Shown here: positions 1 through 64,000 of the stretch, piece by piece
Numbering within the stretch: the first letter of the stretch is position 1
Layout: the number at the start of each line of letters is the position of its first letter
NCBI GenBank assembly: GCA_001189075.1
Contig: LFCN01000006.1
Coordinates: 169,384 to 233,383, forward strand
Source: Parcubacteria bacterium C7867-004
GTDB lineage: Bacteria; Patescibacteriota; Minisyncoccia; Phycocordibacterales; Phycocordibacteraceae
Direction of reading: 5' to 3'
Length of the DNA: 64,000 nucleotides
Translations under genes and position numbers: made by a program
The notes under the pieces: model-generated
Told to the model about the DNA's origin: nothing
What the model saw: the letters and a program-made list of their open reading frames with translations, nothing else
Databases searched by the model: none

Positions 1-111
1 TACCGCAATCTCGCGAACTGGCTCAATGGCCTCTACCCAAACAACTGGATCTTCCAGCCAGCCGGCTATAGCGCTTCGAGTGTGAACGTGAACGTCGGGT
101 ACAAGGGCTAA
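1..111 (+). CDS. 3' end (36 codons) of an upstream gene truncated by the window edge; product unknown
   Basis: Open frame 1..108 ends at TAA 109-111 (…NVGYKG*). A hairpin terminator follows. Confidence 0.3.
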   Translation, partial: YRNLANWLNGLYPNNWIFQPAGYSASSVNVNVGYKG

Positions 112-128
112 TCAGCCGTACGATCGCG

Positions 129-161
129 AAACCCCGTCCCCACTAGCGGACGGGGTTTCGC
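129..161 (+). terminator. Rho-independent terminator hairpin
   Basis: aaccccgtcc-ccactagc-ggacggggtt stem-loop followed by tcgctt. Confidence 0.5.
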
Positions 162-177
162 TTGGTACCATGGAGGC

Positions 178-1311
178 ATGGATACGAACTCAAAGAAGAT
201 ACTGGCGGCATTCAAGAAGACCGGTGCGCGCATAGAGACCAAGGGACGGGTGAAGCTGCGGACGAAAGCCGATATGGCGCTCTACTACACGCCGGGCGTC
301 GGTGTTGCATCGATGCACCTAGCCGGCAATCCTGAGGATACCCGCAATCTTTCCGTAAAGAAGAACAGCGTCGCCGTTATCTCTGACGGGTCGGCCGTAC
401 TCGGTCTCGGGAACATCGGCCCCTATGGCGCGCTCCCAGTGATGGAAGGGAAGGCGCTTATCTTCAAGGAGCTGGCTGGCATCGACGCCTGGCCCATCGT
501 GCTCTCGACGCAGGATCCGGACGAGATCGTGCGTACAGTTATCGCTATCGCGCCTGGCTGGGGAGGGATTAACCTCGAAGACATCGCGGCTCCTCAGTGC
601 TTCGAGATAGAACGAAGGATAAACGAAGCGCTCGCCATACCGGTTATGCATGATGACCAGCATGGTACCGCTATCGTGGTGCTTGCTGGACTCATCAATG
701 CGGCGAAGGTCGCTGGCAAACAACTGAAGAAGCTTTCCGTTGTTATCTCCGGTGCGGGTGCTGCAGGGCACGCGGTGGCAATGCTCCTTAGTGCCGCGGG
801 CGTGGTTGATATCGTCGTGCTCGATCGCGCAGGCGCGATACATGCGCGGCGCGGAGATCTCCCGGCTCACAAGAAGGAGCTCTCGAAACTGAATACGAAA
901 AATAAGAAAGGCGAGCTTGCCGACGTTATCGCCGGCAGCGATGTATTCATAGGCCTCTCAGGCAAAGGCTTGCTGCACGAGGATCACGTGGGCAGCATGG
1001 CGCCTAAGAGCATCGTGTTCGCGCTCGCGAACCCGACACCGGAGATCATGCCTGCGGAAGCCAAGAAAGCCGGCGCGCTCGTGATCGCTACCGGTCGCTC
1101 GGACTTCCCGAATCAGATAAACAATGCGCTCGTGTTCCCGGGCGTGTTCCGCGGAGCGCTCGATCGCGGGGTGAAGACCATAACGCAGCCGATGCAGCTC
1201 AAAGCCGCTAAGGCGCTAGCGGCACTTGTCGGAAAACCTACAGCACTGAAGATTATTCCCGACGTACTCGACAAGCGCGTTGTCGGGACAGTTGCGAACG
1301 CTATCCGCTAG
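178..1311 (+). CDS. NAD(P)-dependent malic enzyme (short form)
   Basis: [21 protein letters not shown] and [10 protein letters not shown] motifs with a Rossmann GAGAAG block, typical of bacterial malic enzymes. A GGAGG ribosome-binding site lies 5 nt upstream. Confidence 0.85.
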
Positions 1312-1748
1312 TCGCGCTGCACTGCTTGACGTACCCGCTCGAAGACCGTGACGAACCAGGCACGGTCTTTCGCGTTCTCAAGGCTCTCTGCGATGAGCTT
1401 CAACGCGAGCCACTGAGCTTCCGCTTCATCATGCTCGCCTCGAACAGGGGCGTGCATGGGGGCGGCAAACAGGTACATATGTATCGATTTGAACGTCTGC
1501 AGGTTTTCCTCGCCTCCGGGCTTCATACCGTAGCGCTCATAGGTACCGAGATCGTCGATGAGCTCAAGATCGGTGAGTCCCGTCTCTTCCTCGATTTCCC
1601 GACGAGCCGCTTCCTCATCAGTCTCGCCGTCTTCGATCCCACCTTTTGGAAAGAACCACCCCATGCCCGCCCGTTTGCGTACGACGGCGATGGTTCCCGA
1701 GTCGCCGAGCACGATGCCGCCCGCGCAGTGTCTCCTAACGGGTTCCAT
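1308..1748 (-). CDS. NUDIX hydrolase
   Basis: Nudix box GGIEDGETDEEAARREIEEETGL (Gx5Ex7REUxEExGU). Confidence 0.75.
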   Translation of the reverse strand: MEPVRRHCAGGIVLGDSGTIAVVRKRAGMGWFFPKGGIEDGETDEEAARREIEEETGLTDLELIDDLGTYERYGMKPGGEENLQTFKSIHMYLFAAPMHAPVRGEHDEAEAQWLALKLIAESLENAKDRAWFVTVFERVRQAVQRD

Positions 1749-2112
1749 GCGGGAGAGGACGATGCATCCAGGCGAGCACGAATGCGGCGAGGGCTATCGA
1801 GATATCCCGGAAGAGTACCGGGAACTGCGGGATATTAAACGCGACAATCGCGAGCAGCATCACTCCGGCGATGGTCGCCGGTACGAGTACTCGTTTGCCA
1901 AGGAGTATCCAGAGGGCGATAGCGACCTCGATTGCGCCGAATACATGCAAGAGCGTAAGCCAATGCGTACCCACGAGACCCGTTATGAAGGCGGGGAAGT
2001 AGCCGATCCATGAATACGGATCCGTGAGCGCCGAGATGGGCGGATACAGGAAGCTGATAACAACCGCAAGACGCAGGAGCAGTTCCGCAAGGGGAAGCCT
2101 GAACGGATTCAT
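1735..2112 (-). CDS. DoxX-family small membrane protein
   Basis: 125 aa with four hydrophobic helices, resembling DoxX proteins. Confidence 0.55.
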   Translation of the reverse strand: MNPFRLPLAELLLRLAVVISFLYPPISALTDPYSWIGYFPAFITGLVGTHWLTLLHVFGAIEVAIALWILLGKRVLVPATIAGVMLLAIVAFNIPQFPVLFRDISIALAAFVLAWMHRPLPHGTR

Positions 2113-2115
2113 GAA

Positions 2116-2634
2116 CTACGACTGGACAATGACGTCTCCCTTGTCGGCTGACTGCACATGATTGTGATAGCCGTGAGTGCCGGCCTTAGTGAAGGTGTAC
2201 TCGAACGTGCCGCCGTTCGCTGCTGCTGAACACTGGTCAAACGTGCCGTTCGTCGCTGCGCCGTTCGCGCAATGATCTTTGGTGCTCGTTCCATCGTATT
2301 CGGTATGCGTCGGGTGCTCATCTCCGCCCACCCACATGCCGTGCGTCGACTGGTTAACAAATCGAACGGTATCGCCGGCACGGATCGTTACGCTCTTAGG
2401 ATAGAAACCGGAATCGGAATAACTTACGATAACCGTCGCTTTCTCGCCCGCAGGCGCAGCGGGTGTAGCGCCGGCTGGCATATTCGTACCGGTCCCCGTC
2501 GTTCCGTCTGGGTTAGTCATCATGGTATCGGAAACAGTAGGCGCAGCTGCCGGCATTGCCGCTAGCGCGAACCAACCGCCTATCGCTATAACGGCAACAA
2601 CGGCAAGTGCTATCAAAGCGGTCTTCGTATTCAT
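2116..2634 (-). CDS. Secreted or membrane-anchored cupredoxin-like domain protein
   Basis: N-terminal hydrophobic anchor, a Thr/Gly/Ala-rich linker, then FYPKSVTIRAGDTVRFVNQSTHGMWVGGDEHP…HGYHNH, a cupredoxin-like pattern. No canonical type-1 Cu Cys-His-Met ligand set is evident. Confidence 0.45.
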   Translation of the reverse strand: MNTKTALIALAVVAVIAIGGWFALAAMPAAAPTVSDTMMTNPDGTTGTGTNMPAGATPAAPAGEKATVIVSYSDSGFYPKSVTIRAGDTVRFVNQSTHGMWVGGDEHPTHTEYDGTSTKDHCANGAATNGTFDQCSAAANGGTFEYTFTKAGTHGYHNHVQSADKGDVIVQS

Positions 2635-2923
2635 ACGAGTGAAGGGATTAGTGCCGATGCGGCATGACTATAGTGTACCGCGCCTTCGTCAGCTGTTATG
2701 CGACGACGGGCGGGAGCGATGCCCACTGCGCACGAGAATTCCCGGTCTCCTTAATCCACGCGCGGACGATAGGGCGCGTCGCGCTTATCGCATAGAGTCG
2801 CTTCACAAGCGGATGTGCATCATCGATGAGATTTCTGCGTGAGAGGGATGCTTCGATGCTTATGTCCATACCCGCGTAGAGTAGCGGAGAAGGCATGATA
2901 AGAGCATGAAGCTGCTCTCGCAC

Positions 2924-3784
2924 TTATCGCGGAAAGATATCGAGGAGTTCGCCCGAGCGATAAAAGTTCGCACCGAGCTCGCCGAATGCATAGGTCATTC
3001 CTCCTGCGGTTATCGGCGCGCCACCGACCTGGGGATTCGCGTTAGGAATTGATTTTGCGAATCCGATGTTGAAGAGCGTGACGATCGCTTCGGGATTCTC
3101 ATCGATATCGAATCCGGCGTTCGCCCACTGAGCAGCGACCTCTTTCATGAAAAGCGCGGTATAGAGATAGGAATAGTAGTGATCCTTCTCATCGGTGAGC
3201 CGGCGGAAGAGCTCGGCATCGCGATCAATCCCTTCGGGGTAGGCGATGAGTGCGCTAGCCTCCGCTCCCGGATAGAACGGGGACGCGGGGTCGTTCGCAT
3301 AGATCTCGACCTGGCGCGCAGTCTCCTGCTTTATCCCTGACACGCCCAGTGAGAACTGAGAGAGGGAACCGAGAATCTTGAGAGGCTCGAAATATCGCTT
3401 GAATACCTCACGGTTCGAGGTGAAGAAGCGGATCTGTTCCGGCATCACTGCGGCGGCCATCATGCGGCCCTTGATGCCGGTCTCCCGCTCGACACGGATG
3501 ATGACGTCCCGGTCCTTCTCGAGTCCGCCCTTAACGACGTTCCATTCCGGCGTCTGGTCCCACTGGCACCGCACCATGCCTTCTTGGAGGCAGGGTTGTG
3601 CGGGTATGCCGGAGGTAGCGCTTGTCGTCGTTGCGCCGCTGAAGAACGAGTTTCGAGCCTCGATCGAGCCGCGAACATTCAGAAGCCCGAATTGCATAGC
3701 GAAGAATACGGCCGTGAACACGAGACCGATAATCGCAAAGAGCACGCCGATCGCGATGCAGATATTTCGGAACAACGGATGCAT
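2924..3784 (-). CDS. Hypothetical membrane-anchored protein
   Basis: N-terminal TM helix (IAIGVLFAIIGLVFTAVFFAM) followed by a roughly 250-aa soluble domain. No motif recognised. Confidence 0.45.
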   Translation of the reverse strand: MHPLFRNICIAIGVLFAIIGLVFTAVFFAMQFGLLNVRGSIEARNSFFSGATTTSATSGIPAQPCLQEGMVRCQWDQTPEWNVVKGGLEKDRDVIIRVERETGIKGRMMAAAVMPEQIRFFTSNREVFKRYFEPLKILGSLSQFSLGVSGIKQETARQVEIYANDPASPFYPGAEASALIAYPEGIDRDAELFRRLTDEKDHYYSYLYTALFMKEVAAQWANAGFDIDENPEAIVTLFNIGFAKSIPNANPQVGGAPITAGGMTYAFGELGANFYRSGELLDIFPR

Positions 3785-3830
3785 ACCTATCTATATAGCA
3801 GTAAGCGTGGGAGTCGACAATGAAGGGAGG

Positions 3831-4550
3831 CTAATCTGATTGATCCTTAACACGGTACTCGTTAACCGTGTTGTGGGCGAAGCGGGTCGGTTCGGGGAGA
3901 CGGTGCTTCCGGACGCAGCTCCACAAGAGCCCTACGGACTCATCGAGCGTTATCAAGTGTCCTGGAGAGACGAAGACCGGCGCGACGTTGTCTTTCGTCC
4001 GAAGCGCCCGCCCGATCACCTCACCGGTTTTGGGGTCGATCAAGTCGGATGTCGAGCCGGCGCTCGTTCCGGGTTCGTCGTACGTCCCGATAAGTACGCT
4101 CTTGGCGCAGCCGATAGTGGGAATGCCGAGTACGAGCCCTAGATGCGACGCGATGCCAAGCCGGCGCGGGTGCGCGATGCCGATACCATCGACGACGAGC
4201 ACGTCGGGTTTCGTCGCGAGCTTCTCCCAGGCTTTAACGAGCATCGGGATCTCACGGAAGGAAAGCAGACCCGGCACGTAGGGGAAGGGGATCGTATCTT
4301 TGATTACCGTTCGGTCGACGACTACGAGTTCGGAATATGTCATCGTAACAAATCCAGCGAACCCTTCTTTCGCGAACCGGTTCATCGATACGTCGCAACC
4401 GCCCAGATGTTGTGGTGGCTGTTTAAGCGGTGTGAGCAGTACCTCATGCCGAAGACGCTTCTGAAGCTCCACTGCTTCCTTCGGGGAGACATCCCAAACA
4501 TTCATAGTCGACAGTATGACGGTCGGCTCGTGAAATATTGAGGAAAACAT
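3831..4550 (-). CDS. nfi: Endonuclease V (deoxyinosine 3' endonuclease)
   Basis: DVS…GLLSFRE…VDGIGIAHPRRLGIASHLGLVLGIPTIGCAKS, the conserved Nfi core. Confidence 0.85.
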   Translation of the reverse strand: MFSSIFHEPTVILSTMNVWDVSPKEAVELQKRLRHEVLLTPLKQPPQHLGGCDVSMNRFAKEGFAGFVTMTYSELVVVDRTVIKDTIPFPYVPGLLSFREIPMLVKAWEKLATKPDVLVVDGIGIAHPRRLGIASHLGLVLGIPTIGCAKSVLIGTYDEPGTSAGSTSDLIDPKTGEVIGRALRTKDNVAPVFVSPGHLITLDESVGLLWSCVRKHRLPEPTRFAHNTVNEYRVKDQSD

Positions 4551-4576
4551 TACGTGATATACTCACGAATAGCTTT

Positions 4577-7009
4577 ATGTGGATGCATCCAGGAATCATC
4601 GCCGCTGCTGAAACCCTGACCGCTACCACCGGTGATCCGATTGCGTTCACGGTTCGAAGCAACGCGCTCATAGACACGACGATCAACGGAGAAGGCTTCA
4701 TGGTCGATGTGACGTTCAAAGGTCTTTCGACCGGACAGACAGCTGACGCAACTAAGATAAGCGGCACCATAACTCGTGCGGGATATACGAATACCGGCGC
4801 AGCCACCACCTACACACTCCCGTTTGTTGGAACACTCGCCGCACGACGCGCGGGTCCGAGCTACGCGTCATTCATCCAGACCACCTCGGGCTCCGATGTA
4901 GTAATCTCGTACATACTCGACCGCTCGATCTTCAGCACGGACACCGTCACGAGTGTCACGATTGCATCGGGAGCCTACACCGGCTCGCGTGCGAGTAATA
5001 GCGCGCTTCTGGTCATCACGAACAGCTCGACCTACGCTCCGCTACGTCCGCACTGCCAGTTCATTACGCCGCCGCATCTGCTTGTTACCGGCGGAACGAC
5101 CGCTCCCATAGAGATAGCCGCGTTCCACGCCTTCGCGCAGGGAGGAAGCGAGGTAGCGTGCGTGAAGGTTCGTGCTCGCGATGCGGTCTCCGGAGGGAAC
5201 GTGGGTGCGTGGACGACCGTGAACACCATGAGTGCGTCAACGATACTGACGTACAGCGGCCTCACTTCCTGTATCTACCGGGCTGATGTCGATGTCTCCG
5301 CGATCAACGCGGGAGACTGTTATATCGAATACGTCGCATATCCCTGGGAGAGTTCACGCGTCTTCGATTCCAACAACGCGCTCGGTGGGGGAGCGGACGG
5401 CACTGCGCTTGATTCCGCTACGACCGGTCTCAGTTCCACCGCAGCCTTGCGTCCGCTCGATCACAACCCTGCGGCCGTACTCCATTTCTATAACGACAAA
5501 ACAACCGCATATGCGGGTGCGTACGCGAACGTTGACCCTTCAGCTGGAAACGATACAACCGGAACGGTCTACGCAACCCAGGATGCAGCCGATTCGGGCA
5601 ATCTTCCGTTCCTAACCATCAATGCCGCGTATGGCGCCGTGAAGACCTATAACAATGCGACGAAGGCCGGTACACGCCATAACGATGCAGGAGGCGCGGT
5701 TATATCGCTTAAGAACGGGACCTACTATATGTTCGGGGGAACGACGAACGCTACGCAGAACGTCGGTTCGGTGTGGACGTACATCCGGAAGCATCCATCC
5801 GCTACCGCTTCGAGCGTGATTCTCAATTCCGTGCAAACGGGCGTACTGGTGCCGAATGCGCAGCGCGTGATCGGTCGACGGACCTGGCTCGAGGATGTGA
5901 GCATGACCGGTGCTACCGTAGGAATCAGCAACTCAAATACATATCTGTACGGCAACGACTTCGGACGGCTCACCGAAGGGGTATTCAATCGCGTTGGCAT
6001 CACGAGTGTATCGGGCGTGGCTGCGACGAGCCCGTCTTGGCACTACGCCTTCCATCTGCTTTGGCTGTATAACTGCGACCTTGGACAGAGCGTAACAACA
6101 TCGGGCGGCGGGGTTGCCAGTGGTGCGCAAGGAGTGGTGCTCGGCGGATCGAGGCTCAGTTTGAACTTTGCCTCAGGACTCCATTGGGCAATGGGTAACC
6201 TGGGGGCCGATGCGGGCATAGGGGACGCTCCGCGACTCGGCAACGCGAACTTCGTTACGCGATATGCAGCTGACATCGATGCTTGGATCGGCGCCTTCAA
6301 TTACATTAAGGTCACCAATGCGAGCGGGAGTGGCGCCGTATATGCCGCGAATCTGCTCTCGCCTGCAGCATCGAACGGTACGAGCGCGCCGACCAACGGC
6401 TATGTGTGGGTGGGGAACCAGCTTGAGATGTCCGACAATCTCTCTGCAACCGCTAAGTGCATGCAGCTTGCGGCGGACGGGTCTGCGGTCTCGTGTCCGA
6501 ACATGGTCATGCATGCGAATTCGCATGTAGGGGAGCGCACAAACGTTCTCTATAACGAGATCACTGGCGCTCCAGCGTACCCTAAGCGCATCGTGATGCG
6601 ATACAACCTGTACACGAACTTTAACTGTAAGCGCGATACTAATAACGCTGGCGGGTCGACCCATGAAGCGGCGCGCACGGGTGTCTATGCACACGGGTAT
6701 CATGTCGATGGCGCAGGGAACTTTGCGCAATCGACCGCCAATACCTTGGTGCCTGGTCCGCTGTCTTGGTACGGCGAGCGATGGGCCGGTGTGAATGGCG
6801 GCGTTAGCAGCTCGCTGACCTACGGCTTCGTGGACGATCGATCTCTTACCGGAACGAGTGGTAGCGGCGGCGGCGACTATCGCGTACAGAGCGGATCCTC
6901 CGCGCTCGGCCTCGTTCCGGCGGGACAGCAGCCGCTTTCGCACTATCTCTACGGCGCGGTACGGGACAATAGCGTTGCGGGTCCTGCGGGGTGTAGGGAA
7001 CCGGCGTAG
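4577..7009 (+). CDS. Large Thr/Ser/Gly/Ala-rich hypothetical protein, possibly with a beta-helix fold
   Basis: 811-823 aa ORF. The track start at 4538 is TTG; the first ATG is at 4577. Low-complexity T/S/G/A-rich composition with Asn/Gly-rich stretches. No signal peptide seen. Confidence 0.5.
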   Translation: MWMHPGIIAAAETLTATTGDPIAFTVRSNALIDTTINGEGFMVDVTFKGLSTGQTADATKISGTITRAGYTNTGAATTYTLPFVGTLAARRAGPSYASFIQTTSGSDVVISYILDRSIFSTDTVTSVTIASGAYTGSRASNSALLVITNSSTYAPLRPHCQFITPPHLLVTGGTTAPIEIAAFHAFAQGGSEVACVKVRARDAVSGGNVGAWTTVNTMSASTILTYSGLTSCIYRADVDVSAINAGDCYIEYVAYPWESSRVFDSNNALGGGADGTALDSATTGLSSTAALRPLDHNPAAVLHFYNDKTTAYAGAYANVDPSAGNDTTGTVYATQDAADSGNLPFLTINAAYGAVKTYNNATKAGTRHNDAGGAVISLKNGTYYMFGGTTNATQNVGSVWTYIRKHPSATASSVILNSVQTGVLVPNAQRVIGRRTWLEDVSMTGATVGISNSNTYLYGNDFGRLTEGVFNRVGITSVSGVAATSPSWHYAFHLLWLYNCDLGQSVTTSGGGVASGAQGVVLGGSRLSLNFASGLHWAMGNLGADAGIGDAPRLGNANFVTRYAADIDAWIGAFNYIKVTNASGSGAVYAANLLSPAASNGTSAPTNGYVWVGNQLEMSDNLSATAKCMQLAADGSAVSCPNMVMHANSHVGERTNVLYNEITGAPAYPKRIVMRYNLYTNFNCKRDTNNAGGSTHEAARTGVYAHGYHVDGAGNFAQSTANTLVPGPLSWYGERWAGVNGGVSSSLTYGFVDDRSLTGTSGSGGGDYRVQSGSSALGLVPAGQQPLSHYLYGAVRDNSVAGPAGCREPA

Positions 7010-7022
7010 CAATCTATATACG

Positions 7023-7067
7023 AGTATACGAGAAACGGGAGGCAGTGCCTCCCGTTTCTCGTATACT
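7023..7067. terminator. Perfect 21-bp-stem hairpin, bidirectional terminator
   Basis: gagtatacgagaaacgggaggc-agt-gcctcccgtttctcgtatact lies between the plus-strand gene end (7009) and the minus-strand tRNA-Ser. Confidence 0.6.
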
Positions 7068-7157
7068 TGGCGGAGACGGAGGGATTCGAACCCTCGAGGG
7101 ACGTTAATCCCTGCCTCGTTAGCAGTGAGGTACTTTCGACCACTCAGCCACGTCTCC
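7068..7157 (-). tRNA. tRNA-Ser (GCT), encoded CCA
   Basis: Minus-strand sequence GGAGACGTGGCTGAGTGGTCGAAAG…CTGCTAA…GGGTTCGAATCCCTCCGTCTCCGCCA. The long variable arm is typical of Ser, the anticodon loop is CTGCTAA, and the 3' CCA is encoded. Confidence 0.85.
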
Positions 7158-7184
7158 TTCGTTACATAACCTATCACTTTGCGC

Positions 7185-7877
7185 TCAATGCGCCAACGCG
7201 AGTCCCCGAACGTCGGTGGCGCCTGCGTTCCGTAGGGCGCTGATCGCTTCATTCATGGTCGATCCTGTCGTAATCACATCATCAAGCACTAGGTACGTAC
7301 GAGCCGGATCCACCTCCGCTTTTGCCGTAAACGCGTCGGTTACATTCCGAGACCGTTCGCTTCCGCTACGTGATGTCTGGGGTGCAGTGTCCCTGCTCCG
7401 TACTAATAAACCGGTCTCATAAGCCGCAAACGATTCCAATCCGCGCAGCGCTTCCTCGATTATCCGTTCCACCTGGTTATATCCGCGTTCAGATACTCGT
7501 TTCCGGGAGAGTGGAATGGGTACGATCGATAGAGAGGACTGATCGGCAGGCCACTCTTTCAGATACTCAGCCAGCACAGTACCGAGAAGCTCCTGTGCCG
7601 TGCGATTATCCTTGAATTTAGCTTCGACGATCAATGCCCGTATTAGAGGATTCGAATAGGGAAGCAGGGCGGTACTGTCCGGAGATATGACCGCTTTTGA
7701 CATCAGCGCCCTGACGTCCTCGATGGTTGCTTCTGCAACAAGCGTTCCGTTTGGGGTCGGCGGGAACAGGAAGTCGAGTATCCACGAGAAGCTGAACATG
7801 AGGGGATGATACAATGCGCGTATGAGCTTCCTCACACGGATCTTCGGAAAAACGAAGAAGGGGGGCGCCAGCGTCAT
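7185..7877 (-). CDS. comFC: ComF-family competence protein (phosphoribosyltransferase-like)
   Basis: C-terminal PRTase motif YLVLDDVITTGSTMNEAISALRNAGA. Adjacent to the pilus locus. The start is uncertain because the ORF overlaps the pilM start. Confidence 0.65.
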   Translation of the reverse strand: MTLAPPFFVFPKIRVRKLIRALYHPLMFSFSWILDFLFPPTPNGTLVAEATIEDVRALMSKAVISPDSTALLPYSNPLIRALIVEAKFKDNRTAQELLGTVLAEYLKEWPADQSSLSIVPIPLSRKRVSERGYNQVERIIEEALRGLESFAAYETGLLVRSRDTAPQTSRSGSERSRNVTDAFTAKAEVDPARTYLVLDDVITTGSTMNEAISALRNAGATDVRGLALAH

Positions 7878-8934
7878 CGGAATCGATATCGGATCCTCCT
7901 CCCTGAAGGTCGTGCAGTTGCGGCGTGAGGGAGGAACGGCCGTGCTTGAGACCTATGGGGAGCTCGCGCTCGGGCCCTATGCAGGAGCTGAGGCCGGCCA
8001 AGCAACTAACCTTTCAGCCGCCGTTATAACCGAGACCCTGAACGATCTCCTCCGAGAGGCGAATGTAACGACGAAGGATGCAGGTATCTCCATACCGTTT
8101 TCGCGCTCGCTCCTGACGCTCATCGAGCTTCCGAAGCGAGAGAATCCGGAAGAGCAGAAGACCGTGATCGAGCTTGAAGCGAGGAAGTACATCCCGGTTC
8201 CGGTGTCGGAAGTGCAGCTCGACTGGTTCATTATCCCGGAATTCCCGGCAGAGGGCGCCGAGCCGAGCGGAGAGGCCGAGCTCGCGAGCGTGAAAGTGCA
8301 GGTACTGCTCGTAGCAGTGCATAACGATGAGCTCGCATTGCTCGAGAGCGTAGTGCAGGGGGCGCAGCTCGCCGCCTCGTTCTATGAGATCGAGATTTTC
8401 AGTACGATACGTGCGGTTGTGGACGAGCCGGTGAAGCCGGTTATGGTGCTCGATATCGGGGCATCGGCCACCAAAGTGTATGTAGTTGAGCACGGCGTGG
8501 TCGCGTTCTCGCACAACATCCCGCAGGGAGGACAGGATGTAACCCGCACTATAGCGACCGCTAACAGCCTTACGGTGAAGAAAGCGGAAGAGCTTAAGAA
8601 GGAGCACGGATTCGCCGACGGCAAGGAAGCGTACGATCGAAGCACCATCGAGCTCGTGTTCTCGCACATCTTCGAAGAGGCGCGTCGTGTCTCGACGCAG
8701 TACCAGATGCTCCACGGCAAGACCGTGTCGGCACTCGTGCTTACGGGTGGCGGCGGCGTGACCAAGGAGCTCGAGCAGTATGCAAAGACCTTCTTCTCGG
8801 TGAACGTAGAGATCGCCAATCCGTTCAGCAAGGTTCAGGCTCCCGCATTCATGCGACCGGTGCTCGAGGCGATCGGTCCTGAATTCGCGGTTGCGGTAGG
8901 GCTTGCGCTCAGGAAGCTCGAAGAAATAGCGTAA
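7822..8934 (+). CDS. pilM: Type IV pilus assembly ATPase-like protein PilM
   Basis: Actin-like fold motifs GIDIGSSSLKVV and VLDIGASATKVY. First gene of a pilM-pilN-pilO run. Confidence 0.8.
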   Translation: MSFLTRIFGKTKKGGASVIGIDIGSSSLKVVQLRREGGTAVLETYGELALGPYAGAEAGQATNLSAAVITETLNDLLREANVTTKDAGISIPFSRSLLTLIELPKRENPEEQKTVIELEARKYIPVPVSEVQLDWFIIPEFPAEGAEPSGEAELASVKVQVLLVAVHNDELALLESVVQGAQLAASFYEIEIFSTIRAVVDEPVKPVMVLDIGASATKVYVVEHGVVAFSHNIPQGGQDVTRTIATANSLTVKKAEELKKEHGFADGKEAYDRSTIELVFSHIFEEARRVSTQYQMLHGKTVSALVLTGGGGVTKELEQYAKTFFSVNVEIANPFSKVQAPAFMRPVLEAIGPEFAVAVGLALRKLEEIA

Positions 8935-8988
8935 TCGTGTGTACAGTCCGCGCTTCATGTTCGCGGATACCGTATACTTAAGCGTACT

Positions 8989-9681
8989 GTGGCCATACCT
9001 CCGACCATACCGACATCATTCGTGCCAAAACAGGCGGCTTCCCCAAGCCGCAGGGTAAAGACGGGTACGGATATTCTGCTCATTATTGCGAGCGTAATAA
9101 CTGCGATCGTGGCGATCTCCGCGCTCGCGGCATTCGGGTACGAGACCTATCTCAAGAGTGAACGCGATAAGAAGGCCGATCTCGTGATCGCCGCGCAGCG
9201 CGAGATCAATATGGATACCATCGAGAGCTTCGTCAGGCTCCGAAATCGGCTTAAGTCGACGTCCATCATCCTTGATCAGCATGTCATCCTCTCTCAGTTC
9301 TTCACCGTCCTTGAGATGCGCTCCCTGCAGTCCGTCCATTTCAAGAAACTCAGCCTGAAAGTAAACGACGATCGGACTGCAGAGCTCGATGCGAGCGGCG
9401 TTGCACGCAGTTTCAACGCGCTTGCCGCCCAGAGCGCCTCGTTCGCGGATGAGAAGCGTATCAAGAGCGCGATATTCTCCGACATCGCTCCGAGCAAGGA
9501 CGGGGTAATCGGATTCAAGCTCTCCGCTGATCTCGATTCGGGCCTTATCGTCGCCAACTCCTCGTCCGTGTTCGGATCACCTGTGACTCCGGCTCCGGCT
9601 CCGGTGCCGGTAGTGCCCATTCCTGAACCGTCACCAGCAGCCCCCGCTGCTGCAGCCCCGGCAACGACTACAACGCCATGA
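8989..9681 (+). CDS. pilN: PilN-like bitopic membrane protein with a Pro/Ala-rich tail
   Basis: Short cytoplasmic N-terminus, a single TM (ILLIIASVITAIVAISALAAF), then a coiled region. Called mainly from position after pilM. Confidence 0.55.
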   Translation: MAIPPTIPTSFVPKQAASPSRRVKTGTDILLIIASVITAIVAISALAAFGYETYLKSERDKKADLVIAAQREINMDTIESFVRLRNRLKSTSIILDQHVILSQFFTVLEMRSLQSVHFKKLSLKVNDDRTAELDASGVARSFNALAAQSASFADEKRIKSAIFSDIAPSKDGVIGFKLSADLDSGLIVANSSSVFGSPVTPAPAPVPVVPIPEPSPAAPAAAAPATTTTP

Positions 9682-10250
9682 ACTCGCGCATAATTCCCAT
9701 CATTCTTGTAATCGGCTCTATTGCGCTCTTTGCGTTGTATGTCCATCCGACCTATACGCAGTCCATCGCAACATTGTCTGGAGAGATAAAGGGATATGAT
9801 GCGGTCCTCGCGAGCGCGAAGCGCTTCAAAGAGAAGCAGTCGGATCTCTCCGCGCAGAAGAGCGCGATACCGCTCGACCAGCTGGCGCGCCTCGAGGCAT
9901 TCCTCCCGGATACGGTTGATAACGTGCAGCTCATCCTTGACCTTAATGCGCTTGCCGCGCGCTCGGGCGTAAGTCTTTCGGATCTCGACGTAGCGCTCCC
10001 TGAAAAGAAAGACGAGCAAATCGACGGTTCAGGCCGCATCTCGCTTACCGGACAGAATCCGATCGAGACACTCGAGGTATCGCTTAGTATCACCGGAAGC
10101 TACGGCGCGTTCCGCACGTTCCTTGCCGCTGCTGAGAACAGTCTCCGTCCGCTCGATATCGTCGAGATCGTTGTAACGGACGAAGGAGCCGAGGCAGCAG
10201 CGGGCACGCACAACTATGACGTCACGTTCCGCATCTACTGGCTTCGGTAA
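9678..10250 (+). CDS. pilO: PilO-like bitopic membrane protein
   Basis: N-terminal TM (IIPIILVIGSIALFALYV) with coiled-coil and soluble domain. Overlaps pilN by 4 nt, suggesting translational coupling. Confidence 0.5.
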   Translation: MNSRIIPIILVIGSIALFALYVHPTYTQSIATLSGEIKGYDAVLASAKRFKEKQSDLSAQKSAIPLDQLARLEAFLPDTVDNVQLILDLNALAARSGVSLSDLDVALPEKKDEQIDGSGRISLTGQNPIETLEVSLSITGSYGAFRTFLAAAENSLRPLDIVEIVVTDEGAEAAAGTHNYDVTFRIYWLR

Positions 10251-10261
10251 CCGCTTTCACC

Positions 10262-10582
10262 ATGACCGTATCCCTCACGCGCAACCAAAAGATTCTAGCG
10301 GCACTCGGTGTGCTCATCATCGCGAGCATCGCGTATGTCGTGCTGCTGCGTCCCACCGCGTCCGATGAAACCATCCTCATCGAGGACGGAAGTGCGGCAA
10401 GCGCAACGCAGGGTGTTTTCATAGATCTTGCTGCTCAGCTCGAACCGCTCGAGTTCGAGACTGCTGTGCTAACCGACCCGAGGCTCCTCGGTCTTCAGGA
10501 CATACACACGTCCATAATTCCTGAAGCGCTCGGTCGCAATGACCCGTTTCAATCGTTTCTTGCTCCTACTAAAGCACGCTAG
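10262..10582 (+). CDS. Small membrane-anchored hypothetical protein in the pilus operon (PilP-like position)
   Basis: 106 aa with a single TM (ILAALGVLIIASIAYVVLL). No motif recognised. Confidence 0.35.
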   Translation: MTVSLTRNQKILAALGVLIIASIAYVVLLRPTASDETILIEDGSAASATQGVFIDLAAQLEPLEFETAVLTDPRLLGLQDIHTSIIPEALGRNDPFQSFLAPTKAR

Positions 10583-10584
10583 CT

Positions 10585-12339
10585 ATGGACCTCGTCGCGC
10601 TCCTTAGTGAAAAGGGCCTGCTATCGAAAGAGGATGCCGCTTCAATTACGGTTGATGCCGCGGTCGCGGGAGCGCAGATCGAGAGCCTGCTCGAGAAGAA
10701 GGGTGTCGATCTGGTAAAAGCATTCGCGCTCGTGAGCGAGAAGTACGGGATACCGTATCGCGCTCTTGCTACCAGCGAGATAGGAGACGAGCATACGCTC
10801 GGGTATATCCCTGAGGAATCCGCACGGCATTACGGGTTCGTGCCGATCGAAGTCGATAACGGCGCTCTGTCGGTCGGTATCATCGACCCGGACAACATCG
10901 AGGCTCTCGATGCGCTGCAATTCATCTCTTCGCGCGTCGGGATGCCGTACAAGCTTTTCATAATCAGCCAGACCGATTTCGATAAGGTTATCCAGGCGTA
11001 CGGCAATCTTACGGGCGAGGTGGGGGAGGCGCTCTCAGAGTTCGAGGGCTCAGATCCGAATGCAAAAGGAGCGGCAAAGCCCGGAGCGGAGGAGTCGGAA
11101 GAGACGGTTAGTCAGGAGATTAAGGCCGATGCGCCGGTTACGAAGATAGTCGCCACGATACTCCGGTATGCGGTGGAAGGTGGTGCCTCCGACATCCATA
11201 TCGAACCGACTCCGGAGAAGACCAAGGTCAGGTTCCGCATGGACGGCGAACTCCATACATCCCTCGAGCTTCCGGCGAAAGTTCACGCCGCGGTGGTAGC
11301 GCGTATCAAGATCCTTTCCCAGATGCGCCTCGATGAGAAGCGCAAGCCGCAGGACGGGCGCTTCTCTGCGACGGTGGAAGGAAGAAGGATCGACTTCCGC
11401 GTATCGACCTTCCCGACGCAGGGTGGCGAGAAGGTCGTGATGCGTATTCTCGATAGCGCGAAGTCGGTCGCGACTCTCGATACCATCGGCCTCTCGAAGG
11501 AAGACCTGATCACCGTGCGCGAGCTCATCAAAGAGCCCTACGGCATCATCCTTATCGCGGGACCGACCGGATCGGGTAAGTCGACGACGCTCTTCTCTAT
11601 GCTTTCGGAGCTCGATCGCGAGACGGCGAACGTCGTGTCGGTCGAGGATCCGGTCGAGTATGAGATACCCGGCGTCTCGCAGTCGCAGGTCAGGCCTGAG
11701 ATCGGGTATACGTTCGCTTCGGGACTGCGCTCTATTCTCCGTCAGGACCCGGACATCATCATGGTGGGAGAGATCCGTGATAAGGAGACCGCACAGCTGG
11801 CTATCCAAGCGGCGCTTACCGGTCACCTCGTGTTCTCGACCATTCACACCAATACCGCCGCCGGCGTCATCCCGCGTCTCGTCGATATGGGTGTTGATCC
11901 CTACCTCATCGCGCCGACGCTTAAGGCGGCGATCGGCCAGCGTCTCGTGCGTAAGCTCTGTCCGGGAGCAGGGAAGCCGTTCCCGATTTCGGAAAGCATA
12001 CGGAAGTTTCTCGAAGAGGATTTTGCCGATCTTCCGGAAGATGCTCGACATAAGGTACCTGAATTCAAAGAGTTCTATACCGCGAGTCCAACCGCCGACT
12101 GCCCGAACGGTACGCGCGGACGACTCGCAGTGTTCGAGCTCATGCGCATGGACGACGATCTGGAGCACGTAGTCCTCACCGACCCGGTTGAGGAAAAGGT
12201 GTATGCAGCAGCGCGCACTAAAGGCATGTTCACGATGCGCGAGGATGCTATCATGAAGGCACTAGCTGGTCTCATACCGTTTGAAGAGGTAAACACGCTC
12301 GGAGGCCAGATGTTTACCGATGAAGAGAACGCAGGGTAA
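10585..12339 (+). CDS. pilB: Type IV pilus assembly ATPase PilB (GspE family)
   Basis: N-terminal GSPII-like domain, Walker A LIAGPTGSGKSTTL, Asp/His boxes, and a tetracysteine-like region reduced to CPGAG…CPNG. Confidence 0.9.
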   Translation: MDLVALLSEKGLLSKEDAASITVDAAVAGAQIESLLEKKGVDLVKAFALVSEKYGIPYRALATSEIGDEHTLGYIPEESARHYGFVPIEVDNGALSVGIIDPDNIEALDALQFISSRVGMPYKLFIISQTDFDKVIQAYGNLTGEVGEALSEFEGSDPNAKGAAKPGAEESEETVSQEIKADAPVTKIVATILRYAVEGGASDIHIEPTPEKTKVRFRMDGELHTSLELPAKVHAAVVARIKILSQMRLDEKRKPQDGRFSATVEGRRIDFRVSTFPTQGGEKVVMRILDSAKSVATLDTIGLSKEDLITVRELIKEPYGIILIAGPTGSGKSTTLFSMLSELDRETANVVSVEDPVEYEIPGVSQSQVRPEIGYTFASGLRSILRQDPDIIMVGEIRDKETAQLAIQAALTGHLVFSTIHTNTAAGVIPRLVDMGVDPYLIAPTLKAAIGQRLVRKLCPGAGKPFPISESIRKFLEEDFADLPEDARHKVPEFKEFYTASPTADCPNGTRGRLAVFELMRMDDDLEHVVLTDPVEEKVYAAARTKGMFTMREDAIMKALAGLIPFEEVNTLGGQMFTDEENAG

Positions 12340-12354
12340 TCAGCCATACTTTTT

Positions 12355-12741
12355 ATGAACAAGATATATCGCCTCTATCTGGTCGACGACGACCGCTTCC
12401 TCCTCGACATGTACGCGGTTAAGTTCAAGGCTGCCGGCCATGAGGTAACCGCATTCTCGGGTGGCGAAGAGGTGCTCAAGGCACTCCGCGAGAGCCCAGC
12501 TCCCGATGCGCTCTTACTCGATATCGTCATGCCGGGCATCGATGGGTTCGGCGTGCTCGAAGCAATACACGCAGAGAAACTTGCGCCTTCCGCGAAGCTC
12601 ATCGTGCTCTCGAACCAGGGCCAGGAGAGTGATATCACCCGGGCTAAGGAGCTCGGTGCGGTCGGCTATATCATCAAGGCGTCCGCCATACCTTCGGAGG
12701 TATTCTCGGAGACCATAGCCATTATCGAGAAACCCGCATGA
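12355..12741 (+). CDS. Single-domain CheY-like response regulator (PilH/PilG-like)
   Basis: Receiver residues LVDDD…LLDIVMPGIDG…LSN. No output domain. Confidence 0.7.
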   Translation: MNKIYRLYLVDDDRFLLDMYAVKFKAAGHEVTAFSGGEEVLKALRESPAPDALLLDIVMPGIDGFGVLEAIHAEKLAPSAKLIVLSNQGQESDITRAKELGAVGYIIKASAIPSEVFSETIAIIEKPA

Positions 12742-13805
12742 GTGCATCCGCAACAAGCAGACTCGACGCTTTACTCGACGCGGTCGTAGCGGAGGGAGCG
12801 TCCGACATCCATCTTTCTGCGGGCGCCAGCCCGATGCTTCGCATCGCCGGCTCCTTGGTGCCGCTGCTGCAGCAAGCACCACTCACCTCGGAAGAGACCA
12901 TGGCGATCCTGAAAAGTATCGCACCCGAGTCCCGCTGGCAGTCGTTTATCGACAATCAGTCAATAGACTTCTCGCTCGCGCATACGCCGAAGGTTAGGTT
13001 CCGCGTGAACGGCTATACCGTGCAAGGCAGCGTCGCTATCGCGATGCGTCTCATTCCGAACGAGATCCAGAGCTTCGAGAAGCTAAATCTGCCACCGATA
13101 CTCGAGGTATTCAGCCAGCGCTCGCACGGCTTTTTCCTCGTGGTGGGTCCGGTGGGTCAGGGAAAGTCGACCACGCTCGCGGCGATCCTCGACCGTATCA
13201 ATCAGACGCGCTCCGAGCATATCCTTACCATTGAGGATCCTATCGAGTACCTCTTCGAAGCGAAGCAGTCGCTCATCCATCAGCGCGAGGTGCACATCGA
13301 TGCGCCGGACTTCCAGTCAGCGCTCCAGTCCGCGTTCCGCGAGGACGTGAACGTGATCATGGTGGGTGAGATGCGTAACCAAGAGACGATCTCCAGCGCC
13401 GTTACCGCCGCAGAGACGGGCCACCTCGTGCTTTCAACGCTTCACACCAACAACGCTGCGCAGACTATCGACCGTATCATCGACATGTTCCCGTCGAACC
13501 AGCAGGATCAGGTACGCGTGCAGCTCGCCGGTTCGCTCTCCGGCATCTTTTCGCAGCGCCTCGTACCGCGCATTTCAGGTGGACAGCTTCCGGCATACGA
13601 ACTGCTCATCAACAACAGCGCTATAGCGAACCTCATCCGTGAAGGCCGGACCCACGAGATAGCGACGGTTATCCAGACAAGTTCCCAGGAGGGCATGATC
13701 GACATGGACCGTTCGCTCGCGGAACTGGTCCGTCGCGGGGAGGTGACCATCGAGCACGCGTACGAGCGCGCGAACGATCCAAAGACCTTCGAACGGTACC
13801 TCTAA
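12738..13805 (+). CDS. pilT: Twitching motility (pilus retraction) ATPase PilT
   Basis: Walker A GPVGQGKSTTLAAIL. PilT-length ORF with the typical AIRNLIREG-like segment (IANLIREGRTHEI). Confidence 0.9.
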   Translation: MSASATSRLDALLDAVVAEGASDIHLSAGASPMLRIAGSLVPLLQQAPLTSEETMAILKSIAPESRWQSFIDNQSIDFSLAHTPKVRFRVNGYTVQGSVAIAMRLIPNEIQSFEKLNLPPILEVFSQRSHGFFLVVGPVGQGKSTTLAAILDRINQTRSEHILTIEDPIEYLFEAKQSLIHQREVHIDAPDFQSALQSAFREDVNVIMVGEMRNQETISSAVTAAETGHLVLSTLHTNNAAQTIDRIIDMFPSNQQDQVRVQLAGSLSGIFSQRLVPRISGGQLPAYELLINNSAIANLIREGRTHEIATVIQTSSQEGMIDMDRSLAELVRRGEVTIEHAYERANDPKTFERYL

Positions 13806-13808
13806 CCT

Positions 13809-15017
13809 ATGCTTTTCAATTACCACGCACTGGATACGGACGGGCACGAGCGTAACGGCACGGTCGAGGCGCTCTCCGTCGATATCGCCGTCTCGACGCT
13901 CCAGCGTCGGAATCTCATCGTCTCCTCTATAGAACCGGTAGCGAACAAGTCGATGTTCGCGCTCGATCTTACGTTCCTTAAGCGGGTCTCGAACAAGGAG
14001 GTAGTCATCCTTTCGCGCCAGATTGCGACGCTCTTCGAGGCGCAGGTTTCAGCGCTCCGCATATTCCGTCTGCTAGCGGCCGAGTCGGACAACAAGCATC
14101 TCGCCGAGATCATGACCCAAGTCGCCGACGATCTGCAGGGCGGAAGCCCGATCAGCCGCGCGCTCGGCAGGCACCCGAAGGTGTTCACTAGCTTCTATGT
14201 GAACATGGTGCGCTCTGGAGAGGAGTCCGGAAAGCTCTCTGAGACGTTCGGCTACCTTGCCGATTATCTCGATCGCACCTACGAGGTGGTAACCAAGGCG
14301 CAAAACGCGCTCATCTACCCGGCGTTCGTCATCGGGGTGTTCGTCATCGTGATGGGGCTCATGCTCACGCTCGTGATCCCGCGTATCAGCGCCATCCTCA
14401 AGGATTCGGGTCAGCCGATACCGCCGTATACGCAGGTGGTCATCCTCCTGTCCGATCTCCTCGTCCAGTACGGGTTGTTCATACTCATCGGTATGGCTAT
14501 CGCCGCGTTCGCTGCCTTCCGTTCGCTTAAGACGCCGTCCGGAAAGCTCTTCTTTGATGCCATAAAGCTCCAGTTCCCGTATGTCGGTGATCTCTATCAG
14601 AAGCTGTATCTCTCTCGCATCGCTGACAACTTCGCGACCATGCTCGTCTCGGGCGTTCCGGTCGTTGAAGCCATGGAGATAACGGCGTCGGTGGTGGGCA
14701 GTACCACGTACGAGAACATCCTTAAGGATGTGGGCGAGCAGGTCCGGGGAGGATCCTCGATATCTGATGCGCTCGCACGCCATGTGGAGATACCGGGCAT
14801 TATGACCGCCATGGTGCGTGTGGGTGAGGAGACAGGAGAGCTGGGGAACATTCTCAATACGCTCGCTAAGTTCTATCAGCGAGAAGTGTCGACGGCGGTT
14901 GATACGCTCGTGGACCTCATCGAACCACTTATGATCGTGCTTCTCGGACTCGGGGTGGGTACGCTGCTCGCGTCCGTGATGATCCCTATCTACAACCTCG
15001 CCGGTTCAATCGGATAA
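13809..15017 (+). CDS. pilC: Type IV pilus inner-membrane platform protein PilC (GspF family)
   Basis: Duplicated T2SSF-like domains with three TM segments. Confidence 0.85.
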   Translation: MLFNYHALDTDGHERNGTVEALSVDIAVSTLQRRNLIVSSIEPVANKSMFALDLTFLKRVSNKEVVILSRQIATLFEAQVSALRIFRLLAAESDNKHLAEIMTQVADDLQGGSPISRALGRHPKVFTSFYVNMVRSGEESGKLSETFGYLADYLDRTYEVVTKAQNALIYPAFVIGVFVIVMGLMLTLVIPRISAILKDSGQPIPPYTQVVILLSDLLVQYGLFILIGMAIAAFAAFRSLKTPSGKLFFDAIKLQFPYVGDLYQKLYLSRIADNFATMLVSGVPVVEAMEITASVVGSTTYENILKDVGEQVRGGSSISDALARHVEIPGIMTAMVRVGEETGELGNILNTLAKFYQREVSTAVDTLVDLIEPLMIVLLGLGVGTLLASVMIPIYNLAGSIG

Positions 15018-15083
15018 CCGCTCGGGCTCCAGCTTTCCTTCATGTTATCCACAGCCGGTATATATTCTTTGCCCTCTACCGCC

Positions 15084-15089
15084 TAGAAT
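15084..15089 (+). promoter_or_regulatory. Conserved TAGAAT -10-like box upstream of pilin gene 1
   Basis: The same hexamer recurs 44-57 nt upstream of each of the three pilin starts. Confidence 0.35.
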
Positions 15090-15145
15090 AAGGGGAGCGG
15101 ATACTTTACTTATAAGCCGCGGCACTTAACCTCACTATTATCTTT

Positions 15146-15538
15146 ATGAATCTCGGACACCTCAGCATGCGACGCGGCTTCACGCTCATCGAGCTCCTCG
15201 TCGTTATCGCTATCATCGGCATCCTCTCGTCGGTTGTGCTCGCACAGGCTGAAATCCTGTACGATACTGCTGGAAACTATGACAGCGTCTGTATTGACAC
15301 TGCCGGCGTTGTGAAGCAGCTTACTGCAGCATACGCCGCAGCAGGCGTAACATACGCGCTTACGTGCTATGACTCTGCAACTGCATGGGCAGCTGCAGCC
15401 CCTCTTAAGGGAGGAGGCGCATTCTGCGTCGATAGCACCGGAGTAGCACGATCGGTCACGGCAGCTAACGCTAACTACGTCGGAGTCACCGGTGTAGCTC
15501 CTGCAGCACTCGTATCTGCAGCAACGGCTTGTAACTAA
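15146..15538 (+). CDS. pilA: Type IV major pilin, copy 1
   Basis: Class III signal MNLGHLSMRRG|FTLIELLVVIAIIGILSSVVLA with Glu+5. C-terminal Cys pair (C…C) consistent with a disulfide loop. Confidence 0.8.
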   Translation: MNLGHLSMRRGFTLIELLVVIAIIGILSSVVLAQAEILYDTAGNYDSVCIDTAGVVKQLTAAYAAAGVTYALTCYDSATAWAAAAPLKGGGAFCVDSTGVARSVTAANANYVGVTGVAPAALVSAATACN

Positions 15539-15557
15539 TACTCTTAGTTGCAAACAC

Positions 15558-15588
15558 GAAAGCGGCCCTCCGGGGCCGCTTTTCGTAT
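15558..15588 (+). terminator. Rho-independent terminator after pilin 1
   Basis: aaagcggccc-tccg-gggccgcttttcg. Confidence 0.5.
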
Positions 15589-15622
15589 CCACATGCTCTT
15601 CATTGTCTGTTCACGCATGCGG

Positions 15623-15628
15623 TAGAAT
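15623..15628 (+). promoter_or_regulatory. TAGAAT -10-like box upstream of pilin copy 2
   Basis: tgcggtagaatg lies 52 nt upstream of ATG 15680. Confidence 0.35.
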
Positions 15629-15679
15629 GAAACCAAGGCATTTAAGACGCCGCAACAAATCACTTACTCTTATCATTCT

Positions 15680-16121
15680 ATGAATCTCGGACACCTCAGC
15701 ATGCGACGCGGCTTCACGCTCATCGAGCTCCTCGTCGTTATCGCTATCATCGGCATCCTCTCGTCGGTTGTGCTCGCCGGTTAGATCGAATATGGCGAGC
15801 GTTAGGCAGCAGGCGGAGTTAGTCTTCGACTCGAACAATTACAGCTACTTGGCGCCGACGAGCGTTTGCGCCGACACTACCATTGTTCGTCAGCTAACAG
15901 CTGCATACGCAGCGGCAGGCGTAACCTACACGCTTACGTGCGGAGCATCTGCGAGCGCGTGGGCAGCTGCAGCCCCTCTTAAGGGAGGAGGTGCATTCTG
16001 CGTCGATAGCACCGGAGCCGCAAAGACTACACAGGGTGTAGGTTCAACTGCGTACACCGCTGTTTCTGGTGCTGCTACTGCAGCGCTCACCACTGCCACA
16101 ACGGACTACGACTGCAACTAG
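15680..16121 (+). pseudogene. Type IV pilin paralog, copy 2, interrupted by a roughly 29-nt insertion carrying two in-frame TAG codons
   Basis: The N-terminal 34 codons are identical to copy 1 (MNLGHLSMRRGFTLIELLVVIAIIGILSSVVLA) and then hit TAG at 15782. The homologous downstream part (QQAELVFDSNNYSY…AAAPLKGGGAFCVDSTG…DYDCN) continues in another frame (15768..16121) with an internal ATG at 15792. Confidence 0.5.
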
Positions 16122-16144
16122 TCTTTCTTCTCCTCAATACGACA

Positions 16145-16173
16145 AGCGGTCCTGTATGGGCCGCTTTTCGTAT
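16145..16173 (+). terminator. Rho-independent terminator after pilin copy 2
   Basis: aagcggtcc-tgtat-gggccgcttttcg, with the same downstream cgtatccaca as after copy 1. Confidence 0.5.
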
Positions 16174-16207
16174 CCACACATAACAGACCCAAGCTGTCGG
16201 GGTAGGG

Positions 16208-16213
16208 TAGAAT
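16208..16213 (+). promoter_or_regulatory. TAGAAT -10-like box upstream of pilin copy 3
   Basis: gggtagaatg lies 44 nt upstream of ATG 16257. Confidence 0.35.
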
Positions 16214-16256
16214 GTACGTACGGTACCCACATCCTCACTAATTTCCTTACTCACCT

Positions 16257-16766
16257 ATGAATCTCCGGCATAAGGGTTTTACGCTCATCGAGCTCCTCGT
16301 CGTTATCGCTATCATCGGCATCCTCTCGTCGGTTGTGCTCGCTTCGCTTAACACCGCGCGAACGAAAGCGACCGATTCCTCGATAAAGTCGAACCTGAAC
16401 GGATTGCGCTCGCAGGCTGATATCTTCTACGACACGCGCAACTATTCTTACGCAGGAGGTACGGGAGTGGTCTCAACGGCAGCGACGTGCCTTGCTTCTG
16501 CATTCACAAACACGGCTACGAACTATACCCTCATGGGCGATAGCGTGTTCTTTGCCGGTATGAGTGCGGCACGAACTGCGAGCGGCGGGTTGTGCTACTA
16601 CCTCAACAATGCGAATAACTGGGCTCTTATCATTCAGCTGAAGGGTGATCTGACCAAGGCATGGTGCATAGACAGTTCAGGTAATGCGAAGCAGACGGCG
16701 GACGGAGCCGCGTATACCGGAACGACTATCGCGGGAGATATTTCAGGCGCAGTGTGCGGAACATAA
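16257..16766 (+). CDS. Type IV pilin, copy 3
   Basis: MNLRHKG|FTLIELLVVIAIIGILSSVVLASLNTARTKA classic prepilin N-terminus. The variable C-terminal domain contains Cys residues. Confidence 0.8.
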   Translation: MNLRHKGFTLIELLVVIAIIGILSSVVLASLNTARTKATDSSIKSNLNGLRSQADIFYDTRNYSYAGGTGVVSTAATCLASAFTNTATNYTLMGDSVFFAGMSAARTASGGLCYYLNNANNWALIIQLKGDLTKAWCIDSSGNAKQTADGAAYTGTTIAGDISGAVCGT

Positions 16767-16834
16767 ATGAGATTGATTAGTGCTGCGGCAACTGGCTCTC
16801 CAAGGGGAGCCAGTTGCGCGTTATACTGGTACGA

Positions 16835-17596
16835 ATGGATCCGCTCATGTATCTCATCGCCGGCGCGTTTGCAGTGCTCGGGGCAGTACTCGCGAGCTTC
16901 GTGGGGGTGGTGAGTGAGCGGGCGTACACCGGAACCTCCTGGGCGATCGGACGATCGAAGTGTGACTCGTGCGGAACGTTTCTAGAAGGGCTCGATCTTG
17001 TCCCGGTACTGTCGTGGCTCCTATCACTCGGGCGCTGTCGCCATTGCGCCGCTCGCGTGACGGCGGTGCATGCACTTTCGGAAGCTGTTCTCGGCGCATT
17101 GTTCGCACTCTCATACCTAACGCTTGGTCTTACGCTTCCTCTCCTCGCATTTCTCGCGGCACTCCTCGTCCTTACCTTCATCGTGCTCTATGATCTGCGA
17201 CATACTATCGTTCCGCCGCTCGCGTCAGGCCTGCTTATTCTGTTGTCGGTATTCTTTGCGGCCCTTACGAGCGAGAGCGTGGAGCGTTTCGGCCTCACGC
17301 TCCTCATTGCGGGCGTAATCGGTCTGGGCTTCTTTCTGCTGTTCGCGGGTTCCGGTGGCCGAGCTATGGGTCTGGGGGACAGTCCCGTTGCGCTCGCTCT
17401 CTCACTCCTCGTTGGAGGCGTCCTTGCGGTGTCCGGACTCCTGTTCTCGTTCTGGATCGGCGCGCTTGTAGGCGTTCTTATATTGGTTAGGCACCCGAAA
17501 GGGCATAGAATGGGTATCGAGGTGCCCTTCGTTCCGTTTCTCGCAGCGGGATATCTGCTCGCCTTCTTCACTCAATGGAACTTCCTCTCTTTCTAA
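16835..17596 (+). CDS. pilD: Prepilin peptidase PilD (A24 family) with N-terminal Zn-binding CxxC…CxxC
   Basis: CDSCGTFL…GRCRHCAARV tetracysteine motif and a multi-TM body with the active-site Asp context (DLRHTIVP…GLGDSPVA). The track ORF begins at 16814; ATG 16835 is preferred. Confidence 0.85.
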   Translation: MDPLMYLIAGAFAVLGAVLASFVGVVSERAYTGTSWAIGRSKCDSCGTFLEGLDLVPVLSWLLSLGRCRHCAARVTAVHALSEAVLGALFALSYLTLGLTLPLLAFLAALLVLTFIVLYDLRHTIVPPLASGLLILLSVFFAALTSESVERFGLTLLIAGVIGLGFFLLFAGSGGRAMGLGDSPVALALSLLVGGVLAVSGLLFSFWIGALVGVLILVRHPKGHRMGIEVPFVPFLAAGYLLAFFTQWNFLSF

Positions 17597-18258
17597 GATC
17601 TCTCAAAAGGCCGCAACGAGGCTTCACGCTCGTGGAGATGATCGTTGTTCTAATTATCATCACCACCATAACCAGCATCGTGCTCCTGGGTCAGAACACC
17701 TTCAATCGCTCTCTGGTGCTCACCGATACAGCCTACACGCTCGCATTCTCCATTCGTGAAGCGCAGTCGCGCGGGCTTTCGAGCAAGCTGTTCGGTTCAA
17801 TACAGAATGTGGGTTATGGCATACATCTGACTTCAGCAACACCGAAGTCCTACATCGTGTTCGCCGACATATCCCCATCCTCGCCGAGCACGCTCGGCGG
17901 GCTCTGTCCGAACCACACCGTTTCGTCAGGACCGGAAGCTAAGCGCGGGAACTGCGTCTATACGGATTCGGGAGAGGTTTTAAAAACCTACACCCTTGAA
18001 AAGGGTTTCAATATAAGTAATTTCTGCGGGCTCGAGCCGAGCAACGTCAATCGATGCTCCGGGTACCTGAGCGCACTTGATGTATCCTTCACGCGCCCTA
18101 ACACGCAAGCGACCATAATCGGTATCACGTCAGGATCGTCGTATATCGAGCTGACCACCGCGGCAATTACCCTTACGTCTCCGGACGGCACGAGCCATCG
18201 CTGCATTGCGGTATCGAAGGTCGGCGTGGTGTCGGTAGCGACCGGAGCCTGCCCATGA
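17575..18258 (+). CDS. Minor (pseudo)pilin
   Basis: Prepilin motif KRPQRG|FTLVEMIVVLIIITTI. Overlaps the pilD end by 22 nt. Confidence 0.65.
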   Translation: MELPLFLRSLKRPQRGFTLVEMIVVLIIITTITSIVLLGQNTFNRSLVLTDTAYTLAFSIREAQSRGLSSKLFGSIQNVGYGIHLTSATPKSYIVFADISPSSPSTLGGLCPNHTVSSGPEAKRGNCVYTDSGEVLKTYTLEKGFNISNFCGLEPSNVNRCSGYLSALDVSFTRPNTQATIIGITSGSSYIELTTAAITLTSPDGTSHRCIAVSKVGVVSVATGACP

Positions 18259-18788
18259 GTATGAACCGCAACCATCAAGGCTATACGCTTCTTGAACTCA
18301 TCGTCTCGGTAGGTATCTTCAGCATGGTGATGCTTATCGTTACGGGCGCGTACCTTGCCCTCATTAGCCTCGACCGGAAGGCGCGGGCCGTGAACGATCT
18401 CTCCTCAAACTTCTCTTTCGCTCTCGATGGCATGACCCGTTCGATACGCACCGGCAAGAACTTTGCGTGCGTGGGCGGGGGAGACGGCACGTGCTCGCAG
18501 ATGTCGTTTCGGGATCCGGACAATAATACGGTGACGTATCTGCTGAAGACGAGCGGCAGTATCGGCCAGTGCACGTCCGGAGTGTGCTCTGATACGTCGG
18601 CGGTAGCGCTTACCGATCCGAGGATACGCATCGATGCGCTCACGTTCTATATACGCGGCTCATCTATTTCGGATGAAGTGCAGCCGCAGGTGATCATCAC
18701 CATCCGCGGGAATATCCTCACCGAAGTGGGTAAGCAGACCAATTTCGCGGTCCAGGCTGCGGCGACCCAGCGCCTTATCGACATATGA
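18255..18788 (+). CDS. Minor (pseudo)pilin
   Basis: NHQG|YTLLELIVSVGIFSMVMLIV prepilin N-terminus. Confidence 0.65.
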   Translation: MSMNRNHQGYTLLELIVSVGIFSMVMLIVTGAYLALISLDRKARAVNDLSSNFSFALDGMTRSIRTGKNFACVGGGDGTCSQMSFRDPDNNTVTYLLKTSGSIGQCTSGVCSDTSAVALTDPRIRIDALTFYIRGSSISDEVQPQVIITIRGNILTEVGKQTNFAVQAAATQRLIDI

Positions 18789-19354
18789 TCATGAATACCC
18801 CGAAAGGCTTTACGCTCGTGGAGACGCTCGTCGCGTTGTCCCTCATCACAATAGCGATGATCGGCCCGTTCCAGTCGGTTGAAAATGCGCTCGCAGCATC
18901 CTATGTCGCGCGTGATCAGATCATCGCAACGAACCTCGCGCAGGAGGGTATTGAGTACGTACGAAGCGTCCGTGATGCCAACTATCTCTATAAGCTCAAT
19001 CACACCACCACGACCCGTACCTGGCTCTATGGGCTTGATGGAACTGATGCTAGTGGAGGAGCGGGTGGCGGAGTGAACTGCATAAGTTCTGACGGCTGCG
19101 TCGTCGATCCGACTCAGAACACGATCGCTGCATGCCCTGCCGGCGTCTGTCCGCCGCTCAGGCTCTCGACCGTGACCTATGTCTATAACCAGTCATCGGT
19201 GACTCCGACCAATCCGGTCACCATATTCACGCGCAAGGTCGTGCTAACCTCGACTGCCGCACACGAGAAGAAGATAACAGTGACCGTGAACTGGATAACT
19301 CGAGGAAAGCCCTATAGCGTAACGGTATCGGAAAGCATCTATAATTGGCTATGA
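18785..19354 (+). CDS. Minor (pseudo)pilin
   Basis: NTPKG|FTLVETLVALSLITIAMIG prepilin N-terminus. Confidence 0.65.
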   Translation: MIMNTPKGFTLVETLVALSLITIAMIGPFQSVENALAASYVARDQIIATNLAQEGIEYVRSVRDANYLYKLNHTTTTRTWLYGLDGTDASGGAGGGVNCISSDGCVVDPTQNTIAACPAGVCPPLRLSTVTYVYNQSSVTPTNPVTIFTRKVVLTSTAAHEKKITVTVNWITRGKPYSVTVSESIYNWL

Positions 19355-20685
19355 TGAATGTCAAACGGAATCCTCGCGGCTTCGCGCTCCTGGTAGCGAT
19401 CATACTGACCTCGGTACTCCTCTCGGTAGGTCTCGCGCTTCTTGATATCGCTTACAAGCAGATCTTGCTCGCGACGACCGCGAAGCAATCGGAGCTCGCG
19501 TTCTATTCGTCCGATACGATCCTCGAGTGCGCACTCTACTGGGACCAACAGTTCAATGCATTCAGCTATGCAGCGCCTGCTGCTAGCATCACCTGCGGAG
19601 GGCAGGTGATCGTGCTTCTGTCGCCACCGAATACGAGCGTCGTCGATGGTAACGTGCGCACCACGACGCTCACGATTCCAACCGCGTCAGGCTCAAGCGG
19701 TACCGTTACTATTTTGAAAGGAAGCGGAGGGGGAACCACGGTCTATGCGACCGGCTATAACAGCGGGAATGCAAGCGACCCGAACCGAACCGAGCGCGGC
19801 CTGAAGGCGGTCTATGGCGATCTTATTGCCACACCGGTGGCTATTCCGCCTCCGCCCTCGACGAGTCGTATATTCACAATAAGTCCAGCGGTGGGAGGGA
19901 GGACGACATGGGATCTCGATGTCCATGGTCCGCTTACCCTAAGCACGGCAGGAACGTGGACCATAGTTCCAAGTTCCACGTTCAGCGCGAGTGTACGGGC
20001 GTGGGGCGCAGGTGGCGGTGGCGGTAGCCCAGGCAGGTTTGATGATACGGGTGAATACCCGTATGGCGGCGGCGGTGGATTCACCTCAGGGACAGTGAGT
20101 ATGCCTTCCGGAGGTTCAATTTCTGTTCTGGTAGGTGGAGGAGGAAGTGGCACTGGTGTTGGGGGAAGCGGCGGAGGCGGAAACGCGAACGCGTTTACGC
20201 AGCATGGCGGAGGTGGCGGTCGTTCTGCGATAACGGTAGCTGCGGTGACCCAGATCGTAGCAGGAGGAGGCGGCGGCGGCGGGTATGATTACAGCGGCGG
20301 AGCGGGAGGTGGTCTCGCAGGACAGAGGTATTCTGCGCCGGGTAGCGGTTTCGGCGGTACCCAGACTGCAGGAGGCGCAGGACCAGGAAACCCAGGAAGC
20401 CTAGGGACGGGCGGTAACGGCATAAATTACACTGGTGGAGGAGGCGGCGGGTATTACGGAGGCGGCAGCGGTAGCTCTCCTTCATATTCGGCGGGTGGTG
20501 GTGGTGGTTCCGGCTACTACGGTGGCACTCTCGTGACCGGAGGCGCAACGACGGCCGGTAGTGGTCAGACTCCGGCAGGAACGACGGATCCCCGATACGG
20601 CAGTTCAGCTGGGCGAGGAGGTGATCCCGGTGGTGGTTTTGGAGACGGAGGAAGCGGAAATCCCGGTCGTATCGTCATCTACTAA
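19345..20685 (+). CDS. PilX-like minor pilin fused to a roughly 250-aa poly-glycine domain
   Basis: RNPRG|FALLVAIILTSVLLSVGLALL N-terminus. The C-terminal half is dominated by GGGGG(S/Y/T) runs (…GGGGGGGYDYSGGAGGG…). Confidence 0.6.
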   Translation: MAMMNVKRNPRGFALLVAIILTSVLLSVGLALLDIAYKQILLATTAKQSELAFYSSDTILECALYWDQQFNAFSYAAPAASITCGGQVIVLLSPPNTSVVDGNVRTTTLTIPTASGSSGTVTILKGSGGGTTVYATGYNSGNASDPNRTERGLKAVYGDLIATPVAIPPPPSTSRIFTISPAVGGRTTWDLDVHGPLTLSTAGTWTIVPSSTFSASVRAWGAGGGGGSPGRFDDTGEYPYGGGGGFTSGTVSMPSGGSISVLVGGGGSGTGVGGSGGGGNANAFTQHGGGGGRSAITVAAVTQIVAGGGGGGGYDYSGGAGGGLAGQRYSAPGSGFGGTQTAGGAGPGNPGSLGTGGNGINYTGGGGGGYYGGGSGSSPSYSAGGGGGSGYYGGTLVTGGATTAGSGQTPAGTTDPRYGSSAGRGGDPGGGFGDGGSGNPGRIVIY

Positions 20686-20721
20686 GCATTGGCGTTTTCG
20701 CAATATTGCGAAACGGCATAG

Positions 20722-22749
<2,028 letters not shown>

Positions 22750-22761
22750 TAGAGTAGCCGC

Positions 22762-23055
22762 ATGGCTACGAAAGAGGAGGTACAGAAGCTCGCATCGCTC
22801 TCTCGCATCGAGGTTCCCGAAGCGGATCTCGAGCGTTTTGCTGCCGAATTCGACTCGTTGATCGGGTACGTCGGAAAGCTTGATGAGCTCGAGCTTCCCG
22901 ATATGAAGGATATGAAGATCCCTGAGGTCCGGAATGTATTCCGCGAGGATGGGGAACCGGACGAGATCGGTGCGTGGACCGAAAAGCTCTTGGCGCAGTT
23001 CCCGGAGAAGGACGGGAATCTACTTTCGGTTAAGCAGATCATTTCACATGACTAA
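22762..23055 (+). CDS. gatC: Asp/Glu-tRNA amidotransferase subunit C
   Basis: 97 aa GatC-like protein. The stop overlaps the gatA start (ATGACTAA). Confidence 0.8.
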   Translation: MATKEEVQKLASLSRIEVPEADLERFAAEFDSLIGYVGKLDELELPDMKDMKIPEVRNVFREDGEPDEIGAWTEKLLAQFPEKDGNLLSVKQIISHD

Positions 23056-24481
23056 GCCCTTGAACGAGCTTTCCATAGCTGAGGCGGCGCATGGTTTGCG
23101 CGCAAAGGAGTTCACGGTTCGTGAGCTCTGGGATGCGTGCATTGGTGCTGCGAACGAGCGTAACGCGGAGCTGAACGCATATCTCGAACTCTTTGCGGCT
23201 GACGATGCGGCGATAGCGGCAGCGCAGGAGCGTATCGATCGCGAAGGGGATGCGGCACCGCTCCTCTGCGGCATACCGCTCGCGATGAAGGACAATATCC
23301 TCATAGACGGACATGTCGCGAGCGCGTCTTCGAAGATGCTCGCCAATTACACCGCGACCTATGACGCTACCGTAACGAAGAAGCTGAAAGAAGCAGGAGC
23401 ACTGTTCATCGGCCGCACGAACATGGACGAGTTCGCGATGGGTTCCTCTACCGAGCACTCCGCGTACGGCTCGTCGAAGAATCCGTATGACATCTCGCGC
23501 GTTCCCGGTGGTTCTTCAGGCGGTTCGGCGTCGGCTGTTGCCGGAAACATGGCTCTAGCTGCGCTCGGTACCGATACGGGAGGCTCCATCCGCCAGCCGG
23601 CTGCGCATACGGGACTTGTGGGCATGAAGCCTACCTACGGACGCATCTCGCGCAGCGGCCTCATCGCGCTTGGTAGCTCGCTCGATCAGGCAGGACCGCT
23701 TGCGAAGACCGTCGCGGACGCGAAAGCGATTTACGACGTGATGAAGGGTACCGATCCTCTCGACTCAACTACTATCGCCGACGACACGTATCCGCTTCAC
23801 GAGTCCGGAGAATCCCTTCGCATCGGCGTTCCGCGCCATCTGCTTGAAGAGGGACTCGACAGCGATGTCTGTGCGCGTTTCGACGAGACGCTCGAGCGCC
23901 TTACCGCTGCCGGACACACCCTCGTCGATGTCGAGCTTCCGACGAGCGAGTACGCGCTTCCCGCGTACTACGTCATCATGCCGGCAGAAGCCTCCGCGAA
24001 TCTCGCTCGTTTTGACGGTATCCGGTATGGCCATGCCCCGAGAGGGAAAACTCTTCTTGAGGACTACACCAAGAGCAAGACGGAAGGATTCGGTCCCGAG
24101 ACCATTCGCCGCATCCTGCTCGGCACCTTCGTGCTCTCTTCAGGCTATATCGATGCATACTACCGCAAGGCGGATAAGACGCGCGGAGTGCTCCGTGCCG
24201 AATACGATGCTGCGTTTACGTCGTGCGACGTTATCGCGTTCCCGACGACGCCCTCGCCTGCGTTCCGCTTCGGCGAGAAGTCGGATCCCGTTTCCATGTA
24301 CCTCGAGGATATCTTCACGGTTACCGCGAATCTTACCGGCATGCCTGCGATATCGGTTCCGATGGGTATGGTTGAGCGTGATGGAACACAGCTCCCGACC
24401 GGCATTCATTTCACCGCGCCGCACGGAGCTGACGACCTTCTGTTCAAAATAGGCGCAGTCGTAACCGGAGAGACGCTATAA
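23048..24481 (+). CDS. gatA: Asp/Glu-tRNA amidotransferase subunit A (amidase signature)
   Basis: GGSSGGSASAVA amidase signature with Ser-cisSer-Lys context. The start is corrected from 22934 to ATG 23048, which is coupled to the gatC stop. Confidence 0.9.
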   Translation: MTKPLNELSIAEAAHGLRAKEFTVRELWDACIGAANERNAELNAYLELFAADDAAIAAAQERIDREGDAAPLLCGIPLAMKDNILIDGHVASASSKMLANYTATYDATVTKKLKEAGALFIGRTNMDEFAMGSSTEHSAYGSSKNPYDISRVPGGSSGGSASAVAGNMALAALGTDTGGSIRQPAAHTGLVGMKPTYGRISRSGLIALGSSLDQAGPLAKTVADAKAIYDVMKGTDPLDSTTIADDTYPLHESGESLRIGVPRHLLEEGLDSDVCARFDETLERLTAAGHTLVDVELPTSEYALPAYYVIMPAEASANLARFDGIRYGHAPRGKTLLEDYTKSKTEGFGPETIRRILLGTFVLSSGYIDAYYRKADKTRGVLRAEYDAAFTSCDVIAFPTTPSPAFRFGEKSDPVSMYLEDIFTVTANLTGMPAISVPMGMVERDGTQLPTGIHFTAPHGADDLLFKIGAVVTGETL

Positions 24482-24485
24482 TCTG

Positions 24486-25082
24486 GTGATGGAAGAGACC
24501 GCGAGCGGGCCCATCAACTTCATCAACGTCGAATATTTCTTCCGCCTCCTCTATGAGGCGGTAACACAGCTACGAACCGGATCGTTCGGTGGAGATTGGC
24601 TGATGCTCGCTTCGACTATCTGGATGTTCGTGACGCTGATATCACTCGTGATCTCGGCAGCATTCCTCACGCTCCTCATCCACTCGCATTTCAGGCTGCA
24701 TCGAGTACTCGACGGAGAGGAGGATAATTTCTCGACGATACATCCCGAAGTAGCAGAAGTGACCCGCGATCATAATCGCTGGGGCCATATCCGTGCACTT
24801 ATCGAGAGTCCGCATGAGAACGACTGGCGCCAGGCGATCATCGAGGCGGATATCATGCTCGACGATCTGCTCTCCCAGCTGGGGTATCCGGGAGTGGGAG
24901 TGGGGGAGAAACTGCGCGCGGTTGATCCGAGTCGTTTCCGGACGCTGGATAATGCGTGGGAGGCGCATAAGGTGCGGAATGAGATAGCGCACCAGGGCAT
25001 GTCGACTCCGCTTGAAGAGCACCGGGCGCATCGCACCATCGCGCACTATGAGGCGGTGATGCGGGAGCACGGAGAGATTTAA
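24486..25082 (+). CDS. Membrane-anchored protein with a C-terminal HEPN-like Rx4H motif
   Basis: TM helices (WLMLASTIWMFVTLISLVISAAFLTLLIH) followed by a soluble domain ending …WEAHKVRNEIAHQG (R-x4-H). Confidence 0.45.
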   Translation: MMEETASGPINFINVEYFFRLLYEAVTQLRTGSFGGDWLMLASTIWMFVTLISLVISAAFLTLLIHSHFRLHRVLDGEEDNFSTIHPEVAEVTRDHNRWGHIRALIESPHENDWRQAIIEADIMLDDLLSQLGYPGVGVGEKLRAVDPSRFRTLDNAWEAHKVRNEIAHQGMSTPLEEHRAHRTIAHYEAVMREHGEI

Positions 25083-25136
25083 ATCTCCCTGCATACCAGT
25101 TGCAAGTTCAATAATAAGTAGTATATTGCTAGCTAT

Positions 25137-25206
25137 AGCGGGGTAGAGGAGAGGTACCTCGGGAGGCTCATAACCTCCAGACGCCGGTTCGATTCCGGCC
25201 CCCGCA
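25137..25206 (+). tRNA. tRNA-Met (CAT), initiator-like, no encoded CCA
   Basis: AGCGGGGTAGAGGAGAGGTACCTCGGGAGGCTCATAACCTCCAGACGCCGGTTCGATTCCGGCCCCCGCA. The 3' end …CCGGCCCCCGCAA matches bacterial fMet tRNA. Position 1 pairs with 72 as an unpaired A·A, and A11:U24 is present. Confidence 0.75.
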
Positions 25207-25210
25207 ACAA

Positions 25211-25250
25211 GATATAAGAAAACCGCCGAAAGGCGGTTTTCTTATATCTC
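25211..25250. terminator. 17-bp perfect palindrome terminator
   Basis: gatataagaaaaccgcc-gaaa-ggcggttttcttatatc. Confidence 0.55.
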
Positions 25251-25323
25251 TGTAGAAGCACAAATCCTCTTATGCAAATAGTCTGGCGTTTACATTGCAC
25301 CGATCATTGCTACAGTAATCTAT

Positions 25324-25854
25324 ATGAGCGAAGGACCAGGAAAATATTTCAATAAGGCACCGGTGCCTGAGAGACAGACGCAACAAGAATCTTCCGAGGG
25401 AGAGCGGACCAATCAGGCACTCGGGGAGTTTGCAGCAGCTTTTGGTTTAGATCAGGAAAGGGTCATTAAACACTTTGCGAGCCTGAGTTCAAGGAAAGGA
25501 CCCATGGAAGCAGTCGCTGATCTGTTTAGTGAGGCAGCGCATGTGCAGCATTATGGGCCTGCTGATGCTGGAAAGTATCAAAAGCTCGTTGTTGGGGCGC
25601 TCGGTCCCGGATACACCGCTCTGCTACCCACGCCAGGTCAAACGTTTGACCCAAACATTCACGAAGATACATCGACTGCCACTAAGCAGTGGGATCCGAA
25701 TACGCAGGCGGCATTTGTGCCAAAAATATTTAGTGTCATCTTGCCAGGCATCTCGGGCCCCGAAGGCAGTACGGTCAAAAGTTTGATCTCAACAAGTAGC
25801 AGTAGCTATAGTTTCCTTGCTCAAGAGAGATCCAATCGACGTAAGGCTGCTTAG
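25324..25854 (+). CDS. Hypothetical protein in a lower-GC islet
   Basis: 176 aa with no recognisable motif. Flanked by two near-identical palindromes. Confidence 0.4.
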   Translation: MSEGPGKYFNKAPVPERQTQQESSEGERTNQALGEFAAAFGLDQERVIKHFASLSSRKGPMEAVADLFSEAAHVQHYGPADAGKYQKLVVGALGPGYTALLPTPGQTFDPNIHEDTSTATKQWDPNTQAAFVPKIFSVILPGISGPEGSTVKSLISTSSSSYSFLAQERSNRRKAA

Positions 25855-25865
25855 TTTCGAAAGCA

Positions 25866-25908
25866 TGATAAGAGAAAACCGCCGAAAGGCGGTTTTCTCT
25901 TTATCATG
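25866..25908. terminator. Palindromic hairpin sharing the core of the 25211 hairpin
   Basis: atgataagagaaaaccgcc-gaaa-ggcggttttctctttatcat. Confidence 0.5.
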
Positions 25909-25982
25909 CTCCATGAGTTTTGTGTGGAGAGAAGGCTATCCACGAGACCGAGAATGCTACTATTCGTGTACGTATTTCTTTG

Positions 25983-27014
25983 ATGGGAAAAAGTATCTTT
26001 CTTAAGGGATCAAAGCAGCGACCCCGCGTTTCTTCGGAGTACCTGATCATTCCCAATAAATATTCTTTCCAGCTCATACAGAGCGTCAAGACACCGATCG
26101 CGACACCGGTCGCGCAGGAGGCGCATATCGCCGCTGCGGCTCCAGAACCTCTGGCGGCCGAAGCAGTTGCTCCGGTACTGGCTCAAGCGCCGCAGCAAGA
26201 GATTCCGAAAGTAACAGCCAAGCGCATCGAGCAAGAGCCGAAGACTGGCGTCGATGAAAGCAAGAGGCTCTTTCTCCGGCTTGCTGGGGTGGCGGGGCTC
26301 GGCGTGGTCGCGGCGACGGTGCTCCCCAAGAGCGCGCAGGCATATGTCATGGGAAGCTCGCCTACCTCAGGGGTCGTGGGGGTAAAGAACGCGGCCAATA
26401 CGCGTATCGATCCCGCTACAGAAGGTGGCAATCTCGCCTCAATAAAGACGAATACTGATCCGTTCAATGCCTCCGGAGCCGGCGGGTACGTGCGTCAGGA
26501 CTCCACCGGGACCATAGCGAAGGAAACCGGAGGGAATCTCGCGACCATCGCGGGGAAGGATTTCGCTACGCAGGCGACGCTCGCGGAGATCAAGGCGCAG
26601 ACCGACAAGTTCACCTTCAGTGGAAGCAACCTGCTCACATCGGGAGGCGGCGGAGGGGGAGGTGCGGTAACGGTCAACGACACGACCGATACGCAGATAA
26701 ACCCCGCGACCGACGACAGCGCGATGCTGCTGAGAAGGCTTGTGCGCCAAGTCGATTCGCTCGCTGTAGTCGACTCCGCGCAGCGCCAGAAGGTAACGAT
26801 CGATTCGATCACCGGTTCGCTCACGTTGAGCACCATTACGACGGTCGGTACGGTTACGGCTGTTACGACCGTATCGACGGTCACCACCGTCAGCACACTC
26901 ACGTCTGCAACCAACCTCGTTGCGCTCGGCGGCGTCGACGGTCGTTATCTACATATAGATACAGCGAGGAACATGTATGCTAACGGTATTCGCACGAATC
27001 TTCTGTTCTCCTAA
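25983..27014 (+). CDS. Membrane-anchored hypothetical protein with Tat-like signal-anchor and NLAxIKxxTDxF repeats
   Basis: KRLFLRLAGVAGLGVVAATVLPKSAQA hydrophobic segment about 95 aa from ATG 25983. Three repeats (NLASIKTNTDPF, NLATIAGKDF, TLAEIKAQTDKF), a poly-Gly stretch and a T/V-rich tail. The start is uncertain; the track gives 25920. Confidence 0.45.
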   Translation: MGKSIFLKGSKQRPRVSSEYLIIPNKYSFQLIQSVKTPIATPVAQEAHIAAAAPEPLAAEAVAPVLAQAPQQEIPKVTAKRIEQEPKTGVDESKRLFLRLAGVAGLGVVAATVLPKSAQAYVMGSSPTSGVVGVKNAANTRIDPATEGGNLASIKTNTDPFNASGAGGYVRQDSTGTIAKETGGNLATIAGKDFATQATLAEIKAQTDKFTFSGSNLLTSGGGGGGGAVTVNDTTDTQINPATDDSAMLLRRLVRQVDSLAVVDSAQRQKVTIDSITGSLTLSTITTVGTVTAVTTVSTVTTVSTLTSATNLVALGGVDGRYLHIDTARNMYANGIRTNLLFS

Positions 27015-27020
27015 TTTTGC

Positions 27021-29858
27021 ATGGCTGTTACCAACAATCTGAAGCCGCAAGTAGACCTCCCTGTCTGGGAGTGGTGCCGCTTTACGCCTACCGCAACTGT
27101 CGCCCTTTCAGGGATGGCCACAGCCGATGATGGTAGCGCTCGCTTTATCTATTACATCTCCGCTTCCTCGTTCTATCGATATGACACGTACGCCGATGCG
27201 TGGCAGCAGCTCGCGACTCCGAACACTGCTCCATTCGCGGCACTCTCGCTTAGGTATACCGGATTCCGTGGATACCACGGAAGGGTACTGAGTGCGGGCG
27301 CAACCAGCGTGCAGATCGGTGGACTCCGTGGAGCAACGCTCAACGGGAAGACCATAAAGATACTTAGTGGTCCAGGAATAGGCCAGGAGCGCGTACTCAC
27401 GTTCACTGGAGAGACCATCCACGATATGGGTGTGATCACGGCGACGACGACGCTCACGCTTGCTGATTCCACGAAGAAGTGGAAGTTCAATCAGTGGTCG
27501 GGATACGTCGTCGGTATCACGTTCGGCACGGACGCGACCCAATACAAGAAGATCCTCTATAACGATGCAACCACGCTGTATATCAGTGACGCGAACCTCC
27601 AGCCCCACGATCCCTGGAATAACCAGCCGTTCGCTGCGATAGCGCCGTATGCGCTCCCGGTCACGACCGCCGGTTCGCAAGCGCACTTCCAGATTATTTC
27701 CCAGACGTATTCGGTTGATGCGTGGACTGTACAGCCCGACTACCGTTCGAATTACACTACCAATACCGGCGGCGTATACCTATTCTCCGGCTCTAACTCC
27801 GCACCCTTTTTCACGCTCCAGTACTACGACATCATTCATGACTCGTGGCAGACCAAGACCTGTAACCAGGCACTGCTCGCCGCGACGCTCAGTACCGACT
27901 GTACGTTCGAGCGCATGGCCAAGACCGGTACCGCATTCCTCTCCTCCACGGCGACCGCAGGCGCGGCCCGTACGCTCACCGACTCCGTACAGACGATGAC
28001 CGTCGATCGGTATGCGAACTATCGCGTGCTCATAACGGGAGGAACTGGCATCGGCCAGAGCCGCAGGATCATCTGCAACACTGCGACCGTTTTCACGGTG
28101 AACAAGGCGTGGGACACGAATCCGGACGCCACTTCGACCTATGAGATATGGGGAGACTATGACAAGGCGTTCTTCTCCGGTCATGCTGGAGCAGCGATGC
28201 TTCAGTATTCACCTTCAAACGATTTCTGGATGCAGGGTGCCAGCTTCGATGACGGTGTGGTCGCGAACATCGGCGTGAAGATGAGCGGATGGGAAGCACT
28301 CGGTGTGACTACCGGCGCAAGGATCGCCGCGGGCGTGACAGCAGTGAATGCGACCCCGACTGCGGGAGGTACGGGATATTTGGTGGGTGACATCCTGACG
28401 TGTTCGGTGGGCGGTACGGCAGCCCGCGTCATCGTTACAGCCATAGCGCCGACTGGCATCGTGAGTACTATCGAGCTCGTCGCGGCGGGTACCGGCACGG
28501 GCTTTACGACCGGCACCGGTAAGGCGACGACTGGCGGCACCGGCTCCGGCTGCACCATCGAGATAACCTCAGTCGGCGCTACGTGTCTTGTCACTACCGC
28601 TTCCGCAAACTGGTTCAAGACCGGAGACTCAGTAACATTCTCCGGATGTTCTGACAGCGCCTATAACGTCGCACACACCATTCTCGGCGCGGGTTCCACT
28701 ACAACCTTTGATGTCGCGACCTCAGCGGCAGGTTCCATGGCCGCTTCGAACTCGCAGTCGACCACCGTAATCGTCGATGCGTCGAAGAGCTGGACCACGA
28801 ATGAGCATGTCGGAAAGCTCGTACATCTCTCGGTCGCAGGCACTGCTCCTACTGCGCAGATCCGATGGATAACCGCCAATACCGCGACCACACTTACAGT
28901 CGCGACCATAGTCGCGGGAGTGAACGGTACCTCGAAGTACGCTATCTATGATTCGAAAGTGTTCGGTACGGATAATCAGTTCAAGCCCGCCAACCAGCAG
29001 AACTGGGGTCATGCGTCCGGCGGCTCGACCACGACGCTCATCGACGCATCGAAGAGCTGGGTTGTGAATGCCTGGGCAGGGTACAAGCTCCGTATAGAAT
29101 CAGGAACAGGTTTTGCAACCGGCATAATCTCTATCACCTCGAACACAGCGACGACGCTCACCTATACCACCCAGGGATTCACGCCGGACGCGACGACACA
29201 CTACGAGATTGCCGACAGCTGGGGACTCATGACGGCGGCATCGACCACCACCGTAACCGAGACCACGACCAAGAACTGGACAACGAACATGTGGGCAGGA
29301 AAGAGGATTCGCATCACGGGCGGTACCTCGCCGGGGCAGGAGGTAGCGATAACATCGAACACCGCAACCGTCATAACGATGGCAACGGTAACGCTCCCTG
29401 ATACCACCTCTACCTATGCGATACTCGGTGCTCCAGCACGCGGTGCGGGTACTCAGCTTATATGGATATGGGGGAATTCAGACGCAACAACGAAAGGGAG
29501 GTTGATGCTTTCGCCACGAGGCGGCGCTTCGAACACGTTCGATCTCTATGACATACCGACCGCACGGTGGGTGTACGGCTATTTCATATCTCCCCAAGCC
29601 GAGACGTTCACGACAGGATCCATGTATGCGTATGACGGGGAGAATACCGTGTATCTCCAGAAAGACGCGACCGGAAGGGTGTTCGCGTACAATGTATCGA
29701 CCAATGCGGTCAGTGCGCTCGGTACGATCCCGTACGGTCATTCGACCGCTATCATCGGGAACCGAATGGAGATAGTCGAGACCACGGATGGTCTCAAGTA
29801 CCTCTACATGATGCGTCATACGGGATCCGAGATGTGGCGCATGCTCATCTTCTTTTAA
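27021..29858 (+). CDS. 945-aa repeat protein with five copies of a roughly 45-aa module
   Basis: Recurrent (T/L)(A/I/V)D(A/S)(S/T)K(K/S)W(T/K)(T/V)N…W(A/S)G…(I/L)…G(T/G)(G/A)…GQ…I…SNTATT(L/V)T(V/Y) blocks at about aa 145, 310, 600, 675 and 755. No signal peptide. Confidence 0.55.
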   Translation: MAVTNNLKPQVDLPVWEWCRFTPTATVALSGMATADDGSARFIYYISASSFYRYDTYADAWQQLATPNTAPFAALSLRYTGFRGYHGRVLSAGATSVQIGGLRGATLNGKTIKILSGPGIGQERVLTFTGETIHDMGVITATTTLTLADSTKKWKFNQWSGYVVGITFGTDATQYKKILYNDATTLYISDANLQPHDPWNNQPFAAIAPYALPVTTAGSQAHFQIISQTYSVDAWTVQPDYRSNYTTNTGGVYLFSGSNSAPFFTLQYYDIIHDSWQTKTCNQALLAATLSTDCTFERMAKTGTAFLSSTATAGAARTLTDSVQTMTVDRYANYRVLITGGTGIGQSRRIICNTATVFTVNKAWDTNPDATSTYEIWGDYDKAFFSGHAGAAMLQYSPSNDFWMQGASFDDGVVANIGVKMSGWEALGVTTGARIAAGVTAVNATPTAGGTGYLVGDILTCSVGGTAARVIVTAIAPTGIVSTIELVAAGTGTGFTTGTGKATTGGTGSGCTIEITSVGATCLVTTASANWFKTGDSVTFSGCSDSAYNVAHTILGAGSTTTFDVATSAAGSMAASNSQSTTVIVDASKSWTTNEHVGKLVHLSVAGTAPTAQIRWITANTATTLTVATIVAGVNGTSKYAIYDSKVFGTDNQFKPANQQNWGHASGGSTTTLIDASKSWVVNAWAGYKLRIESGTGFATGIISITSNTATTLTYTTQGFTPDATTHYEIADSWGLMTAASTTTVTETTTKNWTTNMWAGKRIRITGGTSPGQEVAITSNTATVITMATVTLPDTTSTYAILGAPARGAGTQLIWIWGNSDATTKGRLMLSPRGGASNTFDLYDIPTARWVYGYFISPQAETFTTGSMYAYDGENTVYLQKDATGRVFAYNVSTNAVSALGTIPYGHSTAIIGNRMEIVETTDGLKYLYMMRHTGSEMWRMLIFF

Positions 29859-29860
29859 TT

Positions 29861-30721
29861 ATGAATATTGATTACCTCACGCAGCTGCTCACGAACCGCC
29901 TCGCAGCCCTCGCGCTCTCCAAAGATCAGGCGTTCCAATCGGGCGACCTTGAGCGCATCAACCTGCTTGATGTGGAGATGGCAGAAGTAGAGAACACCCT
30001 CTCCCAGCTGCGCCTGCTCTCCAATATCACCATCGCGGCGGCTGTCGCGAACACTACTCCTGCGCAGATAGTCTCGACGGGACTCGATGCCGTTCAGAAC
30101 ATTGTTCAGGGACCTTCGGCGGGTGCCGTTATCAACGGCTACGATATCTCCGCGTATGCGACCGATCCGCTCTACGAGCAGAAAGTGCAGGGTATTCTCG
30201 ACGCGATGCCGGCCTTCGTTACCGCCGAAGATATCGATACCTATGTGCAGGAAGCGGCTCCTGGAAGTCCGGTGACCGGCGCGATGATACTTGCCGCTGC
30301 TTCTGAGAACTTGGTCGACTCCCGCCTCATGATGGCGATCATGCGTAACGATTCGCAATTTGGTACGCAGGGCGTCGGCGCGAGGACCAATAACCCGGGT
30401 AACGTCGGAAATACGGGCACTTCAGAGCAGATGTATCCTTCCTGGGACGAAGGCGTGCGTGCGGGCGCCGAGTGGCTCAGCCGTCATCGCGCGGTAGCTC
30501 CCGTTGCACAAGAGATCGTCATCGAGCCGGTTCCCGAACCAGCACCTACTCCCGCGCCTAAAAAGACCCGGAAGCTCAATATCAAGGTAGAGGAGGATCC
30601 CCGCGTAGATCCCATACCTCCTGTCGAGACCCCTATAGACATCGTTCCGGTTGAAGAGGTGCCGCAAGCGACCACTACCCCGGCCCTTCCTGAAGACCCG
30701 GCGACCACCACCCCCTCGTAG
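29861..30721 (+). CDS. Hypothetical protein with a Pro-rich C-terminal tail
   Basis: Start moved to ATG 29861, immediately after the upstream stop. Internal RTNNPGNVGNTG…YPSWDEGVRAGAEWL segment and a C-terminal PEPAPTPAP…PVEEVP low-complexity tail. Confidence 0.45.
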   Translation: MNIDYLTQLLTNRLAALALSKDQAFQSGDLERINLLDVEMAEVENTLSQLRLLSNITIAAAVANTTPAQIVSTGLDAVQNIVQGPSAGAVINGYDISAYATDPLYEQKVQGILDAMPAFVTAEDIDTYVQEAAPGSPVTGAMILAAASENLVDSRLMMAIMRNDSQFGTQGVGARTNNPGNVGNTGTSEQMYPSWDEGVRAGAEWLSRHRAVAPVAQEIVIEPVPEPAPTPAPKKTRKLNIKVEEDPRVDPIPPVETPIDIVPVEEVPQATTTPALPEDPATTTPS

Positions 30722-30743
30722 TCCGGCGTGAGATACTGGGGCC

Positions 30744-31475
30744 ATGGAGGAGATCGAGGTCTACATCGCTAAGTACGGGCATTACCTGGAGGAGATACGG
30801 AAGCGGATTTACCGCATCGTTATTGTCTATATCGTCGCGTTCCTCGCGGGACTCTTCTCGACGAATCTGTTCGTGCGCTTCTTCATAACGTATCTCAATG
30901 TCGATAACGTGACGATCGTCGCGACTTCGCCGTTTCAGCTGCTTGATCTGGCAATGAGTATCGGGTTCTTCCTTGCGACCATAGTAACCATCCCGTTCGC
31001 CATCCAACAGATCTATTCGTTCCTCAGTGGGGGACTGCTGCCGCACGAGCGAAGGATATTCTTCACACTTATCCCGCTCTCGGTGCTGCTGTTCCTCGTC
31101 GGTTTCACCTACGGGTTCGGGGTCATGTACTACGCGGTAGAGGTCATTGCGCAAGTGAACGTGAGCTTCGGGATAACTAACCTCTGGAACGTCAGCCATT
31201 TCATATCCCAGATGCTGATCACGGCGGCCCTGCTCGGCATGATATTCGAGTTCCCAATCATGCTCACGCTCCTCATACGCATCGGCCTCTTCCCGGTGTC
31301 CTTTTTACGCCGTAAAAGGCGCATTGCTATGGCCGCGATCTTCGTTTTTGTTGCTTTACTTCCCCCAACCGACGGGCTATCCTTTATGATAATGTCCTTG
31401 CCGCTCGTGGGGATATATGAGCTCACTATCGTGCTCAATTCCTTCTACAAGCGGAAAGAACCCTTAGAAACATAA
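30744..31475 (+). CDS. tatC: Twin-arginine translocase subunit TatC
   Basis: HLEEIRKRIYRIVIVYIVAF N-terminal signature with six TM helices. Confidence 0.85.
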   Translation: MEEIEVYIAKYGHYLEEIRKRIYRIVIVYIVAFLAGLFSTNLFVRFFITYLNVDNVTIVATSPFQLLDLAMSIGFFLATIVTIPFAIQQIYSFLSGGLLPHERRIFFTLIPLSVLLFLVGFTYGFGVMYYAVEVIAQVNVSFGITNLWNVSHFISQMLITAALLGMIFEFPIMLTLLIRIGLFPVSFLRRKRRIAMAAIFVFVALLPPTDGLSFMIMSLPLVGIYELTIVLNSFYKRKEPLET

Positions 31476-31487
31476 CTCTCGTCGCCT

Positions 31488-31655
31488 ATGTTCGGACTCG
31501 GATCAAATGAACTGATAATCATCGCAGTCATACTCGTGCTCCTCTTTGGTGCGACCCGCATCCCGGCGCTCACTAAGGGCATCGCGCAGGCAATTCGCGA
31601 GCTTCGCGGCGCGTTCAAGGACGAAGAGTTCAGCGACGAGAAGAAAAAGTCTTAG
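31488..31655 (+). CDS. tatA: Twin-arginine translocase subunit TatA/E
   Basis: MFGLGSNELIIIAVILVLLFGATRIP… followed by an amphipathic helix. 55 aa, below the ORF-track length cutoff. Confidence 0.7.
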   Translation: MFGLGSNELIIIAVILVLLFGATRIPALTKGIAQAIRELRGAFKDEEFSDEKKKS

Positions 31656-31789
31656 TCTCTCCTCCGAGGGACGGATTTTTGTATGAGATATCCGCCAGGA
31701 ATGGCGGGTATAGAGCGCTTCATGAACGTGCGATGATGCTAGAATCATATAGGTAGCGGCTTTCAGTAGGGAAGTGGTGGCGACGGTGC

Positions 31790-34700
31790 ATGAACCTATA
31801 TTTTTCGCATACAAAAACGAGCCGCTCTGCCGCACTATCGGTATTCTTCCCTGTGCTCTTCGCGGCGCTCATGGTTCCCGTCGGCGTCTTTGCCGACTAT
31901 CAGGAATACCTGCCGGGTACGGCAGTGAATATAGGGGAGTTCGTGTATGACGATGATTTCCAGGCGACCACCACGGCCAACTGCATCGTCACGGTCTATG
32001 ACCCGACGGGGGCGGTAGCGGTGAATGCGGCTGCGATGACGGCGACGGCCAACAGCTGGTATTCCTATTCGTTCACGCCGGACTCGATCGAAGGCACCTG
32101 GCCTTCAGAAATGTCCTGTGGTTCAGCGCTTTCAGGCGATCTCGTAAAAGGGGACAAGACATTCGTCGTAACGTCGAATATCGTCTCTTCTTCATCAGTA
32201 GCGGCCCTCGTGAATGCGAACACGAACACGGTAGTGGCATCCGCCAGCTCCTCGCTTGCGTCCACGCTTCCGGCGTCGATATGGAGCTACTCGGGGCGCA
32301 CGCTCACCTCGTTCGGTACGTTAGTTGCCGATATCTGGGCGAACGGCACGCGATCGCTCACCTCGGGCGTCGCTATTGCGAATGATATCTGGGCTGCAAC
32401 GACGCGCACTCTTACCGGAGCCGGACTCGACTCAGGCTCACTCGCCACGCAGTCTGACGTAACGACTGCTTCCTCATCTCTTGGAAGCGCCATAACGACT
32501 GAGACTGCGGCAGTTAATGCCAATACCAACGCAACGGTCGCAACCGCCTCAAGCTCGATTGCCGCAGTCGTAAACGCGAACACAAACACGCAGGTCCTCA
32601 CTGCTTCCACGTCACTCGGCTCGACGCTTGCTTCCATCGGCTCGAGCATAACGAATATCCCGACGGCGGTCTGGGCAGCAGGTACTCGTACACTCACGGG
32701 CTTTGGAACACTCGCGTCTGACGTATGGGTAAATGGAACACGCACCCTTACCGGAGCCGGGCTCGACTCGGGATCACTCGCAACGCAGTCTGACGTAACG
32801 ACCGCCTCTTCATCGCTCGGAAGCGCGATTGCGGCTGAGACATTGGCGGTCAACACCAACACAAATACGCAAGTCTTAACTGCTTCCACATCGCTTGGTT
32901 CAACCCTCACTTCGATTACCGGCTCGATTGCAGGTATACCTGCTGCTGTCTGGGCCGCGGGCACTCGCAGTCTAACGACATTCGGCACGCTCGCCTCTGA
33001 CGTATGGGCAAGCGGCACGAGGACGCTCACGGGCGCAGGGCTCTCGTCCGGCTCGCTCGCTACTCAGACTGACGTGACGACTGCTTCCTCGTCGCTCGGG
33101 AGCGCTATTACCGCCGAAACCGCCGCAGTTAACGCGAACACTAATGCAACCGTCCTTGCTGCGAGTACGTCACTTGCATCCAATATCAATGCAAACACGA
33201 ATCTTCAAGTCTTAACCGCTTCAACATCTCTAGGTTCAACCCTCACCTCAATTGCAGGTTCCATCACCGGTATTCCGGCGGCAGTCTGGGCCGCGGGATC
33301 TCGTACTCTCACCGGCTTCGGCACACTCGCATCTGATGTATGGTCTGTCGGTACCCGTACTCTTACTGGCGCAGGACTTTCGTCCGGTTCGCTTGCAACG
33401 CTTAGCGACGTAACAACCGCGTCTTCATCGCTCGGCTCTGCTATCACGGTTGAAACCGCTGCCGTGAATGCGAATACGAACTCTGCTATCGGTACGGCAA
33501 GTTCTTCGCTGGCCGCGGTTATTAACGCGAACACAAACACGCAGGTCCTCACGGCCTCCACCTCGCTCGGCTCAACACTCGCTTCGATCGGCTCCAGCAT
33601 AACGAATATTCCAACTGCGGTATGGGCGGCAGGAACTCGAAGCCTCACGACCTTTGGCACACTCGCATCTGATGTCTGGTCTGTCGGTACACGCACGCTC
33701 ACCGGCGCAGGTCTCTCCTCCGGCTCGCTCGCTACTCAGACTGACGTGACAACCGCGTCTTCCTCACTCGGAAGCGCTATTACGGCTGGCACCGTTGCGG
33801 TTAATGCGAACACGAATGCAACGGTTGCCAATGCATCAAGCTCGATCGCGGCTGTAGTGAACGCGAACACCAACACGCAGGTCCTCACCGCTTCATCCTC
33901 GCTCGGCGCATCCATAGCGGCTGTTCCACTCTCCGTCTGGAACGTCGCATCCTCTTCGCTCAATGTCGCCGGATCGATTGGAAAGCAACTCGCGCTTAAT
34001 GTTGACGCGGCGATTTCGAGTGTCACGGGAGGTGTCGGATCTCTCACTGCTGCCGACGTATGGTCATACGCGACGCGCACACTCACCGGAGCCGGCCTCG
34101 ACTCGGGATCACTCGCGACGCAGTCTGATGTAACCACCGCGTCCTCTTCGATCGCCGCCGTTGTTAACGGCAACACGAATACGCAGGTCGCAGCCGGAAC
34201 CGCGAGCGTGAACGGAACGATCGGAACCGCCTCGAGCTCGATTGCGGCTGTAGTGAACGCGAACACCAACACGCAGGTCCTCACCGCTTCTACCTCGATT
34301 GGCTCGACACTCTCTTCGATCGGTTCGAGCATAACGAATATCCCGACCGCGGTATGGGCAGCGGGCACCCGTACTCTCACCGGCTTCGGCACACTCGCAT
34401 CTGATGTATGGTCTGTCGGTACCCGCACCCTTACTGGCGCAGGACTATCAAGCGGTTCGCTCGCTACGCTTAGCGACGTAACGACCGCTTCGTCTTCGCT
34501 TGGAAGTGCTATTACGGCTGGAACCGCGAGCGTGAACGCGAACACGAATGCAACGGTGCTTACTGCGTCTTCTTCACTCGCAACGGTGATCAATGCGAAC
34601 ACCAACACGCAGGTTCTGACTGCTTCAACCTCTATCGGTTCGACCCTCACCTCGATTACCGGCTCAATCGCCGGTATTCCAGCGGCAGTCTGGGCCGCGG

Positions 34701-36031
34701 GATCTCGTACCCTCACGGGCTTTGGAACCCTCGCGTCTGACGTGTGGGCGAGCGGTACCAGGACGCTCACGGGAGCTGGTCTCTCCAGTGGCTCGCTCGC
34801 TACGCTTAGCGACGTAACAACCGCCTCTTCATCCGTTGCCGCTTCCGTGAATGCGAATACCAACACGCAGGTTGCCGCAGGGACCGCGAGCGTGAACAGC
34901 AATACCAACGCGGTCGTGCTCGCCGCCTCGACATCGGTCGCGGCATCGGTGAACGCGAATACCAATACCGTCATCACTACCGCGTCTAGCTCGCTCGCCG
35001 CTTCTATAGCCGCGATTCCTACCAACGTATGGGCTGCCGGTACGCGCAGTCTGACGACCTTTGGAACGCTCGCGACCGATGTCTGGAGTGCAGCGACGCG
35101 TACCCTCACGTCGCTTACGCTCTCATCCTCGTCGCCGTGGACCGTGACGATGTCCGACTTCGGCACTATCTCCGCGGGAGACAACTATCTCGCAACGGTG
35201 AACACGCTCTATAACGGAACGCTCACGGATTCGGCGAACCTGCCGACCATCACGGTCTACGATCCGAGCCGCAACGTTATAGTTTCTTCAGCCGCGATGA
35301 CGCGCACAGGAGTCGGTAGCTATACCTACTCCTACACGACGAGCGTGAGCGCCGAGGGCGGCGTATGGGAGAGCGCCATCTCAGCGACGGTTGAGACCGG
35401 AAAGACTCTTCCGGGCAACGACTACTGGAACGTCACGACCTCACCGCCGCAGGTCTTCATAAACAGCGTGACCTCGACCGTCGTGCCGAACATCACTGCG
35501 AGCGTCCGCGTTACGAACGAGGGTGACGTCGCCTACGAGTACCCTTACGAGTGGTGCGTCGTTGCTGATATCAGCAACTCCTGCGGCGGGGGAGACGATA
35601 CGTACTACGCATCGGCTGCGAAGCTGATCGCACCCGGAGAGAACTTCGATACAGTGCTGACCGCGACCGTGCCGGTAACTGGGGTCTACTACTTTAAGGT
35701 TGCCGTCTACTACGGCACCGAAGTCTCGCGTGCATCCCGCCTCTTTACCGCGACCGCAGCGGGAACCCCTGGTACCGGTGGGGGAGGTGGTGGAGGAGGA
35801 GGTGGCGGAGGTGGCGGAGGCGATGATCCGGCTCCGGCAGCAGGCTCCTGCGAGGATCGCGTGCGCGCGGACATCAACTGCGATGGCCGAGTGAACGGCG
35901 TCGACTTCTCGATGCTGCTCGCATTCTGGAAGACCTCTGCTCCGTACCGAAATCCGCGCGTCGACCTCAACCGGGACGCGAAGGTGGATTCCGTCGACTT
36001 CTCGATACTCCTCTATAGCTGGACCCGATAA
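31790..36031 (+). CDS. Giant secreted tandem-repeat surface protein with a C-terminal dockerin-like module
   Basis: Signal peptide MNLYF…VPVGVFADYQ. About ten repeats of 94-112 aa. A (Gly)17 linker. C-terminal DINCDGRVNGVDFSMLLAFWKT and DLNRDAKVDSVDFSILLYSWTR duplicated Ca-loop/helix segments, as in type-I dockerins. Confidence 0.7.
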   Translation: MNLYFSHTKTSRSAALSVFFPVLFAALMVPVGVFADYQEYLPGTAVNIGEFVYDDDFQATTTANCIVTVYDPTGAVAVNAAAMTATANSWYSYSFTPDSIEGTWPSEMSCGSALSGDLVKGDKTFVVTSNIVSSSSVAALVNANTNTVVASASSSLASTLPASIWSYSGRTLTSFGTLVADIWANGTRSLTSGVAIANDIWAATTRTLTGAGLDSGSLATQSDVTTASSSLGSAITTETAAVNANTNATVATASSSIAAVVNANTNTQVLTASTSLGSTLASIGSSITNIPTAVWAAGTRTLTGFGTLASDVWVNGTRTLTGAGLDSGSLATQSDVTTASSSLGSAIAAETLAVNTNTNTQVLTASTSLGSTLTSITGSIAGIPAAVWAAGTRSLTTFGTLASDVWASGTRTLTGAGLSSGSLATQTDVTTASSSLGSAITAETAAVNANTNATVLAASTSLASNINANTNLQVLTASTSLGSTLTSIAGSITGIPAAVWAAGSRTLTGFGTLASDVWSVGTRTLTGAGLSSGSLATLSDVTTASSSLGSAITVETAAVNANTNSAIGTASSSLAAVINANTNTQVLTASTSLGSTLASIGSSITNIPTAVWAAGTRSLTTFGTLASDVWSVGTRTLTGAGLSSGSLATQTDVTTASSSLGSAITAGTVAVNANTNATVANASSSIAAVVNANTNTQVLTASSSLGASIAAVPLSVWNVASSSLNVAGSIGKQLALNVDAAISSVTGGVGSLTAADVWSYATRTLTGAGLDSGSLATQSDVTTASSSIAAVVNGNTNTQVAAGTASVNGTIGTASSSIAAVVNANTNTQVLTASTSIGSTLSSIGSSITNIPTAVWAAGTRTLTGFGTLASDVWSVGTRTLTGAGLSSGSLATLSDVTTASSSLGSAITAGTASVNANTNATVLTASSSLATVINANTNTQVLTASTSIGSTLTSITGSIAGIPAAVWAAGSRTLTGFGTLASDVWASGTRTLTGAGLSSGSLATLSDVTTASSSVAASVNANTNTQVAAGTASVNSNTNAVVLAASTSVAASVNANTNTVITTASSSLAASIAAIPTNVWAAGTRSLTTFGTLATDVWSAATRTLTSLTLSSSSPWTVTMSDFGTISAGDNYLATVNTLYNGTLTDSANLPTITVYDPSRNVIVSSAAMTRTGVGSYTYSYTTSVSAEGGVWESAISATVETGKTLPGNDYWNVTTSPPQVFINSVTSTVVPNITASVRVTNEGDVAYEYPYEWCVVADISNSCGGGDDTYYASAAKLIAPGENFDTVLTATVPVTGVYYFKVAVYYGTEVSRASRLFTATAAGTPGTGGGGGGGGGGGGGGGDDPAPAAGSCEDRVRADINCDGRVNGVDFSMLLAFWKTSAPYRNPRVDLNRDAKVDSVDFSILLYSWTR
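32400..35110 (+). repeat. In-frame tandem DNA repeats (282-336 bp units, about 10 copies, highly similar)
   Basis: Recurring blocks such as gcgaacac(c/a)aacacgcaggtcctcac…tctgacgt(a/g)ac(a/g)ac(c/t)gc. The encoded unit is TASSSLGSAI…AVNANTNTQVLTASTSLGSTL…IPAAVWAAGTRTLTGFGTLASDVW…GTRTLTGAGLSSGSLATQSDVT. Confidence 0.7.
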
Positions 36032-36033
36032 TC

Positions 36034-36891
36034 ATGAACACTATGACCCTCCGCGTACTCATCGTTCTCCTCGCTCTCTCGGTTCTCCCGCAGGGGGTCG
36101 GGGCCGCGGCATTCCTCGTGACTCCTGACGCGGCAACCGTTGGTCAGGAATTCGCGGCGACCATGAGCTTCGCTCCCCAGGGCGAGGCTGTGAATGCAGT
36201 CGAGGGGTCGCTCAAAATACCGGAGGGACTCAGCGTCGTTCGCGTAAGCACGGGAGGCTCAGCACTCGCGCTCTGGCCTGTGTCGCCTGCGTTCTCGCTC
36301 TCGGACCGGACGGTTACGTTCGTCGGAGGAAGTCCTGGCGCGGGACTGCCTGCCGATAGCTCCTCGCTTCTTTTCACGCTCTATCTCAAGGCAGCCGCAC
36401 CGGGAACGTATTCGATCGAGTCTTCCGCAGTGTCCGGTTTCAAAGCTGACGGCACCGGCGACCGTGTCGCTGTTGCCGTCGAGCCCGTCTCGGTCATCGT
36501 TGGTTCGGAAGCGGTCAAATCGACGGCGAAAGCTGATCACGCTGCACCGAACTCGCTCACCGTCGCACTCGGAAGCGATACATCGCTCTTCGATGGTGCG
36601 CCGTTCGTCTCCTTCTTCGCGAGCGACGCGGGAAGCGGCATAGCCGCGTATCAAGCGAAGGAAGGATGGTTCGGCGCGTATAAGCCGGTAGATCGGTACT
36701 ACGTCCTGGCTGACGCAAGTGCCAAGCAGCCGGTATGGATACGCGCGATAGACGCGGAGGGCAACAAGCGTACGGTGCACGTGAAGGGAACCGGTGACAC
36801 GCTCTACTACGCCGGTCTCCTAGCTCTTCCGGTCCTGCTGCTTTTGCTCATCATCGCGTTTCTGGTTTACCGTTTCCGCCCGCGACCATAA
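36034..36891 (+). CDS. Membrane-anchored cohesin-like domain protein 1
   Basis: Signal peptide, then …FLVTPDAATVGQEFAATMSFAPQGEAVNAVEGSLKIPEGLSVVRVSTGGS…, a cohesin-like pattern. C-terminal TM anchor LLALPVLLLLLIIAFLVY. Confidence 0.5.
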   Translation: MNTMTLRVLIVLLALSVLPQGVGAAAFLVTPDAATVGQEFAATMSFAPQGEAVNAVEGSLKIPEGLSVVRVSTGGSALALWPVSPAFSLSDRTVTFVGGSPGAGLPADSSSLLFTLYLKAAAPGTYSIESSAVSGFKADGTGDRVAVAVEPVSVIVGSEAVKSTAKADHAAPNSLTVALGSDTSLFDGAPFVSFFASDAGSGIAAYQAKEGWFGAYKPVDRYYVLADASAKQPVWIRAIDAEGNKRTVHVKGTGDTLYYAGLLALPVLLLLLIIAFLVYRFRPRP

Positions 36892-38336
36892 TGAAAAGAT
36901 TCCTCATCTTCTTGCTCCTCGCTCTGTCGCTTCCCGCGACCTCGCATGCGGCAACGATGAGCCTCATTCCGTCCGATACTACGGTTGATACCGGGGATAT
37001 CGTCACGGTCCGTGTAGTGGTTAATCCGGGGGGCACGGCGGTGAACAATGCCGAAGCGGTAGTGAGGTTCCCGGCGGGTGTTCTCGAGGTTCTTTCTGTA
37101 AGCAAAGCTGGCTCGATGTTCCCGCTCTGGGTAGAGGATCCGAGCTTCTCGAACGGGGCGGGGACGGTGTCTTTTAACGGAGGCGTTCCGAACCCGGGCG
37201 TCTCGAGCGCGGGCACGGCGCTCTCGATAAGCTTTCATGCGGTTCGAGCAGGTACCGCGTCCTTGTCGCTTTCGGAAGCGGCAGTACGTGCGAACGACGG
37301 TCTCGGTACCGATGTCCTCACCGGCTCCTCAGGAACGCAGATCACGATCTTATCCGCTTCAGCGCCCGTTACTCCCACTACACCTGTACCGACTGCACCT
37401 GCTACTGGTACGGGAGCTGCGCCGGTGAGCGCAGGACCGATAGCGATCTCTTCGCCGACACACCCCGACTCGAATATCTGGTACGCAAATACCACCCCGT
37501 CCTTCACCTGGTCACTGCCGAAGGGGGCAACCGGCGTATCGCTCGGCATCGATCAATCGCCAGCAGCGGCACCTGGTGTCACCTACACCACCGCGATAAC
37601 CGAGAAGACCGTTGCATCGCTTGAAGACGGCACCTGGTACTTCCGCATGAAGTATCGCTCGGGAGGAGCCTGGAGCACGATAAGCTCCTACAAGGTTCAG
37701 ATTGATTCCAGTTTGCCTGAGATAACAAATCACACGGTCCTCTATGACGAGACAGAGCGCGCAGTTCTAATTGAGGTAGCGGGAACCGATTCAGGATCGG
37801 GCATTGAGCGGTACGATGTCTCGATAGACGGCGCTGAGCCGATCTCGGTCCCAGCGAGCAAGTTTGATGGAAAGTCGCAGTCTTTCCCGGTTCGCTCCTC
37901 CGGCATCCATAAAGTGACCATAACCGCGATAGATCACGCCGGGAACCGGGTGAGCGTCGAGAACTCCTTCTCGGTATCGCAATCGCTGAGCAATCAGCCG
38001 CTGTTCTTCATCGGCTCATTCGGCGTGAGTCTCCTGGCGGTGCTTCTTGCCATGAGTCTCTTCTCGATGATCTCGCTCATCGCGGCGCTCTTCGCCTGGT
38101 TCACGCTCATCTACTACCGCCATCGGAAGCATCCGACCGTTCCGGCGGTGCGTAAGGACATGCACGAGGGCTTCCTTAAGATTAAGTCGAATATGGAGAT
38201 AGATATCCGGGCGCTTGATAGGGCACGCATGAAGCGCGAGCTCTCGCGGGAGGAGGCGATGCTCTACCGCAGGCTAGTTGCCAACGTGTCTGCCCTCGAG
38301 CGTCATATGGACAGGATACTGGATGATATGGATTAG
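36891..38336 (+). CDS. Membrane-anchored cohesin-like domain protein 2 with Ig-like middle region and cytoplasmic tail
   Basis: Signal peptide. SLIPSDTTVDTGDIVTVRVVVNPGGTAVNNAEAVVRFPAGVLEVLSVSKAGSMFPLWVEDPSF…GTASLSL follows the cohesin beta-sandwich pattern. TM at about aa 375-400, then a charged cytoplasmic tail. Confidence 0.55.
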   Translation: MKRFLIFLLLALSLPATSHAATMSLIPSDTTVDTGDIVTVRVVVNPGGTAVNNAEAVVRFPAGVLEVLSVSKAGSMFPLWVEDPSFSNGAGTVSFNGGVPNPGVSSAGTALSISFHAVRAGTASLSLSEAAVRANDGLGTDVLTGSSGTQITILSASAPVTPTTPVPTAPATGTGAAPVSAGPIAISSPTHPDSNIWYANTTPSFTWSLPKGATGVSLGIDQSPAAAPGVTYTTAITEKTVASLEDGTWYFRMKYRSGGAWSTISSYKVQIDSSLPEITNHTVLYDETERAVLIEVAGTDSGSGIERYDVSIDGAEPISVPASKFDGKSQSFPVRSSGIHKVTITAIDHAGNRVSVENSFSVSQSLSNQPLFFIGSFGVSLLAVLLAMSLFSMISLIAALFAWFTLIYYRHRKHPTVPAVRKDMHEGFLKIKSNMEIDIRALDRARMKRELSREEAMLYRRLVANVSALERHMDRILDDMD

Positions 38337-38359
38337 GTTCTATCATCAATTACTCAAAA

Positions 38360-40342
38360 TTATTTGGCCACTCGGATTTTGATAGTTATTGTTGTGCCAG
38401 AATTTTGACCACACTCAGCAAATATAATTCCGTTGTGCAACTCTACAATTCGTTTGACTATTGCAAGTCCAATACCGGTTCCAGGAATATTCCGAGAAGC
38501 ATGATCTCCTCGATAAAATCTATCAAAGATGTAAGGTAAGTCAGTTGGGGCAATTCCTATCCCGCTGTCTATAATCGATAAAACTACAAAATCTGACTCG
38601 GTTCTCAATGAGAAGCCAATCTGTTTCGGCCCCTCTTCATTCATGTACTTCAGAGAATTGCTGGCAATATTAGTTATTGCCTCACGCATTCGTTTCCGGT
38701 CGCCATAAATATATATACCCGACTCAATCGCAAGGCCTACTTCTATTCCTCTGTTACCCGCGATGACCGTTATCTCCTCCGCAACTTCATGTGTAAGTTC
38801 TGAGAGGTTAAATAAATCGTTTACTTGATTTGCCTCGCTCTCTACTTGAGAAAGTGATAAGAGATCATAAATAAAAATCGAAAAGTTCTTCAACGATTGC
38901 TCGAAGGAACAAATGGTGCTATCTGTTCGAAGCCTAGAATCCATTCGGTCAAGTTTTGTCTGAAGTATCGCCAGTGGAGTCTGCAGATTGTGGGATAGAT
39001 CAGTAATTATTTGATGCTCCCTGATTCGTGATTCTTTGAGTTCTTGAGTTCTTTCTTCAACCTTTTGCTCTAATTCCGCTGCATGTTTTTCAACATCCAT
39101 AAAAAGTTGAACGCGAGAGAGACATGTTGCTGCCTGGTTTGTAAATGTAAGTAAAAGCTGTAAATCGCGTTTTTCATATGGATCACCCGATAATTTATTT
39201 CCAACGAATATACGACCGATGGTTTGTCCATCAGAGTTAATTGGCGCTGACATAGTTCCAACTGAGTCACTGTCCAGTTGTTCAACATCATTTTTGCAAC
39301 TGGATTCGCGAGTAAGTAGGACTCTGACGGATTGAGAATGAAATATTAGTGCAAGTTTTAATTCCACCTTATCAATAAATTCTTCAAATGTTCTAGCCGT
39401 GTAAAGAACCTCACTGAGTGAGTGCATTGCCTCCGCATAATCGTACGTGTCTTTAAAGAAAATCTTATCTGTGAGCTTTCGGAAACTTTTTTCGATTACA
39501 GGAATGCTGAAAGCACTGACCACTACAGCAATGCATGACGCAAAAAGTATGTTTATGTCTGATGAGTAAGTGACAAAGGTCTCTAGAACTACTATTATTG
39601 TGATATAAAATCCCACCACTAGGGTTATAAGTAGACTATAGGTTATTCCATTTCGAACCGCATTTTTAATGTCAAGTAACTGATGACGGGTGGTTGCGTA
39701 AACACAGCCCATTGCAAAAAAGATTGTACAAAGTGGGCCCAGTGAGTAGAACCTATACTCTCCAGTAAGAGGCAAGGCCACTGTAAATAATAGTGTGCCT
39801 GCTCCTGAGAGAATAAGTCCTGAAAGGGCATACCATAGTTGCATTCTTCTCGTATAGCCAGTTTTGTTTGCCAGCGCGTAAGCGAGACGCGCAATTCCAT
39901 AAAGTAAATTACTTAAGGAATATATAAAAACATAAGTATAAATTACACCAGGAACTATTTCTGCTGGACGCACGATTGGGAAAGACATCTCCAGTATTGC
40001 GTGTGGTGAGAATGACGCTGCAGCAAGGGCTATCCCTGGAAGCGCGTATAATAAGAATCTACGCCAAGGTGGAAAACGACCGTCAATAAGTAAGTCAGTG
40101 AGTACAAATTGCACTATAACTTTAAGCATGGCGACCATAAGTGCCAGGCTGCAGCTAATGTATAGGCAACTTGTTGTATAGCAGACATCTGCAATTACAT
40201 TACTTCCAATCCATATCGTCACCAGGACCAAGTAAGTTCCAAGAGTTACTTCAAGCGCCGATCGTCTTCGTATAAATAGAATTATGGATGCAACAGCGAA
40301 TATGACTGAGACGAATGCTGCTGCATAGGTTATTTCAAACAT
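38360..40342 (-). CDS. Sensor histidine kinase with a large polytopic membrane sensor domain
   Basis: About nine N-terminal TM helices. H-box ITDLSHNLQTPLAILQ. HATPase_c N/G boxes (…NSLKYM…IIDSGIGI…GTGIGLAIVKRIVELH…). Lies in a markedly AT-rich segment. Confidence 0.8.
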   Translation of the reverse strand: MFEITYAAAFVSVIFAVASIILFIRRRSALEVTLGTYLVLVTIWIGSNVIADVCYTTSCLYISCSLALMVAMLKVIVQFVLTDLLIDGRFPPWRRFLLYALPGIALAAASFSPHAILEMSFPIVRPAEIVPGVIYTYVFIYSLSNLLYGIARLAYALANKTGYTRRMQLWYALSGLILSGAGTLLFTVALPLTGEYRFYSLGPLCTIFFAMGCVYATTRHQLLDIKNAVRNGITYSLLITLVVGFYITIIVVLETFVTYSSDINILFASCIAVVVSAFSIPVIEKSFRKLTDKIFFKDTYDYAEAMHSLSEVLYTARTFEEFIDKVELKLALIFHSQSVRVLLTRESSCKNDVEQLDSDSVGTMSAPINSDGQTIGRIFVGNKLSGDPYEKRDLQLLLTFTNQAATCLSRVQLFMDVEKHAAELEQKVEERTQELKESRIREHQIITDLSHNLQTPLAILQTKLDRMDSRLRTDSTICSFEQSLKNFSIFIYDLLSLSQVESEANQVNDLFNLSELTHEVAEEITVIAGNRGIEVGLAIESGIYIYGDRKRMREAITNIASNSLKYMNEEGPKQIGFSLRTESDFVVLSIIDSGIGIAPTDLPYIFDRFYRGDHASRNIPGTGIGLAIVKRIVELHNGIIFAECGQNSGTTITIKIRVAK

Positions 40343-40397
40343 AACTAGTGAATGGTAAATCAGGAATGATGCTACTAATATTTCTTTTAATTCAGAC

Positions 40398-41066
40398 CTA
40401 TACTCCCATTCGATAGCCTCTTCCTGGCACAGTCTGTATCAAACGATCTTTACTCATGTCATCAAGTTTTTTTCGTAACGAGAGGATATGGGATTCAATT
40501 GTATTTGAGAAAATATCAACACTCATGTCCCATACGTGCTCAAGTATCATTCCACGAGAAAGTACAATACCCTCATTACGCATTAGGTACTGTAAAAGCA
40601 TAAATTCCTTTCGTGTAAGATAGACACGTTTATCGCCTTTACGTACGCTCCCGCTCCTGGCATCCAAGAAAATGTCGTCAACGATTAACTCGTCTTCCTC
40701 TAACCCAGCAGGCCGACGAAGCAATGCGCGAACTCGTGCAAGTAGTTCCTCAAGGATAAAAGGTTTTGTTAAGTAATCATCGGCGCCTGCATTAAGTAAT
40801 GTGACCTTGTCATTTATGCCCGTTTTTACTGAAACCACTAATATTGGTAAATTTTTTCCTACGGCTCGTATATCCTTACAGACTTGGATACCTTCTTTTT
40901 TAGGTAATAGATTGTCTAAAATAATAAGGTCGTAGTCATTTGTGCGAGCGAGGTATGATCCGATCTCTCCATCTACTGCGACATCGACTGCAAAAAATTC
41001 TGCAATTAAAGCTTCTTTAAGGAAGCATGCAATCTTAGGTTCGTCTTCTACTACTAGTATTCTCAT
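40398..41066 (-). CDS. OmpR/PhoB-family response regulator
   Basis: Receiver MRILVVEDEP…LIILD…K and a C-terminal winged-helix (…GRGYRMG). Upstream of, and probably co-transcribed with, the kinase. Confidence 0.85.
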   Translation of the reverse strand: MRILVVEDEPKIACFLKEALIAEFFAVDVAVDGEIGSYLARTNDYDLIILDNLLPKKEGIQVCKDIRAVGKNLPILVVSVKTGINDKVTLLNAGADDYLTKPFILEELLARVRALLRRPAGLEEDELIVDDIFLDARSGSVRKGDKRVYLTRKEFMLLQYLMRNEGIVLSRGMILEHVWDMSVDIFSNTIESHILSLRKKLDDMSKDRLIQTVPGRGYRMGV

Positions 41067-41269
41067 ATTTAGTAGAGATTTTATATTTTCATTAACTGCT
41101 CAAATGGTAGCAACCTCGGCAGCTCTTTTTGAGTAATTGATAAAATATGCTGTGAATAGCCCGCTTATTTTTCCTATATCTTTTCTCCAGGATTATTTTA
41201 TATTTATCTATCTTCTATATTTGCGTAACAAACTTGCCCTTACTACTTTCTGGCACTACAGTATGCAGT

Positions 41270-41974
41270 ATGCAAGCCGTAATAGTCGCCGCCGGAGAAG
41301 GGAAGCGCATGCAGCCGCTTACTTTCGAGCGCCCAAAGCCTCTTATTGAGGTGAATGGAAAACCCCTTATCGAGCACATCATTGATGCCTTGCCACCAGA
41401 AATTGACGAGATAATCATCGTCATCGGGTACAAGGGGCAAATGATCAAAGACCATCTCGGAGACTCTTACAAGGGTCGGAAAATAGTCTATGTCCATCAG
41501 TGGATGGCAGCTGGCACGGCGCACGCACTCTCTATGGCCCGCCCGTTTCTCAAGGGAAAGTTCCTCTTCATGTATGCGGATGACATCCATGGAGCCGAGG
41601 CGTTGGCGGAGACCATTAAGCATCCGTATTCGATACTCGCCGCTCCGCACGAGGATCCGTCGAAGTTCGGCGTTATAGAGAAGAATGAGGACGGGACGCT
41701 TTTGAGGATGGTTGAGAAGCCTGTGAATCCGGCAACCAACCTTGTTAATACTGGAGGCATCATGCTCGATGAGCGAATATTCGACTATCCGGCGCCGCGC
41801 CATGAGACCGGGGAGTACTACATAACCGAGCCTATCGAGAGCCTCTCAAAGGATCACCCTATTATGGTTATCGAGCAGCCGCTCTGGATACCGGTTGGCT
41901 ATCCGGATGATATAGCGAAAGCGGAGGAAATCCTGAAAGCTCGGGCGCTATCCCAAGATTCAGATCTTATCTAA
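41270..41974 (+). CDS. Sugar-phosphate nucleotidyltransferase (NTP_transferase family)
   Basis: MQAVIVAAGEGKRMQPLTFERPKPLIEV N-terminal signature G-x-G-x-R-x(n)-K. The start is corrected from 41234 to ATG 41270. Confidence 0.7.
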   Translation: MQAVIVAAGEGKRMQPLTFERPKPLIEVNGKPLIEHIIDALPPEIDEIIIVIGYKGQMIKDHLGDSYKGRKIVYVHQWMAAGTAHALSMARPFLKGKFLFMYADDIHGAEALAETIKHPYSILAAPHEDPSKFGVIEKNEDGTLLRMVEKPVNPATNLVNTGGIMLDERIFDYPAPRHETGEYYITEPIESLSKDHPIMVIEQPLWIPVGYPDDIAKAEEILKARALSQDSDLI

Positions 41975-42021
41975 GAAATCTCCAGCATCCCATCATCCAT
42001 ATAGAGCTACCTTAGCTCTAT

Positions 42022-42729
42022 ATGGCAAAGTCGAAAGAAAAACTGGAAGCGTATGCTCTGCGAAGGCAAGGCCAAAGCGTTAAGGAGATCGCCCGAAAGC
42101 TTGGCGTTGCAAGTAGCACGGTAAGTATCTGGACTCGGGATATACCCCTCACGGATGTTCAAAAGAAGCACTTGCTTGATCGACAGGTCGCAGCTGGCTA
42201 TCGAGGTCGCATACTAGGCGCAGAAACCAACAAAACAAGGAAAGCCGAGCGGATTCGAAAGGCTGCAGATACGGTTTCTAAGGAGATATCCTTATTCTCA
42301 AATGATGCTTTGTTCTTCACTGGTTTAGGTTTGTATTGGGGAGAAGGCACGAAAACGGAAACAAGTAGCGTTGGAGTTAGTAACACTGACCCAAGAGTCA
42401 TGCGATTGATGGTGCAATGGTTTACAGAATGCCTAGGAGTTAAGCGGTCAAGATTCATGCCAAGAGTATTCATCAGTGATACTCATAGAGATAGGGAGGA
42501 GACTATCACTCGCCATTGGATGGAAACTCTCGGTCTGCCTCGTACCCAGTTCAGGAAAACGGTTTTTCTTGATAAGGGTAAGAAGATTTACGAAAACCAC
42601 GATATGTATTATGGTGTTCTTGCACTCCGTGTGAGTAAGGGAGTAGACATCCGATATAGGATTCTCGCCCAAATCAGCCGAGTCGCGGAGCTTGTAAACG
42701 AAGATTGCTGGCGTAGCTCAGGTAGTTAG
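42022..42729 (+). CDS. HTH-containing protein with a single LAGLIDADG-like motif (candidate homing endonuclease)
   Basis: N-terminal HTH (SVKEIARKLGVASSTVSIW) and FFTGLGLYWGEGTK resembling the LAGLIDADG/GxxxGEG box. Lower GC than the flanks. The 3' end overlaps a tRNA-like sequence. Confidence 0.35.
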   Translation: MAKSKEKLEAYALRRQGQSVKEIARKLGVASSTVSIWTRDIPLTDVQKKHLLDRQVAAGYRGRILGAETNKTRKAERIRKAADTVSKEISLFSNDALFFTGLGLYWGEGTKTETSSVGVSNTDPRVMRLMVQWFTECLGVKRSRFMPRVFISDTHRDREETITRHWMETLGLPRTQFRKTVFLDKGKKIYENHDMYYGVLALRVSKGVDIRYRILAQISRVAELVNEDCWRSSGS

Positions 42730-42780
42730 AGCATCTCACTCATAAAGAGAAGGTCCCAAGTGCAAATCTTGGCGTCAGCA
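42707..42780 (+). tRNA. tRNA-like (anticodon CAT; Met/Ile2-type), possibly degenerate
   Basis: GCTGGCG-TA-GCTC…GAGC-A-TCTCA-CTCATAA-AGAGA-AGGTC-CCAAG-TGCAAAT-CTTGG-CGTCAGC-A. Good cloverleaf, but with a 31-39 A·A mismatch and G at T-loop position 55. No CCA encoded. Confidence 0.45.
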
Positions 42781-42863
42781 CAAGAGTTGTCTATGGCCCC
42801 GAAACGGGCTATATTCGAGAGGTTCGCAGGGCCACGAGTCGCGCGCTCGTGGCCATACAATCT

Positions 42864-42937
42864 GCGGTCGTAGCTCAACTGGTTAGAGCACCCGCCTGTC
42901 ACGCGGGAGGTTGCGAGTTCAAGTCTCGTCGACCGCG
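42864..42937 (+). tRNA. tRNA-Asp (GTC), no encoded CCA
   Basis: GCGGTCG TA GCTC AACTGGTT AGAGC A CCCGC CTGTCAC GCGGG AGGTT GCGAG TTCAAGT CTCGT CGACCGC G. Perfect cloverleaf. Confidence 0.85.
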
Positions 42938-42945
42938 CAAAGCAC

Positions 42946-42972
42946 AAGAGCCCCGAAAGGGGCTTTTGTCAT
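42946..42972 (+). terminator. Rho-independent terminator
   Basis: agagcccc-gaaa-ggggcttttgtc. Confidence 0.5.
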
Positions 42973-42998
42973 ACTTGGTACCCCCTATACTGAGTGTA

Positions 42999-43205
42999 AT
43001 GAAAACCATGATGTGGATTGGTATAGCAGTTGGGATCCTTGTTGTCGTCGGGTGGCTCTTCTATGCCTATGCGCTGATCAAGGATTCGCCGCTTTCCGGT
43101 GGTCCCGTATCGCCTACGAATCCTCCGCGCGTGCCCGCGAAGATATCCCTCAAAGAATATTTCCATCTCAAAGAAGGGATCCTTAAAGGAGGGATAATCG
43201 AATAG
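42999..43205 (+). CDS. Small single-TM hypothetical protein
   Basis: MKTMMWIGIAVGILVVVGWLFYAY… The track ORF from 42849 overlaps tRNA-Asp, so the start is moved to ATG 42999. Confidence 0.35.
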   Translation: MKTMMWIGIAVGILVVVGWLFYAYALIKDSPLSGGPVSPTNPPRVPAKISLKEYFHLKEGILKGGIIE

Positions 43206-43237
43206 CAATCGCTGTCCACTGGTACCGTATACTGCAC

Positions 43238-44077
43238 ATGATGAAAAAGTGGCTTATCCATTCTGGCGTCGTAGCACTCATCGCTTGCGGGATCGCGGCG
43301 TATCTTTATTTGCAACCTCAAGCGATGGATACGGAATTCCTGCAGCACGCTGAGGAGCTGATGGATGCGAAGATCGTCGCGGCGCCTCTGCGCAAGGAGG
43401 TGTATACGCGTACCGAAGGGAATGCGACCCTCACGATAACGTACCTGGACACAACTCGGGTCAGCGTGCACGGCTTTGCTACCTGGACTGGAACCGGAGT
43501 CGGCCAGGTCAATACCGGGGATTTTGATGCAACCACCACGATAGCCAATGGCAAGGTGCATATAACGAGCTCGGATGAGTTCGAAGGAGGCTATGGCGAT
43601 TCGTGCGCTATCGATATCTCTTTTTCTGAGGATAGAGCTTCTGTAGAAGTTAGCGATCAGGGGTGCATCTGGGGACTCAATGTGAGCTTCACCGGCACCT
43701 ATCGGGCGTCCGGAAAAGGAGATATCAAAGAGATCCTATCGAGCCAGGGAGCGACCTTTCCTGTGGATACAGGCGTAACATATGAAAGTCTGGGGACGGT
43801 TCATCTGGGATCGGTATCCTACGATGGAATCTATTACTCTTGGTCTGACCCGCATCCAGTGGGACAGGCAGTACACGGATCACAGAGACTGATAATCCTG
43901 AAGGGCGGCACCGAATATCTTGGAAACTACTCGATTGATTCGAGGCCCGAAGGAATTACTGATCAGCGAATCGTATTTAATCTGCCGGCCTCAGAAGGCA
44001 ATGAAATCATATTCACCGAAGCAGGTCCTCCTAAAACGGTCTTATTGGATGGTGAGAATCGAACCTTGCAGAAATAA
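43238..44077 (+). CDS. Hypothetical secreted or membrane-anchored protein
   Basis: N-terminal signal/anchor (WLIHSGVVALIACGIAAYLYL) and a Gly/Thr-rich beta-type domain. Confidence 0.45.
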   Translation: MMKKWLIHSGVVALIACGIAAYLYLQPQAMDTEFLQHAEELMDAKIVAAPLRKEVYTRTEGNATLTITYLDTTRVSVHGFATWTGTGVGQVNTGDFDATTTIANGKVHITSSDEFEGGYGDSCAIDISFSEDRASVEVSDQGCIWGLNVSFTGTYRASGKGDIKEILSSQGATFPVDTGVTYESLGTVHLGSVSYDGIYYSWSDPHPVGQAVHGSQRLIILKGGTEYLGNYSIDSRPEGITDQRIVFNLPASEGNEIIFTEAGPPKTVLLDGENRTLQK

Positions 44078-44083
44078 TTCTCG

Positions 44084-44301
44084 CTAGCTTCTTTTGGAAC
44101 TCTGCCGGATTGCGTTGAGTGTAATCGAGAACCAGGTGAGGAAGCACCCAAGTCCTACTATGAAGAAGCTAGCGCTTGCCTGGAAATACCAGGGAATGAG
44201 CGCTTCGATTTGATTCTCGTTCCAGATACCGACGAGCATCATGCTCGCACAGCTTATGAGGCAGATGAAGAAGATCCGGAATAGGATGTGTTTCGGCATA
44301 C
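44084..44301 (-). CDS. Small two-TM hypothetical membrane protein
   Basis: MPKHILFRIFFICLISCASMMLVGIW…FIVGLGCFLTWFSI. An internal Met was chosen because the longer ORF overlaps the adjacent gene start. Confidence 0.3.
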
Positions 44302-44391
44302 TAGTGTGAACTACAGGAACCCGTCTCGGGTTACGTATGTAAAGGGATAATCCGGATATAGGGAGCATCAACTGTTTGGTATGATGTCCCC

Positions 44392-45588
44392 ATGGATATC
44401 CGTGAAGCTGCGCAGACGCTCCTGCGCGCCAACCGCAGGCGCACGCGCGACGGGCACCAATACACGGTACCGTCACCCTCCACCTATCCATATCAATGGC
44501 TCTGGGATTCCTGTTTCCACGCCATCATCCTCGCGAAATTCGATCCCGACGCCGCGAAGGCGGAGCTCTTCTCGCTCCTTTCCCGGCAGCTCAAGGACGG
44601 CCTCATTCCGCACATGATCTTCTGGAAGCCGAAGCTCTCGCGCCCGTATAACGTGTGGTGGGACAAGGGAGGGGTAAGCTCGATCACGCAGCCGCCGATG
44701 CTCGCGTATGCTGCCTGGGAGATTTATGAGCAGACCAAAGACCGCGCGTTCCTTAAGGAGATCTTCCCGCAGATGCTCGCGTTTTATACGTACCTTGTCG
44801 AGAAGCGCGATCCGCATGATCACCATCTGATAAGCATTGTGAATCCGGACGAGTCCGGGGAGGACAATTCGCCGCGCTTCGATACGGCGCTCCGCGTCAA
44901 ATCAAACATCTCGTTCCTCTCGCACATGCTGAAGCGTCATCAGCTCGTGACAGCGAACCGTACCTGTTCGTTTGATCCCCTCGTCTGCATGCATGAGCGC
45001 TTCTGGGTGAAGGACGTGCCGTTCAACGCGATGATGGTGAAGAACCTAGAGATTCTCGCCAAGATCGCGCGTGTGCTTGGCGACGCGGAAGCGGAACAGT
45101 TTGCGACCCTCAATCACGACCTCATAAAGTTCACGATGCGCGAGTACCTCATGGCGGAAGGAGTGTTCTGGTCCGCTATCGGGCTCGAGCACGGCCATCT
45201 AAAGGTTTCAACCTGGGCGCATTTCATACCGCTCTTCGCAGGACTCTATACTCCAGAGGAAGCGAAGGCGGTTGTAGATGAGCATTTCCATAACACCGAG
45301 ACGTTCCGCTCGTCGTACGGGATCCGCACGGTCTCGAAGCAGGAAGCTTCATATCGCCGTGACGGTTTCTGGCGCGGCCCGATCTGGTTCGCCCCGCACT
45401 GGTTCATATATAAGGGCCTCAAGGACTACGGATTCGAAGCGGAAGCCACGTGGCTCAGCAAAGCGACGATCGAATTGGTAGAGCGGCATGGATTCAGGGA
45501 GTATTTCGACCCGGAAACTGGGAAGGCGTATGGCGCTCACAACTTCACCTGGGGCACCCTCGTGCTTGATATGATGGAAGACGTATGA
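44392..45588 (+). CDS. Six-hairpin glycoside hydrolase-like protein (GH63 / GDE_C / glucosyl- or mannosylglycerate hydrolase-like)
   Basis: PYQWLWDSCFHAI and WW…GG…QPPMLAYA motifs typical of (alpha/alpha)6-barrel glycosidases. Confidence 0.55.
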   Translation: MDIREAAQTLLRANRRRTRDGHQYTVPSPSTYPYQWLWDSCFHAIILAKFDPDAAKAELFSLLSRQLKDGLIPHMIFWKPKLSRPYNVWWDKGGVSSITQPPMLAYAAWEIYEQTKDRAFLKEIFPQMLAFYTYLVEKRDPHDHHLISIVNPDESGEDNSPRFDTALRVKSNISFLSHMLKRHQLVTANRTCSFDPLVCMHERFWVKDVPFNAMMVKNLEILAKIARVLGDAEAEQFATLNHDLIKFTMREYLMAEGVFWSAIGLEHGHLKVSTWAHFIPLFAGLYTPEEAKAVVDEHFHNTETFRSSYGIRTVSKQEASYRRDGFWRGPIWFAPHWFIYKGLKDYGFEAEATWLSKATIELVERHGFREYFDPETGKAYGAHNFTWGTLVLDMMEDV

Positions 45589-46508
45589 TCGATTCCCTCG
45601 ACGACCAGCTCGGCTATGTCCCCGAAGTAGTAGGCACGGTCTCACGCCCGAAGGTCCTGGTGTGTGGAGGCATGGGAGGCTCGTTCCTGCCTGCGCTCGC
45701 ACTCCGCTTTCTGGGTGCCACTCCCTATGTCATCGCGCATCGTGACTATGGGCTTCCGTCCCCGGTTCTCGAAGGTGCCACCTATGTAGCAATATCCTAT
45801 TCGGGTGAGACCGAAGAGACGGTTTCCTTCGCTAAAGAAGCAATCGCGAACGGACTGCCGCTCTCGGTTATTGCAGGAGGGGGAACGCTGCTCGCGTTAG
45901 CTTCGGAGCATAACCTTCCGCATGTGGTTATCCCGCAGGGTCCGGTCCCGCGCGAAGCGCTCATCGTCATGGTGCGGGCACTCCTCGCACTCATCGGGGA
46001 AGAGCACCTGCTTCCTGACTCAGCCTCTTTCGATCAGGGAGGAGCCGAGCATGAAGGAGAAGTGCTCGCGGGTCTGCTTTCAGAACGTCTACCGATCTTC
46101 TATTCTTCAGGACGCAACGAAGCGTTGTCCTATTTCGCGAAGATATTCTCGAACGAGACCGCCAAGATCCCGGCATTCGCGAACGTATTGCCTGAGTTCA
46201 ATCATAACGAACTACAGGGTTTCGGTGGTATCGACAGCTCACGCGCGCTGCGTGATCCGCTTTACGGAGTCTTTCTCGCGGATGCTACCGATCACGAACG
46301 CGTTCAGAAGCGGATGGCACTGACCCAGAGGGTTCTTTCAGGTGCGGGCGTGCCGAGCGTCAAGATCGACCTCCCGAGCGCCTCCCGTGTAGAAACTTTG
46401 CTCTACGGCTTCTGGCTCATCCGCACCACAGCGCATGCGCTCGCGAAACAGTACGGCGTCGATCCCGACGAGACGAAGTTAATCGATTCCTTTAAGACGA
46501 TGCTATGA
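45585..46508 (+). CDS. Bifunctional phosphoglucose/phosphomannose isomerase (SIS domain)
   Basis: VLVCGGMGGSFLPALAL…AISYSGETEET SIS motifs. Start overlaps the upstream stop by 4 nt. Confidence 0.7.
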   Translation: MIDSLDDQLGYVPEVVGTVSRPKVLVCGGMGGSFLPALALRFLGATPYVIAHRDYGLPSPVLEGATYVAISYSGETEETVSFAKEAIANGLPLSVIAGGGTLLALASEHNLPHVVIPQGPVPREALIVMVRALLALIGEEHLLPDSASFDQGGAEHEGEVLAGLLSERLPIFYSSGRNEALSYFAKIFSNETAKIPAFANVLPEFNHNELQGFGGIDSSRALRDPLYGVFLADATDHERVQKRMALTQRVLSGAGVPSVKIDLPSASRVETLLYGFWLIRTTAHALAKQYGVDPDETKLIDSFKTML

Positions 46509-47290
46509 GCCGATTAGTGTTCGACATCGGAGGGACGCATACCCGCATAGCGATCGCTGAGAACGGGGTACTCACGCAGTTGGAGAAAGTGCCGACGCCG
46601 CAAGACCCGAAGGAGGCGGTAGAACTGATGCGGGCGTACGCGCTTGCTCAGGGTGTGCATCTTACGGATATCGTGGGAGGAATCGCCGGAGTCGTTGCTG
46701 ACGGCGTTATTGTCCGCTGCTCCCCCTATCTGCCTCAGTGGCAGGGATTCGATATGCGCGGAGAGCTCTCCAAGGCGCTCACGGTGCCCGTTCAGGTGTA
46801 TAACGACGCGGAGCTTGCCGCCTTGGGTGAGACGCTTGCGGGAGCGGGCAAGGGGCACGGCATTGTCGGGTACCTCACTATCGGTACCGGTGTCGGTGGC
46901 GCGCTCATAGTGAACGGAGGACCGGTTCCGCATGTCGAGGGACACGAGCCGGGCAAGCAGGTGCTTGACTATGAGAGCGGTGCGACGCTTGAGAGCCTCG
47001 TCGGCGGCACAGCGCTGGCGGCCGAATTCGGCATGCCGGCTTCCGAGCTTCCTCGTGCGGTATATGAGGAGCGGACGTCCGTTCTTGCTACGGGCATATA
47101 CAACACGATCCGCATCTGGTCTCCGGACATTTTCATACTCAATGGCCCGCTCATGAATGATGAGAACGGGTTCGTGCTTGAGGAAGTCTCAAGGGAACTT
47201 GCGAAGATTGCCGGCGATGTCCCTATGCCACCGTTAGCGCATGCTGCGCTCGGTGATCTGAGCGGTCTTACGGGGGCGATGCTACGCTAA
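46505..47290 (+). CDS. ROK-family sugar kinase (glucokinase-like)
   Basis: VFDIGGTHTRIAI and VYNDAELAALGE…GYLTIGTGVGGALIVNG ROK signatures. Start overlaps the upstream stop by 4 nt. Confidence 0.7.
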   Translation: MSRLVFDIGGTHTRIAIAENGVLTQLEKVPTPQDPKEAVELMRAYALAQGVHLTDIVGGIAGVVADGVIVRCSPYLPQWQGFDMRGELSKALTVPVQVYNDAELAALGETLAGAGKGHGIVGYLTIGTGVGGALIVNGGPVPHVEGHEPGKQVLDYESGATLESLVGGTALAAEFGMPASELPRAVYEERTSVLATGIYNTIRIWSPDIFILNGPLMNDENGFVLEEVSRELAKIAGDVPMPPLAHAALGDLSGLTGAMLR

Positions 47291-47294
47291 GAGT

Positions 47295-47912
47295 ATGTCT
47301 ATCGAGGTCCAGTCGAATTGGCCGAAGAAGCCGGAAGGCCGGAAAGAGCTCACCGATGAAGCGCGGGAGATGATGTATGCAGAGGGCGGACTAACGACCA
47401 TCGAGGAAGGAGAGAAGGTCCAGGTTGATTTCGATTTCGAACGGTTCAAGGGGTATTCGTTCGAGCTGATAGGAAAGTTACAGCGTCTCGCCGCTGCATG
47501 TTCCTATTTCCTCGAGCGACCGGTTACAACCGATAGGTTCGAGGATCATCTCGAGCGCAGGGACTGGAGGAACAAGTACATAGAAGAATACGGGGACGAG
47601 TCGAGATTGCTGCTTGAGCGGAACCGTCTGCGCTTCAATATCATCCAGGGAGCCTATGGATTCGCAAAGCAGGCGCTCGTGGCCCTCGCTGCTGATCCGA
47701 ATGATCCCCAAGCTCTCGCTGATGTGCGTTCGACAGTCGATCGCATGACCGCTCCCATCGATGCCTACGGGGATCCCGTTGCATTCAAGAATGCCTATTT
47801 CCTCATGCCGATGAATGAAAAGATCGCTCTGGTCCTTGAGCTCAGTGATGCGGCGCGCGACTACCTACAATTGGTGACGAAGCAAAAGGCTGAGGAGCGG
47901 ATCGCGGCGTAA
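47295..47912 (+). CDS. Hypothetical protein
   Basis: 205-aa acidic soluble protein with no motif recognised. Confidence 0.4.
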   Translation: MSIEVQSNWPKKPEGRKELTDEAREMMYAEGGLTTIEEGEKVQVDFDFERFKGYSFELIGKLQRLAAACSYFLERPVTTDRFEDHLERRDWRNKYIEEYGDESRLLLERNRLRFNIIQGAYGFAKQALVALAADPNDPQALADVRSTVDRMTAPIDAYGDPVAFKNAYFLMPMNEKIALVLELSDAARDYLQLVTKQKAEERIAA

Positions 47913-48636
47913 GCTCGGCCTCCACGATAAGAGGGAGATGATCGGAAAAGCGCGACCCGCTCGGTGCGGCAACGTCTGTCACATCGAAATGATCGCTCAA
48001 GAAGAGTACCTGAAGCCCGTGGCGCGGTCCCCACGACGGATAGCCGGGCTTGCAGACGTGGGTCAGTCCTATCGAATCGAGCGGACCGAAGACCGCATGA
48101 TCGCGCTCGTTGAAATCGCCGCCGAGTATTACAGGCCCGGGAGTGCGCACGATGATCTCTGCAAGCTCCTTAAGCTGCGCGAGCCTGACTTTCGCGCCGA
48201 GCGCGAGATGCGCGACGAACACGGTGATCTTCGCTCCATCGTATTCGATAATCGTCTCTCCGAGTACGCGTGGATTCGAAGAGCTCCGAAGCGGATGTAT
48301 CTTCGTATCGCTCATAGGGTAGCGGCTCGCAATAGCGTTCCCTTCGTTTATGGAAGTACCCATCGAGCGCGTGGGGAAGAAATGGGTATAGGAAAGGCCG
48401 GCATGCTCGGACACCGTGGTTATCTGGGAGGCATAGCGCGAGCGGCGCGAGCCGGCCTCTACTTCCGTGAGGAGGGCGATATCGACGCTCTCGCTCTTCA
48501 GGAATTGGCCCGCATCCTCTATGGGAAGTCCGGGGTGCGGTAACAGATACCGCCAGCCCCGCGTGAGGTACTGCCCATATCCCTTTGTTACGCCTATTCC
48601 GGACTGCAGATTCATGACGGCGATATGGAGAGGCAT
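47842..48636 (-). CDS. Endonuclease/exonuclease/phosphatase (EEP) family protein
   Basis: DIALLTEVE, GGDFNE and SDHLPL blocks. The 3' end overlaps the convergent upstream ORF by about 70 nt. Confidence 0.6.
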   Translation of the reverse strand: MPLHIAVMNLQSGIGVTKGYGQYLTRGWRYLLPHPGLPIEDAGQFLKSESVDIALLTEVEAGSRRSRYASQITTVSEHAGLSYTHFFPTRSMGTSINEGNAIASRYPMSDTKIHPLRSSSNPRVLGETIIEYDGAKITVFVAHLALGAKVRLAQLKELAEIIVRTPGPVILGGDFNERDHAVFGPLDSIGLTHVCKPGYPSWGPRHGLQVLFLSDHFDVTDVAAPSGSRFSDHLPLIVEAELTPRSAPQPFASSPIVGSRAPHH

Positions 48637-48724
48637 GTTCCAATCCTACGCCCCTGAACAAGAAGATTTGAGGAAGACGGGGATTCGGGCTCTATCTGGG
48701 CCAGATAGGTGCTATCGTTCGGGT

Positions 48725-49114
48725 ATGACCAAAGGACAGCACCTGCCGACCTGGCACGAGAAGCATAAGGATACGCGGAGCGTAGGCGACCGGCTTGCGG
48801 ATATGATATCGGCCGCATTCGGTTCTTGGACGTTCATGTTCGTGCACATGCTCTGGTTCTTCGTCTGGATCGTCTTCAAAGTAGAGCCGTACCCGTTCGG
48901 CTTGCTGACGATGATCGTATCCCTCGAGGCGATCTTCCTCTCGATGTTCATCATGATCAGCCAGAACCGGCAGGCGGACCGTGATAGGCATCAGGCGCTT
49001 GATGATTATCGAACGAATGTGGAGGCAAAAGTTGAGATTGAGAAGCTGCAGCAAGACCTATCGAGAATTGAGAACGAAAAGCTCGATAAGATACTGGCGC
49101 TAGTCGATAAATAA
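48725..49114 (+). CDS. DUF1003-like membrane protein
   Basis: LADMISAAFGSWTFMFVHMLWFFVWIVF…SLEAIFLSMFIMISQNRQ followed by a coiled-coil tail. The start is moved to ATG 48725 to avoid overlap with the divergent gene. Confidence 0.5.
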   Translation: MTKGQHLPTWHEKHKDTRSVGDRLADMISAAFGSWTFMFVHMLWFFVWIVFKVEPYPFGLLTMIVSLEAIFLSMFIMISQNRQADRDRHQALDDYRTNVEAKVEIEKLQQDLSRIENEKLDKILALVDK

Positions 49115-49117
49115 GAG

Positions 49118-50944
<1,827 letters not shown>

Positions 50945-51062
50945 AGGTATAAGGTATTGCGGTTAGTGTTCGGGAAGTATAACTCCTTTGGAGAGGGAAG
51001 GGGTGCGGACTGAAAATTGAAAGAATGGGGGAAATCGGCTAGGATGGGTCGGTGCGATAGAA

Positions 51063-51134
51063 GCCGATGTAGCTCAGGGGTAGAGCAACTCCATGGTAAG
51101 GAGTAGGTCGGCAGTTCAATTCTGCCCATCGGCT
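51063..51134 (+). tRNA. tRNA-Thr (GGT), no encoded CCA
   Basis: GCCGATG TA GCTC AGGGGTA GAGC A ACTCC ATGGTAA GGAGT AGGTC GGCAG TTCAATT CTGCC CATCGGC T. Confidence 0.85.
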
Positions 51135-51138
51135 CAAC

Positions 51139-51774
51139 ATGACTGAACAACCGCAAGGAGAGTACAAGCGCGCGACTCGCGGGCGCATGATCGTGCTCAC
51201 GTTCACGATCCTCTATATCGCCGCCGCCGCGGTGTACTTCTATACGACCGGCGTGAAGGAGTTCACGCTGTACCTCGCGGTCCTGCTCGGGCTCGTCGCG
51301 TTTGTCGCATGGACCCTGCCGCGCACGAAGCTCCCTACCTGGGCACTCTGGTGCCTTTCCATCCTCGGACTCCTGCATGCGCTTGGTGGCGGCGTAATAG
51401 TTAATGGAGACGTGCTCTATAACCTGGTGCTCATTCCGATTATCGACAACGGCGTAAACGGCGTTACGATCTGGCGCTTCGATCAGCTCGTGCATCCGTT
51501 TGGCACCGCGATCGGAGCTATCATCATCTATTTCTTCATCGCGCGAGCCTCGAAACTCCCGCGTGTATGGATGGTGGTCCTCGCGGCTCTTGCGGCGATG
51601 GGGCTCGGCGCACTTAACGAGGTGATCGAATTCATCACAAAGCTCACCATCCCGAATACGGAAGTAGGAGGGTACAGCAATACAGCAATCGACCTCTGCG
51701 CAAATCTCATAGGCTCGCTCGTTGGCGCAGCATTCGCGGCGCTTCGTTGGGGCAAGCGTCCTCCGGAAGCTTGA
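51139..51774 (+). CDS. Polytopic hypothetical membrane protein
   Basis: Five or six hydrophobic helices and no motif recognised. Begins 5 nt after the tRNA, so the start is uncertain. Confidence 0.4.
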   Translation: MTEQPQGEYKRATRGRMIVLTFTILYIAAAAVYFYTTGVKEFTLYLAVLLGLVAFVAWTLPRTKLPTWALWCLSILGLLHALGGGVIVNGDVLYNLVLIPIIDNGVNGVTIWRFDQLVHPFGTAIGAIIIYFFIARASKLPRVWMVVLAALAAMGLGALNEVIEFITKLTIPNTEVGGYSNTAIDLCANLIGSLVGAAFAALRWGKRPPEA

Positions 51775-51816
51775 TAGGGAGCGGATTTACCGTTATTGTA
51801 GCGAAGTCGTCGAAAC

Positions 51817-51892
51817 GCCGAAGTAGCTCAGTTGGTAGAGCGTGTCACTCGTAACGACAAGGTCGCCGGTTCAATCCCGGCCTTCGGCTCCA
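51817..51892 (+). tRNA. tRNA-Thr (CGT), with encoded CCA
   Basis: GCCGAAG TA GCTC AGTTGGTA GAGC G TGTCA CTCGTAA CGACA AGGTC GCCGG TTCAATC CCGGC CTTCGGC T CCA. Confidence 0.85.
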
Positions 51893-51898
51893 CATAAA

Positions 51899-51935
51899 CG
51901 AAAGCCGGGAGACAAATGTCTCCCGGCTTTCGTTA
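51899..51935 (+). terminator. Rho-independent terminator
   Basis: aaagccgggaga-caaat-gtctcccggcttt-cgtta. Confidence 0.6.
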
Positions 51936-52069
51936 TGCGCCAGGACATTCAAAGCAGTGCTCCGAACGTCCCGTCGCGAAGAACATCCTCTATAGGTATA
52001 GCAGTTACTGATATGAAAAAGATAAAGAAAAGCCGCCTGACCGGGTTGGTCAGGCGGACGGGCTCAAGA

Positions 52070-52810
52070 TCACAGATCGAAAATCCACCACGCGTCCTTG
52101 AATTTCCGAAGGTTAAAGGTGGTCTTACGCATCTTCGGGTGATAGTCGCCTACAGATACATAAAACCTCGGATATTCGATGTCGCCACCGTACAGTTTCC
52201 GGATCACCGAAGCACGTACCACGAATGTCTCCTTCGGTAGTCCTGGGATATTAACGACGAAGATGCACGCATAGATTCCAGGCAGCATCCCTGTTGAGAT
52301 ATGGAACGCAGCGTATCGCTGGCCATCAGTCGGTCGGATTTCGCTTTCCCGACTGTACGCGCGAATGTAGCGGTCTCCGATCCGATATGCCAAGTGGGGT
52401 CCGCGCGTGATCGGGATCCCCTCATAATCTATGACTGGGACAAGAGTCTTGCTATGTCGCGCTGCCTCCTCGATCAGATGGATACTCAGCGAGTCGCTAT
52501 TCGCTGCGTCGAGCTCTTTCCTAAGCTCCGCTTCTCTCACGGCGATTGCTCGAAGCCGTAAACGTTGGCAGAGCATCTCCATTCTGGGTCCGAGATGGAT
52601 CTTGAACCATCGGTTGTACGTGTAATGAGCGGCTTGGCGCGTACCCCCGATCGCATGACCCACCTCCTCCAGACTCATCTCACTTGTATACAGCCTCCAA
52701 AGTTGGCTGTAAGTCTTATGGTGACAGCGAGCGGATGCGGGTCTCAAGTTGAACTCGATAGCCGTTTTGCGCACCGCTGCCGTATCTATCGGCCTTTCGT
52801 ATACACTCAC
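52070..52810 (-). CDS. Hypothetical protein with an HTH-like segment
   Basis: [26 protein letters not shown]-like stretch. No catalytic motif seen. Followed by its own hairpin (52029-52057). Confidence 0.4.
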
Positions 52811-52904
52811 GGCTGTATCCCTACTTTGTGACAGAACTAGTCCCGCTCCTTATACCAGAGAAAGACTGATTAGCAAAAAACGTCCCATCGTTTACACTCA
52901 ATCG

Positions 52905-53780
52905 ATGAACGGGAACGAGGAACGTATCGCAGAGCTCGAAGCCTTAATGGCTGAGCCCGATTTCTGGGCGGATAAGGACGAAGCCCAGCGTCGCATTGCG
53001 GAGTACCAGAGCCTCAAGGAGGGCGGAAGCGGGGACGATCACGATTCAGGATCCGCTACCATCGGCATACTCGCCGGAGCCGGAGGCGACGACGCGGAGG
53101 ACTTCGTGCGCATGCTCCGCCGGATGTATGAAGGGTACGCGAGCAAGAAGGGATGGAGCGCCTGGGAACTGCATGCTAACGAGAACGATCAGGGCGGATA
53201 CCGAAACGTATTGCTCGAGATCCCAGGAAAGGGCGCCTACGGTAGATTGAAGAACGAGGCGGGCGTGCATCGCCTCGTGCGCATCTCTCCCTTCAACTCG
53301 AATGCGAAGCGGCAGACCTCGTTCGCACTTGTCGAAGTCCTTCCGAAACTCGTCGGAAATGAAGCTATCGAGCTCAAGCCCGACGACCTGGAGATACAGT
53401 TCGCCCGCGCGGGAGGAGCCGGCGGCCAGAACGTGAACAAGCGGGAGACCGCGGTCCGTATCGTTCACACCCCGTCGGGTGTATCGGCCCATGTCTCGAG
53501 CGAGCGCAGCCAGCTGGCTAACCGCGAGAAGGCGCTCGCGCTGGTTAAAGCGAAACTCTTCCGGATGGAAGAGGATAAGCGCCTTGCCGAAGCGAAGGGC
53601 CGCTCTATTGCTGCCACAACTGCCAACGAATGGGGGAGTCAGATGCGCTCCTACGTCCTTCATCCCTATAAACTGGTGAAGGATCATGTAACAGGGGCGG
53701 AATCGCACGATCCGGATGGTGTTTTGGAAGGAGACCTGGATACCTTCATAGACGCCTCGACCGAGGGTACGGTATACTAA
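52905..53780 (+). CDS. prfB: Peptide chain release factor 2 (short form), single uninterrupted frame
   Basis: SPF tripeptide ([16 protein letters not shown]) and GGQ motif ([17 protein letters not shown]). The start is moved to ATG 52905. No internal frameshift site. Confidence 0.85.
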
Positions 53781-53790
53781 CCCTCGTTGT

Positions 53791-54471
53791 ATGATCTATT
53801 TCGATAAGGTCTCAAAGATCCACCGTGACGGCACTCCTGCCCTCGAAGATGTCACGCTCTCCATCTCACCTAAAGAGTTCGTTTCCATCGTCGGACACTC
53901 CGGCGCCGGCAAGACCACCCTTATAAAAATGCTCCTCGCAGAAGACCGGCCTACCGAAGGTACGGTCTTCTTCGAATCCGCGGATGTGCACGCGTTCCCG
54001 AAGAGCAAGCTCCATCACTACCGACGCAAGATCGGCACCGTGTTCCAGGATTTCCGCCTTATCCCGAACAAGACTGCATATGAGAACATCGCCTTCGCCA
54101 TGGAAGCAGCAGGGCGGCCCGAAGACGAGATTCGCTCCGACGTGCCGCATATTCTCGACCTCGTCGATCTGGGCGGGAAGGGCCATCACTTCCCGAACCA
54201 GCTCTCCGGAGGCGAGCAGCAGCGCATCGCTATCGGTCGCGCGATCATCAACCAGCCCGATCTCATCGTCGCGGACGAGCCGACCGGCAACCTCGATCCG
54301 GTGAATACGTACGAGATCATGGATATCCTGAAGAAGATCAACGAGCTCGGCACCACCGTCCTCATCACCACGCATAACAAGGGCGTGGTCGATTCGATCG
54401 GTCGTCGCGTCATCACGATGGATAGGGGGCGCATCGTGAGGGACGATATGCAGGGGCAATACGTGCTGTAA
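53791..54471 (+). CDS. ftsE: Cell-division ABC ATPase FtsE
   Basis: Walker [10 protein letters not shown], signature LSGGEQQR and Walker [13 protein letters not shown]. Confidence 0.85.
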
Positions 54472-54486
54472 CATACTCAAATCTTT

Positions 54487-55410
54487 ATGTGGATGATGAT
54501 CAAGCGGATGGTAGCGACAGGAGCGAAGAATTTCGTCCGTAGCGGCGCCGTCTCCTTCGCGACCGTGCTCGTCATGACCGTAACGCTCGCGATCATCGGT
54601 TCGCTCATCTTCCTCTCGGCGATACTGGGGAATACCCTCAGTGCGCTTGAGGACAAGGTGGACGTGAACGTCTACTTCGTCACGAACGCGCAGGAGCGCG
54701 ACATCATCGCTATCAAGGAGCGCCTCGAGGATATACCGGAAGTGAGCGCAGTTACCTACACCACTCGCGAAGACCGTCTCGCTGAGTTCCGTACTCGTCA
54801 TGAGAACGATCAGCTCACGCTCCAGGCGCTCGACGAGCTCAATGACAACCCGCTCGGTGCCGCACTTTCCGTAAAGGCCAAGGACCCGTCGCAGTACCAG
54901 GGAATAGTGGAGTTCCTCGAGGAGGATCCTTCGATCTCTCCAGCCGGCGGTCCGATTATCGACAGCATCAACTATTTCCAGAACAAGACCGTCATCGACC
55001 GCCTCACAAGCGCCATCAACGCGACTGAACGCGCCGGACTCGTGATCGTCATTATCTTCGCACTCGCGTCGACCATCATAGCGCTCGCTACTATCCGGCT
55101 CGCTATCTACACCGCGCGCGACGAGATCGCGGTCATGCGACTGGTGGGAGCTTCAAACGCCTATATCCGCGGACCATTCATCGTTGCGGGCGTTATCTCA
55201 GGGCTTCTGGCTTCCATACTCGCGCTCCTCCTCTTCTATCCTGCTACCTGGTATGCGGGAACAGCGCTCCAGAACTGGCTCGGCGGATTCAACCTCTTCT
55301 CGTACTATATGTCGCACTTCGGCATGGTCTTCTCGATCCTTGTCGGCTCGGGCATCTTGCTCGGTGCGCTCGCGTCGTGGTTAGCAGTTCGTCGGTATCT
55401 CAAAATCTAA
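54487..55410 (+). CDS. ftsX: Cell-division permease-like protein FtsX
   Basis: N-terminal TM, an extracytoplasmic domain and three C-terminal TM helices. Immediately downstream of ftsE. Confidence 0.75.
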   Translation: MWMMIKRMVATGAKNFVRSGAVSFATVLVMTVTLAIIGSLIFLSAILGNTLSALEDKVDVNVYFVTNAQERDIIAIKERLEDIPEVSAVTYTTREDRLAEFRTRHENDQLTLQALDELNDNPLGAALSVKAKDPSQYQGIVEFLEEDPSISPAGGPIIDSINYFQNKTVIDRLTSAINATERAGLVIVIIFALASTIIALATIRLAIYTARDEIAVMRLVGASNAYIRGPFIVAGVISGLLASILALLLFYPATWYAGTALQNWLGGFNLFSYYMSHFGMVFSILVGSGILLGALASWLAVRRYLKI

Positions 55411-55411
55411 T

Positions 55412-57052
55412 ATGGCAAGTGAAGGACCTAAATACATATTCGTCGTCGGCGGGGTAATGTCGGGCGTCGGGAAGGGAGTCGCGACGTCCGCTATCGGCCG
55501 GATACTGAAGAGCAAGGGGTTGAACGTTACGGCGCTCAAGATAGATCCATACATCAACGTGGATGCCGGAACGATGAATCCGACGGAGCATGGCGAGTGC
55601 TTCGTGCTCGGCGATGGCGATGAGTGCGACCAGGACATGGGCAACTACGAGCGCTTCCTCGATATCGATCTTTCGCGCGGCAACTACATGACCACCGGGC
55701 GCGTCTATCTCGAGGTTATAAAACGCGAGCGCAATCTCGAATACAAAGGACGCAATGTTGAAGTGGTGCCGGATATCCCGCTCGAGGTTATTCGCCGCAT
55801 CGAAGCAGCGCAGCAGGCGGCAAACGCCGACGTCACTCTCATCGAGGTGGGAGGCACTATCGGCGAATACCAGAACATCATCTTCCTCGAAGCGGTGCGC
55901 ATGATGAAGATGAAGAAGCCGCGGGACGTCGCTATCGTGATGGTGTCGTACGTGCCGATTCCGGGCAATATCGGCGAGATGAAAACCAAGCCGACGCAGT
56001 ACGCCTCTCGTTCGCTCAACTCCGTCGGGCTTCAGGCGGATATCATACTTGCTCGCGCCGCTCGTCCGCTCGACGAGAAGCGCAAGGAGAAGATCGGCGT
56101 CTTCTGCAACATCCCGACCGAGAACGTGATCTCAGCACCCGACGTCGCGAGCATCTATGACGTGCCGCTCAATTATGAGAAGGACGGTCTCGGAAAGATC
56201 CTTTGCGATGTTCTCGGGCTCGAGGATCGTCCGGCAGATATGAAGGATTGGGAAGCGTTCGTCGAGAGCTCGAAGAACACGACGAAGGAGCTTTCGATAG
56301 CGGTTGTAGGGAAGTATTTCGATACGGGAGATTTCGTGCTCGCCGATTCTTACATATCCGTCCTTGAAGCGCTCAAGGCAGCCGGGTATGCACAGGGGGT
56401 TAAGGTGAAGCTCTCATACCTCGATTCCGAGGAATACGAGAAAGACCCGAGCAAGCTCTCCGATCTCTCGCAATACGCAGGCATCGTCGTTCCGGGCGGA
56501 TTCGGCACCCGAGGCATCGAAGGCATCATAGCTAGCATAGGCTACGCGCGCGAAAACAAGATCCCGTACTTCGGTCTCTGCTACGGCATGCAGCTGGCCA
56601 TCATCGAGTATGCACGAACTAAAGCGGGCATCGAAGGTGCCACTACTGAAGAGGCGGATGCTGCTGCCGTTCACCCGGTTATTGGCGTCATGAACGATCA
56701 GAAAGAGAAGCTTACGAAGAATGATTACGGAGGCACGATGCGTCTCGGTACGTACCCCTGCGTACTTACGCCCGGAACCGTTGCTGCCAGCGCATACGGC
56801 AAAGAGCAGATCAATGAGCGCCATCGCCATCGCTATGAGGTGAATCCGGCATACATCGAGCAGCTCACGAATGCGGGCCTCGTCTTCTCCGGAAAATCCC
56901 CGGACGGCCGGCTCATGGAAATAGCGGAGCTTCCCGTAAGCGAGCACCCGTTCTTCCTCGGTACTCAGTTCCATCCGGAACTCCTCTCGCGTCCGCTTAC
57001 GCCGCATCCGCTCTTCAGCGCGTTCCTCAAGGCAGCAGGAGAGAAAGGATAA
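55412..57052 (+). CDS. pyrG: CTP synthase
   Basis: KYIFVVGGVMSGVGKG N-terminus and a C-terminal GATase with GLCYGMQ (Cys nucleophile) and H…E. Confidence 0.9.
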   Translation: MASEGPKYIFVVGGVMSGVGKGVATSAIGRILKSKGLNVTALKIDPYINVDAGTMNPTEHGECFVLGDGDECDQDMGNYERFLDIDLSRGNYMTTGRVYLEVIKRERNLEYKGRNVEVVPDIPLEVIRRIEAAQQAANADVTLIEVGGTIGEYQNIIFLEAVRMMKMKKPRDVAIVMVSYVPIPGNIGEMKTKPTQYASRSLNSVGLQADIILARAARPLDEKRKEKIGVFCNIPTENVISAPDVASIYDVPLNYEKDGLGKILCDVLGLEDRPADMKDWEAFVESSKNTTKELSIAVVGKYFDTGDFVLADSYISVLEALKAAGYAQGVKVKLSYLDSEEYEKDPSKLSDLSQYAGIVVPGGFGTRGIEGIIASIGYARENKIPYFGLCYGMQLAIIEYARTKAGIEGATTEEADAAAVHPVIGVMNDQKEKLTKNDYGGTMRLGTYPCVLTPGTVAASAYGKEQINERHRHRYEVNPAYIEQLTNAGLVFSGKSPDGRLMEIAELPVSEHPFFLGTQFHPELLSRPLTPHPLFSAFLKAAGEKG

Positions 57053-57055
57053 CGT

Positions 57056-57817
57056 ATGCCGCTCTCGTTCGTTCATCTGAACATCGAACGGGATCGGCAT
57101 CTCGATCGCATCGGTCCATTCCTCAAAGAACGGATGCCGGATGTGGTCTGTCTCCAGGAACTTCTCTTGGAAGACGTTCCGCACCTTGAGTCCCTACTTG
57201 GTGCCCGCTGCTTCTTCGTTCCGATGATGTACGTGCAGCATCCACGAGGACGCGTAACCGAAGGCGTGGGTATTTTTTCACGTTTCCCTATAGCCGCTAC
57301 TAGCGAGCACTGGATCGGAGGGAAAGAGGGCGAACTCGTCGACTATATAGACACGGTCCCGGAAGAGAAACTGCTGACCCAACGATATGTCATTGCGATA
57401 GTGGATATCGAGAAGGATGGAGAGACGTATCGGATCGCAACCACGCATTTCCCTGTTACGGTCGGGGGTAGCGAAAGCGACATACAGAACGGGGTTCTCG
57501 ATCGCTTCCTGGAAGTAACAGCGACTCTGGAAGAATTCGTCGTAACGGGGGATTTCAATGCGCCGAGAGGAGGTCCTGCCTTCAGCAGATTATGCGAACG
57601 GTATACGGACAATGTCCCGTCCGCATATATGATGAGCCTCGACCTCACGCTCCACCGCGCAGGAGCGAAGCTTCCTGCAGACATAGCGAAGCTCGGTCTT
57701 CCCGGACTCATGGTTGACGGGGTATTCAGCACGGTGGGCTATCGAGTCGTTGATGTTGAGATGATCTGCGGCGTGAGTGATCATTGCGCGCTCGTAGGGT
57801 CTATCGAGAAGCAATGA
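57056..57817 (+). CDS. Endonuclease/exonuclease/phosphatase (EEP) family protein
   Basis: VVCLQE, GDFNA and SDHCAL blocks. Confidence 0.6.
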   Translation: MPLSFVHLNIERDRHLDRIGPFLKERMPDVVCLQELLLEDVPHLESLLGARCFFVPMMYVQHPRGRVTEGVGIFSRFPIAATSEHWIGGKEGELVDYIDTVPEEKLLTQRYVIAIVDIEKDGETYRIATTHFPVTVGGSESDIQNGVLDRFLEVTATLEEFVVTGDFNAPRGGPAFSRLCERYTDNVPSAYMMSLDLTLHRAGAKLPADIAKLGLPGLMVDGVFSTVGYRVVDVEMICGVSDHCALVGSIEKQ

Positions 57818-57902
57818 TTGTACAGTTTTTATAAGCGTGTTATAGTATTAATGGAAAGCGAGCGTCTGAAGACGCGAGCTGCAGTGGGGAGTTGTCTACG
57901 TA

Positions 57903-58328
57903 ATGGACGAGATTGATATCCACTTGGGCCGGCGTCTTAGGCGCCGGCGTCGCCTGTTGGGGCTGACCCAGCAGGAACTGGCGCACGCGTGCGGGGTCCG
58001 CTTCCAGCAGATCCAGAAATACGAGTGCGCCGCTAATCGCATGTCTGCCGCTCGCCTCTGGCAACTGGCCGAGGCGCTTGAGGTTCCGGTCTCGTACTTC
58101 TACGAGGGCCTGACCCGCGACCAACGCGAGACATTGGAAAGCGAAACCGCGTCGCTCATCGATGAGCGCATGGGAAGCAGAGAAGCGCAGGATCTGATCC
58201 GCGCCTACTACCAGTTGGGTGAACGTCCGCGTCGTCGCCTGCTCGATCTCGCCAAGGCGATGAACGGCGAAGTCGATGGCGACACTTTGGATGAGATCGT
58301 CTCCGACAAGACGCTGCAGGCAGCCTGA
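57903..58328 (+). CDS. XRE-family HTH transcriptional regulator
   Basis: LGRRLRRRRRLLGLTQQELAHACGVRFQQIQKYECAANRMS Cro/C1-type HTH. Confidence 0.7.
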   Translation: MDEIDIHLGRRLRRRRRLLGLTQQELAHACGVRFQQIQKYECAANRMSAARLWQLAEALEVPVSYFYEGLTRDQRETLESETASLIDERMGSREAQDLIRAYYQLGERPRRRLLDLAKAMNGEVDGDTLDEIVSDKTLQAA

Positions 58329-58330
58329 TA

Positions 58331-58372
58331 CGGCAAAGGGCCGGCGACGCGAATGCGTTGCCGGCCCTCTTT
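58331..58372. terminator. Bidirectional terminator hairpin between the XRE gene and metK
   Basis: aaagggccggc-gacgcgaatgcgt-tgccggccctcttt. Confidence 0.55.
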
Positions 58373-58389
58373 CTATACTTTTTGCCTGA

Positions 58390-59442
58390 TTAGAGCGAGA
58401 TGATCTCTTCCCACGGACGACCGGCAACACCGAAGTGTCCATACGCGGCTGTCTCTCGGAAGATAGGACGCTGGAGCCCCAAACGCTCCTGGATAGCGCG
58501 CGGGCGGAAATCAAAGTTCTTAGCGACGATCTCGGAAAGGTTGTTCCCCTCATCGTCGAACGCTTCGACCATCACCGGCTCGACGCGGCCGATCGCATAG
58601 GCGACCGATACGAGCGCCTTCTTCGCGTGACCGTTCGCTACCAAGTTCTTTGCGGCGAAGCGACACATGTATGCCGCCGAGCGGTCCACTTTCGTAGCGT
58701 CCTTTCCGGAGAATGCGCCTCCGCCGTGCGGCATGAGACCTCCGTACGTGTCGACCATGATCTTGCGGCCGGTGAGGCCGGCGTCAGCCTCGAATCCACC
58801 CTGGACGAAGCGTCCGGTAGGGTTAACGAGCAACTCGATGTTCTCGGTGTTCCCGAGGACAGGCAGGAAGAGCTTCTCCGTAAGGTCGCGACGAATGTCC
58901 TCGAGCTCCGCTTCTTCCGTGTGCTGGGTGGAGGTGAGGGCGGTGATGACTTTTCCTTCCTTGATCGTAACCTGGGTCTTTCCGTCGGGGCGCAGATAGG
59001 GAAGCTCTCCTGAGGTGCGAAGCTTCTCGAGCTTGCGTGCGAGCGCGTGCGAAAGAACGACGCCGAGCGGAAGGTATTCCTCGGTTTCGTTGGTCGCGTA
59101 TCCGTACATGATGCCCTGGTCGCCGGCTCCTCCGGTGTCGACGCCCATCGCGATGTCTCCTGACTGCGTCACGACGCGGGAGAGCACGTCGAGCGGCTCG
59201 GTGTAGCCGATGTCCGCGTACACGCTTCGTGCGATCGCCTCATAGTCGACGTCGGCTTTCGTCGTGACCTCGCCGCCGATCATGAGCGTGCCGTGGCTAC
59301 CGAATGTCTCAACCGCAACACGGCTCGTAGGGTCGCCCGTAAGGCAGGCGTCGAGAATGGCGTCCGACATCTGGTCGCAGACCTTGTCAGGGTGCCCGTT
59401 GGTCACGCTCTCCGTTGTGTAATGAGTTAGCGAATGGAACAT
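58390..59442 (-). CDS. metK: S-adenosylmethionine synthetase
   Basis: MFHSLTHYTTESVTNGHPDKVCDQMSDAILD N-terminus, central GAGDQG and C-terminal …GHFGVAGRPWE. The start is moved to the internal Met corresponding to ATG 59442. Confidence 0.9.
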   Translation of the reverse strand: MFHSLTHYTTESVTNGHPDKVCDQMSDAILDACLTGDPTSRVAVETFGSHGTLMIGGEVTTKADVDYEAIARSVYADIGYTEPLDVLSRVVTQSGDIAMGVDTGGAGDQGIMYGYATNETEEYLPLGVVLSHALARKLEKLRTSGELPYLRPDGKTQVTIKEGKVITALTSTQHTEEAELEDIRRDLTEKLFLPVLGNTENIELLVNPTGRFVQGGFEADAGLTGRKIMVDTYGGLMPHGGGAFSGKDATKVDRSAAYMCRFAAKNLVANGHAKKALVSVAYAIGRVEPVMVEAFDDEGNNLSEIVAKNFDFRPRAIQERLGLQRPIFRETAAYGHFGVAGRPWEEIISL

Positions 59443-59470
59443 GAGTACGAATGATTTAGTAGTAGCCGTA

Positions 59471-59625
59471 CCAAACGAAAGCATCTCCCGCGAAGGAGAT
59501 GCTTTCGTAAAGCTAGGCATCGTCCCCCGAGGGGTCTGGGGGCACCGTTTCCGCTAGGAATGGTTGCCGGCAGGTCGTAGGTCCAGGTACCTCGCTGCGC
59601 TCTTGATACTGCGTATTCGGTTGTA
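59471..59625 (-). promoter_or_regulatory. SAM-I (S-box) riboswitch with terminator, in the metK leader
   Basis: Minus-strand RNA …GUAUCAAGAGCGCAGCGAGGUACCUGGACCUACGACCUGCCGGCAACC…GGUGCCC… matches the SAM-I core (AUCAAGAG / GAGG / CUGG / GCCGGCAACC). It is followed by GAAAGCAUCUCC-UUCGC-GGGAGAUGCUUUC-GUUUGGU. Confidence 0.65.
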
Positions 59626-59690
59626 CAGGGGTAGCATAGCACGCGTGTTCTGGGGCGCTATACTTATCCCATACCCCTTAAGCACTACGT

Positions 59691-60119
59691 ATGGAAGTGA
59701 TGATCAATTACTGGGCGGTGCTCCTTTCGGCTATCGTCTGCGTTATACTCGGCGCCTTCTGGTACGGCCCGTTGTTCGGGAAGCAATGGATGCGCCTCAT
59801 CGATATCAAGATGCCTGATGTCATCACGCCGACCATCAAGAAGGAGATGTACAAGAGCTATGCGATAACCGCGCTCAGCAGCATCGCGATGACATTTGTG
59901 CTCGCGAATATCCTCTACTTCATGAGCTCCGTAACGCGCATCGGTGGAGTCCAGGCCGGACTTTCTGCAGCGATCTGGACATGGGTCGGCTTTATTGTTC
60001 CTGCGACCCTCATCTCCGTTACCTGGGAAGGAAAGCCGTGGAAGTACTGGTTCATCATTGCCGGCTACTACCTCGTGGCACTCTCGATCTCGGGAGTCAT
60101 CCTCGCGACTTGGCAGTAG
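59691..60119 (+). CDS. DUF1761-like small membrane protein
   Basis: 142 aa with four TM helices (…WYGPLFGKQWM…). Confidence 0.45.
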   Translation: MEVMINYWAVLLSAIVCVILGAFWYGPLFGKQWMRLIDIKMPDVITPTIKKEMYKSYAITALSSIAMTFVLANILYFMSSVTRIGGVQAGLSAAIWTWVGFIVPATLISVTWEGKPWKYWFIIAGYYLVALSISGVILATWQ

Positions 60120-60130
60120 AACTGAACTCA

Positions 60131-60165
60131 ATAATAGGGCCGCGCCAGCAAACGGCGCGGCCCTT
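60131..60165 (+). terminator. Rho-independent terminator
   Basis: gggccgcgcc-agcaaac-ggcgcggccc-ttttgcg. Confidence 0.55.
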
Positions 60166-60232
60166 TTGCGTTGCAATAAGGCCGATTTTCGAGTATCTTC
60201 TTCGAAGCAGGCCGATTTATCGGCCTCGCTAT

Positions 60233-60303
60233 TGCGGGATCGTCTAATGGTAGGACTACGGTTTCTGGTACCGTGTATCTAGGTTCGAGTCCTAGTCCCG
60301 CAG
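60233..60303 (+). tRNA. tRNA-Gln (CTG), U1:A72, no encoded CCA
   Basis: TGCGGGA TC GTCT AATGGTA GGAC T ACGGT TTCTGGT ACCGT GTAT CTAGG TTCGAGT CCTAG TCCCGCA G. Confidence 0.8.
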
Positions 60304-60325
60304 CTCGATATTTGTGTGTCATAAT
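60295..60325 (+). repeat. Repeat copy A: genuine tRNA-Gln 3' end plus promoter box (tgtgtgtcataat)
   Basis: gtcccgcagctcgatatttgtgtgtcataat. Confidence 0.5.
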
Positions 60326-60331
60326 TTGGAC

Positions 60332-60649
60332 ATGTATAACCCTGACGAAGGATCGGTGGAGGACTATCGTAAGAAAAGAGTCAAAGAATATTCAGAAGCC
60401 TTTGATAAGGTCAGCATGGTTCTGTTCGAACACGATCCAATTGGCTTAAATTTTGATGACAATGTTGATGAATATGAACTAGAAGCGGGAATGGTAATGA
60501 ATCGATTCCCAAAGGCTAATAATATAGACGAACTAGCGACAATCATTTTTGAGGTTTTTGTAGAATGCTTTGACAAGGAATTGGCTACTAGAAAGCGTGA
60601 GGTATATCAGCAAATAGCGAAGGAGGTCTGGGAAATTATAAAGACATAG
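60332..60649 (+). CDS. Hypothetical acidic small protein
   Basis: MYNPDEGSVEDYRKKRVKEY… The start is moved to ATG 60332 because the track start overlaps the promoter box. Confidence 0.35.
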   Translation: MYNPDEGSVEDYRKKRVKEYSEAFDKVSMVLFEHDPIGLNFDDNVDEYELEAGMVMNRFPKANNIDELATIIFEVFVECFDKELATRKREVYQQIAKEVWEIIKT

Positions 60650-60653
60650 CGAT

Positions 60654-61157
60654 ATGAAAAGGAAGAATCAAATTTTGCTCGCTGGATCTATCTTGCTACT
60701 TAGTCTAATTGCCTGCGGAGGCTTTTGGTACATGCAGAATATGTGTTTGGTTGACTGCGACAGCGAATCATCTACAGTCTCCGAAACCGACAAGGATCTA
60801 CTTCTAAAGGCGATTCGTGATTCATACGTACTACATGTTCGAACTGCGATAGACAACTACAAAGATGGAAATGAAGAAGGGTATTCTGATGTGGATTTTT
60901 CACCCTACACTGATTACCTCAAGAGTAAGTTTGTTCTGATGGAAATCGATAATAATGCCATCGGAGGCGGTAAGACAATGCTCATAGCATTTACGGATAA
61001 ACCAGATGTTTTCTTCTATGTGTGGGTCTATGATGAAGGTGATGGGTCTTTGGATCTGCGTACTTTCAAGCCATATGAAGAAATATCAGTTGATCAAGCA
61101 AGGCAGATATACCAGTCGTCAGAACCAATGATCACAGAGCTAGGTCTGGCAATTTAG
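60654..61157 (+). CDS. Putative lipoprotein
   Basis: Signal peptide with a lipobox-like LSLIACGG. Confidence 0.4.
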   Translation: MKRKNQILLAGSILLLSLIACGGFWYMQNMCLVDCDSESSTVSETDKDLLLKAIRDSYVLHVRTAIDNYKDGNEEGYSDVDFSPYTDYLKSKFVLMEIDNNAIGGGKTMLIAFTDKPDVFFYVWVYDEGDGSLDLRTFKPYEEISVDQARQIYQSSEPMITELGLAI

Positions 61158-61162
61158 AAAAG

Positions 61163-61209
61163 TTCCCACGCCGTACCAGACACGCAGCCCGACATTTTTG
61201 TGGCATAAT
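61163..61209 (+). repeat. Repeat copy B (degenerate tRNA-3'-end-like plus tgtggcataat box)
   Basis: ttcccacgccgtaccagacacgcagcccgacatttttgtggcataat. Confidence 0.45.
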
Positions 61210-61215
61210 CTCATT

Positions 61216-61611
61216 GTGAGTTACTCATACGATAAAGAATTCAAAAGACGCCTATGGGTGGGAGGCTCGATAGCTATTCTAGGAATGATAGGTTTCTTTA
61301 CGTTGATGTCTGTCTTAAATTTATTTGGTTCAAAAATTGAGTACACAGTGCCATATCTTTTGAGATCTCTAGTAGCTTTCTTACCGCTGGTAATAGGTTT
61401 AGCCGGGGCGGGATATATTTATGGAGGGTTGAGGGCTGCATATTGGTGGTTTGCAAATTGGAGCATGCTTTTATTAACTGCCAATTTAATCGGCTATCTC
61501 GCTAAGGACGTCCCTCAAGATATACGCAATACATTTCCACTAATTTTCTTCGTAGCACTAATTATCGGGATCCGCCTTTGGAATAAATGGGTGGAAAGTA
61601 AGAGCCGCTAG
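61216..61611 (+). CDS. Small polytopic membrane protein
   Basis: Three TM helices. The start is uncertain (GTG 61216; the track has a TTG at 61198 inside the promoter box). Confidence 0.3.
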   Translation: MSYSYDKEFKRRLWVGGSIAILGMIGFFTLMSVLNLFGSKIEYTVPYLLRSLVAFLPLVIGLAGAGYIYGGLRAAYWWFANWSMLLLTANLIGYLAKDVPQDIRNTFPLIFFVALIIGIRLWNKWVESKSR

Positions 61612-61622
61612 GGTTTAGATTT

Positions 61623-61670
61623 GTTCGAATATCGTCCCAGACGGCCAGCTCGCTATTTTCGTGTCATAAT
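61623..61670 (+). repeat. Repeat copy C
   Basis: gttcgaatatcgtcccagacggccagctcgctattttcgtgtcataat. Compare the tRNA-Gln 3' end GGTTCGAGTCCTAGTCCCGCAGCTCG. Confidence 0.5.
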
Positions 61671-61677
61671 CAGGTTT

Positions 61678-61854
61678 ATGAACGACGAACAAAAAATGGA
61701 TGATGAGAAGGGGAACTGTAAGCGTTGCGGACATCCCTTTGACCCACACCAAATATTTGCTGACCCAAATGATCTGGGTAAGGGCGGTGTGATGAAGTGT
61801 CCGGTTGAGGGCTGTGAGTGTGTCAGCGACATTAGTTTGCCTCATAAAAGTTAG
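61678..61854 (+). CDS. Small zinc-ribbon protein
   Basis: CKRCGH…(about 24 aa)…CPVEGCEC, a four-Cys ribbon. 58 aa. Confidence 0.35.
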   Translation: MNDEQKMDDEKGNCKRCGHPFDPHQIFADPNDLGKGGVMKCPVEGCECVSDISLPHKS

Positions 61855-61897
61855 AATAGCGTCCCAGACAGCCAGATCGTTATTTTCGTGTCATGAT
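61850..61897 (+). repeat. Repeat copy D
   Basis: gttagaatagcgtcccagacagccagatcgttattttcgtgtcatgat. Confidence 0.5.
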
Positions 61898-61905
61898 TCT
61901 TCCAC

Positions 61906-62145
61906 ATGCAGAATGATACGCAGCTAAAGTTTAAAGAGATTCAAAAGATTCTTTCTGAAGAGTGGGATGCAGTTCCTGACGCACCTACTGATGAATACGA
62001 TAGCCACATACATCGAATCATCTCAATGTATGCCGATGGAAACCTCGACACGACAAGGCTCACATCTTATCTGGATTCTTTATTCGGTATTCAGGAAAAT
62101 ACCAAGGAGATTTCAGAGAAGCTGTTAAGTATTCTCTCTGTTTAA
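61906..62145 (+). CDS. Small hypothetical protein
   Basis: 79 aa, acidic and soluble. Probably co-transcribed with the next ORF, 6 nt downstream. Confidence 0.3.
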   Translation: MQNDTQLKFKEIQKILSEEWDAVPDAPTDEYDSHIHRIISMYADGNLDTTRLTSYLDSLFGIQENTKEISEKLLSILSV

Positions 62146-62151
62146 ACTTAT

Positions 62152-62649
62152 ATGGAGTTATTCCTACCGACGCTAGCAAATAATAGGACTTGGCGCAGAT
62201 ACTCCAAGACCATCGTCATAACAGGGGTAGTATTCTGGATCCTACGTATCACCCTTCAGTTTGGTTTTACAAATCCTCTTGCGGATGCGGTACTTGGCTT
62301 TTTTGCGCTGCTACTCATTCCCGCCATCTTTATAGTATTTCCGTACCGAGCTTTACATATTGTATTTAGAATATTAATTGCGCTTTTTCTTTTCGCGTTA
62401 ACGCTCATTTCGCTTTTGTTCTTACTCTTTCAGTCCTGGACCCTGAGAGATACTTTTAATCGGGGAGAGAATCCCTGGCAGCAGACACAGGATGTTTATG
62501 ACGAAAATCCCTTTCTAAGAGAAGTTGTTTATGTTGGAGATTGTGGCGCAACCTGCGCATCTAATACGTATGGCGTAAAGGAATTGATGCTCATTCCGTA
62601 CGTCTTGAAATTCAGAATTCCTGGAACCTTTGTTGACCTCCCGCACTAA
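62152..62649 (+). CDS. Polytopic small membrane protein
   Basis: Three or four TM helices and a C-terminal Cys-containing soluble part. Confidence 0.35.
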   Translation: MELFLPTLANNRTWRRYSKTIVITGVVFWILRITLQFGFTNPLADAVLGFFALLLIPAIFIVFPYRALHIVFRILIALFLFALTLISLLFLLFQSWTLRDTFNRGENPWQQTQDVYDENPFLREVVYVGDCGATCASNTYGVKELMLIPYVLKFRIPGTFVDLPH

Positions 62650-62663
62650 GATTTGAGATAAGC

Positions 62664-62704
62664 GGTTCTACTAATATCCCCAGACACCCAGCTCGAGATA
62701 TAAT
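62664..62704 (+). repeat. Repeat copy E
   Basis: ggttctactaatatccccagacacccagctcgagatataat. Confidence 0.45.
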
Positions 62705-62710
62705 TAAGAG

Positions 62711-62905
62711 ATGAAAGGTAGCTCCTTAATATTGCTGGGCTTGCTGCTGCTAGTTCCTATTTTCTTTAATCTATCAGGAAGATTTGAGAGCTCTTGGGAC
62801 TGGTCGAATTTCGATTCGATCGGATACAACCTATCAACTTTAATAGGCATATTTGGTGGAGGGTTATTAATTTGTTACGGATTCAAGGAGCGAAAGATAA
62901 AATAA
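62711..62905 (+). CDS. Small two-TM membrane protein
   Basis: 64 aa, hydrophobic. Confidence 0.3.
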   Translation: MKGSSLILLGLLLLVPIFFNLSGRFESSWDWSNFDSIGYNLSTLIGIFGGGLLICYGFKERKIK

Positions 62906-62906
62906 A

Positions 62907-62953
62907 GGTTCGAAAGTCGTACTAAACTCCCAGCTTGTACGGTGTGCCATAAT
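62907..62953 (+). repeat. Repeat copy F
   Basis: ggttcgaaagtcgtactaaactcccagcttgtacggtgtgccataat. Confidence 0.45.
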
Positions 62954-62959
62954 TTCTAA

Positions 62960-63298
62960 ATGACTGACCAGAAACTGGATGGTAAGTGGTCGCGAGCTGA
63001 GCAAGATGAAAGGCATCGGCTGATCGAGGTCTTTTATTTGTGTATTGCTTTCATTGTCGCGCAAGCAGTCACATATCTTGTGACAGGCCATTTACTCATC
63101 TGCGGCTCATATGAGTCTTGCAACGAAAGCAGCGCAAAAGACTTCATCCTAATAGGGGAAATATTATTGATAATCATAGCTTTCTTAAGCCCTAGAGTAT
63201 GGCGTTTTGTCCGGTGGTATCCGCGTACATGGGGATCATGGACAGCAATAGCGCTTTTCTTTGTGGGTGTCGCATTTCTTACACTTTCTTTTTTATAA
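62960..63298 (+). CDS. Small membrane protein
   Basis: 112 aa with three TM helices. Confidence 0.3.
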   Translation: MTDQKLDGKWSRAEQDERHRLIEVFYLCIAFIVAQAVTYLVTGHLLICGSYESCNESSAKDFILIGEILLIIIAFLSPRVWRFVRWYPRTWGSWTAIALFFVGVAFLTLSFL

Positions 63299-63303
63299 TA
63301 GTA

Positions 63304-63334
63304 CCTGACATCCGCCAGTGGCTCGTGTCATAAT
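63304..63334 (+). repeat. Repeat copy G (short)
   Basis: cctgacatccgccagtggctcgtgtcataat. Confidence 0.4.
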
Positions 63335-63340
63335 TTCTTT

Positions 63341-63913
63341 GTGGAACCACAAACAAAAATTACGGTTGAATCGAACTGGTATGGTGTCTTTATTGTTTTA
63401 CTATTCCCCATTGTAGGAATTTTCGCCTGGGGTACCCATGAGACGACACTAATAGATATCATTATTATATTAGGTATATACGCTCTACTTTTTTTAGTAA
63501 CTTTAGCCTCAAAAGTATTTACGTATATTGAAATTTATCCAAACCACACTATTACAAATCGTCGCGAGTTTAAAATAAAGTCCTTTGATGTTTTAGATGT
63601 GGTGTATGTGGGGAGGATTTTTTTGAGTAGGGCAATGTTCGTTTTCATCTTCTTTAAAGGCAAGAACGGATTGATAGATTACACAGCTATCTGTGAAGGA
63701 AGCTATACCAACAAAGCTTTACTCTCTGTTTTTACTGAATTAAGAAAGTTTAATAAAGATTTAGAAATAAATGAGGAATACGAACTTTTTTTGAAGGATA
63801 GTTATCTCGATAGAGGCATAAAGAATTTAGACATATATAGAGAAGTAAAAAAGAAGCTTGAGAAAGAGGGCTATGGCCTTGTTCATTCAAACCTGATGAG
63901 TGAGCTATTTTAA
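63341..63913 (+). CDS. Small membrane protein
   Basis: GTG start, two N-terminal TM helices and a Lys-rich C-terminus. Very AT-rich. Confidence 0.3.
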   Translation: MEPQTKITVESNWYGVFIVLLFPIVGIFAWGTHETTLIDIIIILGIYALLFLVTLASKVFTYIEIYPNHTITNRREFKIKSFDVLDVVYVGRIFLSRAMFVFIFFKGKNGLIDYTAICEGSYTNKALLSVFTELRKFNKDLEINEEYELFLKDSYLDRGIKNLDIYREVKKKLEKEGYGLVHSNLMSELF

Positions 63914-64000
63914 AGAATACGTTGTTAAATAGGTCCAAAATCATTTTCGGAAGTAAGAAGTATTTGAATTAATATTTATACAAAACTTCCAGTTCCTTTG

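Follow-up and report, generated by a model that had tools for sequence, protein, structure and literature searches.

The last gene of the minor pilin set in a type IV pilus (T4P) locus of Parcubacteria bacterium C7867-004 is a genuine fusion of a pilin with a glycine-rich domain (GRD) that is predicted to share the fold of the GRD of the ALK/LTK receptors. With a probability of about 0.6, we propose that the product of this gene is a modular minor pilin belonging to a Patescibacteria-type T4P, in which the GRD most likely acts as a tip adhesin. The gene was analyzed within a 64,000-nucleotide stretch of contig LFCN01000006.1 (hereafter, the window), and all features described below are on its forward strand.

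Architecture of the fusion protein

The gene (19345..20685) is an uninterrupted open reading frame (ORF) of 446 aa from a TTG codon. The true start is probably the ATG at 19354, where the gene overlaps with the stop codon of the preceding minor pilin gene; it yields a protein of 443 aa, identical to the independently called protein P0001; residue numbers refer to the 446-aa form. The composition of the gene resembles that of its neighbors, save for the G-skew expected from GGN codons, and a foreign-DNA origin was rejected on this basis. Gly codons are mixed (GGT 32, GGA 30, GGC 29, GGG 7), and a tandem-repeat origin of the Gly runs at the DNA level is ruled out because TRF yields only trivial arrays of 15-19 nt.

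The protein begins with a class III (prepilin) leader peptide (19345..19380), read from the sequence, that ends in Gly12 (…KRNPRG|F). The complete N-terminus is MAMMNVKRNPRG|FALLVAIILTSVLLSVGLALLD; in the form that starts at the ATG, a basic leader ending in Gly precedes a stretch of about 20 hydrophobic residues (MNVKRNPRG|FALLVAIILTSVLLSVGLALL). Across 12 homologs, G12 is invariant and R11 and F13 are conserved in at least 90%, in agreement with the bona fide prepilin N-terminus (…RNPRG|FALLV…) described in the earlier note, and a prepilin peptidase is encoded in the same operon. The pilin module (aa 13-157, 145 residues; 19381..19815) consists of a long hydrophobic alpha1 helix and a small beta-sheet, includes the conserved motif AFYxxDxxLECALYWDQ, and ends, at the end of the sheet, in ERGLKAVY. 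In the AF2 model, the helix spans residues 10-70 and packs on an antiparallel beta-sheet, so that the short globular part that had been called pilin-like indeed has a predicted pilin fold.

Position +5 of this module is Val, not Glu (Ile or Val in homologs), and the N-terminal methylation motif models PF07963 and TIGR02532 do not match the protein at E<=0.1. The lack of Glu5 and of a methylation-motif match is a known exception among capping pilins of the GspK/PilX type. An NCBIfam scan of the whole protein matched no family, and Pfam, searched with the pilin module on its own up to E<=10, returned nothing relevant, including no match to T2SSK (PF03934), PilX_N (PF14341), or ComGG; thus, sequence models do not confirm the label PilX. 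The designation PilX-like holds for the position of the gene as the last of a four-gene set of the H-J-I-K type, for the missing Glu5, and for the generic pilin fold, but it does not extend to the PilX, GspK, and ComGG sequence models.

A Pro-rich linker (aa 158-175, GDLIATPVAIPPPPSTSR; 19816..19869), delineated from the AF2 model and the alignment, connects the pilin module to the GRD. The linker has a pLDDT below 50 for aa 161-168, and homologs contain poly-Pro or poly-Gly of variable length and sequence at this site (alignment A1). The domain boundaries were set from the AF2 model and from orthologs that end at aa 157. This layout corresponds to that of a modular pilin: a short linker joins the pilin part to a second module that folds on its own and is of a kind not restricted to T4P biology.

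The GRD (aa 176-446, 271 residues; 19870..20682) is predicted to combine a beta-sandwich with a lattice of Gly-run segments. Gly makes up 35% of aa 170-446 and 41% of aa 217-446, in 11 runs from G3 to G7 separated by segments containing S, T, A, Y, or V. The Gly-rich region does account for more than half of the protein (62%), as had been noted, but "poly-glycine" overstates its composition because no homopolymer exceeds 7 residues. The region matches PF12810 with 28.5 bits against a gathering score (GA) of 24.5 (aa 217-396, nt 19993-20532; model positions 12-203 of 243), and the homologs P0095 (33.5 bits) and P0020 (24.5 bits) match the same family. The AF2 model has a mean pLDDT of 88.6, with values of 93-98 in almost every 10-residue block of the Gly-rich part (minimum 78), a confidence that, for the GRD, partly reflects the alignment. 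The best 21 Foldseek matches in the PDB are all ALK/LTK TG/GRD structures (prob 1.0), on which the predicted beta-sandwich and polyglycine-II lattice can be superposed. The family profile is in register with the ALK motifs WxV..YGAAGG..LVG..GGGGGG..AAGGGG..GGGGGGY and reaches ALK in the PDB with E 0.0065; the best profile match, a "transcription initiation factor" chain (9YNU_F), was disregarded as a low-complexity match to GGGGGYYGGGG. The single sequence compared to the PDB with phmmer yielded only a spurious uroplakin match (E 0.48). Phage protein families from PHROG also match the GRD (7e-11).

Two readings that would dispense with a folded fusion protein were weighed against these data. 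The gene could be an assembly or frameshift artefact that wrongly joins a short PilX-like gene to a separate Gly-rich gene, a possibility raised in the earlier note and made conceivable by the fact that most orthologs, of ~155 aa, end exactly at the junction, and by the existence of GRD-only proteins of ~300 aa. However, there is no in-frame stop, both of the other forward frames are interrupted over the junction as well as the GRD (20 and 14 stops), and the identical protein is encoded, with the same neighbors, on two other, independently assembled contigs; the sample SRR5324954 carries the identical gene. Furthermore, the pilin-linker-GRD architecture is retained in 11 diverged homologs with 42-57% identity (at least 10 clusters, from different samples and databases), the fusion protein L001 occupies the same operon slot in a metagenome-assembled genome, and no separate GRD ORF was found between the pilin gene and ligA in 79 loci of short-form genomes. 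Given the single open frame, the lack of a DNA tandem repeat, and the shared architecture of the homologs, we reject this explanation as extremely improbable. The earlier note had also likened the Gly-rich half to flexible adhesive or aggregating tips or to intrinsically disordered domains, and the high Gly content with its many GGGGG runs, the lack of DSSP-assigned helix or strand over most of aa 221-440, and the typical behavior of disorder predictors, which call such sequences coil (PMC13243192), would all be compatible with a disordered, sticky poly-Gly tail. The PF12810 match above the gathering score, the AF2 confidence, and the Foldseek matches to ALK/LTK nevertheless indicate a folded domain of the ALK/LTK type, so that disorder appears very unlikely.

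Pilus locus and relatives of the fusion protein

The gene is part of a strand-consistent cluster that encodes PilM, PilB, PilT, PilC, and PilD. The T4P machinery (7822..15017), identified with Pfam, includes PilM (7822-8934; PilM_2, 4.8e-39), two genes assigned to PilN and PilO from position only (8989-9681 and 9678-10250), PilB (10585-12339) and PilT (12738-13805; T2SSE, 6.3e-118 and 2.7e-47, respectively), and PilC (13809-15017; T2SSF, 1.3e-58). The next region (15146..16766) contains two candidate major pilin genes (15146-15538 and 16257-16766; N_methyl, 7.5e-09 and 1.2e-09) and a candidate paralog that, according to frame analysis, is apparently frameshifted (~15680-16121). The prepilin peptidase PilD (16814..17596; A24_N_bact, 2.3e-20; Peptidase_A24, 8.8e-05, below cut-off) is followed by minor pilin 1 (17575..18258; N_methyl, 6.5e-08), which is GspH/FimU-like at a sub-threshold level (TIGR01708 GspH, below cut-off), minor pilin 2 in the PilW/GspJ/ComGF position (18255..18788; N_methyl, 2.3e-07), and minor pilin 3 (18785..19354; N_methyl, 5.9e-06), which is PilV/GspI-like, again at a sub-threshold level (TIGR02523 PilV and TIGR01707 GspI, both below cut-offs). 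Minor pilin 3 lies directly upstream of the GRD pilin gene and overlaps it by 4 nt (ATGA). With starts at 17575, 18255, 18785, and 19345, the GRD pilin gene is the fourth and last of the consecutive minor pilin genes, as originally stated, with ligA downstream, and no second GRD or PilX-like gene was found in the window. The gene order PilT-PilC-PilD-mpH-mpJ-mpI-GRD pilin ortholog-LigA is conserved in 55 to 77 of 80 Patescibacteria genomes.

About 70 of the 80 orthologs stop at aa 157 and lack the C-terminal module, and the GRD is conserved in a sub-clade of at least 10 homolog clusters. The search for similar Gly-rich pilin fusions in other genomes, suggested in the earlier note, was therefore positive, and the scenario in which homologs lack the domain entirely applies to the majority of orthologs but not to this sub-clade. 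In place of the GRD, other orthologs have Tyr/Ser-rich repeats, InlB B-repeats, Gly_rich_2, or F5/8 type C, the last being a carbohydrate-binding type of module. One lineage has its GRD on a different minor pilin of the same operon, the mpJ homolog P0020, which is similar to minor pilin 2 of the window (BLASTP, 35% identity, 2e-31). Thus, the C-terminal module of the PilX-position pilin is optional and swappable. Because most orthologs lack any such module, the pilus, judging from these sequences, clearly seems to work without it, and the module could have a non-adhesive accessory role. The GRD is not confined to pilins: it occurs in stand-alone proteins of ~300 aa, in giant multi-copy proteins, and in proteins with T9SS, FN3, or Big domains, and the PF12810 family includes many bacterial surface proteins.

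Among experimentally solved structures, the closest relatives of the GRD are those of ALK and LTK (PF12810; PDB 7NX3, 7LRZ, 7LS0, 7NX1, and 7LIR), which belong to the same family and share the predicted fold: ~176 of ~270 residues superpose, and the loops differ. ALK and LTK have the GRD within the ectodomain of a receptor tyrosine kinase, where it binds ALKAL cytokines, whereas in the bacterial protein it forms the C-terminal part of a pilin; ALKAL-type ligand binding is not expected in bacteria and is not a defining property of PF12810. The GRD also resembles the polyglycine-rich receptor-binding or "brush" domains of phage tails, including the cyanophage Pam3 fiber (7YPX) and gp33 and gp29 of Bxb1 (9D93), and appears functionally comparable to gp38 of phage S16. 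Phage tail-tip domains of this kind are described in the literature as stable platforms that carry variable receptor-binding loops. The GRD shows the same pattern: Gly positions are more conserved among homologs than non-Gly positions (0.74 vs 0.51), and it is in the loops between the Gly runs that indels and poorly conserved positions cluster. The variable loops comprise aa 228-240, 268-288, 345-363, and 420-440.

By position, the closest known systems are the capping minor pilins GspK, PilX (of Pseudomonas aeruginosa), and PilK. The pilin-linker-effector layout is shared with modular pilins such as PilB (vWA) and PilC (lectin) of Streptococcus sanguinis, CofB of ETEC, and TcpB of Vibrio cholerae, and, as in those proteins, the effector would be tip-exposed and adhesive; modular pilins have been proposed to be exposed at the tip, and PilB has been shown to be an adhesin (PMC8179133). 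Raynaud et al. (2021) cataloged 264 architectures, among them pilin-PF12810 (2 proteins) and pilin-PF12810x3 (1 protein), and their Datasets S1 and S2 list pilin-PF12810 and PilY1-PF12810 architectures, uncharacterized and without comment. The suggestion that the protein departs from any standard PilX/PilY1 architecture is not supported, given this catalog; our literature search found no paper discussing a polyglycine II or PF12810 pilin. The cataloged modular pilins are defined by the signature IPR012902/PF07963, which does not recognize the pilin module described here, and, unlike them, this pilin has no Glu at +5 and is found in the GspK/PilX slot of a set of four minor pilin genes. Within Patescibacteria, PilX1 and PilX2 of Nanosynbacter lyticus TM7x are likewise minor pilins, each the largest pilin of its locus, that carry a sizeable accessory domain at the C-terminus, and PilX2 is required for efficient host binding (PMC11623550). 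Compared here by description, they bear a beta-jelly-roll and a seven-bladed beta-propeller in place of a GRD, and they reportedly lack a recognizable PilD signal, whereas the GRD pilin has a clear G|F site.

Proposed function of the GRD pilin

In the mechanism we propose, PilD, encoded four genes upstream, would cleave the short leader after Gly12, and the pilin module lacking Glu5 would join the three preceding minor pilins, in the GspH, GspJ, and GspI positions. The resulting four-pilin complex would prime assembly and come to lie at the distal end of the filament. Because the pilin module is in the capping (GspK/PilX) position and is followed by a Pro-rich linker, the GRD would probably be displayed at the very tip. 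There, the beta-sandwich would support a rigid polyglycine-II lattice in which variable loops separate the conserved Gly runs, and the GRD would act as an adhesin, attaching to a structure exposed by a host or partner cell or to a different substrate; PilT-driven retraction would then draw the cell toward whatever the tip has bound. By analogy with the end domains of phage tail fibers or "brushes" and with PilX2 of Saccharibacteria, adhesion is most likely the role of the GRD, and the adhesive tip suggested in the earlier note is the best supported of the candidate functions.

The principal competitor of an adhesin is a GRD that is displayed on the pilus for another purpose, that is, as a cap or spacer affecting priming, length, or retraction, as a shield against phages or predators, or as a DNA- or ice-binding domain. 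We regard this as unlikely, with several observations on its side: the polyglycine-II lattice of ALK is described as a rigid scaffold, DNA uptake has also been proposed for patescibacterial T4P, T4P-1 of TM7x drives twitching motility, snow-flea antifreeze proteins share the helix type, and the pilus is evidently functional without the module in most relatives. However, the modules that replace the GRD on the same carrier are typical binding modules (InlB B-repeats and F5/8 type C, a discoidin domain), and outside metazoans the GRD is structurally closest to devices with which phages recognize their hosts. Moreover, variable loops on a conserved scaffold are easier to reconcile with diversifying ligand recognition than with a role that is structural only. 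Antifreeze and DNA-binding roles were considered and no supporting evidence was found; in particular, neither a basic patch nor a known DNA-binding motif is apparent. A different view of the filament itself, as a secretion-type pseudopilus with the GRD subunit as the tip of the piston, could draw on the sub-threshold matches of the minor pilins to the T2SS models of GspH and GspI and on the GspK-like absence of Glu5. Against this view, PilM and the retraction ATPase PilT next to PilB and PilC make a set of the T4aP type, no secretin or GspL/GspM set was detected (a T2SSM_b match is weak and below cut-off), and Patescibacteria assemble real T4P (PMC11623550), so that we give a pseudopilus only a very small chance.

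Possible implications for host recognition by Patescibacteria

The tip adhesin proposed here involves no new principle, given that modular pilins are established and the pilin-PF12810 combination is already cataloged. If Patescibacteria (CPR) locate and grip their host cells with a dedicated organelle, T4P are the leading candidates. The locus provides a concrete candidate for an adhesin of this kind, a putative tip pilin with an effector module that comes from a structurally solved family and has its closest non-animal relatives among phage host-recognition devices. More generally, disorder should not be the default assumption for Gly-rich "low-complexity" regions in bacterial surface proteins.

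A broader conjecture, which we offer tentatively and consider doubtful at present, is that ultrasmall episymbionts and phages share a receptor-binding "cartridge", a polyglycine-II lattice with hypervariable loops, that in Patescibacteria is mounted on whichever tip minor pilin is available (PilX-like or PilW/GspJ-like) and is exchanged with lectin-like modules. If so, the loops of the GRD would determine which host cell is grabbed by the pilus of the episymbiont, much as phage adhesins of the gp38 type determine host range, and the domain family that was later adopted by metazoans for cytokine sensing through ALK/LTK would have begun as a prokaryotic or viral device for cell-surface recognition. 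The PilX-position pilin of Paceibacteria-type genomes appears to be a carrier for swapped binding modules, and such swapping could allow host or substrate specificity to be predicted from metagenomes.

Position and integrity of the fusion gene

The gene under study (19345..20685, + strand) ends a complete type IV pilus cluster, encoded entirely on this strand, that comprises PilM (7822), two genes assigned by position as PilN/PilO between PilM and PilB (10585), PilT (12738), PilC (13809), three pilin genes (15146, ~15680 and 16257), the prepilin peptidase PilD (16814), and four consecutive, overlapping minor-pilin genes (17575, 18255, 18785 and 19345), followed by ligA and then gatC and gatA. 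The first minor pilin has a sub-threshold match to GspH, and the third has sub-threshold matches to PilV/GspI. A locus scan with one genome per species yielded 80 loci, nearly all labeled Patescibacteria, Paceibacterota or Parcubacteria; the order PilT-PilC-PilD-mpH-mpJ-mpI-gene under study-LigA (mpH, mpJ and mpI being the three preceding minor pilins) is complete in 55 of these and partial in nearly all others. Judging from this spread of homologs, a Paceibacteria-type member of the Patescibacteria is the most likely source of the window.

Within the cluster, the second copy of the major-pilin-like gene at 15680-16121 (+), a close paralog of the intact gene at 15146-15538, appears to be frameshifted, with the prepilin N-terminus MNLGHLSMRRGFTLIELLVVIAIIGILSSVVLAG running into a stop at ~15782 and the remainder of the protein (…VRQQAELVFDSNNYSY… to 16121) in another frame; it may be a pseudogene or a phase-variable pilin, or the shift may be a sequencing error. 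Just upstream of the cluster, an 823-aa ORF (4538-7009, +) has no Pfam match at E<=0.01. Another ORF lacking a Pfam match (25920-27014, +; 364 aa) contains a G7 run and Thr/Val repeats of the TVSTVTTVSTLTS type, and in locus L081 it is followed by an unannotated gene of at least 945 aa; both may be further surface proteins.

The fusion is encoded by an uninterrupted ORF. The TTG start at 19345 gives a 446-aa product, and the ATG at 19354, which forms a compact ATGATG/TGA overlap with the upstream stop codon, gives a 443-aa product; the latter is identical to P0001, a protein called independently on two further contigs that have the same neighbors. The N-terminal 'LAMM/LAMI' found in nearly all orthologs (19345-19356 in the window; at the match start in most of the loci L002-L075) results from a conserved overlap that places the start of this gene across the stop codon of the preceding minor pilin (…NWL*), which suggests that the last two minor pilins are translationally coupled. 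Only micro-arrays of 15-19 nt were detected in the gene by Tandem Repeats Finder, all four Gly codons are in mixed use across the Gly-rich region, the other two forward frames contain 20 and 14 stop codons, and the sole departure in base composition from the neighbors is the G-skew produced by GGN codons; thus, the Gly-rich region is not a DNA artifact. A frameshift that merged two genes is excluded by the same architecture in diverged homologs and by the absence of a separate ORF for the glycine-rich domain (GRD) nearby at any of the 80 species-level loci.

A pilin module joined to a folded glycine-rich domain

The N-terminal module is a pilin, with Thermus pilins among the entries supporting this identity, and the translated ORF carries the prepilin N-terminus recognized in the earlier note (MAMMNVKRNPRG before and FALLVAIILTSVLLSVGLALLD after the cleavage site). 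In the family alignment of 12 sequences, aa 10-157 are well conserved, and G12 and the motif YKQ…A.QS..AFY..D…ECALY.DQ are invariant. Instead of Glu, this protein has Val at position +5 from the cleavage site, and 17 of 17 homologs with this module have Ile or Val. The PF07963/TIGR02532, PilX_N, T2SSK and ComGG models gave no match to the module even at E<=10; the label 'PilX/GspK-like' is supported by the last-of-four position and the missing Glu5, not by sequence-family membership.

The Gly-rich region accounts for 62% of the protein, that is, for more than half, as originally described, but the term 'poly-glycine' overstates its composition: 98 of the residues in aa 170-446 are Gly (35%; 41% in aa 217-446), arranged in 11 runs of three to seven between S/T/A/Y/V-rich segments. 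The suggestion that this region is intrinsically disordered is not supported. It matches PF12810, the ALK/LTK glycine-rich domain, at aa 217-396 (28.5 bits; gathering score 24.5), and the AlphaFold2 model (93-sequence alignment; mean pLDDT 88.6) gives mostly 93-98 for blocks over aa 170-446, with disorder confined to the leader and, in the linker, aa 161-168. The assignment for most of aa 221-440 is 'coil' despite the very high confidence because DSSP does not recognize polyglycine-II helices. The best 21 Foldseek matches in the PDB are all ALK or LTK ectodomains (probability 1.0, E down to 5.7e-07), and the sequence motifs of ALK align in register with the family profile. In the published ALK/LTK crystal structures, the Gly runs adopt polyglycine-II helices, arranged as a honeycomb on a beta-sandwich. 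By both sequence and fold, the C-terminal domain is a member of PF12810, and we put at about 90% the probability that the gene encodes a genuine modular minor pilin whose GRD is folded and of the ALK/LTK type.

Mean conservation in the pilin family is 0.74 at Gly positions versus 0.51 at other positions. Insertions are concentrated in a small number of loops between Gly runs; the aa 340-349 block has 25 inserted columns of the alignment, and conservation is lowest in aa 230-239, 280-289 and 420-439. This is the pattern reported in the literature for the polyglycine-rich domains of phage tail tips, which are described as stable platforms whose variable loops bind receptors, or else as presumed anti-receptors.

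Distribution and exchange of the C-terminal module

The pilin-linker-GRD layout is shared with 11 diverged homologs (42-57% identity; NCBI, JGI, ENA and Logan), in which the linker is poly-Pro or poly-Gly. When 1.84 billion cluster representatives were searched exhaustively with HMMER, 3662 matched at E<=1e-3; of the 150 best, about six or seven clusters match both modules, the majority are pilin-only proteins of 150-170 aa, and the remainder are GRD-only, either ~300 aa or giant multi-GRD proteins. About 70 of the 80 species-level orthologs end at …ERGLKxxY (aa 157 here), directly followed by ligA, and only that of L001 carries a PF12810-type GRD in the PilX position, the last slot of the minor-pilin set. 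Thus, the possibility that homologs lack the domain holds for these ~70 orthologs but not for the 11 with the same fusion.

Other PilX-position proteins carry Gly_rich_2/PF21722 (loci L008 and L009; also protein P0012) or, in L070, a set of four InlB B-repeat domains; in L004 a poly-Gly linker leads into an F5/8 type C domain, and L012 and L033 have long Tyr/Ser/Gln-rich repeats. In locus L082, with the same operon, the GRD is carried by P0020 (1515-3326), a homolog of the second minor pilin in the PilW/GspJ position (35% identity to window 18255-18785, E 2e-31), with an intervening region of ~150 aa between pilin and GRD, and the PilX-position gene is short (163 aa). Another homolog, P0095, is a pilin with Glu5 plus a GRD. 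Given this variety at the PilX slot and the GRD on another minor pilin, the GRD is an optional, mobile effector module on different tip-complex subunits.

In the related genomes of L012 and L033 (gene start at locus coordinate 6001; L012 includes a masked run of N), the low-complexity ends span 120-200 residues (SYYSQG/GYYQGYY) and represent a putative sticky tip of a kind very different from the GRD. The F5/8 type C (discoidin-like) domain is added or substituted in some members: as well as in L004, in the 612-aa homolog P0002 the GRD is followed by a C-terminal domain of ~170 aa, ending …CTFEELQVFP, that resembles the L004 module. The homolog P0005 apparently contains two tandem GRDs.

By definition the protein is a modular pilin, and its architecture is not unprecedented: Datasets S1 and S2 of Raynaud et al. 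2021 list, without discussion, 'IPR012902 - PF12810' (2 proteins), 'IPR012902 - PF12810 x3' (1 protein) and a PilY1 architecture containing PF12810. Our literature search found no paper characterizing a PF12810-bearing pilin. What is new is the carrier, a Glu5-less PilX-position pilin missed by signature-based catalogs, the structural link to phage tail-tip domains, and module swapping at one conserved operon slot across Patescibacteria.

A candidate pilus-tip adhesin

In type II secretion and type IV pilus systems, minor pilins of the GspH/I/J/K type prime assembly and remain at the tip of the filament, where the subunit lacking Glu5 is uppermost. Modular pilins have been proposed to be tip-exposed and are adhesins where tested, for example, S. 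sanguinis PilB (PMC8179133), and PilX2, a minor pilin of the saccharibacterium TM7x with a C-terminal accessory domain, is required for efficient binding to the host (PMC11623550). These precedents make the following mechanism the most likely one. As sequence features and gene order suggest, PilD would cleave the prepilin after Gly12, and the pilin module would cap the minor-pilin complex. By analogy, the GRD, on its Pro-rich linker, would be displayed at the pilus tip, where its variable loops could bind a cell-surface or substrate ligand, and PilT-driven retraction would draw the cell to the bound target. The adhesive tip proposed in the earlier note thus holds up as a possibility, and, by analogy with modular pilins and TM7x PilX2, we lean somewhat towards the GRD pilin being a tip adhesin. 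The locus brings no new principle and is useful as a candidate host-recognition adhesin.

Follow-up and report, generated by a model that had tools for sequence, protein, structure and literature searches.

Does a small membrane protein with a HEPN-type ribonuclease motif, encoded beside a tRNA gene in Parcubacteria bacterium C7867-004, belong to the defence repertoire of its host, or has it been put to some other use? The question is raised by gene X, which lies in the 64,000-nt stretch of contig LFCN01000006.1 analysed here (the window). The initial annotation suggested that it could be a single-gene system of the abortive infection (Abi) kind in an accessory locus. To answer it we consider the domain that gene X encodes, the chromosomal position and inheritance of the gene, its junction with the gene before it and the way in which the protein is placed in the membrane.

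Gene X and its C-terminal domain

The reading frame of gene X was confirmed as real. It opens with a GTG at 24486, giving 198 aa, directly followed in frame by an ATG at 24489, giving 197 aa and matching the start of the 197-aa protein AB199_01225 of Parcubacteria bacterium C7867-004. Residues are numbered here from the GTG. Coordinates of the gene, its neighbours and the segments of its protein are collected in Table 1.

Table 1. Gene X, the segments of its protein and its neighbours, in window coordinates
Feature	Position	Strand	Remarks
ligA, NAD-dependent DNA ligase	20731..22749	+	usually first in the conserved block; promoter-like site at 20697-20724
gatC	22762..23055	+	with gatA, invariant 5' neighbours of gene X
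gatA	23048..24481	+	Amidase, E 1e-136; directly 5' of gene X
TATAAT hexamer	24477..24482	+	spans the gatA stop codon; 6 nt before ATG 24489
gene X, membrane-anchored protein with predicted HEPN domain	24489..25082	+	197 aa; 100% identical to NCBI AB199_01225
N-terminal amphipathic helix, residues 15-31	24528..24578	+	F.N.EY.F..LY signature, conserved in short forms
single TM helix, ~residues 37-67	24594..24686	+	hydropathy >1.6 in this segment only
predicted cytoplasmic HEPN domain, residues 87-198	24744..25079	+	helices from AF2 model
Rx4H motif, R164-N165-E-I-A-H169	24975..24992	+	polar residue after R
tRNA-Met(CAT), presumed initiator type	25137..25208	+	55 nt downstream of gene X

The AF2 model of the protein, made with 28 homologs, has a mean pLDDT of 85.6, rising above 90 across residues 100-198, and contains the four-helix core that the HEPN claim calls for. 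Helix 1 covers residues 87-107, helix 2 residues 111-131, helix 3 residues 154-173 and helix 4 residues 178-194. Between helices 2 and 3 lies an insert (132-153) that includes a short helix at 139-145, and helix 4 is followed by a conserved tail, EHGEI in this protein and EF.[YF]I in the wider family. By the published definition, a HEPN domain has an insert between helices 2 and 3, helix 3 ends in an Rx4-6H motif whose arginine is directly followed by a polar residue (N, D or H), and helix 2 contributes a conserved acidic residue, commonly within Ex3[KR] (Anantharaman et al. 2013; PMC3710099). All four features are present in the gene X protein and are conserved over 150 representatives of clusters at 50% identity, each 30-49% identical to the window protein. 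The acidic residues of helix 2 are E120 and D122, both at least 90% conserved, with the exact Ex3[KR] spacing absent.

The motif lies in the C-terminal half of helix 3, within residues 158-171 (WEAHKVRNEIAHQG), one helical turn after the invariant H161. It had been described as ending the soluble domain; it stands 27 residues from the C-terminus, with helix 4 and the conserved tail still to come. The spacing of R and H had also been offered as a HEPN signature in itself. The protein contains 15 R and 13 H, and its shuffles contain R-x4-H in 64% of cases and R[NDH]x3H in 13%, so the bare pattern is not above chance in such an R/H-rich protein, and it is conservation alone that gives the motif its meaning. 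RNxxxH was found in 28/28, 149/150 and 18/18 aligned members and in 159 of 162 translated loci. Across the 150 representatives L125, H161 and R164 are invariant, and W99, W114, E120, D122, N165, H169 and G171 are conserved in at least 90%. Mean identity to the window protein is 65% in the HEPN domain and 30-35% in the N-terminus, TM segment and stalk. One subclade (loci L055-L057) has replaced H169 (‘AHNVRNQMAA’) and kept everything else, which suggests that catalysis by the canonical histidine is not needed in every member.

Database searches point to the same superfamily from below the usual thresholds. With the window protein as query, Pfam gave HEPN_Swt1 only (E 2.9, 8.6 bits against a cut-off of 27.5), NCBIfam, PADLOC and PHROGs gave no matches at all, and searches of PDB sequences with the single protein and two profiles found matches through the TM region only. 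When the 150 representatives were scanned one by one, the commonest Pfam families were HEPN_Swt1 (51/150, best E 1.5e-4) and HEPN_RiboL-PSP (25/150), and the other HEPN families matched were pEK499_p136 (in 7), DUF4145 (in 6) and Cthe2314 (in 3). The HMM comparison proposed at the outset therefore speaks for HEPN by which families are matched most often and not by score, as none of the 150 members reaches the gathering score of any curated HEPN model in Pfam. A Foldseek search of the PDB with the full-length model found nothing significant (best E 0.39), the score probably being diluted by the long TM helix. The structural similarities of the model also include Roquin, two MNT-HEPN toxins, YutE, Csx1 and Csm6, together with HI0074, the sacsin HEPN domain, AbiA and LsoA. 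As fold and motif are HEPN-like and all Pfam scores are sub-threshold, the protein is placed in the HEPN superfamily but in no defined family. Taken together, the predicted four-helix bundle with its insert, the RNxxxH motif late in helix 3, the acidic helix 2 and the sub-threshold HEPN matches support the original assignment and, as far as a model can tell, a domain of the Swt1/Abi2-like ‘RN..AH’ type.

Chromosomal position, inheritance and the defence reading

The surroundings of gene X are those of a conserved block and not, as had been supposed, of an accessory locus. A same-strand gatA gene lies directly upstream in all 137 scorable loci: 5/5 loci with called genes, 80/80 species-level loci and 52/52 divergent metagenome loci (27/27 with long and 25/25 with short forms of the protein), the last being those with enough upstream DNA, whose GatA proteins are 48-66% identical to that of the window. 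Individual look-up of the long-form contigs L086 and L087 also found gatA directly upstream. A gatC gene stands 5' of gatA in every contig reaching that far, and ligA is usually found 5' of gatC; L087 has recG instead.

The family is very large. It comprises more than 1,171 clusters at 90% identity and at least 2,663 at 50% identity with E <1e-3, of which 671 have E <1e-30, and occurs in at least 371 GTDB species genomes, while metagenomes contribute at least 566 loci. With two exceptions the source names are Patescibacteria, Paceibacterota, Parcubacteria, Kaiserbacteria and Minisyncoccia. The exceptions are a ‘Bacillota’ and a ‘Crocinitomicaceae’ label, each of which probably reflects a mis-binned contig. 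Some metagenome-assembled genomes with family members are labelled ‘uncultured Candidatus Saccharibacteria’, perhaps by default in the pipeline through which they were deposited.

Pairwise identities of the gene X protein correlate with those of GatA (Mantel r 0.55, with 0/999 permutations as high) and with those of LigA (Pearson r 0.70), while GatA and LigA correlate with each other at 0.44. The protein thus tracks GatA and LigA at least as well as these track one another. Searches of 50,697 phage records, 72,556 plasmids and IMG/VR yielded no relatives of gene X, and the 64-kb window holds no second copy. The fixed locus, the co-divergence, the single copy and the lack of phage, plasmid or viral relatives identify gene X as a vertically inherited core gene of the Paceibacteria (the former Parcubacteria/OD1).

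These observations bear directly on the defence reading, in which a HEPN RNase at an accessory or defence locus near a tRNA would be unleashed by phage infection. The fold with its conserved RNxxxH is what such a toxin would be expected to have, and most prokaryotic HEPN proteins are toxins of conflict systems (PMC3710099). Defence-type genes also occur in the vicinity in some relatives: a recombinase and a CBASS SMODS gene lie in the variable downstream DNA of two loci (L004/L005), and HicAB lies within the block of a third (L003). Against this stand the invariant position after gatA, the shared divergence with GatA and LigA, the single copy per locus, and the empty searches of defence-system and phage-protein models and of mobile and viral DNA. 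The 65% identity of the HEPN domain suggests strong purifying selection, unlike that of fast-evolving toxins. That no cognate antitoxin or partner gene is obvious was correctly noted at the start and holds for the loci with called genes, which have gatA upstream and either a tRNA or variable genes downstream; it counts against a toxin. It had been stated beforehand that a conserved housekeeping membrane protein would speak against defence, and on the evolutionary side this is what was found, with gene X occurring lineage-wide and always after gatC-gatA. The Abi-like reading is accordingly extremely improbable and can be regarded as essentially excluded.

The DNA on the other side of gene X had contributed to the suspicion of an accessory locus. 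The gene does lie just upstream of a tRNA-fMet gene, as part of a block that is conserved in many genomes, so the tRNA is no marker of an island. The lower-GC cassette reported to follow shrinks to about 1 kb (25.0-26.0 kb, GC 0.49), made up of the tRNA, a spacer and a 176-aa ORF flanked by two copies of a 35-nt terminator-like hairpin (repeat family D12); from 26 to 38 kb the GC content is at genome level (0.53-0.61). Variable DNA is nevertheless close by. In relatives, homologs of the genes at 38.3-42.7 kb are found 2-4 kb downstream of gene X, and the ORFs at 25.9-38.3 kb have none there, which makes the ~12.5 kb after the tRNA lineage-specific. This stretch encodes large surface-type proteins, a glucosaminidase, TatC and a 1,413-aa dockerin/MG2 repeat protein. 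Integration at the tRNA was considered and set aside, as no att-like repeat of the tRNA 3' end, integrase, phage families or GC deviation accompany the block. The stretch is particular to this lineage without being recognisably mobile, it shows neither a mobile-element nor a defence signature, and gene X lies on the conserved side of the boundary.

The junction with gatA and the tRNA downstream

The constancy of the gatC-gatA-X order invites the thought that gene X works with its neighbours. Its product could tether the transamidosome to the membrane or regulate it, or could be a nuclease acting on tRNAs linked to that pathway. The order is absolute even though GatA is only ~50% identical between loci and ligA and the downstream genes vary. 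A GatB probe, validated by Pfam GatB_N (E 1e-122), found no gatB in the window and none within 3.5-5 kb in ~165 loci, which leaves gene X in the slot that gatB takes in canonical gatCAB operons. A tRNA gene is often found downstream, and several HEPN RNases cut tRNAs, among them PrrC, RloC and the MNT-HEPN toxins. The protein itself bears no structural similarity to GatB, and we rejected it as a GatB surrogate, for which it is also far too small.

The junction between the two genes offers another explanation for their adjacency. In the window 7 nt separate the gatA stop codon (TAA, 24479-24481) from the ATG of gene X, and over the family the median distance from stop to start is 8 nt. A Shine-Dalgarno-like motif precedes gene X in only 28 of 147 loci. 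What is found instead is the TATAAT hexamer over the gatA stop codon, from which the expected +1 is the A of ATG 24489. The geometry suggests that the hexamer is the -10 box of a leaderless transcript and that gene X would have its own promoter; the position of the hexamer also supports the ATG as the start codon. We looked for TATAAT or TATACT, with at least 5/6 positions matching and ending 5-9 nt 5' of the start codon. Such a hexamer occurs at the start of gene X in 99/160 loci (62%), of ligA in 33/64 (52%), of gatC in 21/119 (18%) and of gatA in 5/125 (4%), and at random positions in the same loci in 2.6%. It is retained where gatA ends 50-70 nt earlier (loci L023, L025 and L026), which argues that it is a signal of gene X and not just coding sequence for the C-terminus of GatA.

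If so, the overlap of this signal with the end of gatA could by itself lock the two genes together, and the case for a common function from a common operon is weakened. The tRNA gene, too, has a promoter-like site of its own (TTGCAA-16-TATATT, 25100-25127), and it is followed by a GC-rich hairpin and T-run at ~25221-25245. We consider a partnership with GatCA(B) quite unlikely.

The tRNA has an A1.A72 mismatch, A11:U24 and G30:C40/G31:C39, and from the identity elements of bacterial initiators we take it to be of the initiator type. A tRNA-Met gene lies within 700 nt after gene X in 47/80 and 42/75 loci, a common order being tRNA-Met, tRNA-Met, tRNA-Asp. The idea that gene X processes a co-transcribed tRNA-fMet was weakened by the promoter-like site of the tRNA and by the transcript that gene X seems to start for itself; in many loci tRNA-Met is absent or on the opposite strand, which also counts against it.

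Membrane topology and possible function

The initial annotation gave the protein several N-terminal TM helices. Hydropathy and the model agree on a single one: the model has one long helix (residues 36-82) comprising the TM segment and a cytoplasmic stalk that ends at residue 82, and the helix at 15-31 is amphipathic, with Kyte-Doolittle values of 0.2-0.6. The latter belongs to one of the most conserved stretches of the family, [HN]F[LI]N[VIL]EY[FLI]F, and would be extracytoplasmic or sit at the membrane interface. Two K/R residues flank the TM helix of short forms on either side, so the positive-inside rule is uninformative.

Orientation is suggested instead by the long forms. Many members of the family are 240-689 aa long and run from a K-rich N-terminus through a first TM helix, one to three modules, a second TM helix and a stalk to the same HEPN domain. 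The modules are all-beta, carry the signature G.RWW.V.F...DGWV and match the SH3b domains with which autolysins, endolysins and InlB bind the cell wall. With SH3b modules placed outside the cytoplasm, the HEPN domain comes to lie inside it. By homology the short forms would likewise have their N-terminus outside and their C-terminus inside. SH3b modules between two TM helices amount to a receptor-like layout.

On balance we lean, with modest confidence, towards reading gene X as a core gene for a single-pass inner-membrane protein whose cytoplasmic HEPN domain is a putative constitutive, membrane-tethered endoribonuclease, probably controlled by dimerisation. Both RNase activity and dimerisation are inferred from what is established for the superfamily, whose RNases cleave RNA without metal at a composite active site built across a dimer (PMC3710099). 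The protein would then be a metal-independent endoribonuclease held at the inner face of the membrane. Since a HEPN active site spans the dimer interface, cleavage would be gated by the TM and stalk helices as they pair two copies. A single-pass anchor combined with a varying outer part suggests that lateral association of two chains is the gate, the input coming in short forms from the conserved 36-residue N-terminal amphipathic segment and in long forms from the one to three extracellular SH3b modules. This scheme is the one proposed in 2013 for membrane-associated bacterial HEPN proteins, which are predicted to be stimulus-dependent RNases (PMC3710099), and it is analogous to Ire1. The output might be membrane-proximal processing or decay of RNA, either constitutive or responsive to the envelope. 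As substrates, tRNAs or translation-related RNAs would be no more than a first guess, made because the gatC-gatA/tRNA-fMet neighbourhood is fixed. An uninhibited, constitutive HEPN RNase would be expected to harm the cell unless it is specific or gated, and gating is here assumed; this counts against the reading.

The closest precedent is the Abi2/Swt1 group of Anantharaman et al. (2013; PMC3710099). In both cases a HEPN domain with an intact catalytic motif follows directly on a single TM helix, and the same logic has been proposed, in which a stimulus at the surface or membrane leads to RNA cleavage at the inner membrane face; the best sub-threshold Pfam similarity of gene X is also to HEPN_Swt1. 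The 2013 group has a conserved globular all-alpha domain ahead of the TM helix. Gene X proteins have instead either the 36-residue amphipathic segment, with its one 17-residue helix, or a first TM helix and all-beta SH3b repeats, and unlike that group they are confined to Paceibacteria, core and locked to gatC-gatA. No experimental characterisation of the 2013 membrane-HEPN groups was found in the literature searched. The MNT-HEPN/HepN toxins (SO_3166, PDB 5yep; 7ae2, 8xdj) and the AF0298-type HEPN protein (2hsb) carry Rx4-6H in the equivalent helix, as gene X does. The toxins are soluble, sporadic and mobile, with an MNT antitoxin gene alongside, whereas gene X is inherited vertically, stands without a partner gene and encodes a TM anchor; its sequence is only 8-12% identical to these proteins.

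The HEPN domain might also have a non-catalytic role. It could serve as a membrane-bound RNA- or nucleotide-binding module for localisation or regulation, in the manner of sacsin, the KNTase C-terminal domain or MtlR-type proteins. The conserved C-terminal tail looks like a docking peptide, and the L055-L057 subclade does without H169, as a non-catalytic scaffold might. Non-catalytic HEPN families, on the other hand, typically lack Rx4-6H (PMC3710099), and gene X proteins always have R164 and retain N165 and H169 in >98% of sequences, so a scaffold appears unlikely.

A second non-catalytic possibility is a face-to-back ring that conducts ions or small molecules, with RNxxxH at the interfaces, as in Csx28, an accessory protein of type VI-B2 CRISPR systems. 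Csx28 is encoded next to cas13b and has a divergent motif; eight protomers join face to back in a pore that does not act as a nuclease. It shares the gross architecture of gene X, an N-terminal TM helix and a cytoplasmic four-helix HEPN-like bundle at a similar size (~190 aa), its motif residues build the protomer interfaces, and the loss of H169 in the L055-L057 subclade with all else conserved would be compatible with such a role. The gene X motif is, in contrast, canonical and nearly invariant (R-N-x3-H with an acidic helix 2), and its predicted structure is closer to canonical HEPN domains than to Csx28. No cas13b or other cas gene was found among the called neighbours of the seven loci with Pfam-annotated genes, and an open pore, constitutively expressed, would be lethal. 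This alternative strikes us as very unlikely.

Ire1 is a membrane sensor-RNase that is activated through oligomerisation, and a bolder form of the RNase reading is that a transmembrane device of this kind is universal in Paceibacteria. The SH3b modules of long forms, or the conserved amphipathic helix of short ones, would be a sensor reporting the state of the cell wall, the membrane or host contact across one TM helix. It would drive HEPN dimerisation, and the cleavage of RNAs, possibly tRNAs or translation-related transcripts, would tune translation in these reduced, host-dependent cells. We hold this extension to be tentative and rather doubtful. Its likeness to Ire1 and RNase L (the KEN proteins) is one of function only, in that a single-pass protein couples a sensor on the far side to a cytoplasmic HEPN-superfamily RNase activated by oligomerisation (PMC3710099). 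Unlike them, gene X is bacterial, has no detectable sequence relation to KEN and has SH3b modules or a short helix as ectodomain. No kinase Pfam match was found in it, and its 198 aa, with a stalk of ~20 residues, leave no room for a kinase or pseudokinase domain.

No earlier description of the gene X family was found in the literature searched, and it falls outside all Pfam, NCBIfam and PADLOC models. The family is new, and it appears to be an unusual, domesticated variant of the predicted, uncharacterised membrane-associated bacterial HEPN RNases. For genome scans it carries a caution, namely that a HEPN motif beside a tRNA does not on its own indicate a defence locus. Almost all characterised prokaryotic HEPN proteins are weapons, acting as toxins, Abi effectors or CRISPR effectors. 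Gene X appears to be a HEPN protein that has been domesticated, a single-copy core gene inherited vertically across a class-level lineage of ultra-small bacteria with reduced genomes, where any gene that has been kept carries information. Should it prove to be an active RNase, it would represent a lineage-specific part of RNA metabolism, or of signalling from the envelope to translation, in poorly understood organisms, and a bacterial counterpart in design of the Ire1-type receptors. The SH3b-bearing variants provide a natural handle on the input signal.

Composition of the block and a variant of the motif

A validated GatB probe detected no gatB in the 64-kb window, nor within 3.5–5 kb in about 165 related loci (L001–L167), so that gatB never adjoins gatC–gatA in the loci examined (20731–25082 here, and L001–L167) and its canonical slot is taken by the HEPN gene. 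In one subclade of the HEPN protein (L055, L056 and L057; gene at about 3980–4603) the motif histidine is lost, AHNVRNQMAA replacing AHKVRNxIAH, and the tail is 2 residues longer, ending in TIDV or TIDA. These proteins nevertheless retain H161, R164, N165 and the acidic residues of helix 2, and their genes still adjoin gatA.

The block is specific to Paceibacteria, and occurs under other names in one ‘Bacillota’ MAG contig (L028), one ‘Crocinitomicaceae’ protein (P0287) and many MAGs, several of the L0xx loci among them, whose records are titled ‘uncultured Candidatus Saccharibacteria’. Such labels in public records are probably taxonomic mislabels.

Variable DNA around the block

Features of the window around the block
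Feature	Position	Detail
Type IV pilus/type II secretion-like cluster	10585-17596	two T2SSE ATPases, T2SSF, prepilin peptidase A24
Hexamer and start, ligA	20719-20733
Hexamer and start, HEPN gene	24477-24491
Hairpin, first copy	25208-25242
Hexamer and start, ORF 25324	25311-25326
Small ORF	25324-25854	176 aa, low GC
Hairpin, second copy	25864-25898
Lineage-specific segment	25900-38340	about 12.5 kb
ORF	within 25900-38340	364 aa
T/G-rich ORF	within 25900-38340	945 aa
Glucosaminidase	29834-30721
TatC	30744-31475
Dockerin/MG2 protein	31790-36031	1,413 aa, dockerin C-terminal
Tandem repeats in the dockerin/MG2 ORF	32300-35110	about eight
Two ORFs	within 25900-38340	285 aa, 481 aa
Histidine kinase	38360-40342	minus strand
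Second tRNA-Met and tRNA-Asp	42707-42938

Upstream, the pilus-like cluster precedes ligA, as do prepilin-like N_methyl genes in four relatives (L002–L005). Other genomes do have mobile or defense genes around the conserved block. In L003 (2695–3131) an inserted HicAB pair separates ligA from gatC, and in L004 (7264–8592) and L005 (7790–10606) the DNA downstream of the HEPN gene carries serine recombinases and a CBASS-like SMODS/AGS_C gene. The region beyond the HEPN gene and the tRNA therefore appears to be a hot spot of variable sequence.

In the window the small ORF is flanked by two copies, 91% identical, of a 35-nt direct repeat forming a terminator-like hairpin, AAAACCGCCGAAAGGCGGTTTT. 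The product of the ORF matched no family, and a homolog (55% identical) stands directly after the HEPN gene in Parcubacteria C7867-008 (L050). The lineage-specific segment, just beyond the tRNA-fMet, has no counterpart downstream of the HEPN gene in any related locus, and contains no integrase, att repeat, phage family match or GC shift. The repeats of its dockerin/MG2 ORF are diverged (60–90% identity), with a period of ∼336 nt (112 aa). The genes at 38.3–42.7 kb do have such counterparts. Strongly low-GC DNA (0.39–0.47) is confined to 38000–42000, and as the histidine kinase and its neighbors there are syntenic with relatives, low GC here marks conserved rather than foreign DNA.

Many divergent relatives (L133, L142, L149, L159, L160 and L162) have two tRNA-Met genes and then a tRNA-Asp gene after the HEPN gene, but in the window the tRNA-Asp and the second tRNA-Met are 17.5 kb away. 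This second tRNA-Met has a standard G1:C72 pair and is thus of elongator or Ile2 type. An ancestral tRNA cluster that was broken up by insertion or rearrangement of DNA would fit this arrangement.

Hexamers before start codons

At the HEPN gene, ligA and ORF 25324 a TATAAT-like hexamer ends 6–7 nt upstream of the ATG, and 12 of the 56 long frames of the window have this geometry. Of 160 related loci, 62% retain the hexamer at the HEPN gene; the background frequency is 2.6%. The position of the hexamer at these three genes, together with its conservation at the HEPN gene, suggests that the first genes of transcription units in these bacteria are expressed as leaderless mRNAs.

Follow-up and report, generated by a model that had tools for sequence, protein, structure and literature searches.

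A phage tail-related gene cassette joined to tatC and tatA, a candidate cell-surface device in Parcubacteria

The gene cluster and its products

We analyzed a stretch of 64,000 nucleotides from Parcubacteria bacterium C7867-004 (GCA_001189075.1, LFCN01000006.1:169384-233383; hereafter the window), in which three genes, P1, P2 and P3, precede tatC (Table 1). All three open reading frames that the original prediction had placed here exist, as do the 6-nt and 2-nt spacings between them. The packing continues downstream, with successive gaps of 6, 2, 22 and 12 nt along P1-P2-P3-tatC-tatA, and a hairpin after tatA likely marks the end of a P1-P2-P3-tatC-tatA transcription unit, judging from its terminator-like form. 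TatC is divergent, as it scores below the NCBIfam equivalog cut-off. The tatA gene was absent from the earlier reading of this DNA.

The cluster starts 0.8 kb downstream of a tRNA-Met (CAT) gene (25137-25208) and, as had been noticed, after a gene of lower GC (0.49 in the 25-26 kb kilobase versus about 0.57-0.59 around it). The flanks hold ligA, gatC and gatA, tatC and tatA, a two-component system (histidine kinase and response regulator) and pilus genes, the latter upstream of P1-P3 within the window. No integrase, capsid, terminase or other tail or virion gene was found near the cluster in the window. The single repeat that we found is an identical 20-nt hairpin, which brackets a low-GC 176-aa orphan gene and not the cluster. 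This 176-aa ORF and a 198-aa ORF, both upstream, were rejected as members of the system because they have no family matches and are absent from all other loci.

When searched against Pfam, PHROGs, NCBIfam, PADLOC and the PDB (by sequence), P1-P3 gave only a Glucosaminidase match, along with sub-threshold Kelch and transposase noise. PADLOC returned no match for P1, P2, P3, the downstream genes F5, F6a and F6b, or the two upstream orphan genes. The proposal of a novel module required that the three proteins not all be characterised already and that their linkage be conserved. On sequence comparison none of them belongs to a characterised family, and the linkage recurs in other genomes, as described below.

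Table 1. Features of the cluster and its downstream neighbours, in window coordinates
Feature	Coordinates	Strand	Evidence or remarks
P1, 343 aa, 35.3 kDa	25983..27014	+	ORF; start and motif conservation; homologues
P1 Tat-like signal peptide/anchor	26262..26342	+	Residues 94-120, KRLFLRLAGVAGLGVVAATVLPKSAQA; AxA site after residue 120
P1 C-terminal domain (residues 228-343)	26664..27011	+	tblastn; HMM; homologous to ~100-190 aa phage protein (Pam2 gp65)
P2, 945 aa, 100.2 kDa	27021..29858	+	All-beta; homologue of phage virion protein Pam2 gp66
P2 module 1, residues 144-188	27450..27584	+	HMM i-E-value 8e-12
P2 module 2, residues 318-378	27972..28154	+	HMM i-E-value 1.3e-14
P2 module 3, residues 581-646	28761..28958	+	HMM i-E-value 6e-32; HMM seed
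P2 module 4, residues 670-735	29028..29225	+	HMM i-E-value 2e-31; HMM seed
P2 module 5, residues 743-805	29247..29435	+	HMM i-E-value 6e-30; HMM seed
P3, 286 aa, 30.4 kDa, pI 4.2	29861..30721	+	ORF; N-terminal helical segment, lysozyme-like domain, Pro/Thr-rich tail
P3 N-terminal segment (residues 1-58)	29861..30034	+	HMM, tblastn; homologous to 51-66 aa phage protein (Pam2 gp67)
P3 lysozyme-like domain (residues 143-209; Glucosaminidase/GH73-like)	30287..30487	+	Pfam E 2.8e-7
tatC, 243 aa	30744..31475	+	Pfam TatC E 4.2e-38
tatA, 55 aa	31488..31655	+	Pfam TatA_B_E E 2.2e-11
Terminator-like hairpin and T-run after tatA	31655..31682	+	Consensus scan only
F5, 1413-aa repeat-rich surface protein	31790..36031	+	Sec-type signal, G15 tract, C-terminal dockerin (Dockerin_1 E 1.5e-6), MG2
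F6a, 285 aa, cohesin/Ig-like family	36034..36891	+	Signal and C-terminal membrane anchor; conserved neighbour
F6b, 481-aa F6a paralogue	36891..38336	+	Cohesin-like N-terminus, OmpL47-type barrel domain, C-terminal coiled region

P1 has at least 285 homologues and consists of a long n-region, a Tat-like signal/anchor, fibre-like repeats, a G7 tract and a C-terminal domain common to a small phage protein. Its ATG start is backed by a homologous N-terminus in C7867-008 and a conserved YSF(R/K)LV motif. The anticipated Tat-like segment is present (SKRLFLRLAGVAGLGVVAATVLPKSAQA, residues 93-120), with a moderately hydrophobic, uncharged h-region and then a c-region containing AxA (LAGVAGLGVVAATVLPKSAQA, then Y). 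In canonical Tat substrates the n-region meets the h-region at an S/T-R-R-x-F-L-K motif. The P1 motif reads S-K-R-L-F-L-R in the window and K-R-x-F-L-K in the family, whose wider consensus, D-x-x-K-R-x-F-L-K-x-A-G-V-A-G-L-G...P-K-x-A-E-A, comprises a conserved G/A-rich h-region, then P-K, then A-x-A. A strict motif filter retained 69 of 120 homologues; of these, KR occurs in 60 (~87%) and RR in 9, with F in 100%, L in 85% and K in 84%. Across the family 30-110 residues precede the motif, an unusually long distance for a Tat signal, and it could be a plain signal-anchor instead. No second complete Tat-like motif occurs in the window.

Three NLAxIKxxTDxF repeats had been proposed for P1; two are clear NLAxIK..TD.F-type copies and the third is a variant (residues 148-161, 183-194 and 198-212). 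The poly-Gly run corresponds to the G7 tract and the T/V-rich stretch to residues 281-311, as described. An AF2 monomer model of P1 is poor (pLDDT 54), with helices predicted at residues 92-112, 241-277 and 321-341. Transposase matches (E 0.04-0.16) were taken as noise from the helical C-terminal region.

P2 is strongly conserved. It has at least 692 homologues, with identities of 89-57% over hundreds of them, and its alignment contains 98 invariant columns at uniform length; some cellular relatives have a longer P2 of 1270-2330 aa. In agreement with the earlier reading, it lacks an N-terminal hydrophobic signal and matches no Pfam, NCBIfam or PHROG family. A confident structural model (pLDDT 90) predicts a Kelch-type six-bladed beta-propeller core with five inserted modules of ~65 aa, and ~70% of the protein lies outside the propeller, in these modules and a Gly-rich double-barrel region. 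The whole architecture was not found in solved or BFVD structures, bar one homologue. Five modules of ~45 aa had been reported from the sequence. Five copies are indeed significant, using an HMM seeded with copies 3, 4 and 5, but the unit is about 63-66 aa long and ~45 aa is its conserved core; a partial sixth copy occupies residues 108-144.

The propeller matches of P2 are generic, to Kelch/NHL six-bladed propellers (KLHL12 and LZTR1 Kelch domains, a Ralstonia fucose lectin) at 8-15% identity. No Kelch repeat exceeds the Pfam gathering score (Kelch_3, 15.6 versus 22 bits; Kelch_1, 14.0 versus 20.1; one repeat only), although a few homologues bear a precomputed PF01344 match. A sialidase/Asp-box enzyme is not supported, since Kelch propellers rank above sialidases and no motif was found; nor did we find a catalytic signature in P2. 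The NCBI product name, FliK, is spurious: there is no FliK/Flg_hook match in Pfam or NCBIfam, there are no flagellar genes and the fold is all-beta. The same label on Pam2 gp66, a phage homologue of P2, is copied from this Parcubacteria protein.

P3 has at least 329 homologues and no signal peptide. Its start was set at ATG 29861 rather than at the upstream GTG 29834 because all homologues begin with MNI or MDI. The lysozyme-like domain scores 31.7 bits against PF01832 (cut-off 30.2), covering about two-thirds of the model, and 35 of 36 homologues match this family (best E 3.7e-9). The NNPGNVGNTG...WDEGV..AEWL segment singled out earlier is real and is the most conserved part of the domain, and the Pro-rich tail is also present. 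Like GH73 glucosaminidases and family-1 lytic transglycosylases of the FlgJ and MltC types, P3 aligns to the MltC catalytic helix LxLAIMQxES, with the family profile reading AIMQnDS versus AIMQtES in MltC. Unlike them, it carries a phage-derived helix at its N-terminus, and the catalytic E-S of lytic transglycosylases is replaced by D164-S165, a pair that is the same in all 36 sequences. No catalytic glutamate (E-S motif) was found in any of the 36, and hydrolase activity is uncertain because this position is Asp in every homologue. P3 thus combines a peptidoglycan-directed fold and a Pro/Thr-rich tail with no signal, and some non-classical route would therefore be needed.

Phage and cellular versions of the cassette

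HMM searches, tblastn and gene position identified phage counterparts of all three genes in the same order, encoding proteins of ~100-190, ~945 and ~55 aa. At least 64 IMG/VR viral loci encode a full-length relative of P2. In 59 viral loci the HMM of the P1 C-terminus matches the gene immediately preceding P2, and in 21 that of the P3 N-terminus matches the gene immediately following it. In the cultured Pseudanabaena siphophage Pam2 (ON014754.1), gp65-gp66-gp67 correspond to the cassette (E 8e-28 for gp65 and 3e-6 for gp67; gp66, 39% identity to P2 over 89% of the query) and lie in the distal-tail gene block. Both gp65 and gp66 are MS-positive in virions (PMC9382816 Table S2). Elsewhere, viral cassettes neighbour genes for Mtd_N tail fibres, a relative of the L-shaped tail-fibre assembly protein, LamG virion proteins and T4 gp13/14/15. 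The Pam2 cassette proteins are themselves uncharacterised. Should the export mechanism proposed below hold, the locus would define a large, so far unclassified family of phage virion proteins, with 6520 cluster representatives, no Pfam or PHROG entry and a distinctive predicted propeller-plus-modules fold.

We compared these with the cellular cassettes, which lie among housekeeping genes in about 20 CPR genomes and keep their arrangement down to 28-35% P2 identity. Among 24 cellular loci, P1 is found upstream of P2 in 20, P3 downstream in 19, TatC in 18, F5 in 18, F6 in 12 and a TatA-like protein (family F7) in 11, the loci without a given member being mostly contig ends. The same gene order with tatC is seen in 18 loci while the upstream neighbours vary; tatC follows P3 by 12-51 nt in 17, and in one further locus it comes after tatA. 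The five genes are tightly packed (gaps of 2-22 nt in the window) in an arrangement kept across deep divergence. In two contigs with P0025 (70% identity), gene tables place tatC-tatA divergently upstream. Some taxon labels of the metagenome-assembled genomes (Gammaproteobacteria, Bdellovibrionales) are putative.

Phage and cellular versions differ in their additions. Of the P1-type proteins, 20 of 25 from cells but 0 of 59 from viruses carry the Tat-like motif (KRxFLK…AxA); the NPGN lysozyme-like domain is found in 19 of 20 cellular P3 proteins and 0 of 21 viral counterparts. Phage versions also lack the fibre-repeat extension and a tatAC neighbour, and TatC was found in 0 of 44 non-redundant viral loci. 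Conversely, the window has no virion genes, and the cellular copies instead bear export and wall-directed additions.

In a quick neighbour-joining tree of P2, clades from cells and clades from viruses are intermingled at three or more points. The window P2 shares 57-59% identity with viral copies but 28-50% with other Tat-linked cellular copies. Together, these observations suggest repeated exchange with phages.

The surface proteins encoded downstream have no PHROG matches, and we rejected a phage origin for F5 and F6. In the F6 family, 5 of 24 members match Cohesin (best E 2.9e-7) and 8 of 24 match Big_13. The C-terminal dockerin of F5, together with the cohesin-like or Ig-like domains and membrane anchor of F6 members, recalls cohesin-dockerin assemblies of the cellulosome type. 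Unlike these, the locus has no carbohydrate-active enzymes, the cohesin signal is weak (5/24), and F5 and F6 are tied to P1-P3 by synteny only.

Altogether, the analysis establishes homology, synteny, cell-specific fusions and the P2 fold, and also that a phage tail module has been domesticated. The original prediction had offered a tail-fibre-like prophage remnant or a surface apparatus exported with the adjacent Tat system, and each of these is partly right. The phage kinship is borne out, as phage tail and tail-fibre blocks contain counterparts of all three genes in unchanged order and gp65 and gp66 are virion proteins. The locus is, however, not a prophage remnant: its flanks are housekeeping genes, no other phage gene lies nearby and the cassette recurs in about 20 CPR genomes. 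Comparative genomics strongly favors the second proposal, through a Tat-like signal seen in cellular copies only and tatC following P3 in 17 loci; export itself is so far a prediction.

A proposed surface device and competing explanations

We infer that P1, P2 and P3 form a physical complex that depends on Tat, is located on the surface and acts there. The ancestral phage cassette would have encoded, beside tail-fibre genes, a 945-aa beta-propeller preceded by a small helical protein and followed by a helical one of ~55 aa, with at least the small protein and the propeller being virion components. P1 may have arisen from the small protein through an N-terminal extension carrying a Tat-type signal (KRxFLK, uncharged h-region, AxA) and fibre-like repeats, and P3 from the ~55-aa protein by addition of a lysozyme-like domain and a Pro/Thr-rich, presumably wall-spanning tail. 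With a tatC-tatA pair placed immediately downstream, followed by dockerin/cohesin-type surface proteins, this would have given the conserved cellular operon P1-P2-P3-tatC-tatA of Parcubacteria/Paceibacteria.

The three proteins would be folded and assembled while still in the cytoplasm, as is necessary for their phage relatives, and a complex of roughly 150-165 kDa would cross the membrane through the co-encoded TatAC. That the genes stay adjacent in at least 59 phage and 20 cellular loci suggests an interaction. As the signal is on P1 alone, P2 and P3 would hitchhike. E. coli offers two parallels, HybOC and PaoABC, the latter an established case of ternary Tat hitchhiking (PMC4273604). Further precedents are reported Tat cargo of up to about 150 kDa and the native KR signal of TtrB (PMC6708511). 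Outside the cell, P1 could serve as a stalk, anchored if its signal is uncleaved, P2 as a lectin-like propeller head, and P3 might bind or cut peptidoglycan. The likely role would be adhesion to, or engagement of, the envelope of a partner cell by episymbiotic bacteria. Since phage tail genes, in a conserved operon of these tiny cells, have been joined by an export signal, a domain resembling a cell-wall enzyme and a Tat machine of their own, the operon products probably build a novel type of cell-surface device. That this domesticated tail module is exported folded by TatAC, with P2 and P3 hitchhiking on P1, is a reading for which we see about an even chance. A bolder version, in which the dedicated TatAC pushes a pre-folded, tail-derived complex of at least 150 kDa (P1 stalk, P2 propeller head, lysozyme-like P3) through the membrane by three-component hitchhiking on a KR-type signal, the device grips and perhaps breaches the wall of a partner and the head gene is repeatedly swapped with phage tail modules, we consider doubtful.

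Export of P1 alone, through Tat or as a Sec/YidC signal-anchor, with P2 and P3 cytoplasmic or on another route and tatAC serving P1 or other substrates, strikes us as rather unlikely. It would account for the non-canonical signal, with its KR motif and long n-region: KR is tolerated, but a native KR signal is known in TtrB only, and RR-to-KR changes slow Tat export in most bacteria (PMC6708511). Size also speaks against folded export, as Tat cargo is reported up to about 150 kDa (PMC6708511) and a 1:1:1 complex of about 153-166 kDa is at this upper limit, which trimers, or complexes with a P2 of 1270-2330 aa, would exceed. Nevertheless, the part of P1 beyond the signal, on the side to be exported, contains the domain related to the P2 partner in phages; the signal-less P3 combines a peptidoglycan-directed fold with a Pro/Thr-rich tail; and five genes stay packed across deep divergence. 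The interleaving P2 clades and the closeness of the window P2 to viral copies could also reflect an anti-phage device, a displayed tail-tip copy that masks or occupies the receptor, as in superinfection exclusion, or acts as a decoy. We rate this a slim prospect: PADLOC matched no cluster gene, the invariant columns and uniform length of P2 are unlike arms-race receptor-binding proteins, linkage to dockerin/cohesin surface proteins is constant at a core-like chromosomal position, and many cassette phages infect non-CPR hosts such as Pseudanabaena.

A housekeeping role in envelope biogenesis, with the P2 propeller as a lectin or glycosidase and P3 as a hydrolase of the cell's own wall, for instance opening a passage for F5/F6 fibres or pili as FlgJ does, would suit the lysozyme-like domain, the conserved adjacency to F5 and F6 and the upstream pilus genes. 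It seems improbable to us, as it leaves unexplained why phage tail modules contain all three genes in the same order, P2 shows no catalytic signature and Asp replaces the catalytic Glu of P3. The idea of a decaying prophage remnant, cryptic tail-fibre genes without cellular function beside a tRNA gene, draws on the phage homology of all three genes and their position 0.8 kb downstream of tRNA-Met, after the low-GC orphan gene bracketed by the 20-nt hairpin. It is largely refuted and has very little chance of being correct. The ORFs are intact and conserved at 89-57% identity over hundreds of homologues, the gene order with tatC recurs in 18 cellular loci with differing upstream neighbours, the cell-specific fusions are conserved, and integrase, capsid, terminase and other tail genes are missing. 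A tRNA-associated island was likewise rejected, as the hairpin repeat brackets only the 176-aa orphan and the flanks are housekeeping genes.

Relation to known systems

We found no earlier description of this cluster in the literature on CPR bacteria, Tat or phage tail proteins; the presence of TatA and TatC in Parcubacteria/Paceibacteria has merely been noted (PMC9166423). The locus, a widely conserved operon in which a tail cassette has acquired an export signal together with a wall-directed domain and a translocase of its own, offers a testable candidate for how these bacteria, whose Tat substrates are so far undescribed, attach to or exploit their partners. If the folded-export reading is true, it would represent a new route of phage-gene domestication, through a tail-accessory module rather than a contractile machine, along with a second natural class of KR Tat signals and one of the largest Tat cargoes known. 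The analysis also corrects the 'FliK' annotation, which had already spread to a phage genome.

As in the Tat hitchhikers PaoABC and HybOC (hydrogenase 2), one subunit would bear the signal and its signal-less operon partners are proposed to be co-exported folded. However, those are cofactor-containing redox enzymes with RR signals and tat genes elsewhere in the genome, whereas the putative cargo here is cofactor-less and phage-derived, its signal is mostly KR, tatAC is in the operon and its size is at or above the known limit. Tailocins/pyocins, eCIS/PVC and T6SS similarly consist of phage tail genes fixed in cells for cell-cell interaction, with fibres exchanged with phages. Those systems build contractile or flexible tubes from sheath, tube and baseplate genes and are either freed by lysis or held from inside the cell, whereas the locus described here is limited to three tail-accessory genes, lacks any gene for a tube, sheath or baseplate, and has products for which we propose export by Tat.

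Layout of the operon and its flanks

The three adjoining genes of the original prediction, encoding P1, P2 and P3, are all present, and the 6 nt between P1 and P2 and the 2 nt between P2 and P3 were confirmed. Support for the ATG start of P1 comes from a conserved YSF(R/K)LV motif and from alignment with the N-terminus of the C7867-008 orthologue; P3 starts at the same ATG as all its homologues. Beyond P3, tatC (Pfam E 4e-38) follows after 22 nt and tatA, which had not been predicted, after a further 12 nt. Both TatC and TatA score under the NCBIfam equivalog cut-offs, showing that this Tat system is divergent.

Features of the P1-P2-P3 region of the window
Feature	Position	Strand	Description
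Prepilin peptidase	16814-17596		type IV pilus-like genes
N-methyl pseudopilin	18785-19354		type IV pilus-like genes
446-aa protein	19345-20685		ALK/LTK-type glycine-rich domain; among type IV pilus-like genes
tRNA-Met	25137-25208
Hairpin, first copy	25220-25239		20-nt palindrome
Orphan ORF	25324-25854		176 aa, lower GC
Hairpin, second copy	25876-25895		identical 20-nt palindrome
P1	25983-27014	+	343 aa
P2	27021-29858	+	945 aa
P3	29861-30721	+	286 aa
tatA	31488-31655		55 aa
Terminator-like hairpin	31655-31672		directly after tatA
F5	31790-36031		1413 aa; Sec-type signal, G15 tract, C-terminal dockerin, MG2-like N-terminus
F5 and two F6 paralogues	31790-38336		F6 pair cohesin/Ig-like, membrane-anchored
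First low-GC block	38000-43000		GC 0.39-0.47
Histidine kinase	38360-40342	-	within first low-GC block
Response regulator	40398-41066	-	within first low-GC block
tRNA-Met and tRNA-Asp	42.7-42.9 kb		near end of first low-GC block
Second low-GC block	60000-64000		GC 0.36-0.44

Upstream of the cluster lie ligA, gatC and gatA, with type IV pilus genes further away; downstream, tatC and tatA are followed by surface proteins (families F5 and F6), a histidine kinase and a response regulator. Genes for a capsid, terminase, integrase or tail tube are absent from these flanks. The tRNA predicted ahead of the cluster is a tRNA-Met, and the lower-GC gene was borne out by a GC of 0.49 at 25-26 kb against ~0.58 around it. 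Between this tRNA and P1, two identical hairpins (AAACCGCCGAAAGGCGGTTT; 0 expected by chance) bracket the orphan ORF, which has no family match and no counterpart beside P2 at any other locus; together, ORF and hairpins resemble either a small inserted element or a terminator that was duplicated. The two low-GC blocks further downstream (~0.57 elsewhere in the window) may be islands.

Sequence and structure of P1, P2 and P3

P1 carries a Tat-like segment at residues 93-120 (SKRLFLRLAGVAGLGVVAATVLPKSAQA) in the KR rather than the RR form. Among the 69 of 120 homologues passing a strict motif filter, KR occurs in 60 and RR in 9; the family signal consensus is D-x-x-K-R-x-F-L-K-x-A-G-V-A-G-L-G...P-K-x-A-E-A, and the motif lies 10-111 residues from the start. 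Of three predicted NLAxIKxxTDxF repeats, two are clear NLAxIK..TD.F-type copies but the third is only a variant; the G7 tract and the T/V-rich stretch were both recovered. The monomer model of P1 is poor (pLDDT 54), as would be expected for a stalk or a partner-dependent protein; in it, one helix covers the signal region, the repeats hold short helices, and long ones span 241-277 and 321-341.

P2 contains five significant copies of a repeat module (residues 144-188, 318-378, 581-646, 670-735 and 743-805) and a partial sixth. Five modules had been predicted, but the unit spans ~65 aa and the claimed ~45 aa correspond to its conserved core. An AlphaFold2 model built from a 51-sequence alignment (mean pLDDT 90.3, pTM 0.90) is nearly all beta. 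A Foldseek search of the PDB with this model gave no match with TM above 0.12, and a BFVD search returned one homologue (TM 0.93, labelled "uncharacterized") and nothing else resembling P2. From these results P2 is predicted to be a propeller core into which the five modules and a Gly-rich region are inserted, or to which they are appended, an architecture with no solved relative. P2 belongs with the Kelch repeats by fold but not by sequence. At least 692 homologues were found in a word index, nearly all of 938-972 aa, with identity down to 56% within the first 120, and an exhaustive profile search yielded 6520 cluster representatives at E<=1e-3 and 347 at E<=1e-30. The alignment holds 98 invariant columns across its 51 sequences, a conservation unlike that of a fast-evolving receptor-binding tip.

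P2 matches at 100% identity a protein from a 686-kb contig of Parcubacteria bacterium C7867-004. Its NCBI product name, "FliK" (flagellar hook-length control protein), was rejected by a membership test. The same label on gene product gp66 of the Pseudanabaena siphophage Pam2 (GenBank ON014754.1, locus L068, 19986-22613) came from its best BLAST hit, which is the window's own P2 (E 4e-60; PMC9382816, Supplementary Table 2), so the name is circular and baseless. "Mucin-2 precursor", carried by the C7867-008 counterpart of P2, is likewise spurious.

In P3, both the NNPGNVGN...AEWL block and the Pro-rich tail were found as predicted; the tail is rich in Pro and Thr, and many homologues have a basic cluster at its end. 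Pfam Glucosaminidase hits residues 143-209 at 31.7 bits (cut-off 30.2) and recognises 35 of 36 P3 homologues too, and the P3 family profile aligns with the catalytic helix of the lytic transglycosylase MltC (AIMQnDS vs AIMQtES). P3 resembles GH73 by domain match but not in the catalytic Glu, whose position is held by an invariant Asp (D164). Save for this domain, none of the three proteins has a match in Pfam, NCBIfam, PHROGs or PADLOC. Homologues of P1 (at least 285) and P3 (at least 329) were found in Parcubacteria, in lineages that include Sungbacteria, Taylorbacteria and Campbellbacteria.

A phage tail cassette fixed in a conserved CPR operon

Full-length relatives of P2 occur in 64 IMG/VR viral loci (35-59% identity), and gene 66 of Pam2 is the only relative among 50,697 GenBank phage records (39% identity over 89% of the query). 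The block around it is annotated as distal tail protein / collagen-like / minor tail subunit / gp65 / gp66 / gp67 / gp68 / gp70, and gp65 and gp66 were found in virions by mass spectrometry (PMC9382816, Supplementary Table 2). We called ORFs and clustered their products in 93 sequences, comprising 92 loci and a 27-kb slice of the window. In 59 viral loci, an HMM of P1 residues 228-343 matches the gene directly preceding the P2 homologue (median 134 aa; Pam2 gp65, E 8e-28), and in 21 an HMM of P3 residues 1-58 matches a gene of 51-66 aa directly following it (Pam2 gp67, E 3e-6). These matches show that P1, P2 and P3 derive from, or share ancestry with, a single three-gene phage cassette. Its viral neighbours include Mtd_N tail-fibre N-terminus proteins at most three genes upstream (17 of 44 non-redundant loci), LamG-type virion proteins, a protein related to the L-shaped tail-fibre assembly protein (phrog_1084/3304) and, in one group, T4 gp13, gp14 and gp15, which identifies the contigs as phages and places the cassette among tail genes.

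P2 homologues were also seen on two very large phage-like contigs of 182 kb (L002; GCA_027484465.1 JAIXSX010000044.1) and 353 kb (L001/L013; IMG/VR), near genes for PAAR, BubE, muramidase, Tad2-like and Gp80 proteins and giant genes of 1474-1895+ aa. They are possibly huge phages that infect CPR or other hosts.

Scanning GTDB with a single genome per species gave 23 cellular loci, mostly in CPR/Patescibacteria MAGs, or 24 with the window. Their order is P1-like (207-390 aa) / P2 (944-2330 aa) / P3-like (178-423 aa) / tatC / (tatA) / F5 large repeat protein / F6 / F6, which bears out the expected linkage in related genomes. P1 lies upstream of P2 in 20 of the 24 loci and P3 downstream in 19; TatC and F5 are each encoded in 18, F6 in 12 and TatA in 11. 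Where a P3 homologue is followed by enough sequence, tatC begins 12-51 nt past P3 in 17 loci; in one further locus it comes after tatA, and in another it was not found despite 1.3 kb of room past P3. At P0025, a further relative (70% identity), tatC-tatA lie divergently upstream.

The cellular and viral versions differ consistently. A Tat-like motif is present in 20 of 25 cellular P1-type proteins vs 0 of 59 viral ones, the five without it being second paralogues or truncated copies; the lysozyme-like NPGN domain in 19 of 20 P3-type proteins vs 0 of 21; and an adjacent tatC in 18 of 24 loci vs 0 of 44. Altogether, a cassette of phage tail genes has become a fixed part of a conserved CPR operon, where it has gained a Tat-like signal, a wall-directed domain and adjacent tatAC.

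In a neighbour-joining tree of 70 P2 sequences, quick and indicative only, Tat-linked copies are split over three or more clades interspersed with viral ones, and the window's clade is nested among 945-aa viral sequences. P2 of the window shares 57-59% identity with several viral copies but only 28-50% with other Tat-linked cellular copies. Tree and identities point to repeated exchange between phages and cells.

F5 carries long Ser/Thr/Ala repeats, and F6 members have signals, C-terminal membrane anchors and cohesin-like (5 of 24) or Big_13 (8 of 24) domains; no phage relationship was found for either family. That most cellular loci keep the F5-F6-F6 trio behind tatC/tatA suggests a surface fibre of dockerin-cohesin type.

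Other CPR genomes encode Tat-linked P2 proteins of 1270-2330 aa (L083-L091, e.g. L085 8840-15830, L083, L088 and L090), and in several of these loci P1 and P2 are separated by an additional P1 paralogue that lacks the signal and resembles the phage small protein. Five Tat-linked loci with the full CPR-type order (L077, L081, L082, L091, L092) are in MAGs labelled Gammaproteobacteria or Bdellovibrionales, labels that are probably mis-binned or mis-assigned.

Export, alternatives and known systems

Tat is a translocase that moves folded proteins. P2 and P3 lack signals, P3 is predicted to bind peptidoglycan or act on it, and the phage relatives would fold and assemble in the cytoplasm. From this combination we infer, as the most economical model, that P1-P2-P3 would be pre-assembled and then exported by Tat as a complex with P1 as carrier. 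Natural hitchhiker complexes include the three-component PaoABC and the two-component HybOC (PMC4273604); Tat cargo reaches about 150 kDa, and TtrB has a native KR signal (PMC6708511). The computed mass of a 1:1:1 complex is 153-166 kDa. Complexes with the long P2 variants, or trimers, would exceed any known Tat cargo, and these variants strain the model; the KR form, a weak Tat motif, and the unusually long n-region of P1 also count against it. CPR bacteria are generally credited with an episymbiotic lifestyle which, with the lectin-like propeller, the wall-directed P3 and the co-conserved dockerin/cohesin proteins, leads us to speculate that the complex serves to adhere to a partner cell or to engage it.

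Export of P1 alone is unlikely. A receptor-masking or decoy defence, which the interleaved phage-cell phylogeny of P2 would favor, is distinctly unlikely given the high conservation of P2, the core-like genomic context and the lack of a PADLOC match, on which membership of any known defence system was also rejected. That the module remodels the cell's own wall is quite improbable. The original prediction of a prophage tail-fibre remnant was right about tail kinship, as the HMM matches and Pam2 indicate, but the housekeeping flanks, the conservation of the cassette and the cell-specific fusions make a remnant highly improbable.

We favor co-export of the assembled complex. The literature searched on CPR, Tat and phage tail proteins yielded no account of the P1-P2-P3-tatC-tatA operon; TatA and TatC are noted as encoded by Paceibacteria, with nothing further (PMC9166423). 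By ancestry, the closest analogue is the Pam2 gp65-67 cassette, itself uncharacterised, and by mechanism the Tat hitchhiker complexes. In concept the nearest kind is the domesticated phage tail, such as tailocins, eCIS and T6SS, but these machines are contractile tubes and their release route differs. The novelty of the CPR operon would lie in joining the domestication of a phage module with the export of a complex by Tat, each already known.

Follow-up and report, generated by a model that had tools for sequence, protein, structure and literature searches.

Three tandem genes of Parcubacteria bacterium C7867-004, situated within a 64-kb stretch of DNA (the window), probably constitute a non-cellulosomal, membrane-anchored cohesin-dockerin system that tethers a surface fibre. 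The first gene encodes a secreted repeat protein terminating in a dockerin (the fibre), while the other two encode membrane proteins with N-terminal cohesins (the short and long anchors; Table 1). The three ORFs have exactly the boundaries given in a preliminary description of this DNA, and their junctions are also as described there: the TAA that closes the first gene lies 2 nt before the ATG of the second, and the second and third share an overlapping stop/start (TAATG, 1-nt overlap). The tatC-tatA pair that had been placed directly upstream of the fibre gene is likewise recovered by TatC and tatAE profile matches.

Table 1. Features of the cassette and its upstream neighbours in the window
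Feature	Residues	Position	Strand	Basis or remark
tatC	243 aa	30744..31475	+	Pfam TatC E 4.2e-38; TIGR00945 E 5.5e-32
tatA	55 aa	31488..31655	+	TIGR01411 tatAE E 2.2e-12
Terminator-like hairpin after tatA		31655-31672		number of such sites not above chance
Fibre, secreted dockerin-terminated repeat protein	1413 aa	31790..36031	+	sole hydrophobic segment (aa 11-37) is the signal peptide
Fibre signal peptide, Sec-type (...VGVFA/DYQ)	1-35	31790..31894	+	hydropathy; orthologue N-terminal comparison; RR count
MG2-like beta-sandwich, motif GEFVYDDDFxATTT	~36-130	31895..32179	+	Pfam MG2 26.7 bits
Repeat stalk, ~8 copies of ~112-aa unit (93-128 aa)		32180..35119	+	period 112
Two C-terminal beta-sandwiches	~1112-1216, ~1220-1322	35123..35755	+	AlphaFold model mfb50f4d0c87c, pLDDT 87.5
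Poly-Gly linker	1330-1344	35777..35821	+	predicted disordered, pLDDT <50
Dockerin	~1358-1413	35861..36028	+	Pfam Dockerin_1; Ca-loop-plus-helix segments at 35870-35935 and 35963-36028
Short anchor	285 aa	36034..36891	+	signal peptide, cohesin, one Ig-like domain, TM helix, 6-aa tail
Short-anchor cohesin	~25-157	36106-36504	+	paralogy to long anchor; family matches
Short-anchor Ig-like domain	~170-250		+	
Short-anchor TM helix	~257-279	36802-36870	+	hydropathy
Long anchor	481 aa	36891..38336	+	signal peptide aa 1-20
Long-anchor cohesin	21-154	36951-37352	+	
Long-anchor Pro/Thr linker	158-178		+	
Long-anchor Ig-like domains	185-271, 277-380		+	
Long-anchor TM helix	381-409	38031-38117	+	
Long-anchor cytoplasmic two-helix tail	72 aa	38118-38333	+	

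Profile analysis of the C-terminal end of the fibre recovered Pfam Dockerin_1 (PF00404) over aa 1360-1407, with 28.8 bits against a curated cut-off of 22.9; five of five diverse orthologues also score above the cut-off, and among 120 listed homologues of the C-terminal region the same family is precomputed for nearly all. The two 22-residue segments that had been singled out occur verbatim at aa 1361-1382 and aa 1392-1413, are identical at 11 of 22 residues, and contain helices predicted at aa 1370-1378 and 1401-1409 (pLDDT 90-95). A scan of all six frames of the window with the loop pattern D.[ND].[DN][GA].[VI][ND]..D retrieved these two segments only. The module is retained in 71 distinct relatives, where both Ca-loop/helix segments and the loop Asp/Asn residues are strongly conserved (family consensus AD.N.D.KVNSVDFSI.LAFWKT..PF.N..VD.N.D..V.SVDFSILLY.WGK), and it always lies within ~10 residues of the C-terminus behind a Gly-rich linker; in the window this linker has 15 consecutive glycines, not the 17 previously counted. 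The two segments are nearly equally conserved. The mean pairwise difference among relatives is lowest for the dockerin (0.355); the long-anchor cohesin follows at 0.50 and the other parts at 0.66-0.69. Such constancy next to a cargo that is otherwise exchanged would follow from a need for the dockerin to stay matched to a conserved partner. Mirror-tree correlations of distance matrices between the dockerin and the short anchor (r 0.44), the long anchor (0.33) and an Ig control (0.31) are weak and confounded by phylogeny.

The short and long anchors are homologous to each other (BLASTP E 6e-11; family-profile hhalign E 1.7e-43), and the short anchor is a paralogue of the long one. The cohesin assignment held at the level of the families, where Pfam Cohesin (PF00963) is matched on the long-anchor side by 18 of 41 homologues (best E 4e-7) and on the short-anchor side by 5 of 51 members (best E 2.7e-11), but not for the two proteins of the window themselves: the long anchor reaches 17.3 bits (E 0.0057), short of the cut-off of 24.1, and the short anchor has no match to this family. 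The short-anchor profile marginally matched the Ruminococcus flavefaciens cohesins 5aoz (E 0.0016) and 5m2o (E 0.0044), while neither anchor sequence nor the profile of the long-anchor family recovered a cohesin when compared by sequence with solved structures, so that a comparison of folds was needed. In this comparison, which used predicted structures of the anchors, the N-terminal domain adopts a nine-stranded flattened beta-sandwich (jelly-roll) that is superimposable on solved cohesins. Hydropathy and the AlphaFold model agree on the signal peptides and C-terminal TM helices previously proposed for both anchors. The helix is terminal in 70 of 70 short-anchor homologues, with at most 14 residues after it, and is present in 83 of 83 long-anchor homologues, most of which have a tail of ~72 aa behind it; this cytoplasmic helical tail is conserved. 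Both anchors terminate in a plain helix with basic residues behind it (YRFRPRP and YYRHRKHP), an ending that does not suggest anchoring through an LPXTG sorting signal.

The fibre combines domains of different conservation. Its N-terminal MG2-like domain remains below the Pfam cut-off (32.8 bits) in the window, but its motif is conserved in 34 loci and PF01835 is found on many homologues. The stalk consists to 53% of Thr, Ser and Ala, contains sub-repeats of 18-19 aa, with 14 copies of W..G[TS]R[TS]LT and 8 of GAGL[DS]SGSLAT, and its repeat matches no Pfam family; at the DNA level Tandem Repeats Finder detected the poly-Gly codons only and not the 336-nt equivalent of the protein repeat. Foldseek matches of the two C-terminal beta-sandwiches include RbmA, MG domains of macroglobulins and Sap domains of S-layers. 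Searches of Pfam, PHROGs and NCBIfam revealed no enzyme domain in the fibre of the window, and in five diverse orthologues Pfam detected MG2, FN3 and dockerin domains but none that is catalytic. In place of the TSA-rich repeats of the window, the cargo elsewhere comprises arrays of 7-13 FN3 or 7-9 MG2 domains. While the preliminary description rightly saw a repeat surface protein here, its "giant" size is not a constant feature, because orthologous cargo ranges from 247 to >3300 aa.

Conserved gene neighborhoods in other species, surveyed over ~20 kb around each locus, bear out the linkage of these genes. A dockerin gene, a short cohesin gene and a long cohesin gene follow one another on the same strand in 69 of 79 loci; five of the ten exceptions end at a contig edge, leaving 69 of 74 informative loci with the strict order. 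The two anchors are also recurrently fused (766-901 aa), and most of the fusions retain a hairpin of TM helix plus signal in mid-protein, implying that both cohesins stay outside the cell. The interpretation offered in the preliminary description is supported overall, and nothing that it had named as speaking against it was encountered.

These architectural and contextual observations suggest the following mechanism. The first gene would give rise to a secreted, non-catalytic fibre, in which the conserved MG2-like domain is followed by a stalk that varies between species, then by two beta-sandwiches, a flexible poly-Gly segment and, at the C-terminus, the dockerin. The two anchor genes are likely to be translationally coupled, and their products would be single-pass membrane proteins. 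Cleavage of the signal peptides would expose the N-terminal cohesin of each outside the cell, perched on one Ig-like spacer in the 285-aa protein and on two in the 481-aa protein, with a C-terminal TM helix keeping each protein in the membrane. One or both cohesins most likely receive the dockerin in a Ca2+-dependent manner, which would give the fibre a non-covalent hold on the cytoplasmic membrane and leave its conserved N-terminal domain facing outward. The analysis establishes the domain identities, the predicted topology, a gene order kept strictly in many species and the lack of enzymes; the binding of dockerin to cohesin, the choice of cohesin, the oligomeric state and stoichiometry of the complex and a possible part in host attachment are inferred. 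The fibre itself might serve as an attachment fibre or as an envelope layer.

Of the alternatives, it is unlikely that the neighbours are unpaired, with the cohesin folds of the anchors binding glycan, peptidoglycan or another protein, the dockerin being a Ca-stabilized terminal module or binding an unlinked partner, and the gene order reflecting a shared envelope function. It would agree with five variant loci (L015, L021, L058, L065 and L085) in which a long anchor occurs with no dockerin gene nearby, indicating that the cohesin protein can exist, at least locally, without a dockerin partner, with the Pfam results for the window cohesins, which stay below the threshold and whose proposed pairing derives from gene linkage, and with work by Peer et al. 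(2009, FEMS Microbiol Lett), which reportedly found dockerin-only and cohesin-only proteins to be common outside cellulosomes. However, 74 of 86 loci have exactly two cohesin ORFs for one dockerin, with tight or overlapping junctions, none of the 86 has more than one dockerin ORF, and the dockerin is the module best conserved while the remaining cargo changes completely. A miniature cellulosome, in which the membrane cohesins gather dockerin-tagged carbohydrate-active enzymes for polymer degradation, is scarcely credible, even though both modules belong to the same families as the cellulosomal ones and a glucosaminidase-domain protein is encoded 1 kb upstream. That protein lacks a dockerin by Pfam, the dockerin of the fibre is the only one in the window, and neither catalytic nor carbohydrate-binding domains were detected in the fibre or in the five diverse orthologues, and no locus has a second dockerin; each anchor bears a single cohesin, with no multi-cohesin scaffoldin and no CBM match.

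The upstream neighbours raise the further idea that TatC/TatA exports a folded fibre, with the cohesin proteins serving the translocon as short-lived receptors for assembly or chaperoning instead of anchoring the fibre permanently, which we regard as quite improbable. Where at least 1.5 kb of upstream sequence was available (34 loci), tatC lies 5' of the dockerin gene in 20 and tatC-tatA directly upstream in 19-20, and tatA is kept, at times in 2-3 copies, even in the dockerin-less variant loci; moreover, the fibre signal peptides of five close relatives have RR, and each of these five loci is Tat-linked. Yet ~40% of the informative loci are without upstream tat genes, and a 135-nt gap with the terminator-like hairpin separates tatA from the fibre gene in the window. 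The fibre signal of the window, KTSRSAAL (...KTSRSAALSVFF...), has a single Arg and does not conform to S/T-R-R-x-F-L-K, and RR occurs in no more than 5 of 24 fibre proteins and 3 of 82 long anchors, and in 0 of 67 short anchors. A Tat signal on the fibre was hence discarded, since the window protein lacks a twin arginine and just a minority of relatives has one. A phage origin of the cassette was also considered: PHROGs gave no match for the cassette or its upstream neighbours, and NCBIfam gave none for the fibre, the short anchor or these neighbours and, for the long anchor, only a sub-threshold model of an OmpL47-type beta-barrel domain (33 bits against a cut-off of 40). With these databases essentially empty for the cassette, such an origin is therefore not supported.

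The preferred reading, a dockerin-cohesin tether, has its close known parallels in the anchoring scaffoldins of cellulosomes (OlpA, OlpC and SdbA of Clostridium thermocellum and ScaE of R. flavefaciens) and their dockerin partners. In contrast to these, the cassette anchors through a C-terminal TM helix, with no SLH domain detected by Pfam, uses one cohesin per anchor, serves a single non-catalytic fibre rather than an enzyme-loaded scaffoldin, and resides in a Parcubacterium with a small genome. Non-cellulosomal pairs are represented by the Archaeoglobus fulgidus cohesin (2xdh) and the cohesins of the Clostridium perfringens GH84/GH33 toxin complexes (2w1n, 2vo8, 2o4e), where the modules belong to isolated proteins or to enzymes that are soluble or secreted, whereas here two dedicated membrane-anchored cohesin proteins stand beside one dockerin fibre in many species. 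Salmonella SiiE and other large repeat adhesins resemble the fibre in projecting a terminal domain on a long non-enzymatic repeat stalk, and fold matches of the Ig-like parts include fragments of SiiE and of one large adhesion protein. SiiE-type adhesins are, however, secreted by type I systems and held in an outer-membrane channel, while the fibre has a signal peptide, no outer-membrane component, a TSA-rich stalk without a Pfam family, and a proposed cohesin-dockerin retention. In trimeric autotransporter adhesins, the coiled-coil stalk can carry asparagine at position d of the heptad (Hartmann et al. 2009, as cited in PMC13580157). The likeness of the fibre stalk to such coiled coils is one of sequence only: it contains 18 [IVL]xxNTxx motifs and a mixed hydropathy periodicity, with 3.7 at the top within 3.3-4.0 and above 200 of 200 shuffles, and further signals at 3.3 and 2.15. 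An autotransporter beta-barrel anchor is absent from the cassette.

It is believed that Parcubacteria and other bacteria within the Candidate Phyla Radiation (CPR) lead a life attached to other cells, and to our knowledge little has been learned about the molecules from which their surface is made. The cassette is very widespread and recurs in relatives, for which, to judge from the sequences, it seems to be the usual means of securing a surface fibre; its constant plug and socket, combined with a freely exchangeable stalk, make it a concrete and testable candidate for the tether of the main surface fibre. It would extend cohesin-dockerin biology to a membrane-anchored, enzyme-free arrangement of two cohesins and one dockerin. 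More speculatively, and against the odds as we judge them, one dockerin could be clamped by both cohesins, one segment each, giving a 1:1:1 anchor in which the tail of the long anchor couples the fibre inward; the cassette and the linked TatAC would then form a core, lineage-specific organelle of Parcubacteria for holding hosts or surfaces. For the Saccharibacteria, another CPR class, a dockerin-domain envelope protein of a cultivated relative has been reported as essential (PMC10633639). Literature searches on dockerins and cohesins in Parcubacteria, Patescibacteria or CPR turned up no account of the cassette, though the dockerin domain of the fibre proteins is already annotated in databases. 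One homologue with the JGI name "TatA" (P0092) is misnamed, since it is a regular long anchor and contains nothing of TatA. At E <= 1e-30 the long-anchor profile retrieves 3953 cluster representatives (50% identity), a count that takes in some giant proteins matching through repeated Ig-like domains only.

All three ORFs of the preliminary description, which had placed a dockerin-tagged giant protein and two membrane-anchored cohesin-like proteins directly behind tatC-tatA, were recovered at exactly the positions it gave, on the plus strand and adjoining tatC-tatA (see the table). The predicted stop/start overlap of the short and long anchor genes is a single nucleotide (TAATG), and 2 nt separate the TAA of the dockerin gene from the ATG of the short anchor gene. 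The 481-aa long anchor is 100% identical to the hypothetical protein AB199_01275 from a 685,965-bp contig of 'Parcubacteria bacterium C7867-004'. Long ORFs antisense to the giant gene are most likely not genes but stop-free artefacts of its GC-rich, repetitive coding strand.

Coordinates of features (nt of the window unless a protein or another locus is named)
Feature	Coordinates	Strand	Remark
T2SSE-type ATPase	12738-13805		pilus cluster (12738-20685)
T2SSF platform protein	13809-15017		pilus cluster
Four N-methyl pilin-like genes	16257-16766, 17575-18258, 18255-18788, 18785-19354		pilus cluster
Prepilin peptidase	16814-17596		pilus cluster
446-aa protein, ALK/LTK-type glycine-rich domain	19345-20685		pilus cluster
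945-aa Thr/Gly/Ala-rich and 295-aa glucosaminidase-domain proteins	27021-30721		precede tatC
tatC	30744..31475		directly upstream of cassette
tatA	31488..31655		directly upstream of cassette
Dockerin protein (fibre), 1413 aa	31790..36031	+	ORF
Antisense ORFs, 247, 165 and 482 aa	32287-35184	-	inside giant gene
Short anchor, 285 aa	36034..36891	+	ORF
Long anchor, 481 aa	36891..38336	+	ORF
Histidine kinase	38360-40342	-	right after cassette, convergent
Response regulator	40398-41066	-	right after cassette, convergent
Long anchor, signal peptide	aa 1-20		helix 2-12 in AlphaFold model
Long anchor, beta-sandwich	aa 21-154		AlphaFold model
Long anchor, disordered Pro/Thr linker	aa 158-178		AlphaFold model
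Long anchor, two Ig-like domains	aa 185-380		AlphaFold model
Long anchor, transmembrane helix	aa 381-412		as modelled; taken as 381-409
Long anchor, two cytoplasmic helices	after TM helix, to aa 481		AlphaFold model
Anchor fusions	L050 1085-3541; L051 6790-9387; L083 1002-3707		homologous loci
Variants without dockerin gene	L015 8633-11380; L021 4089-8743; L058 315-2912; L065 5867-8482		homologous loci

The cassette modules are members of the dockerin and cohesin families. The two 22-residue segments described as a dockerin occur verbatim at aa 1361-1382 and 1392-1413 of the fibre, and a six-frame search of the window finds their Ca-loop pattern at no other place. Profile-HMM searches recovered Pfam Dockerin_1 at aa 1360-1407 (28.8 bits against a curated cut-off of 22.9), and an AlphaFold model of aa 1100-1413 (46-sequence alignment, pLDDT 87.5) predicts two beta-sandwich domains, a disordered poly-Gly linker and two short helices (1370-1378 and 1401-1409), as a dockerin should have. 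The sole correction to the sequence description concerns this linker, its glycine run being 15 consecutive residues instead of 17. The beta-sandwiches resemble generic Ig-like or macroglobulin modules (RbmA, alpha-2-macroglobulin MG domains, S-layer Sap domains), and aa 33-104 give a sub-threshold match to Pfam MG2. The body (aa ~130-1110) comprises about 8 copies of a ~112-aa unit, 53% Thr/Ser/Ala with 18-19-residue sub-repeats, which is invisible to a DNA-level search and has no match in Pfam, NCBIfam or PHROG. The 18 [IVL]xxNTxx motifs of this stalk and its hydropathy periodicities near 3.3 and 3.7 are reminiscent of trimeric coiled coils with asparagine at d, a possible likeness that, the signal being mixed, is only a lead.

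The cohesin-like nature of the downstream pair held at the level of fold and family, and not in the proteins' own Pfam scores: the long anchor stays below the Cohesin cut-off (17.3 vs 24.1 bits), the short anchor has no Cohesin match, and sequence searches of solved structures with both were uninformative. Fold matches of the long anchor, modelled by AlphaFold from a 41-sequence alignment (pLDDT 84.7), include cohesins solved in dockerin complexes (1ohz, 2vn5, 4dh2, 6kgc) and non-cellulosomal cohesins of C. perfringens (2vo8, 2w1n) and A. fulgidus (2xdh), with which Foldseek agrees. Judged by sequence comparison, the short anchor is a shorter paralogue of the long one (BLASTP E 6e-11 over the N-terminal 126 residues; profile-profile E 1.7e-43, spanning the cohesin and the last Ig-like domain); 5 of 51 members of its family match Pfam Cohesin (best E 2.7e-11), and the family profile marginally matches R. 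flavefaciens cohesins. The C-terminal membrane anchors proposed for both proteins recur throughout, hydropathy analysis placing a transmembrane helix in 70/70 short-anchor homologues, with at most 14 residues beyond it, and in 83/83 long-anchor homologues, most with a ~72-aa tail. Basic residues directly follow both helices, which fits cohesins outside and tails inside the cell. One 575-aa long-anchor homologue (P0092) bears the JGI name 'Sec-independent protein translocase protein TatA', probably taken over from the adjoining gene, because no TatA part is seen in its sequence.

For the survey of relatives, ORFs were called in 79 loci (L007-L085), one genome per species, and searched with the window's modules; named records comprise Parcubacteria, Paceibacterota and MAGs of Nomura-, Adler-, Niyogi-, Falkow-, Wolfe-, Doudna- and Wildermuthbacteria. 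The synteny expected in relatives, dockerin gene, short and long cohesin genes on one strand, is present in 69 of the 79; five of the other ten are cut by contig ends, and five (L015, L021, L058, L065, L085) are genuine variants that have a long anchor and lack a dockerin gene. At most one dockerin is encoded per locus, and 74 of 86 loci have exactly two cohesin ORFs. At E <= 1e-30 the long-anchor profile recovered 3953 cluster representatives (clusters at 50% identity), a count that takes in some giant proteins matched solely through repeated Ig-like domains. The dockerin (consensus AD.N.D.KVNSVDFSI.LAFWKT..PF.N..VD.N.D..V.SVDFSILLY.WGK) is the cassette's most conserved part; it invariably forms the very C-terminus and follows a Gly-rich linker. 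The preceding cargo, of 247 to >3300 aa, differs completely between species, from the TSA-rich repeat of the window to arrays of 7-13 FN3 or 7-9 MG2 domains.

Fusions of short and long anchor recur (766-901 aa; P0040, P0252, P0260, P0264, P0275, P0279, P0298, P0317, P0322). Most keep a back-to-back transmembrane helix and signal-like segment mid-protein, a hairpin by which both cohesins would stay outside; the L083 fusion, in which no internal hydrophobic segment was seen, would carry two tandem cohesins outside the cell. In four variants one to three tandem tatA copies precede the long-anchor gene, with neither dockerin gene nor short anchor. Between tatA and the anchor gene L015, L058 and L065 encode a ~200-aa secreted protein, in place of which L021 has two long-anchor-like genes in tandem.

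Beyond the observed domain identities and synteny and the predicted topology, we infer dockerin-cohesin binding and its stoichiometry, oligomeric state and biological role. It is likely that the fibre is tethered to the cytoplasmic membrane by its dockerin plugged into the anchor cohesins: the fibre would be exported, in C7867-004 probably by Sec, both anchors would be inserted with their cohesins outside, and the dockerin would occupy one or both of these, leaving the conserved N-terminal MG2-like domain as the distal end. That the dockerin and the neighbouring cohesins do not pair appears unlikely; against it stands the adjacency of the two kinds of gene at most loci, for it the variants that keep a long anchor with no dockerin gene nearby. 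A mini-cellulosome, for which the module families would speak, is very improbable, being contradicted by the single dockerin and the absence of enzymes, no catalytic domain having been found in the cargo of the window protein or the diverse orthologues scanned.

A Tat-coupled assembly device is a somewhat poorer prospect than non-pairing. The Tat linkage itself is real: among 34 non-redundant loci whose upstream sequence extends to at least 1.5 kb, 19-20 have tatC-tatA ahead of the dockerin gene, and tatA, present in two or three copies at some loci, is retained in the dockerin-less variants. Between tatA and the fibre gene lies a gap of 135 nt with a terminator-like hairpin, and twin-arginine motifs are rare (5/24 fibre signal peptides, 0/67 short anchors, 3/82 long anchors), the window fibre's signal peptide having none (...KTSRSAAL...). 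Its closest relatives (L003, L005, L009, L020, L054) carry RR/RRR in the n-region, e.g. MTLRRRNNSPFAL, at the position equivalent to SRS in the window; a Tat signal may have been lost here recently, or the difference may be due to chance. As for the role of the fibre, host attachment is plausible in this lineage, and the data would be equally compatible with a structural envelope layer.

Full-text literature searches found no published description of this cassette; one paper reports a dockerin-domain envelope protein as essential in a cultivated Saccharibacterium (PMC10633639). Some homologues already carry the NCBI name 'dockerin type I domain-containing protein'. Well-known systems include non-cellulosomal cohesin-dockerin pairs and surface-anchoring cohesins. 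The cassette differs from these in anchoring through a transmembrane helix (with no SLH match in Pfam), in pairing one dockerin gene with two distinct single-cohesin anchors, in having an enzyme-free, highly variable fibre as sole local client, and in the conserved cytoplasmic tail of one anchor, the Tat neighbourhood and the breadth of conservation in Parcubacteria.

Possibly the cassette belongs to a larger conserved neighbourhood of envelope genes. The 945-aa and 295-aa pair also lies upstream of tat in L007, L005, L038 and L064; the former has weak Kelch matches only and no obvious signal peptide, the latter a glucosaminidase domain (31.5 bits vs a cut-off of 30.2), and neither matches phage families. 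The window's second surface-appendage system is a type IV pilus cluster, which lies some 11 kb upstream of the cassette. Downstream, close relatives encode a ~655-660-aa HATPase_c protein on the minus strand. GC content drops from about 0.58 to 0.43 over the window's histidine kinase and response regulator, and is 0.39-0.44 at the window end (60000-64000).
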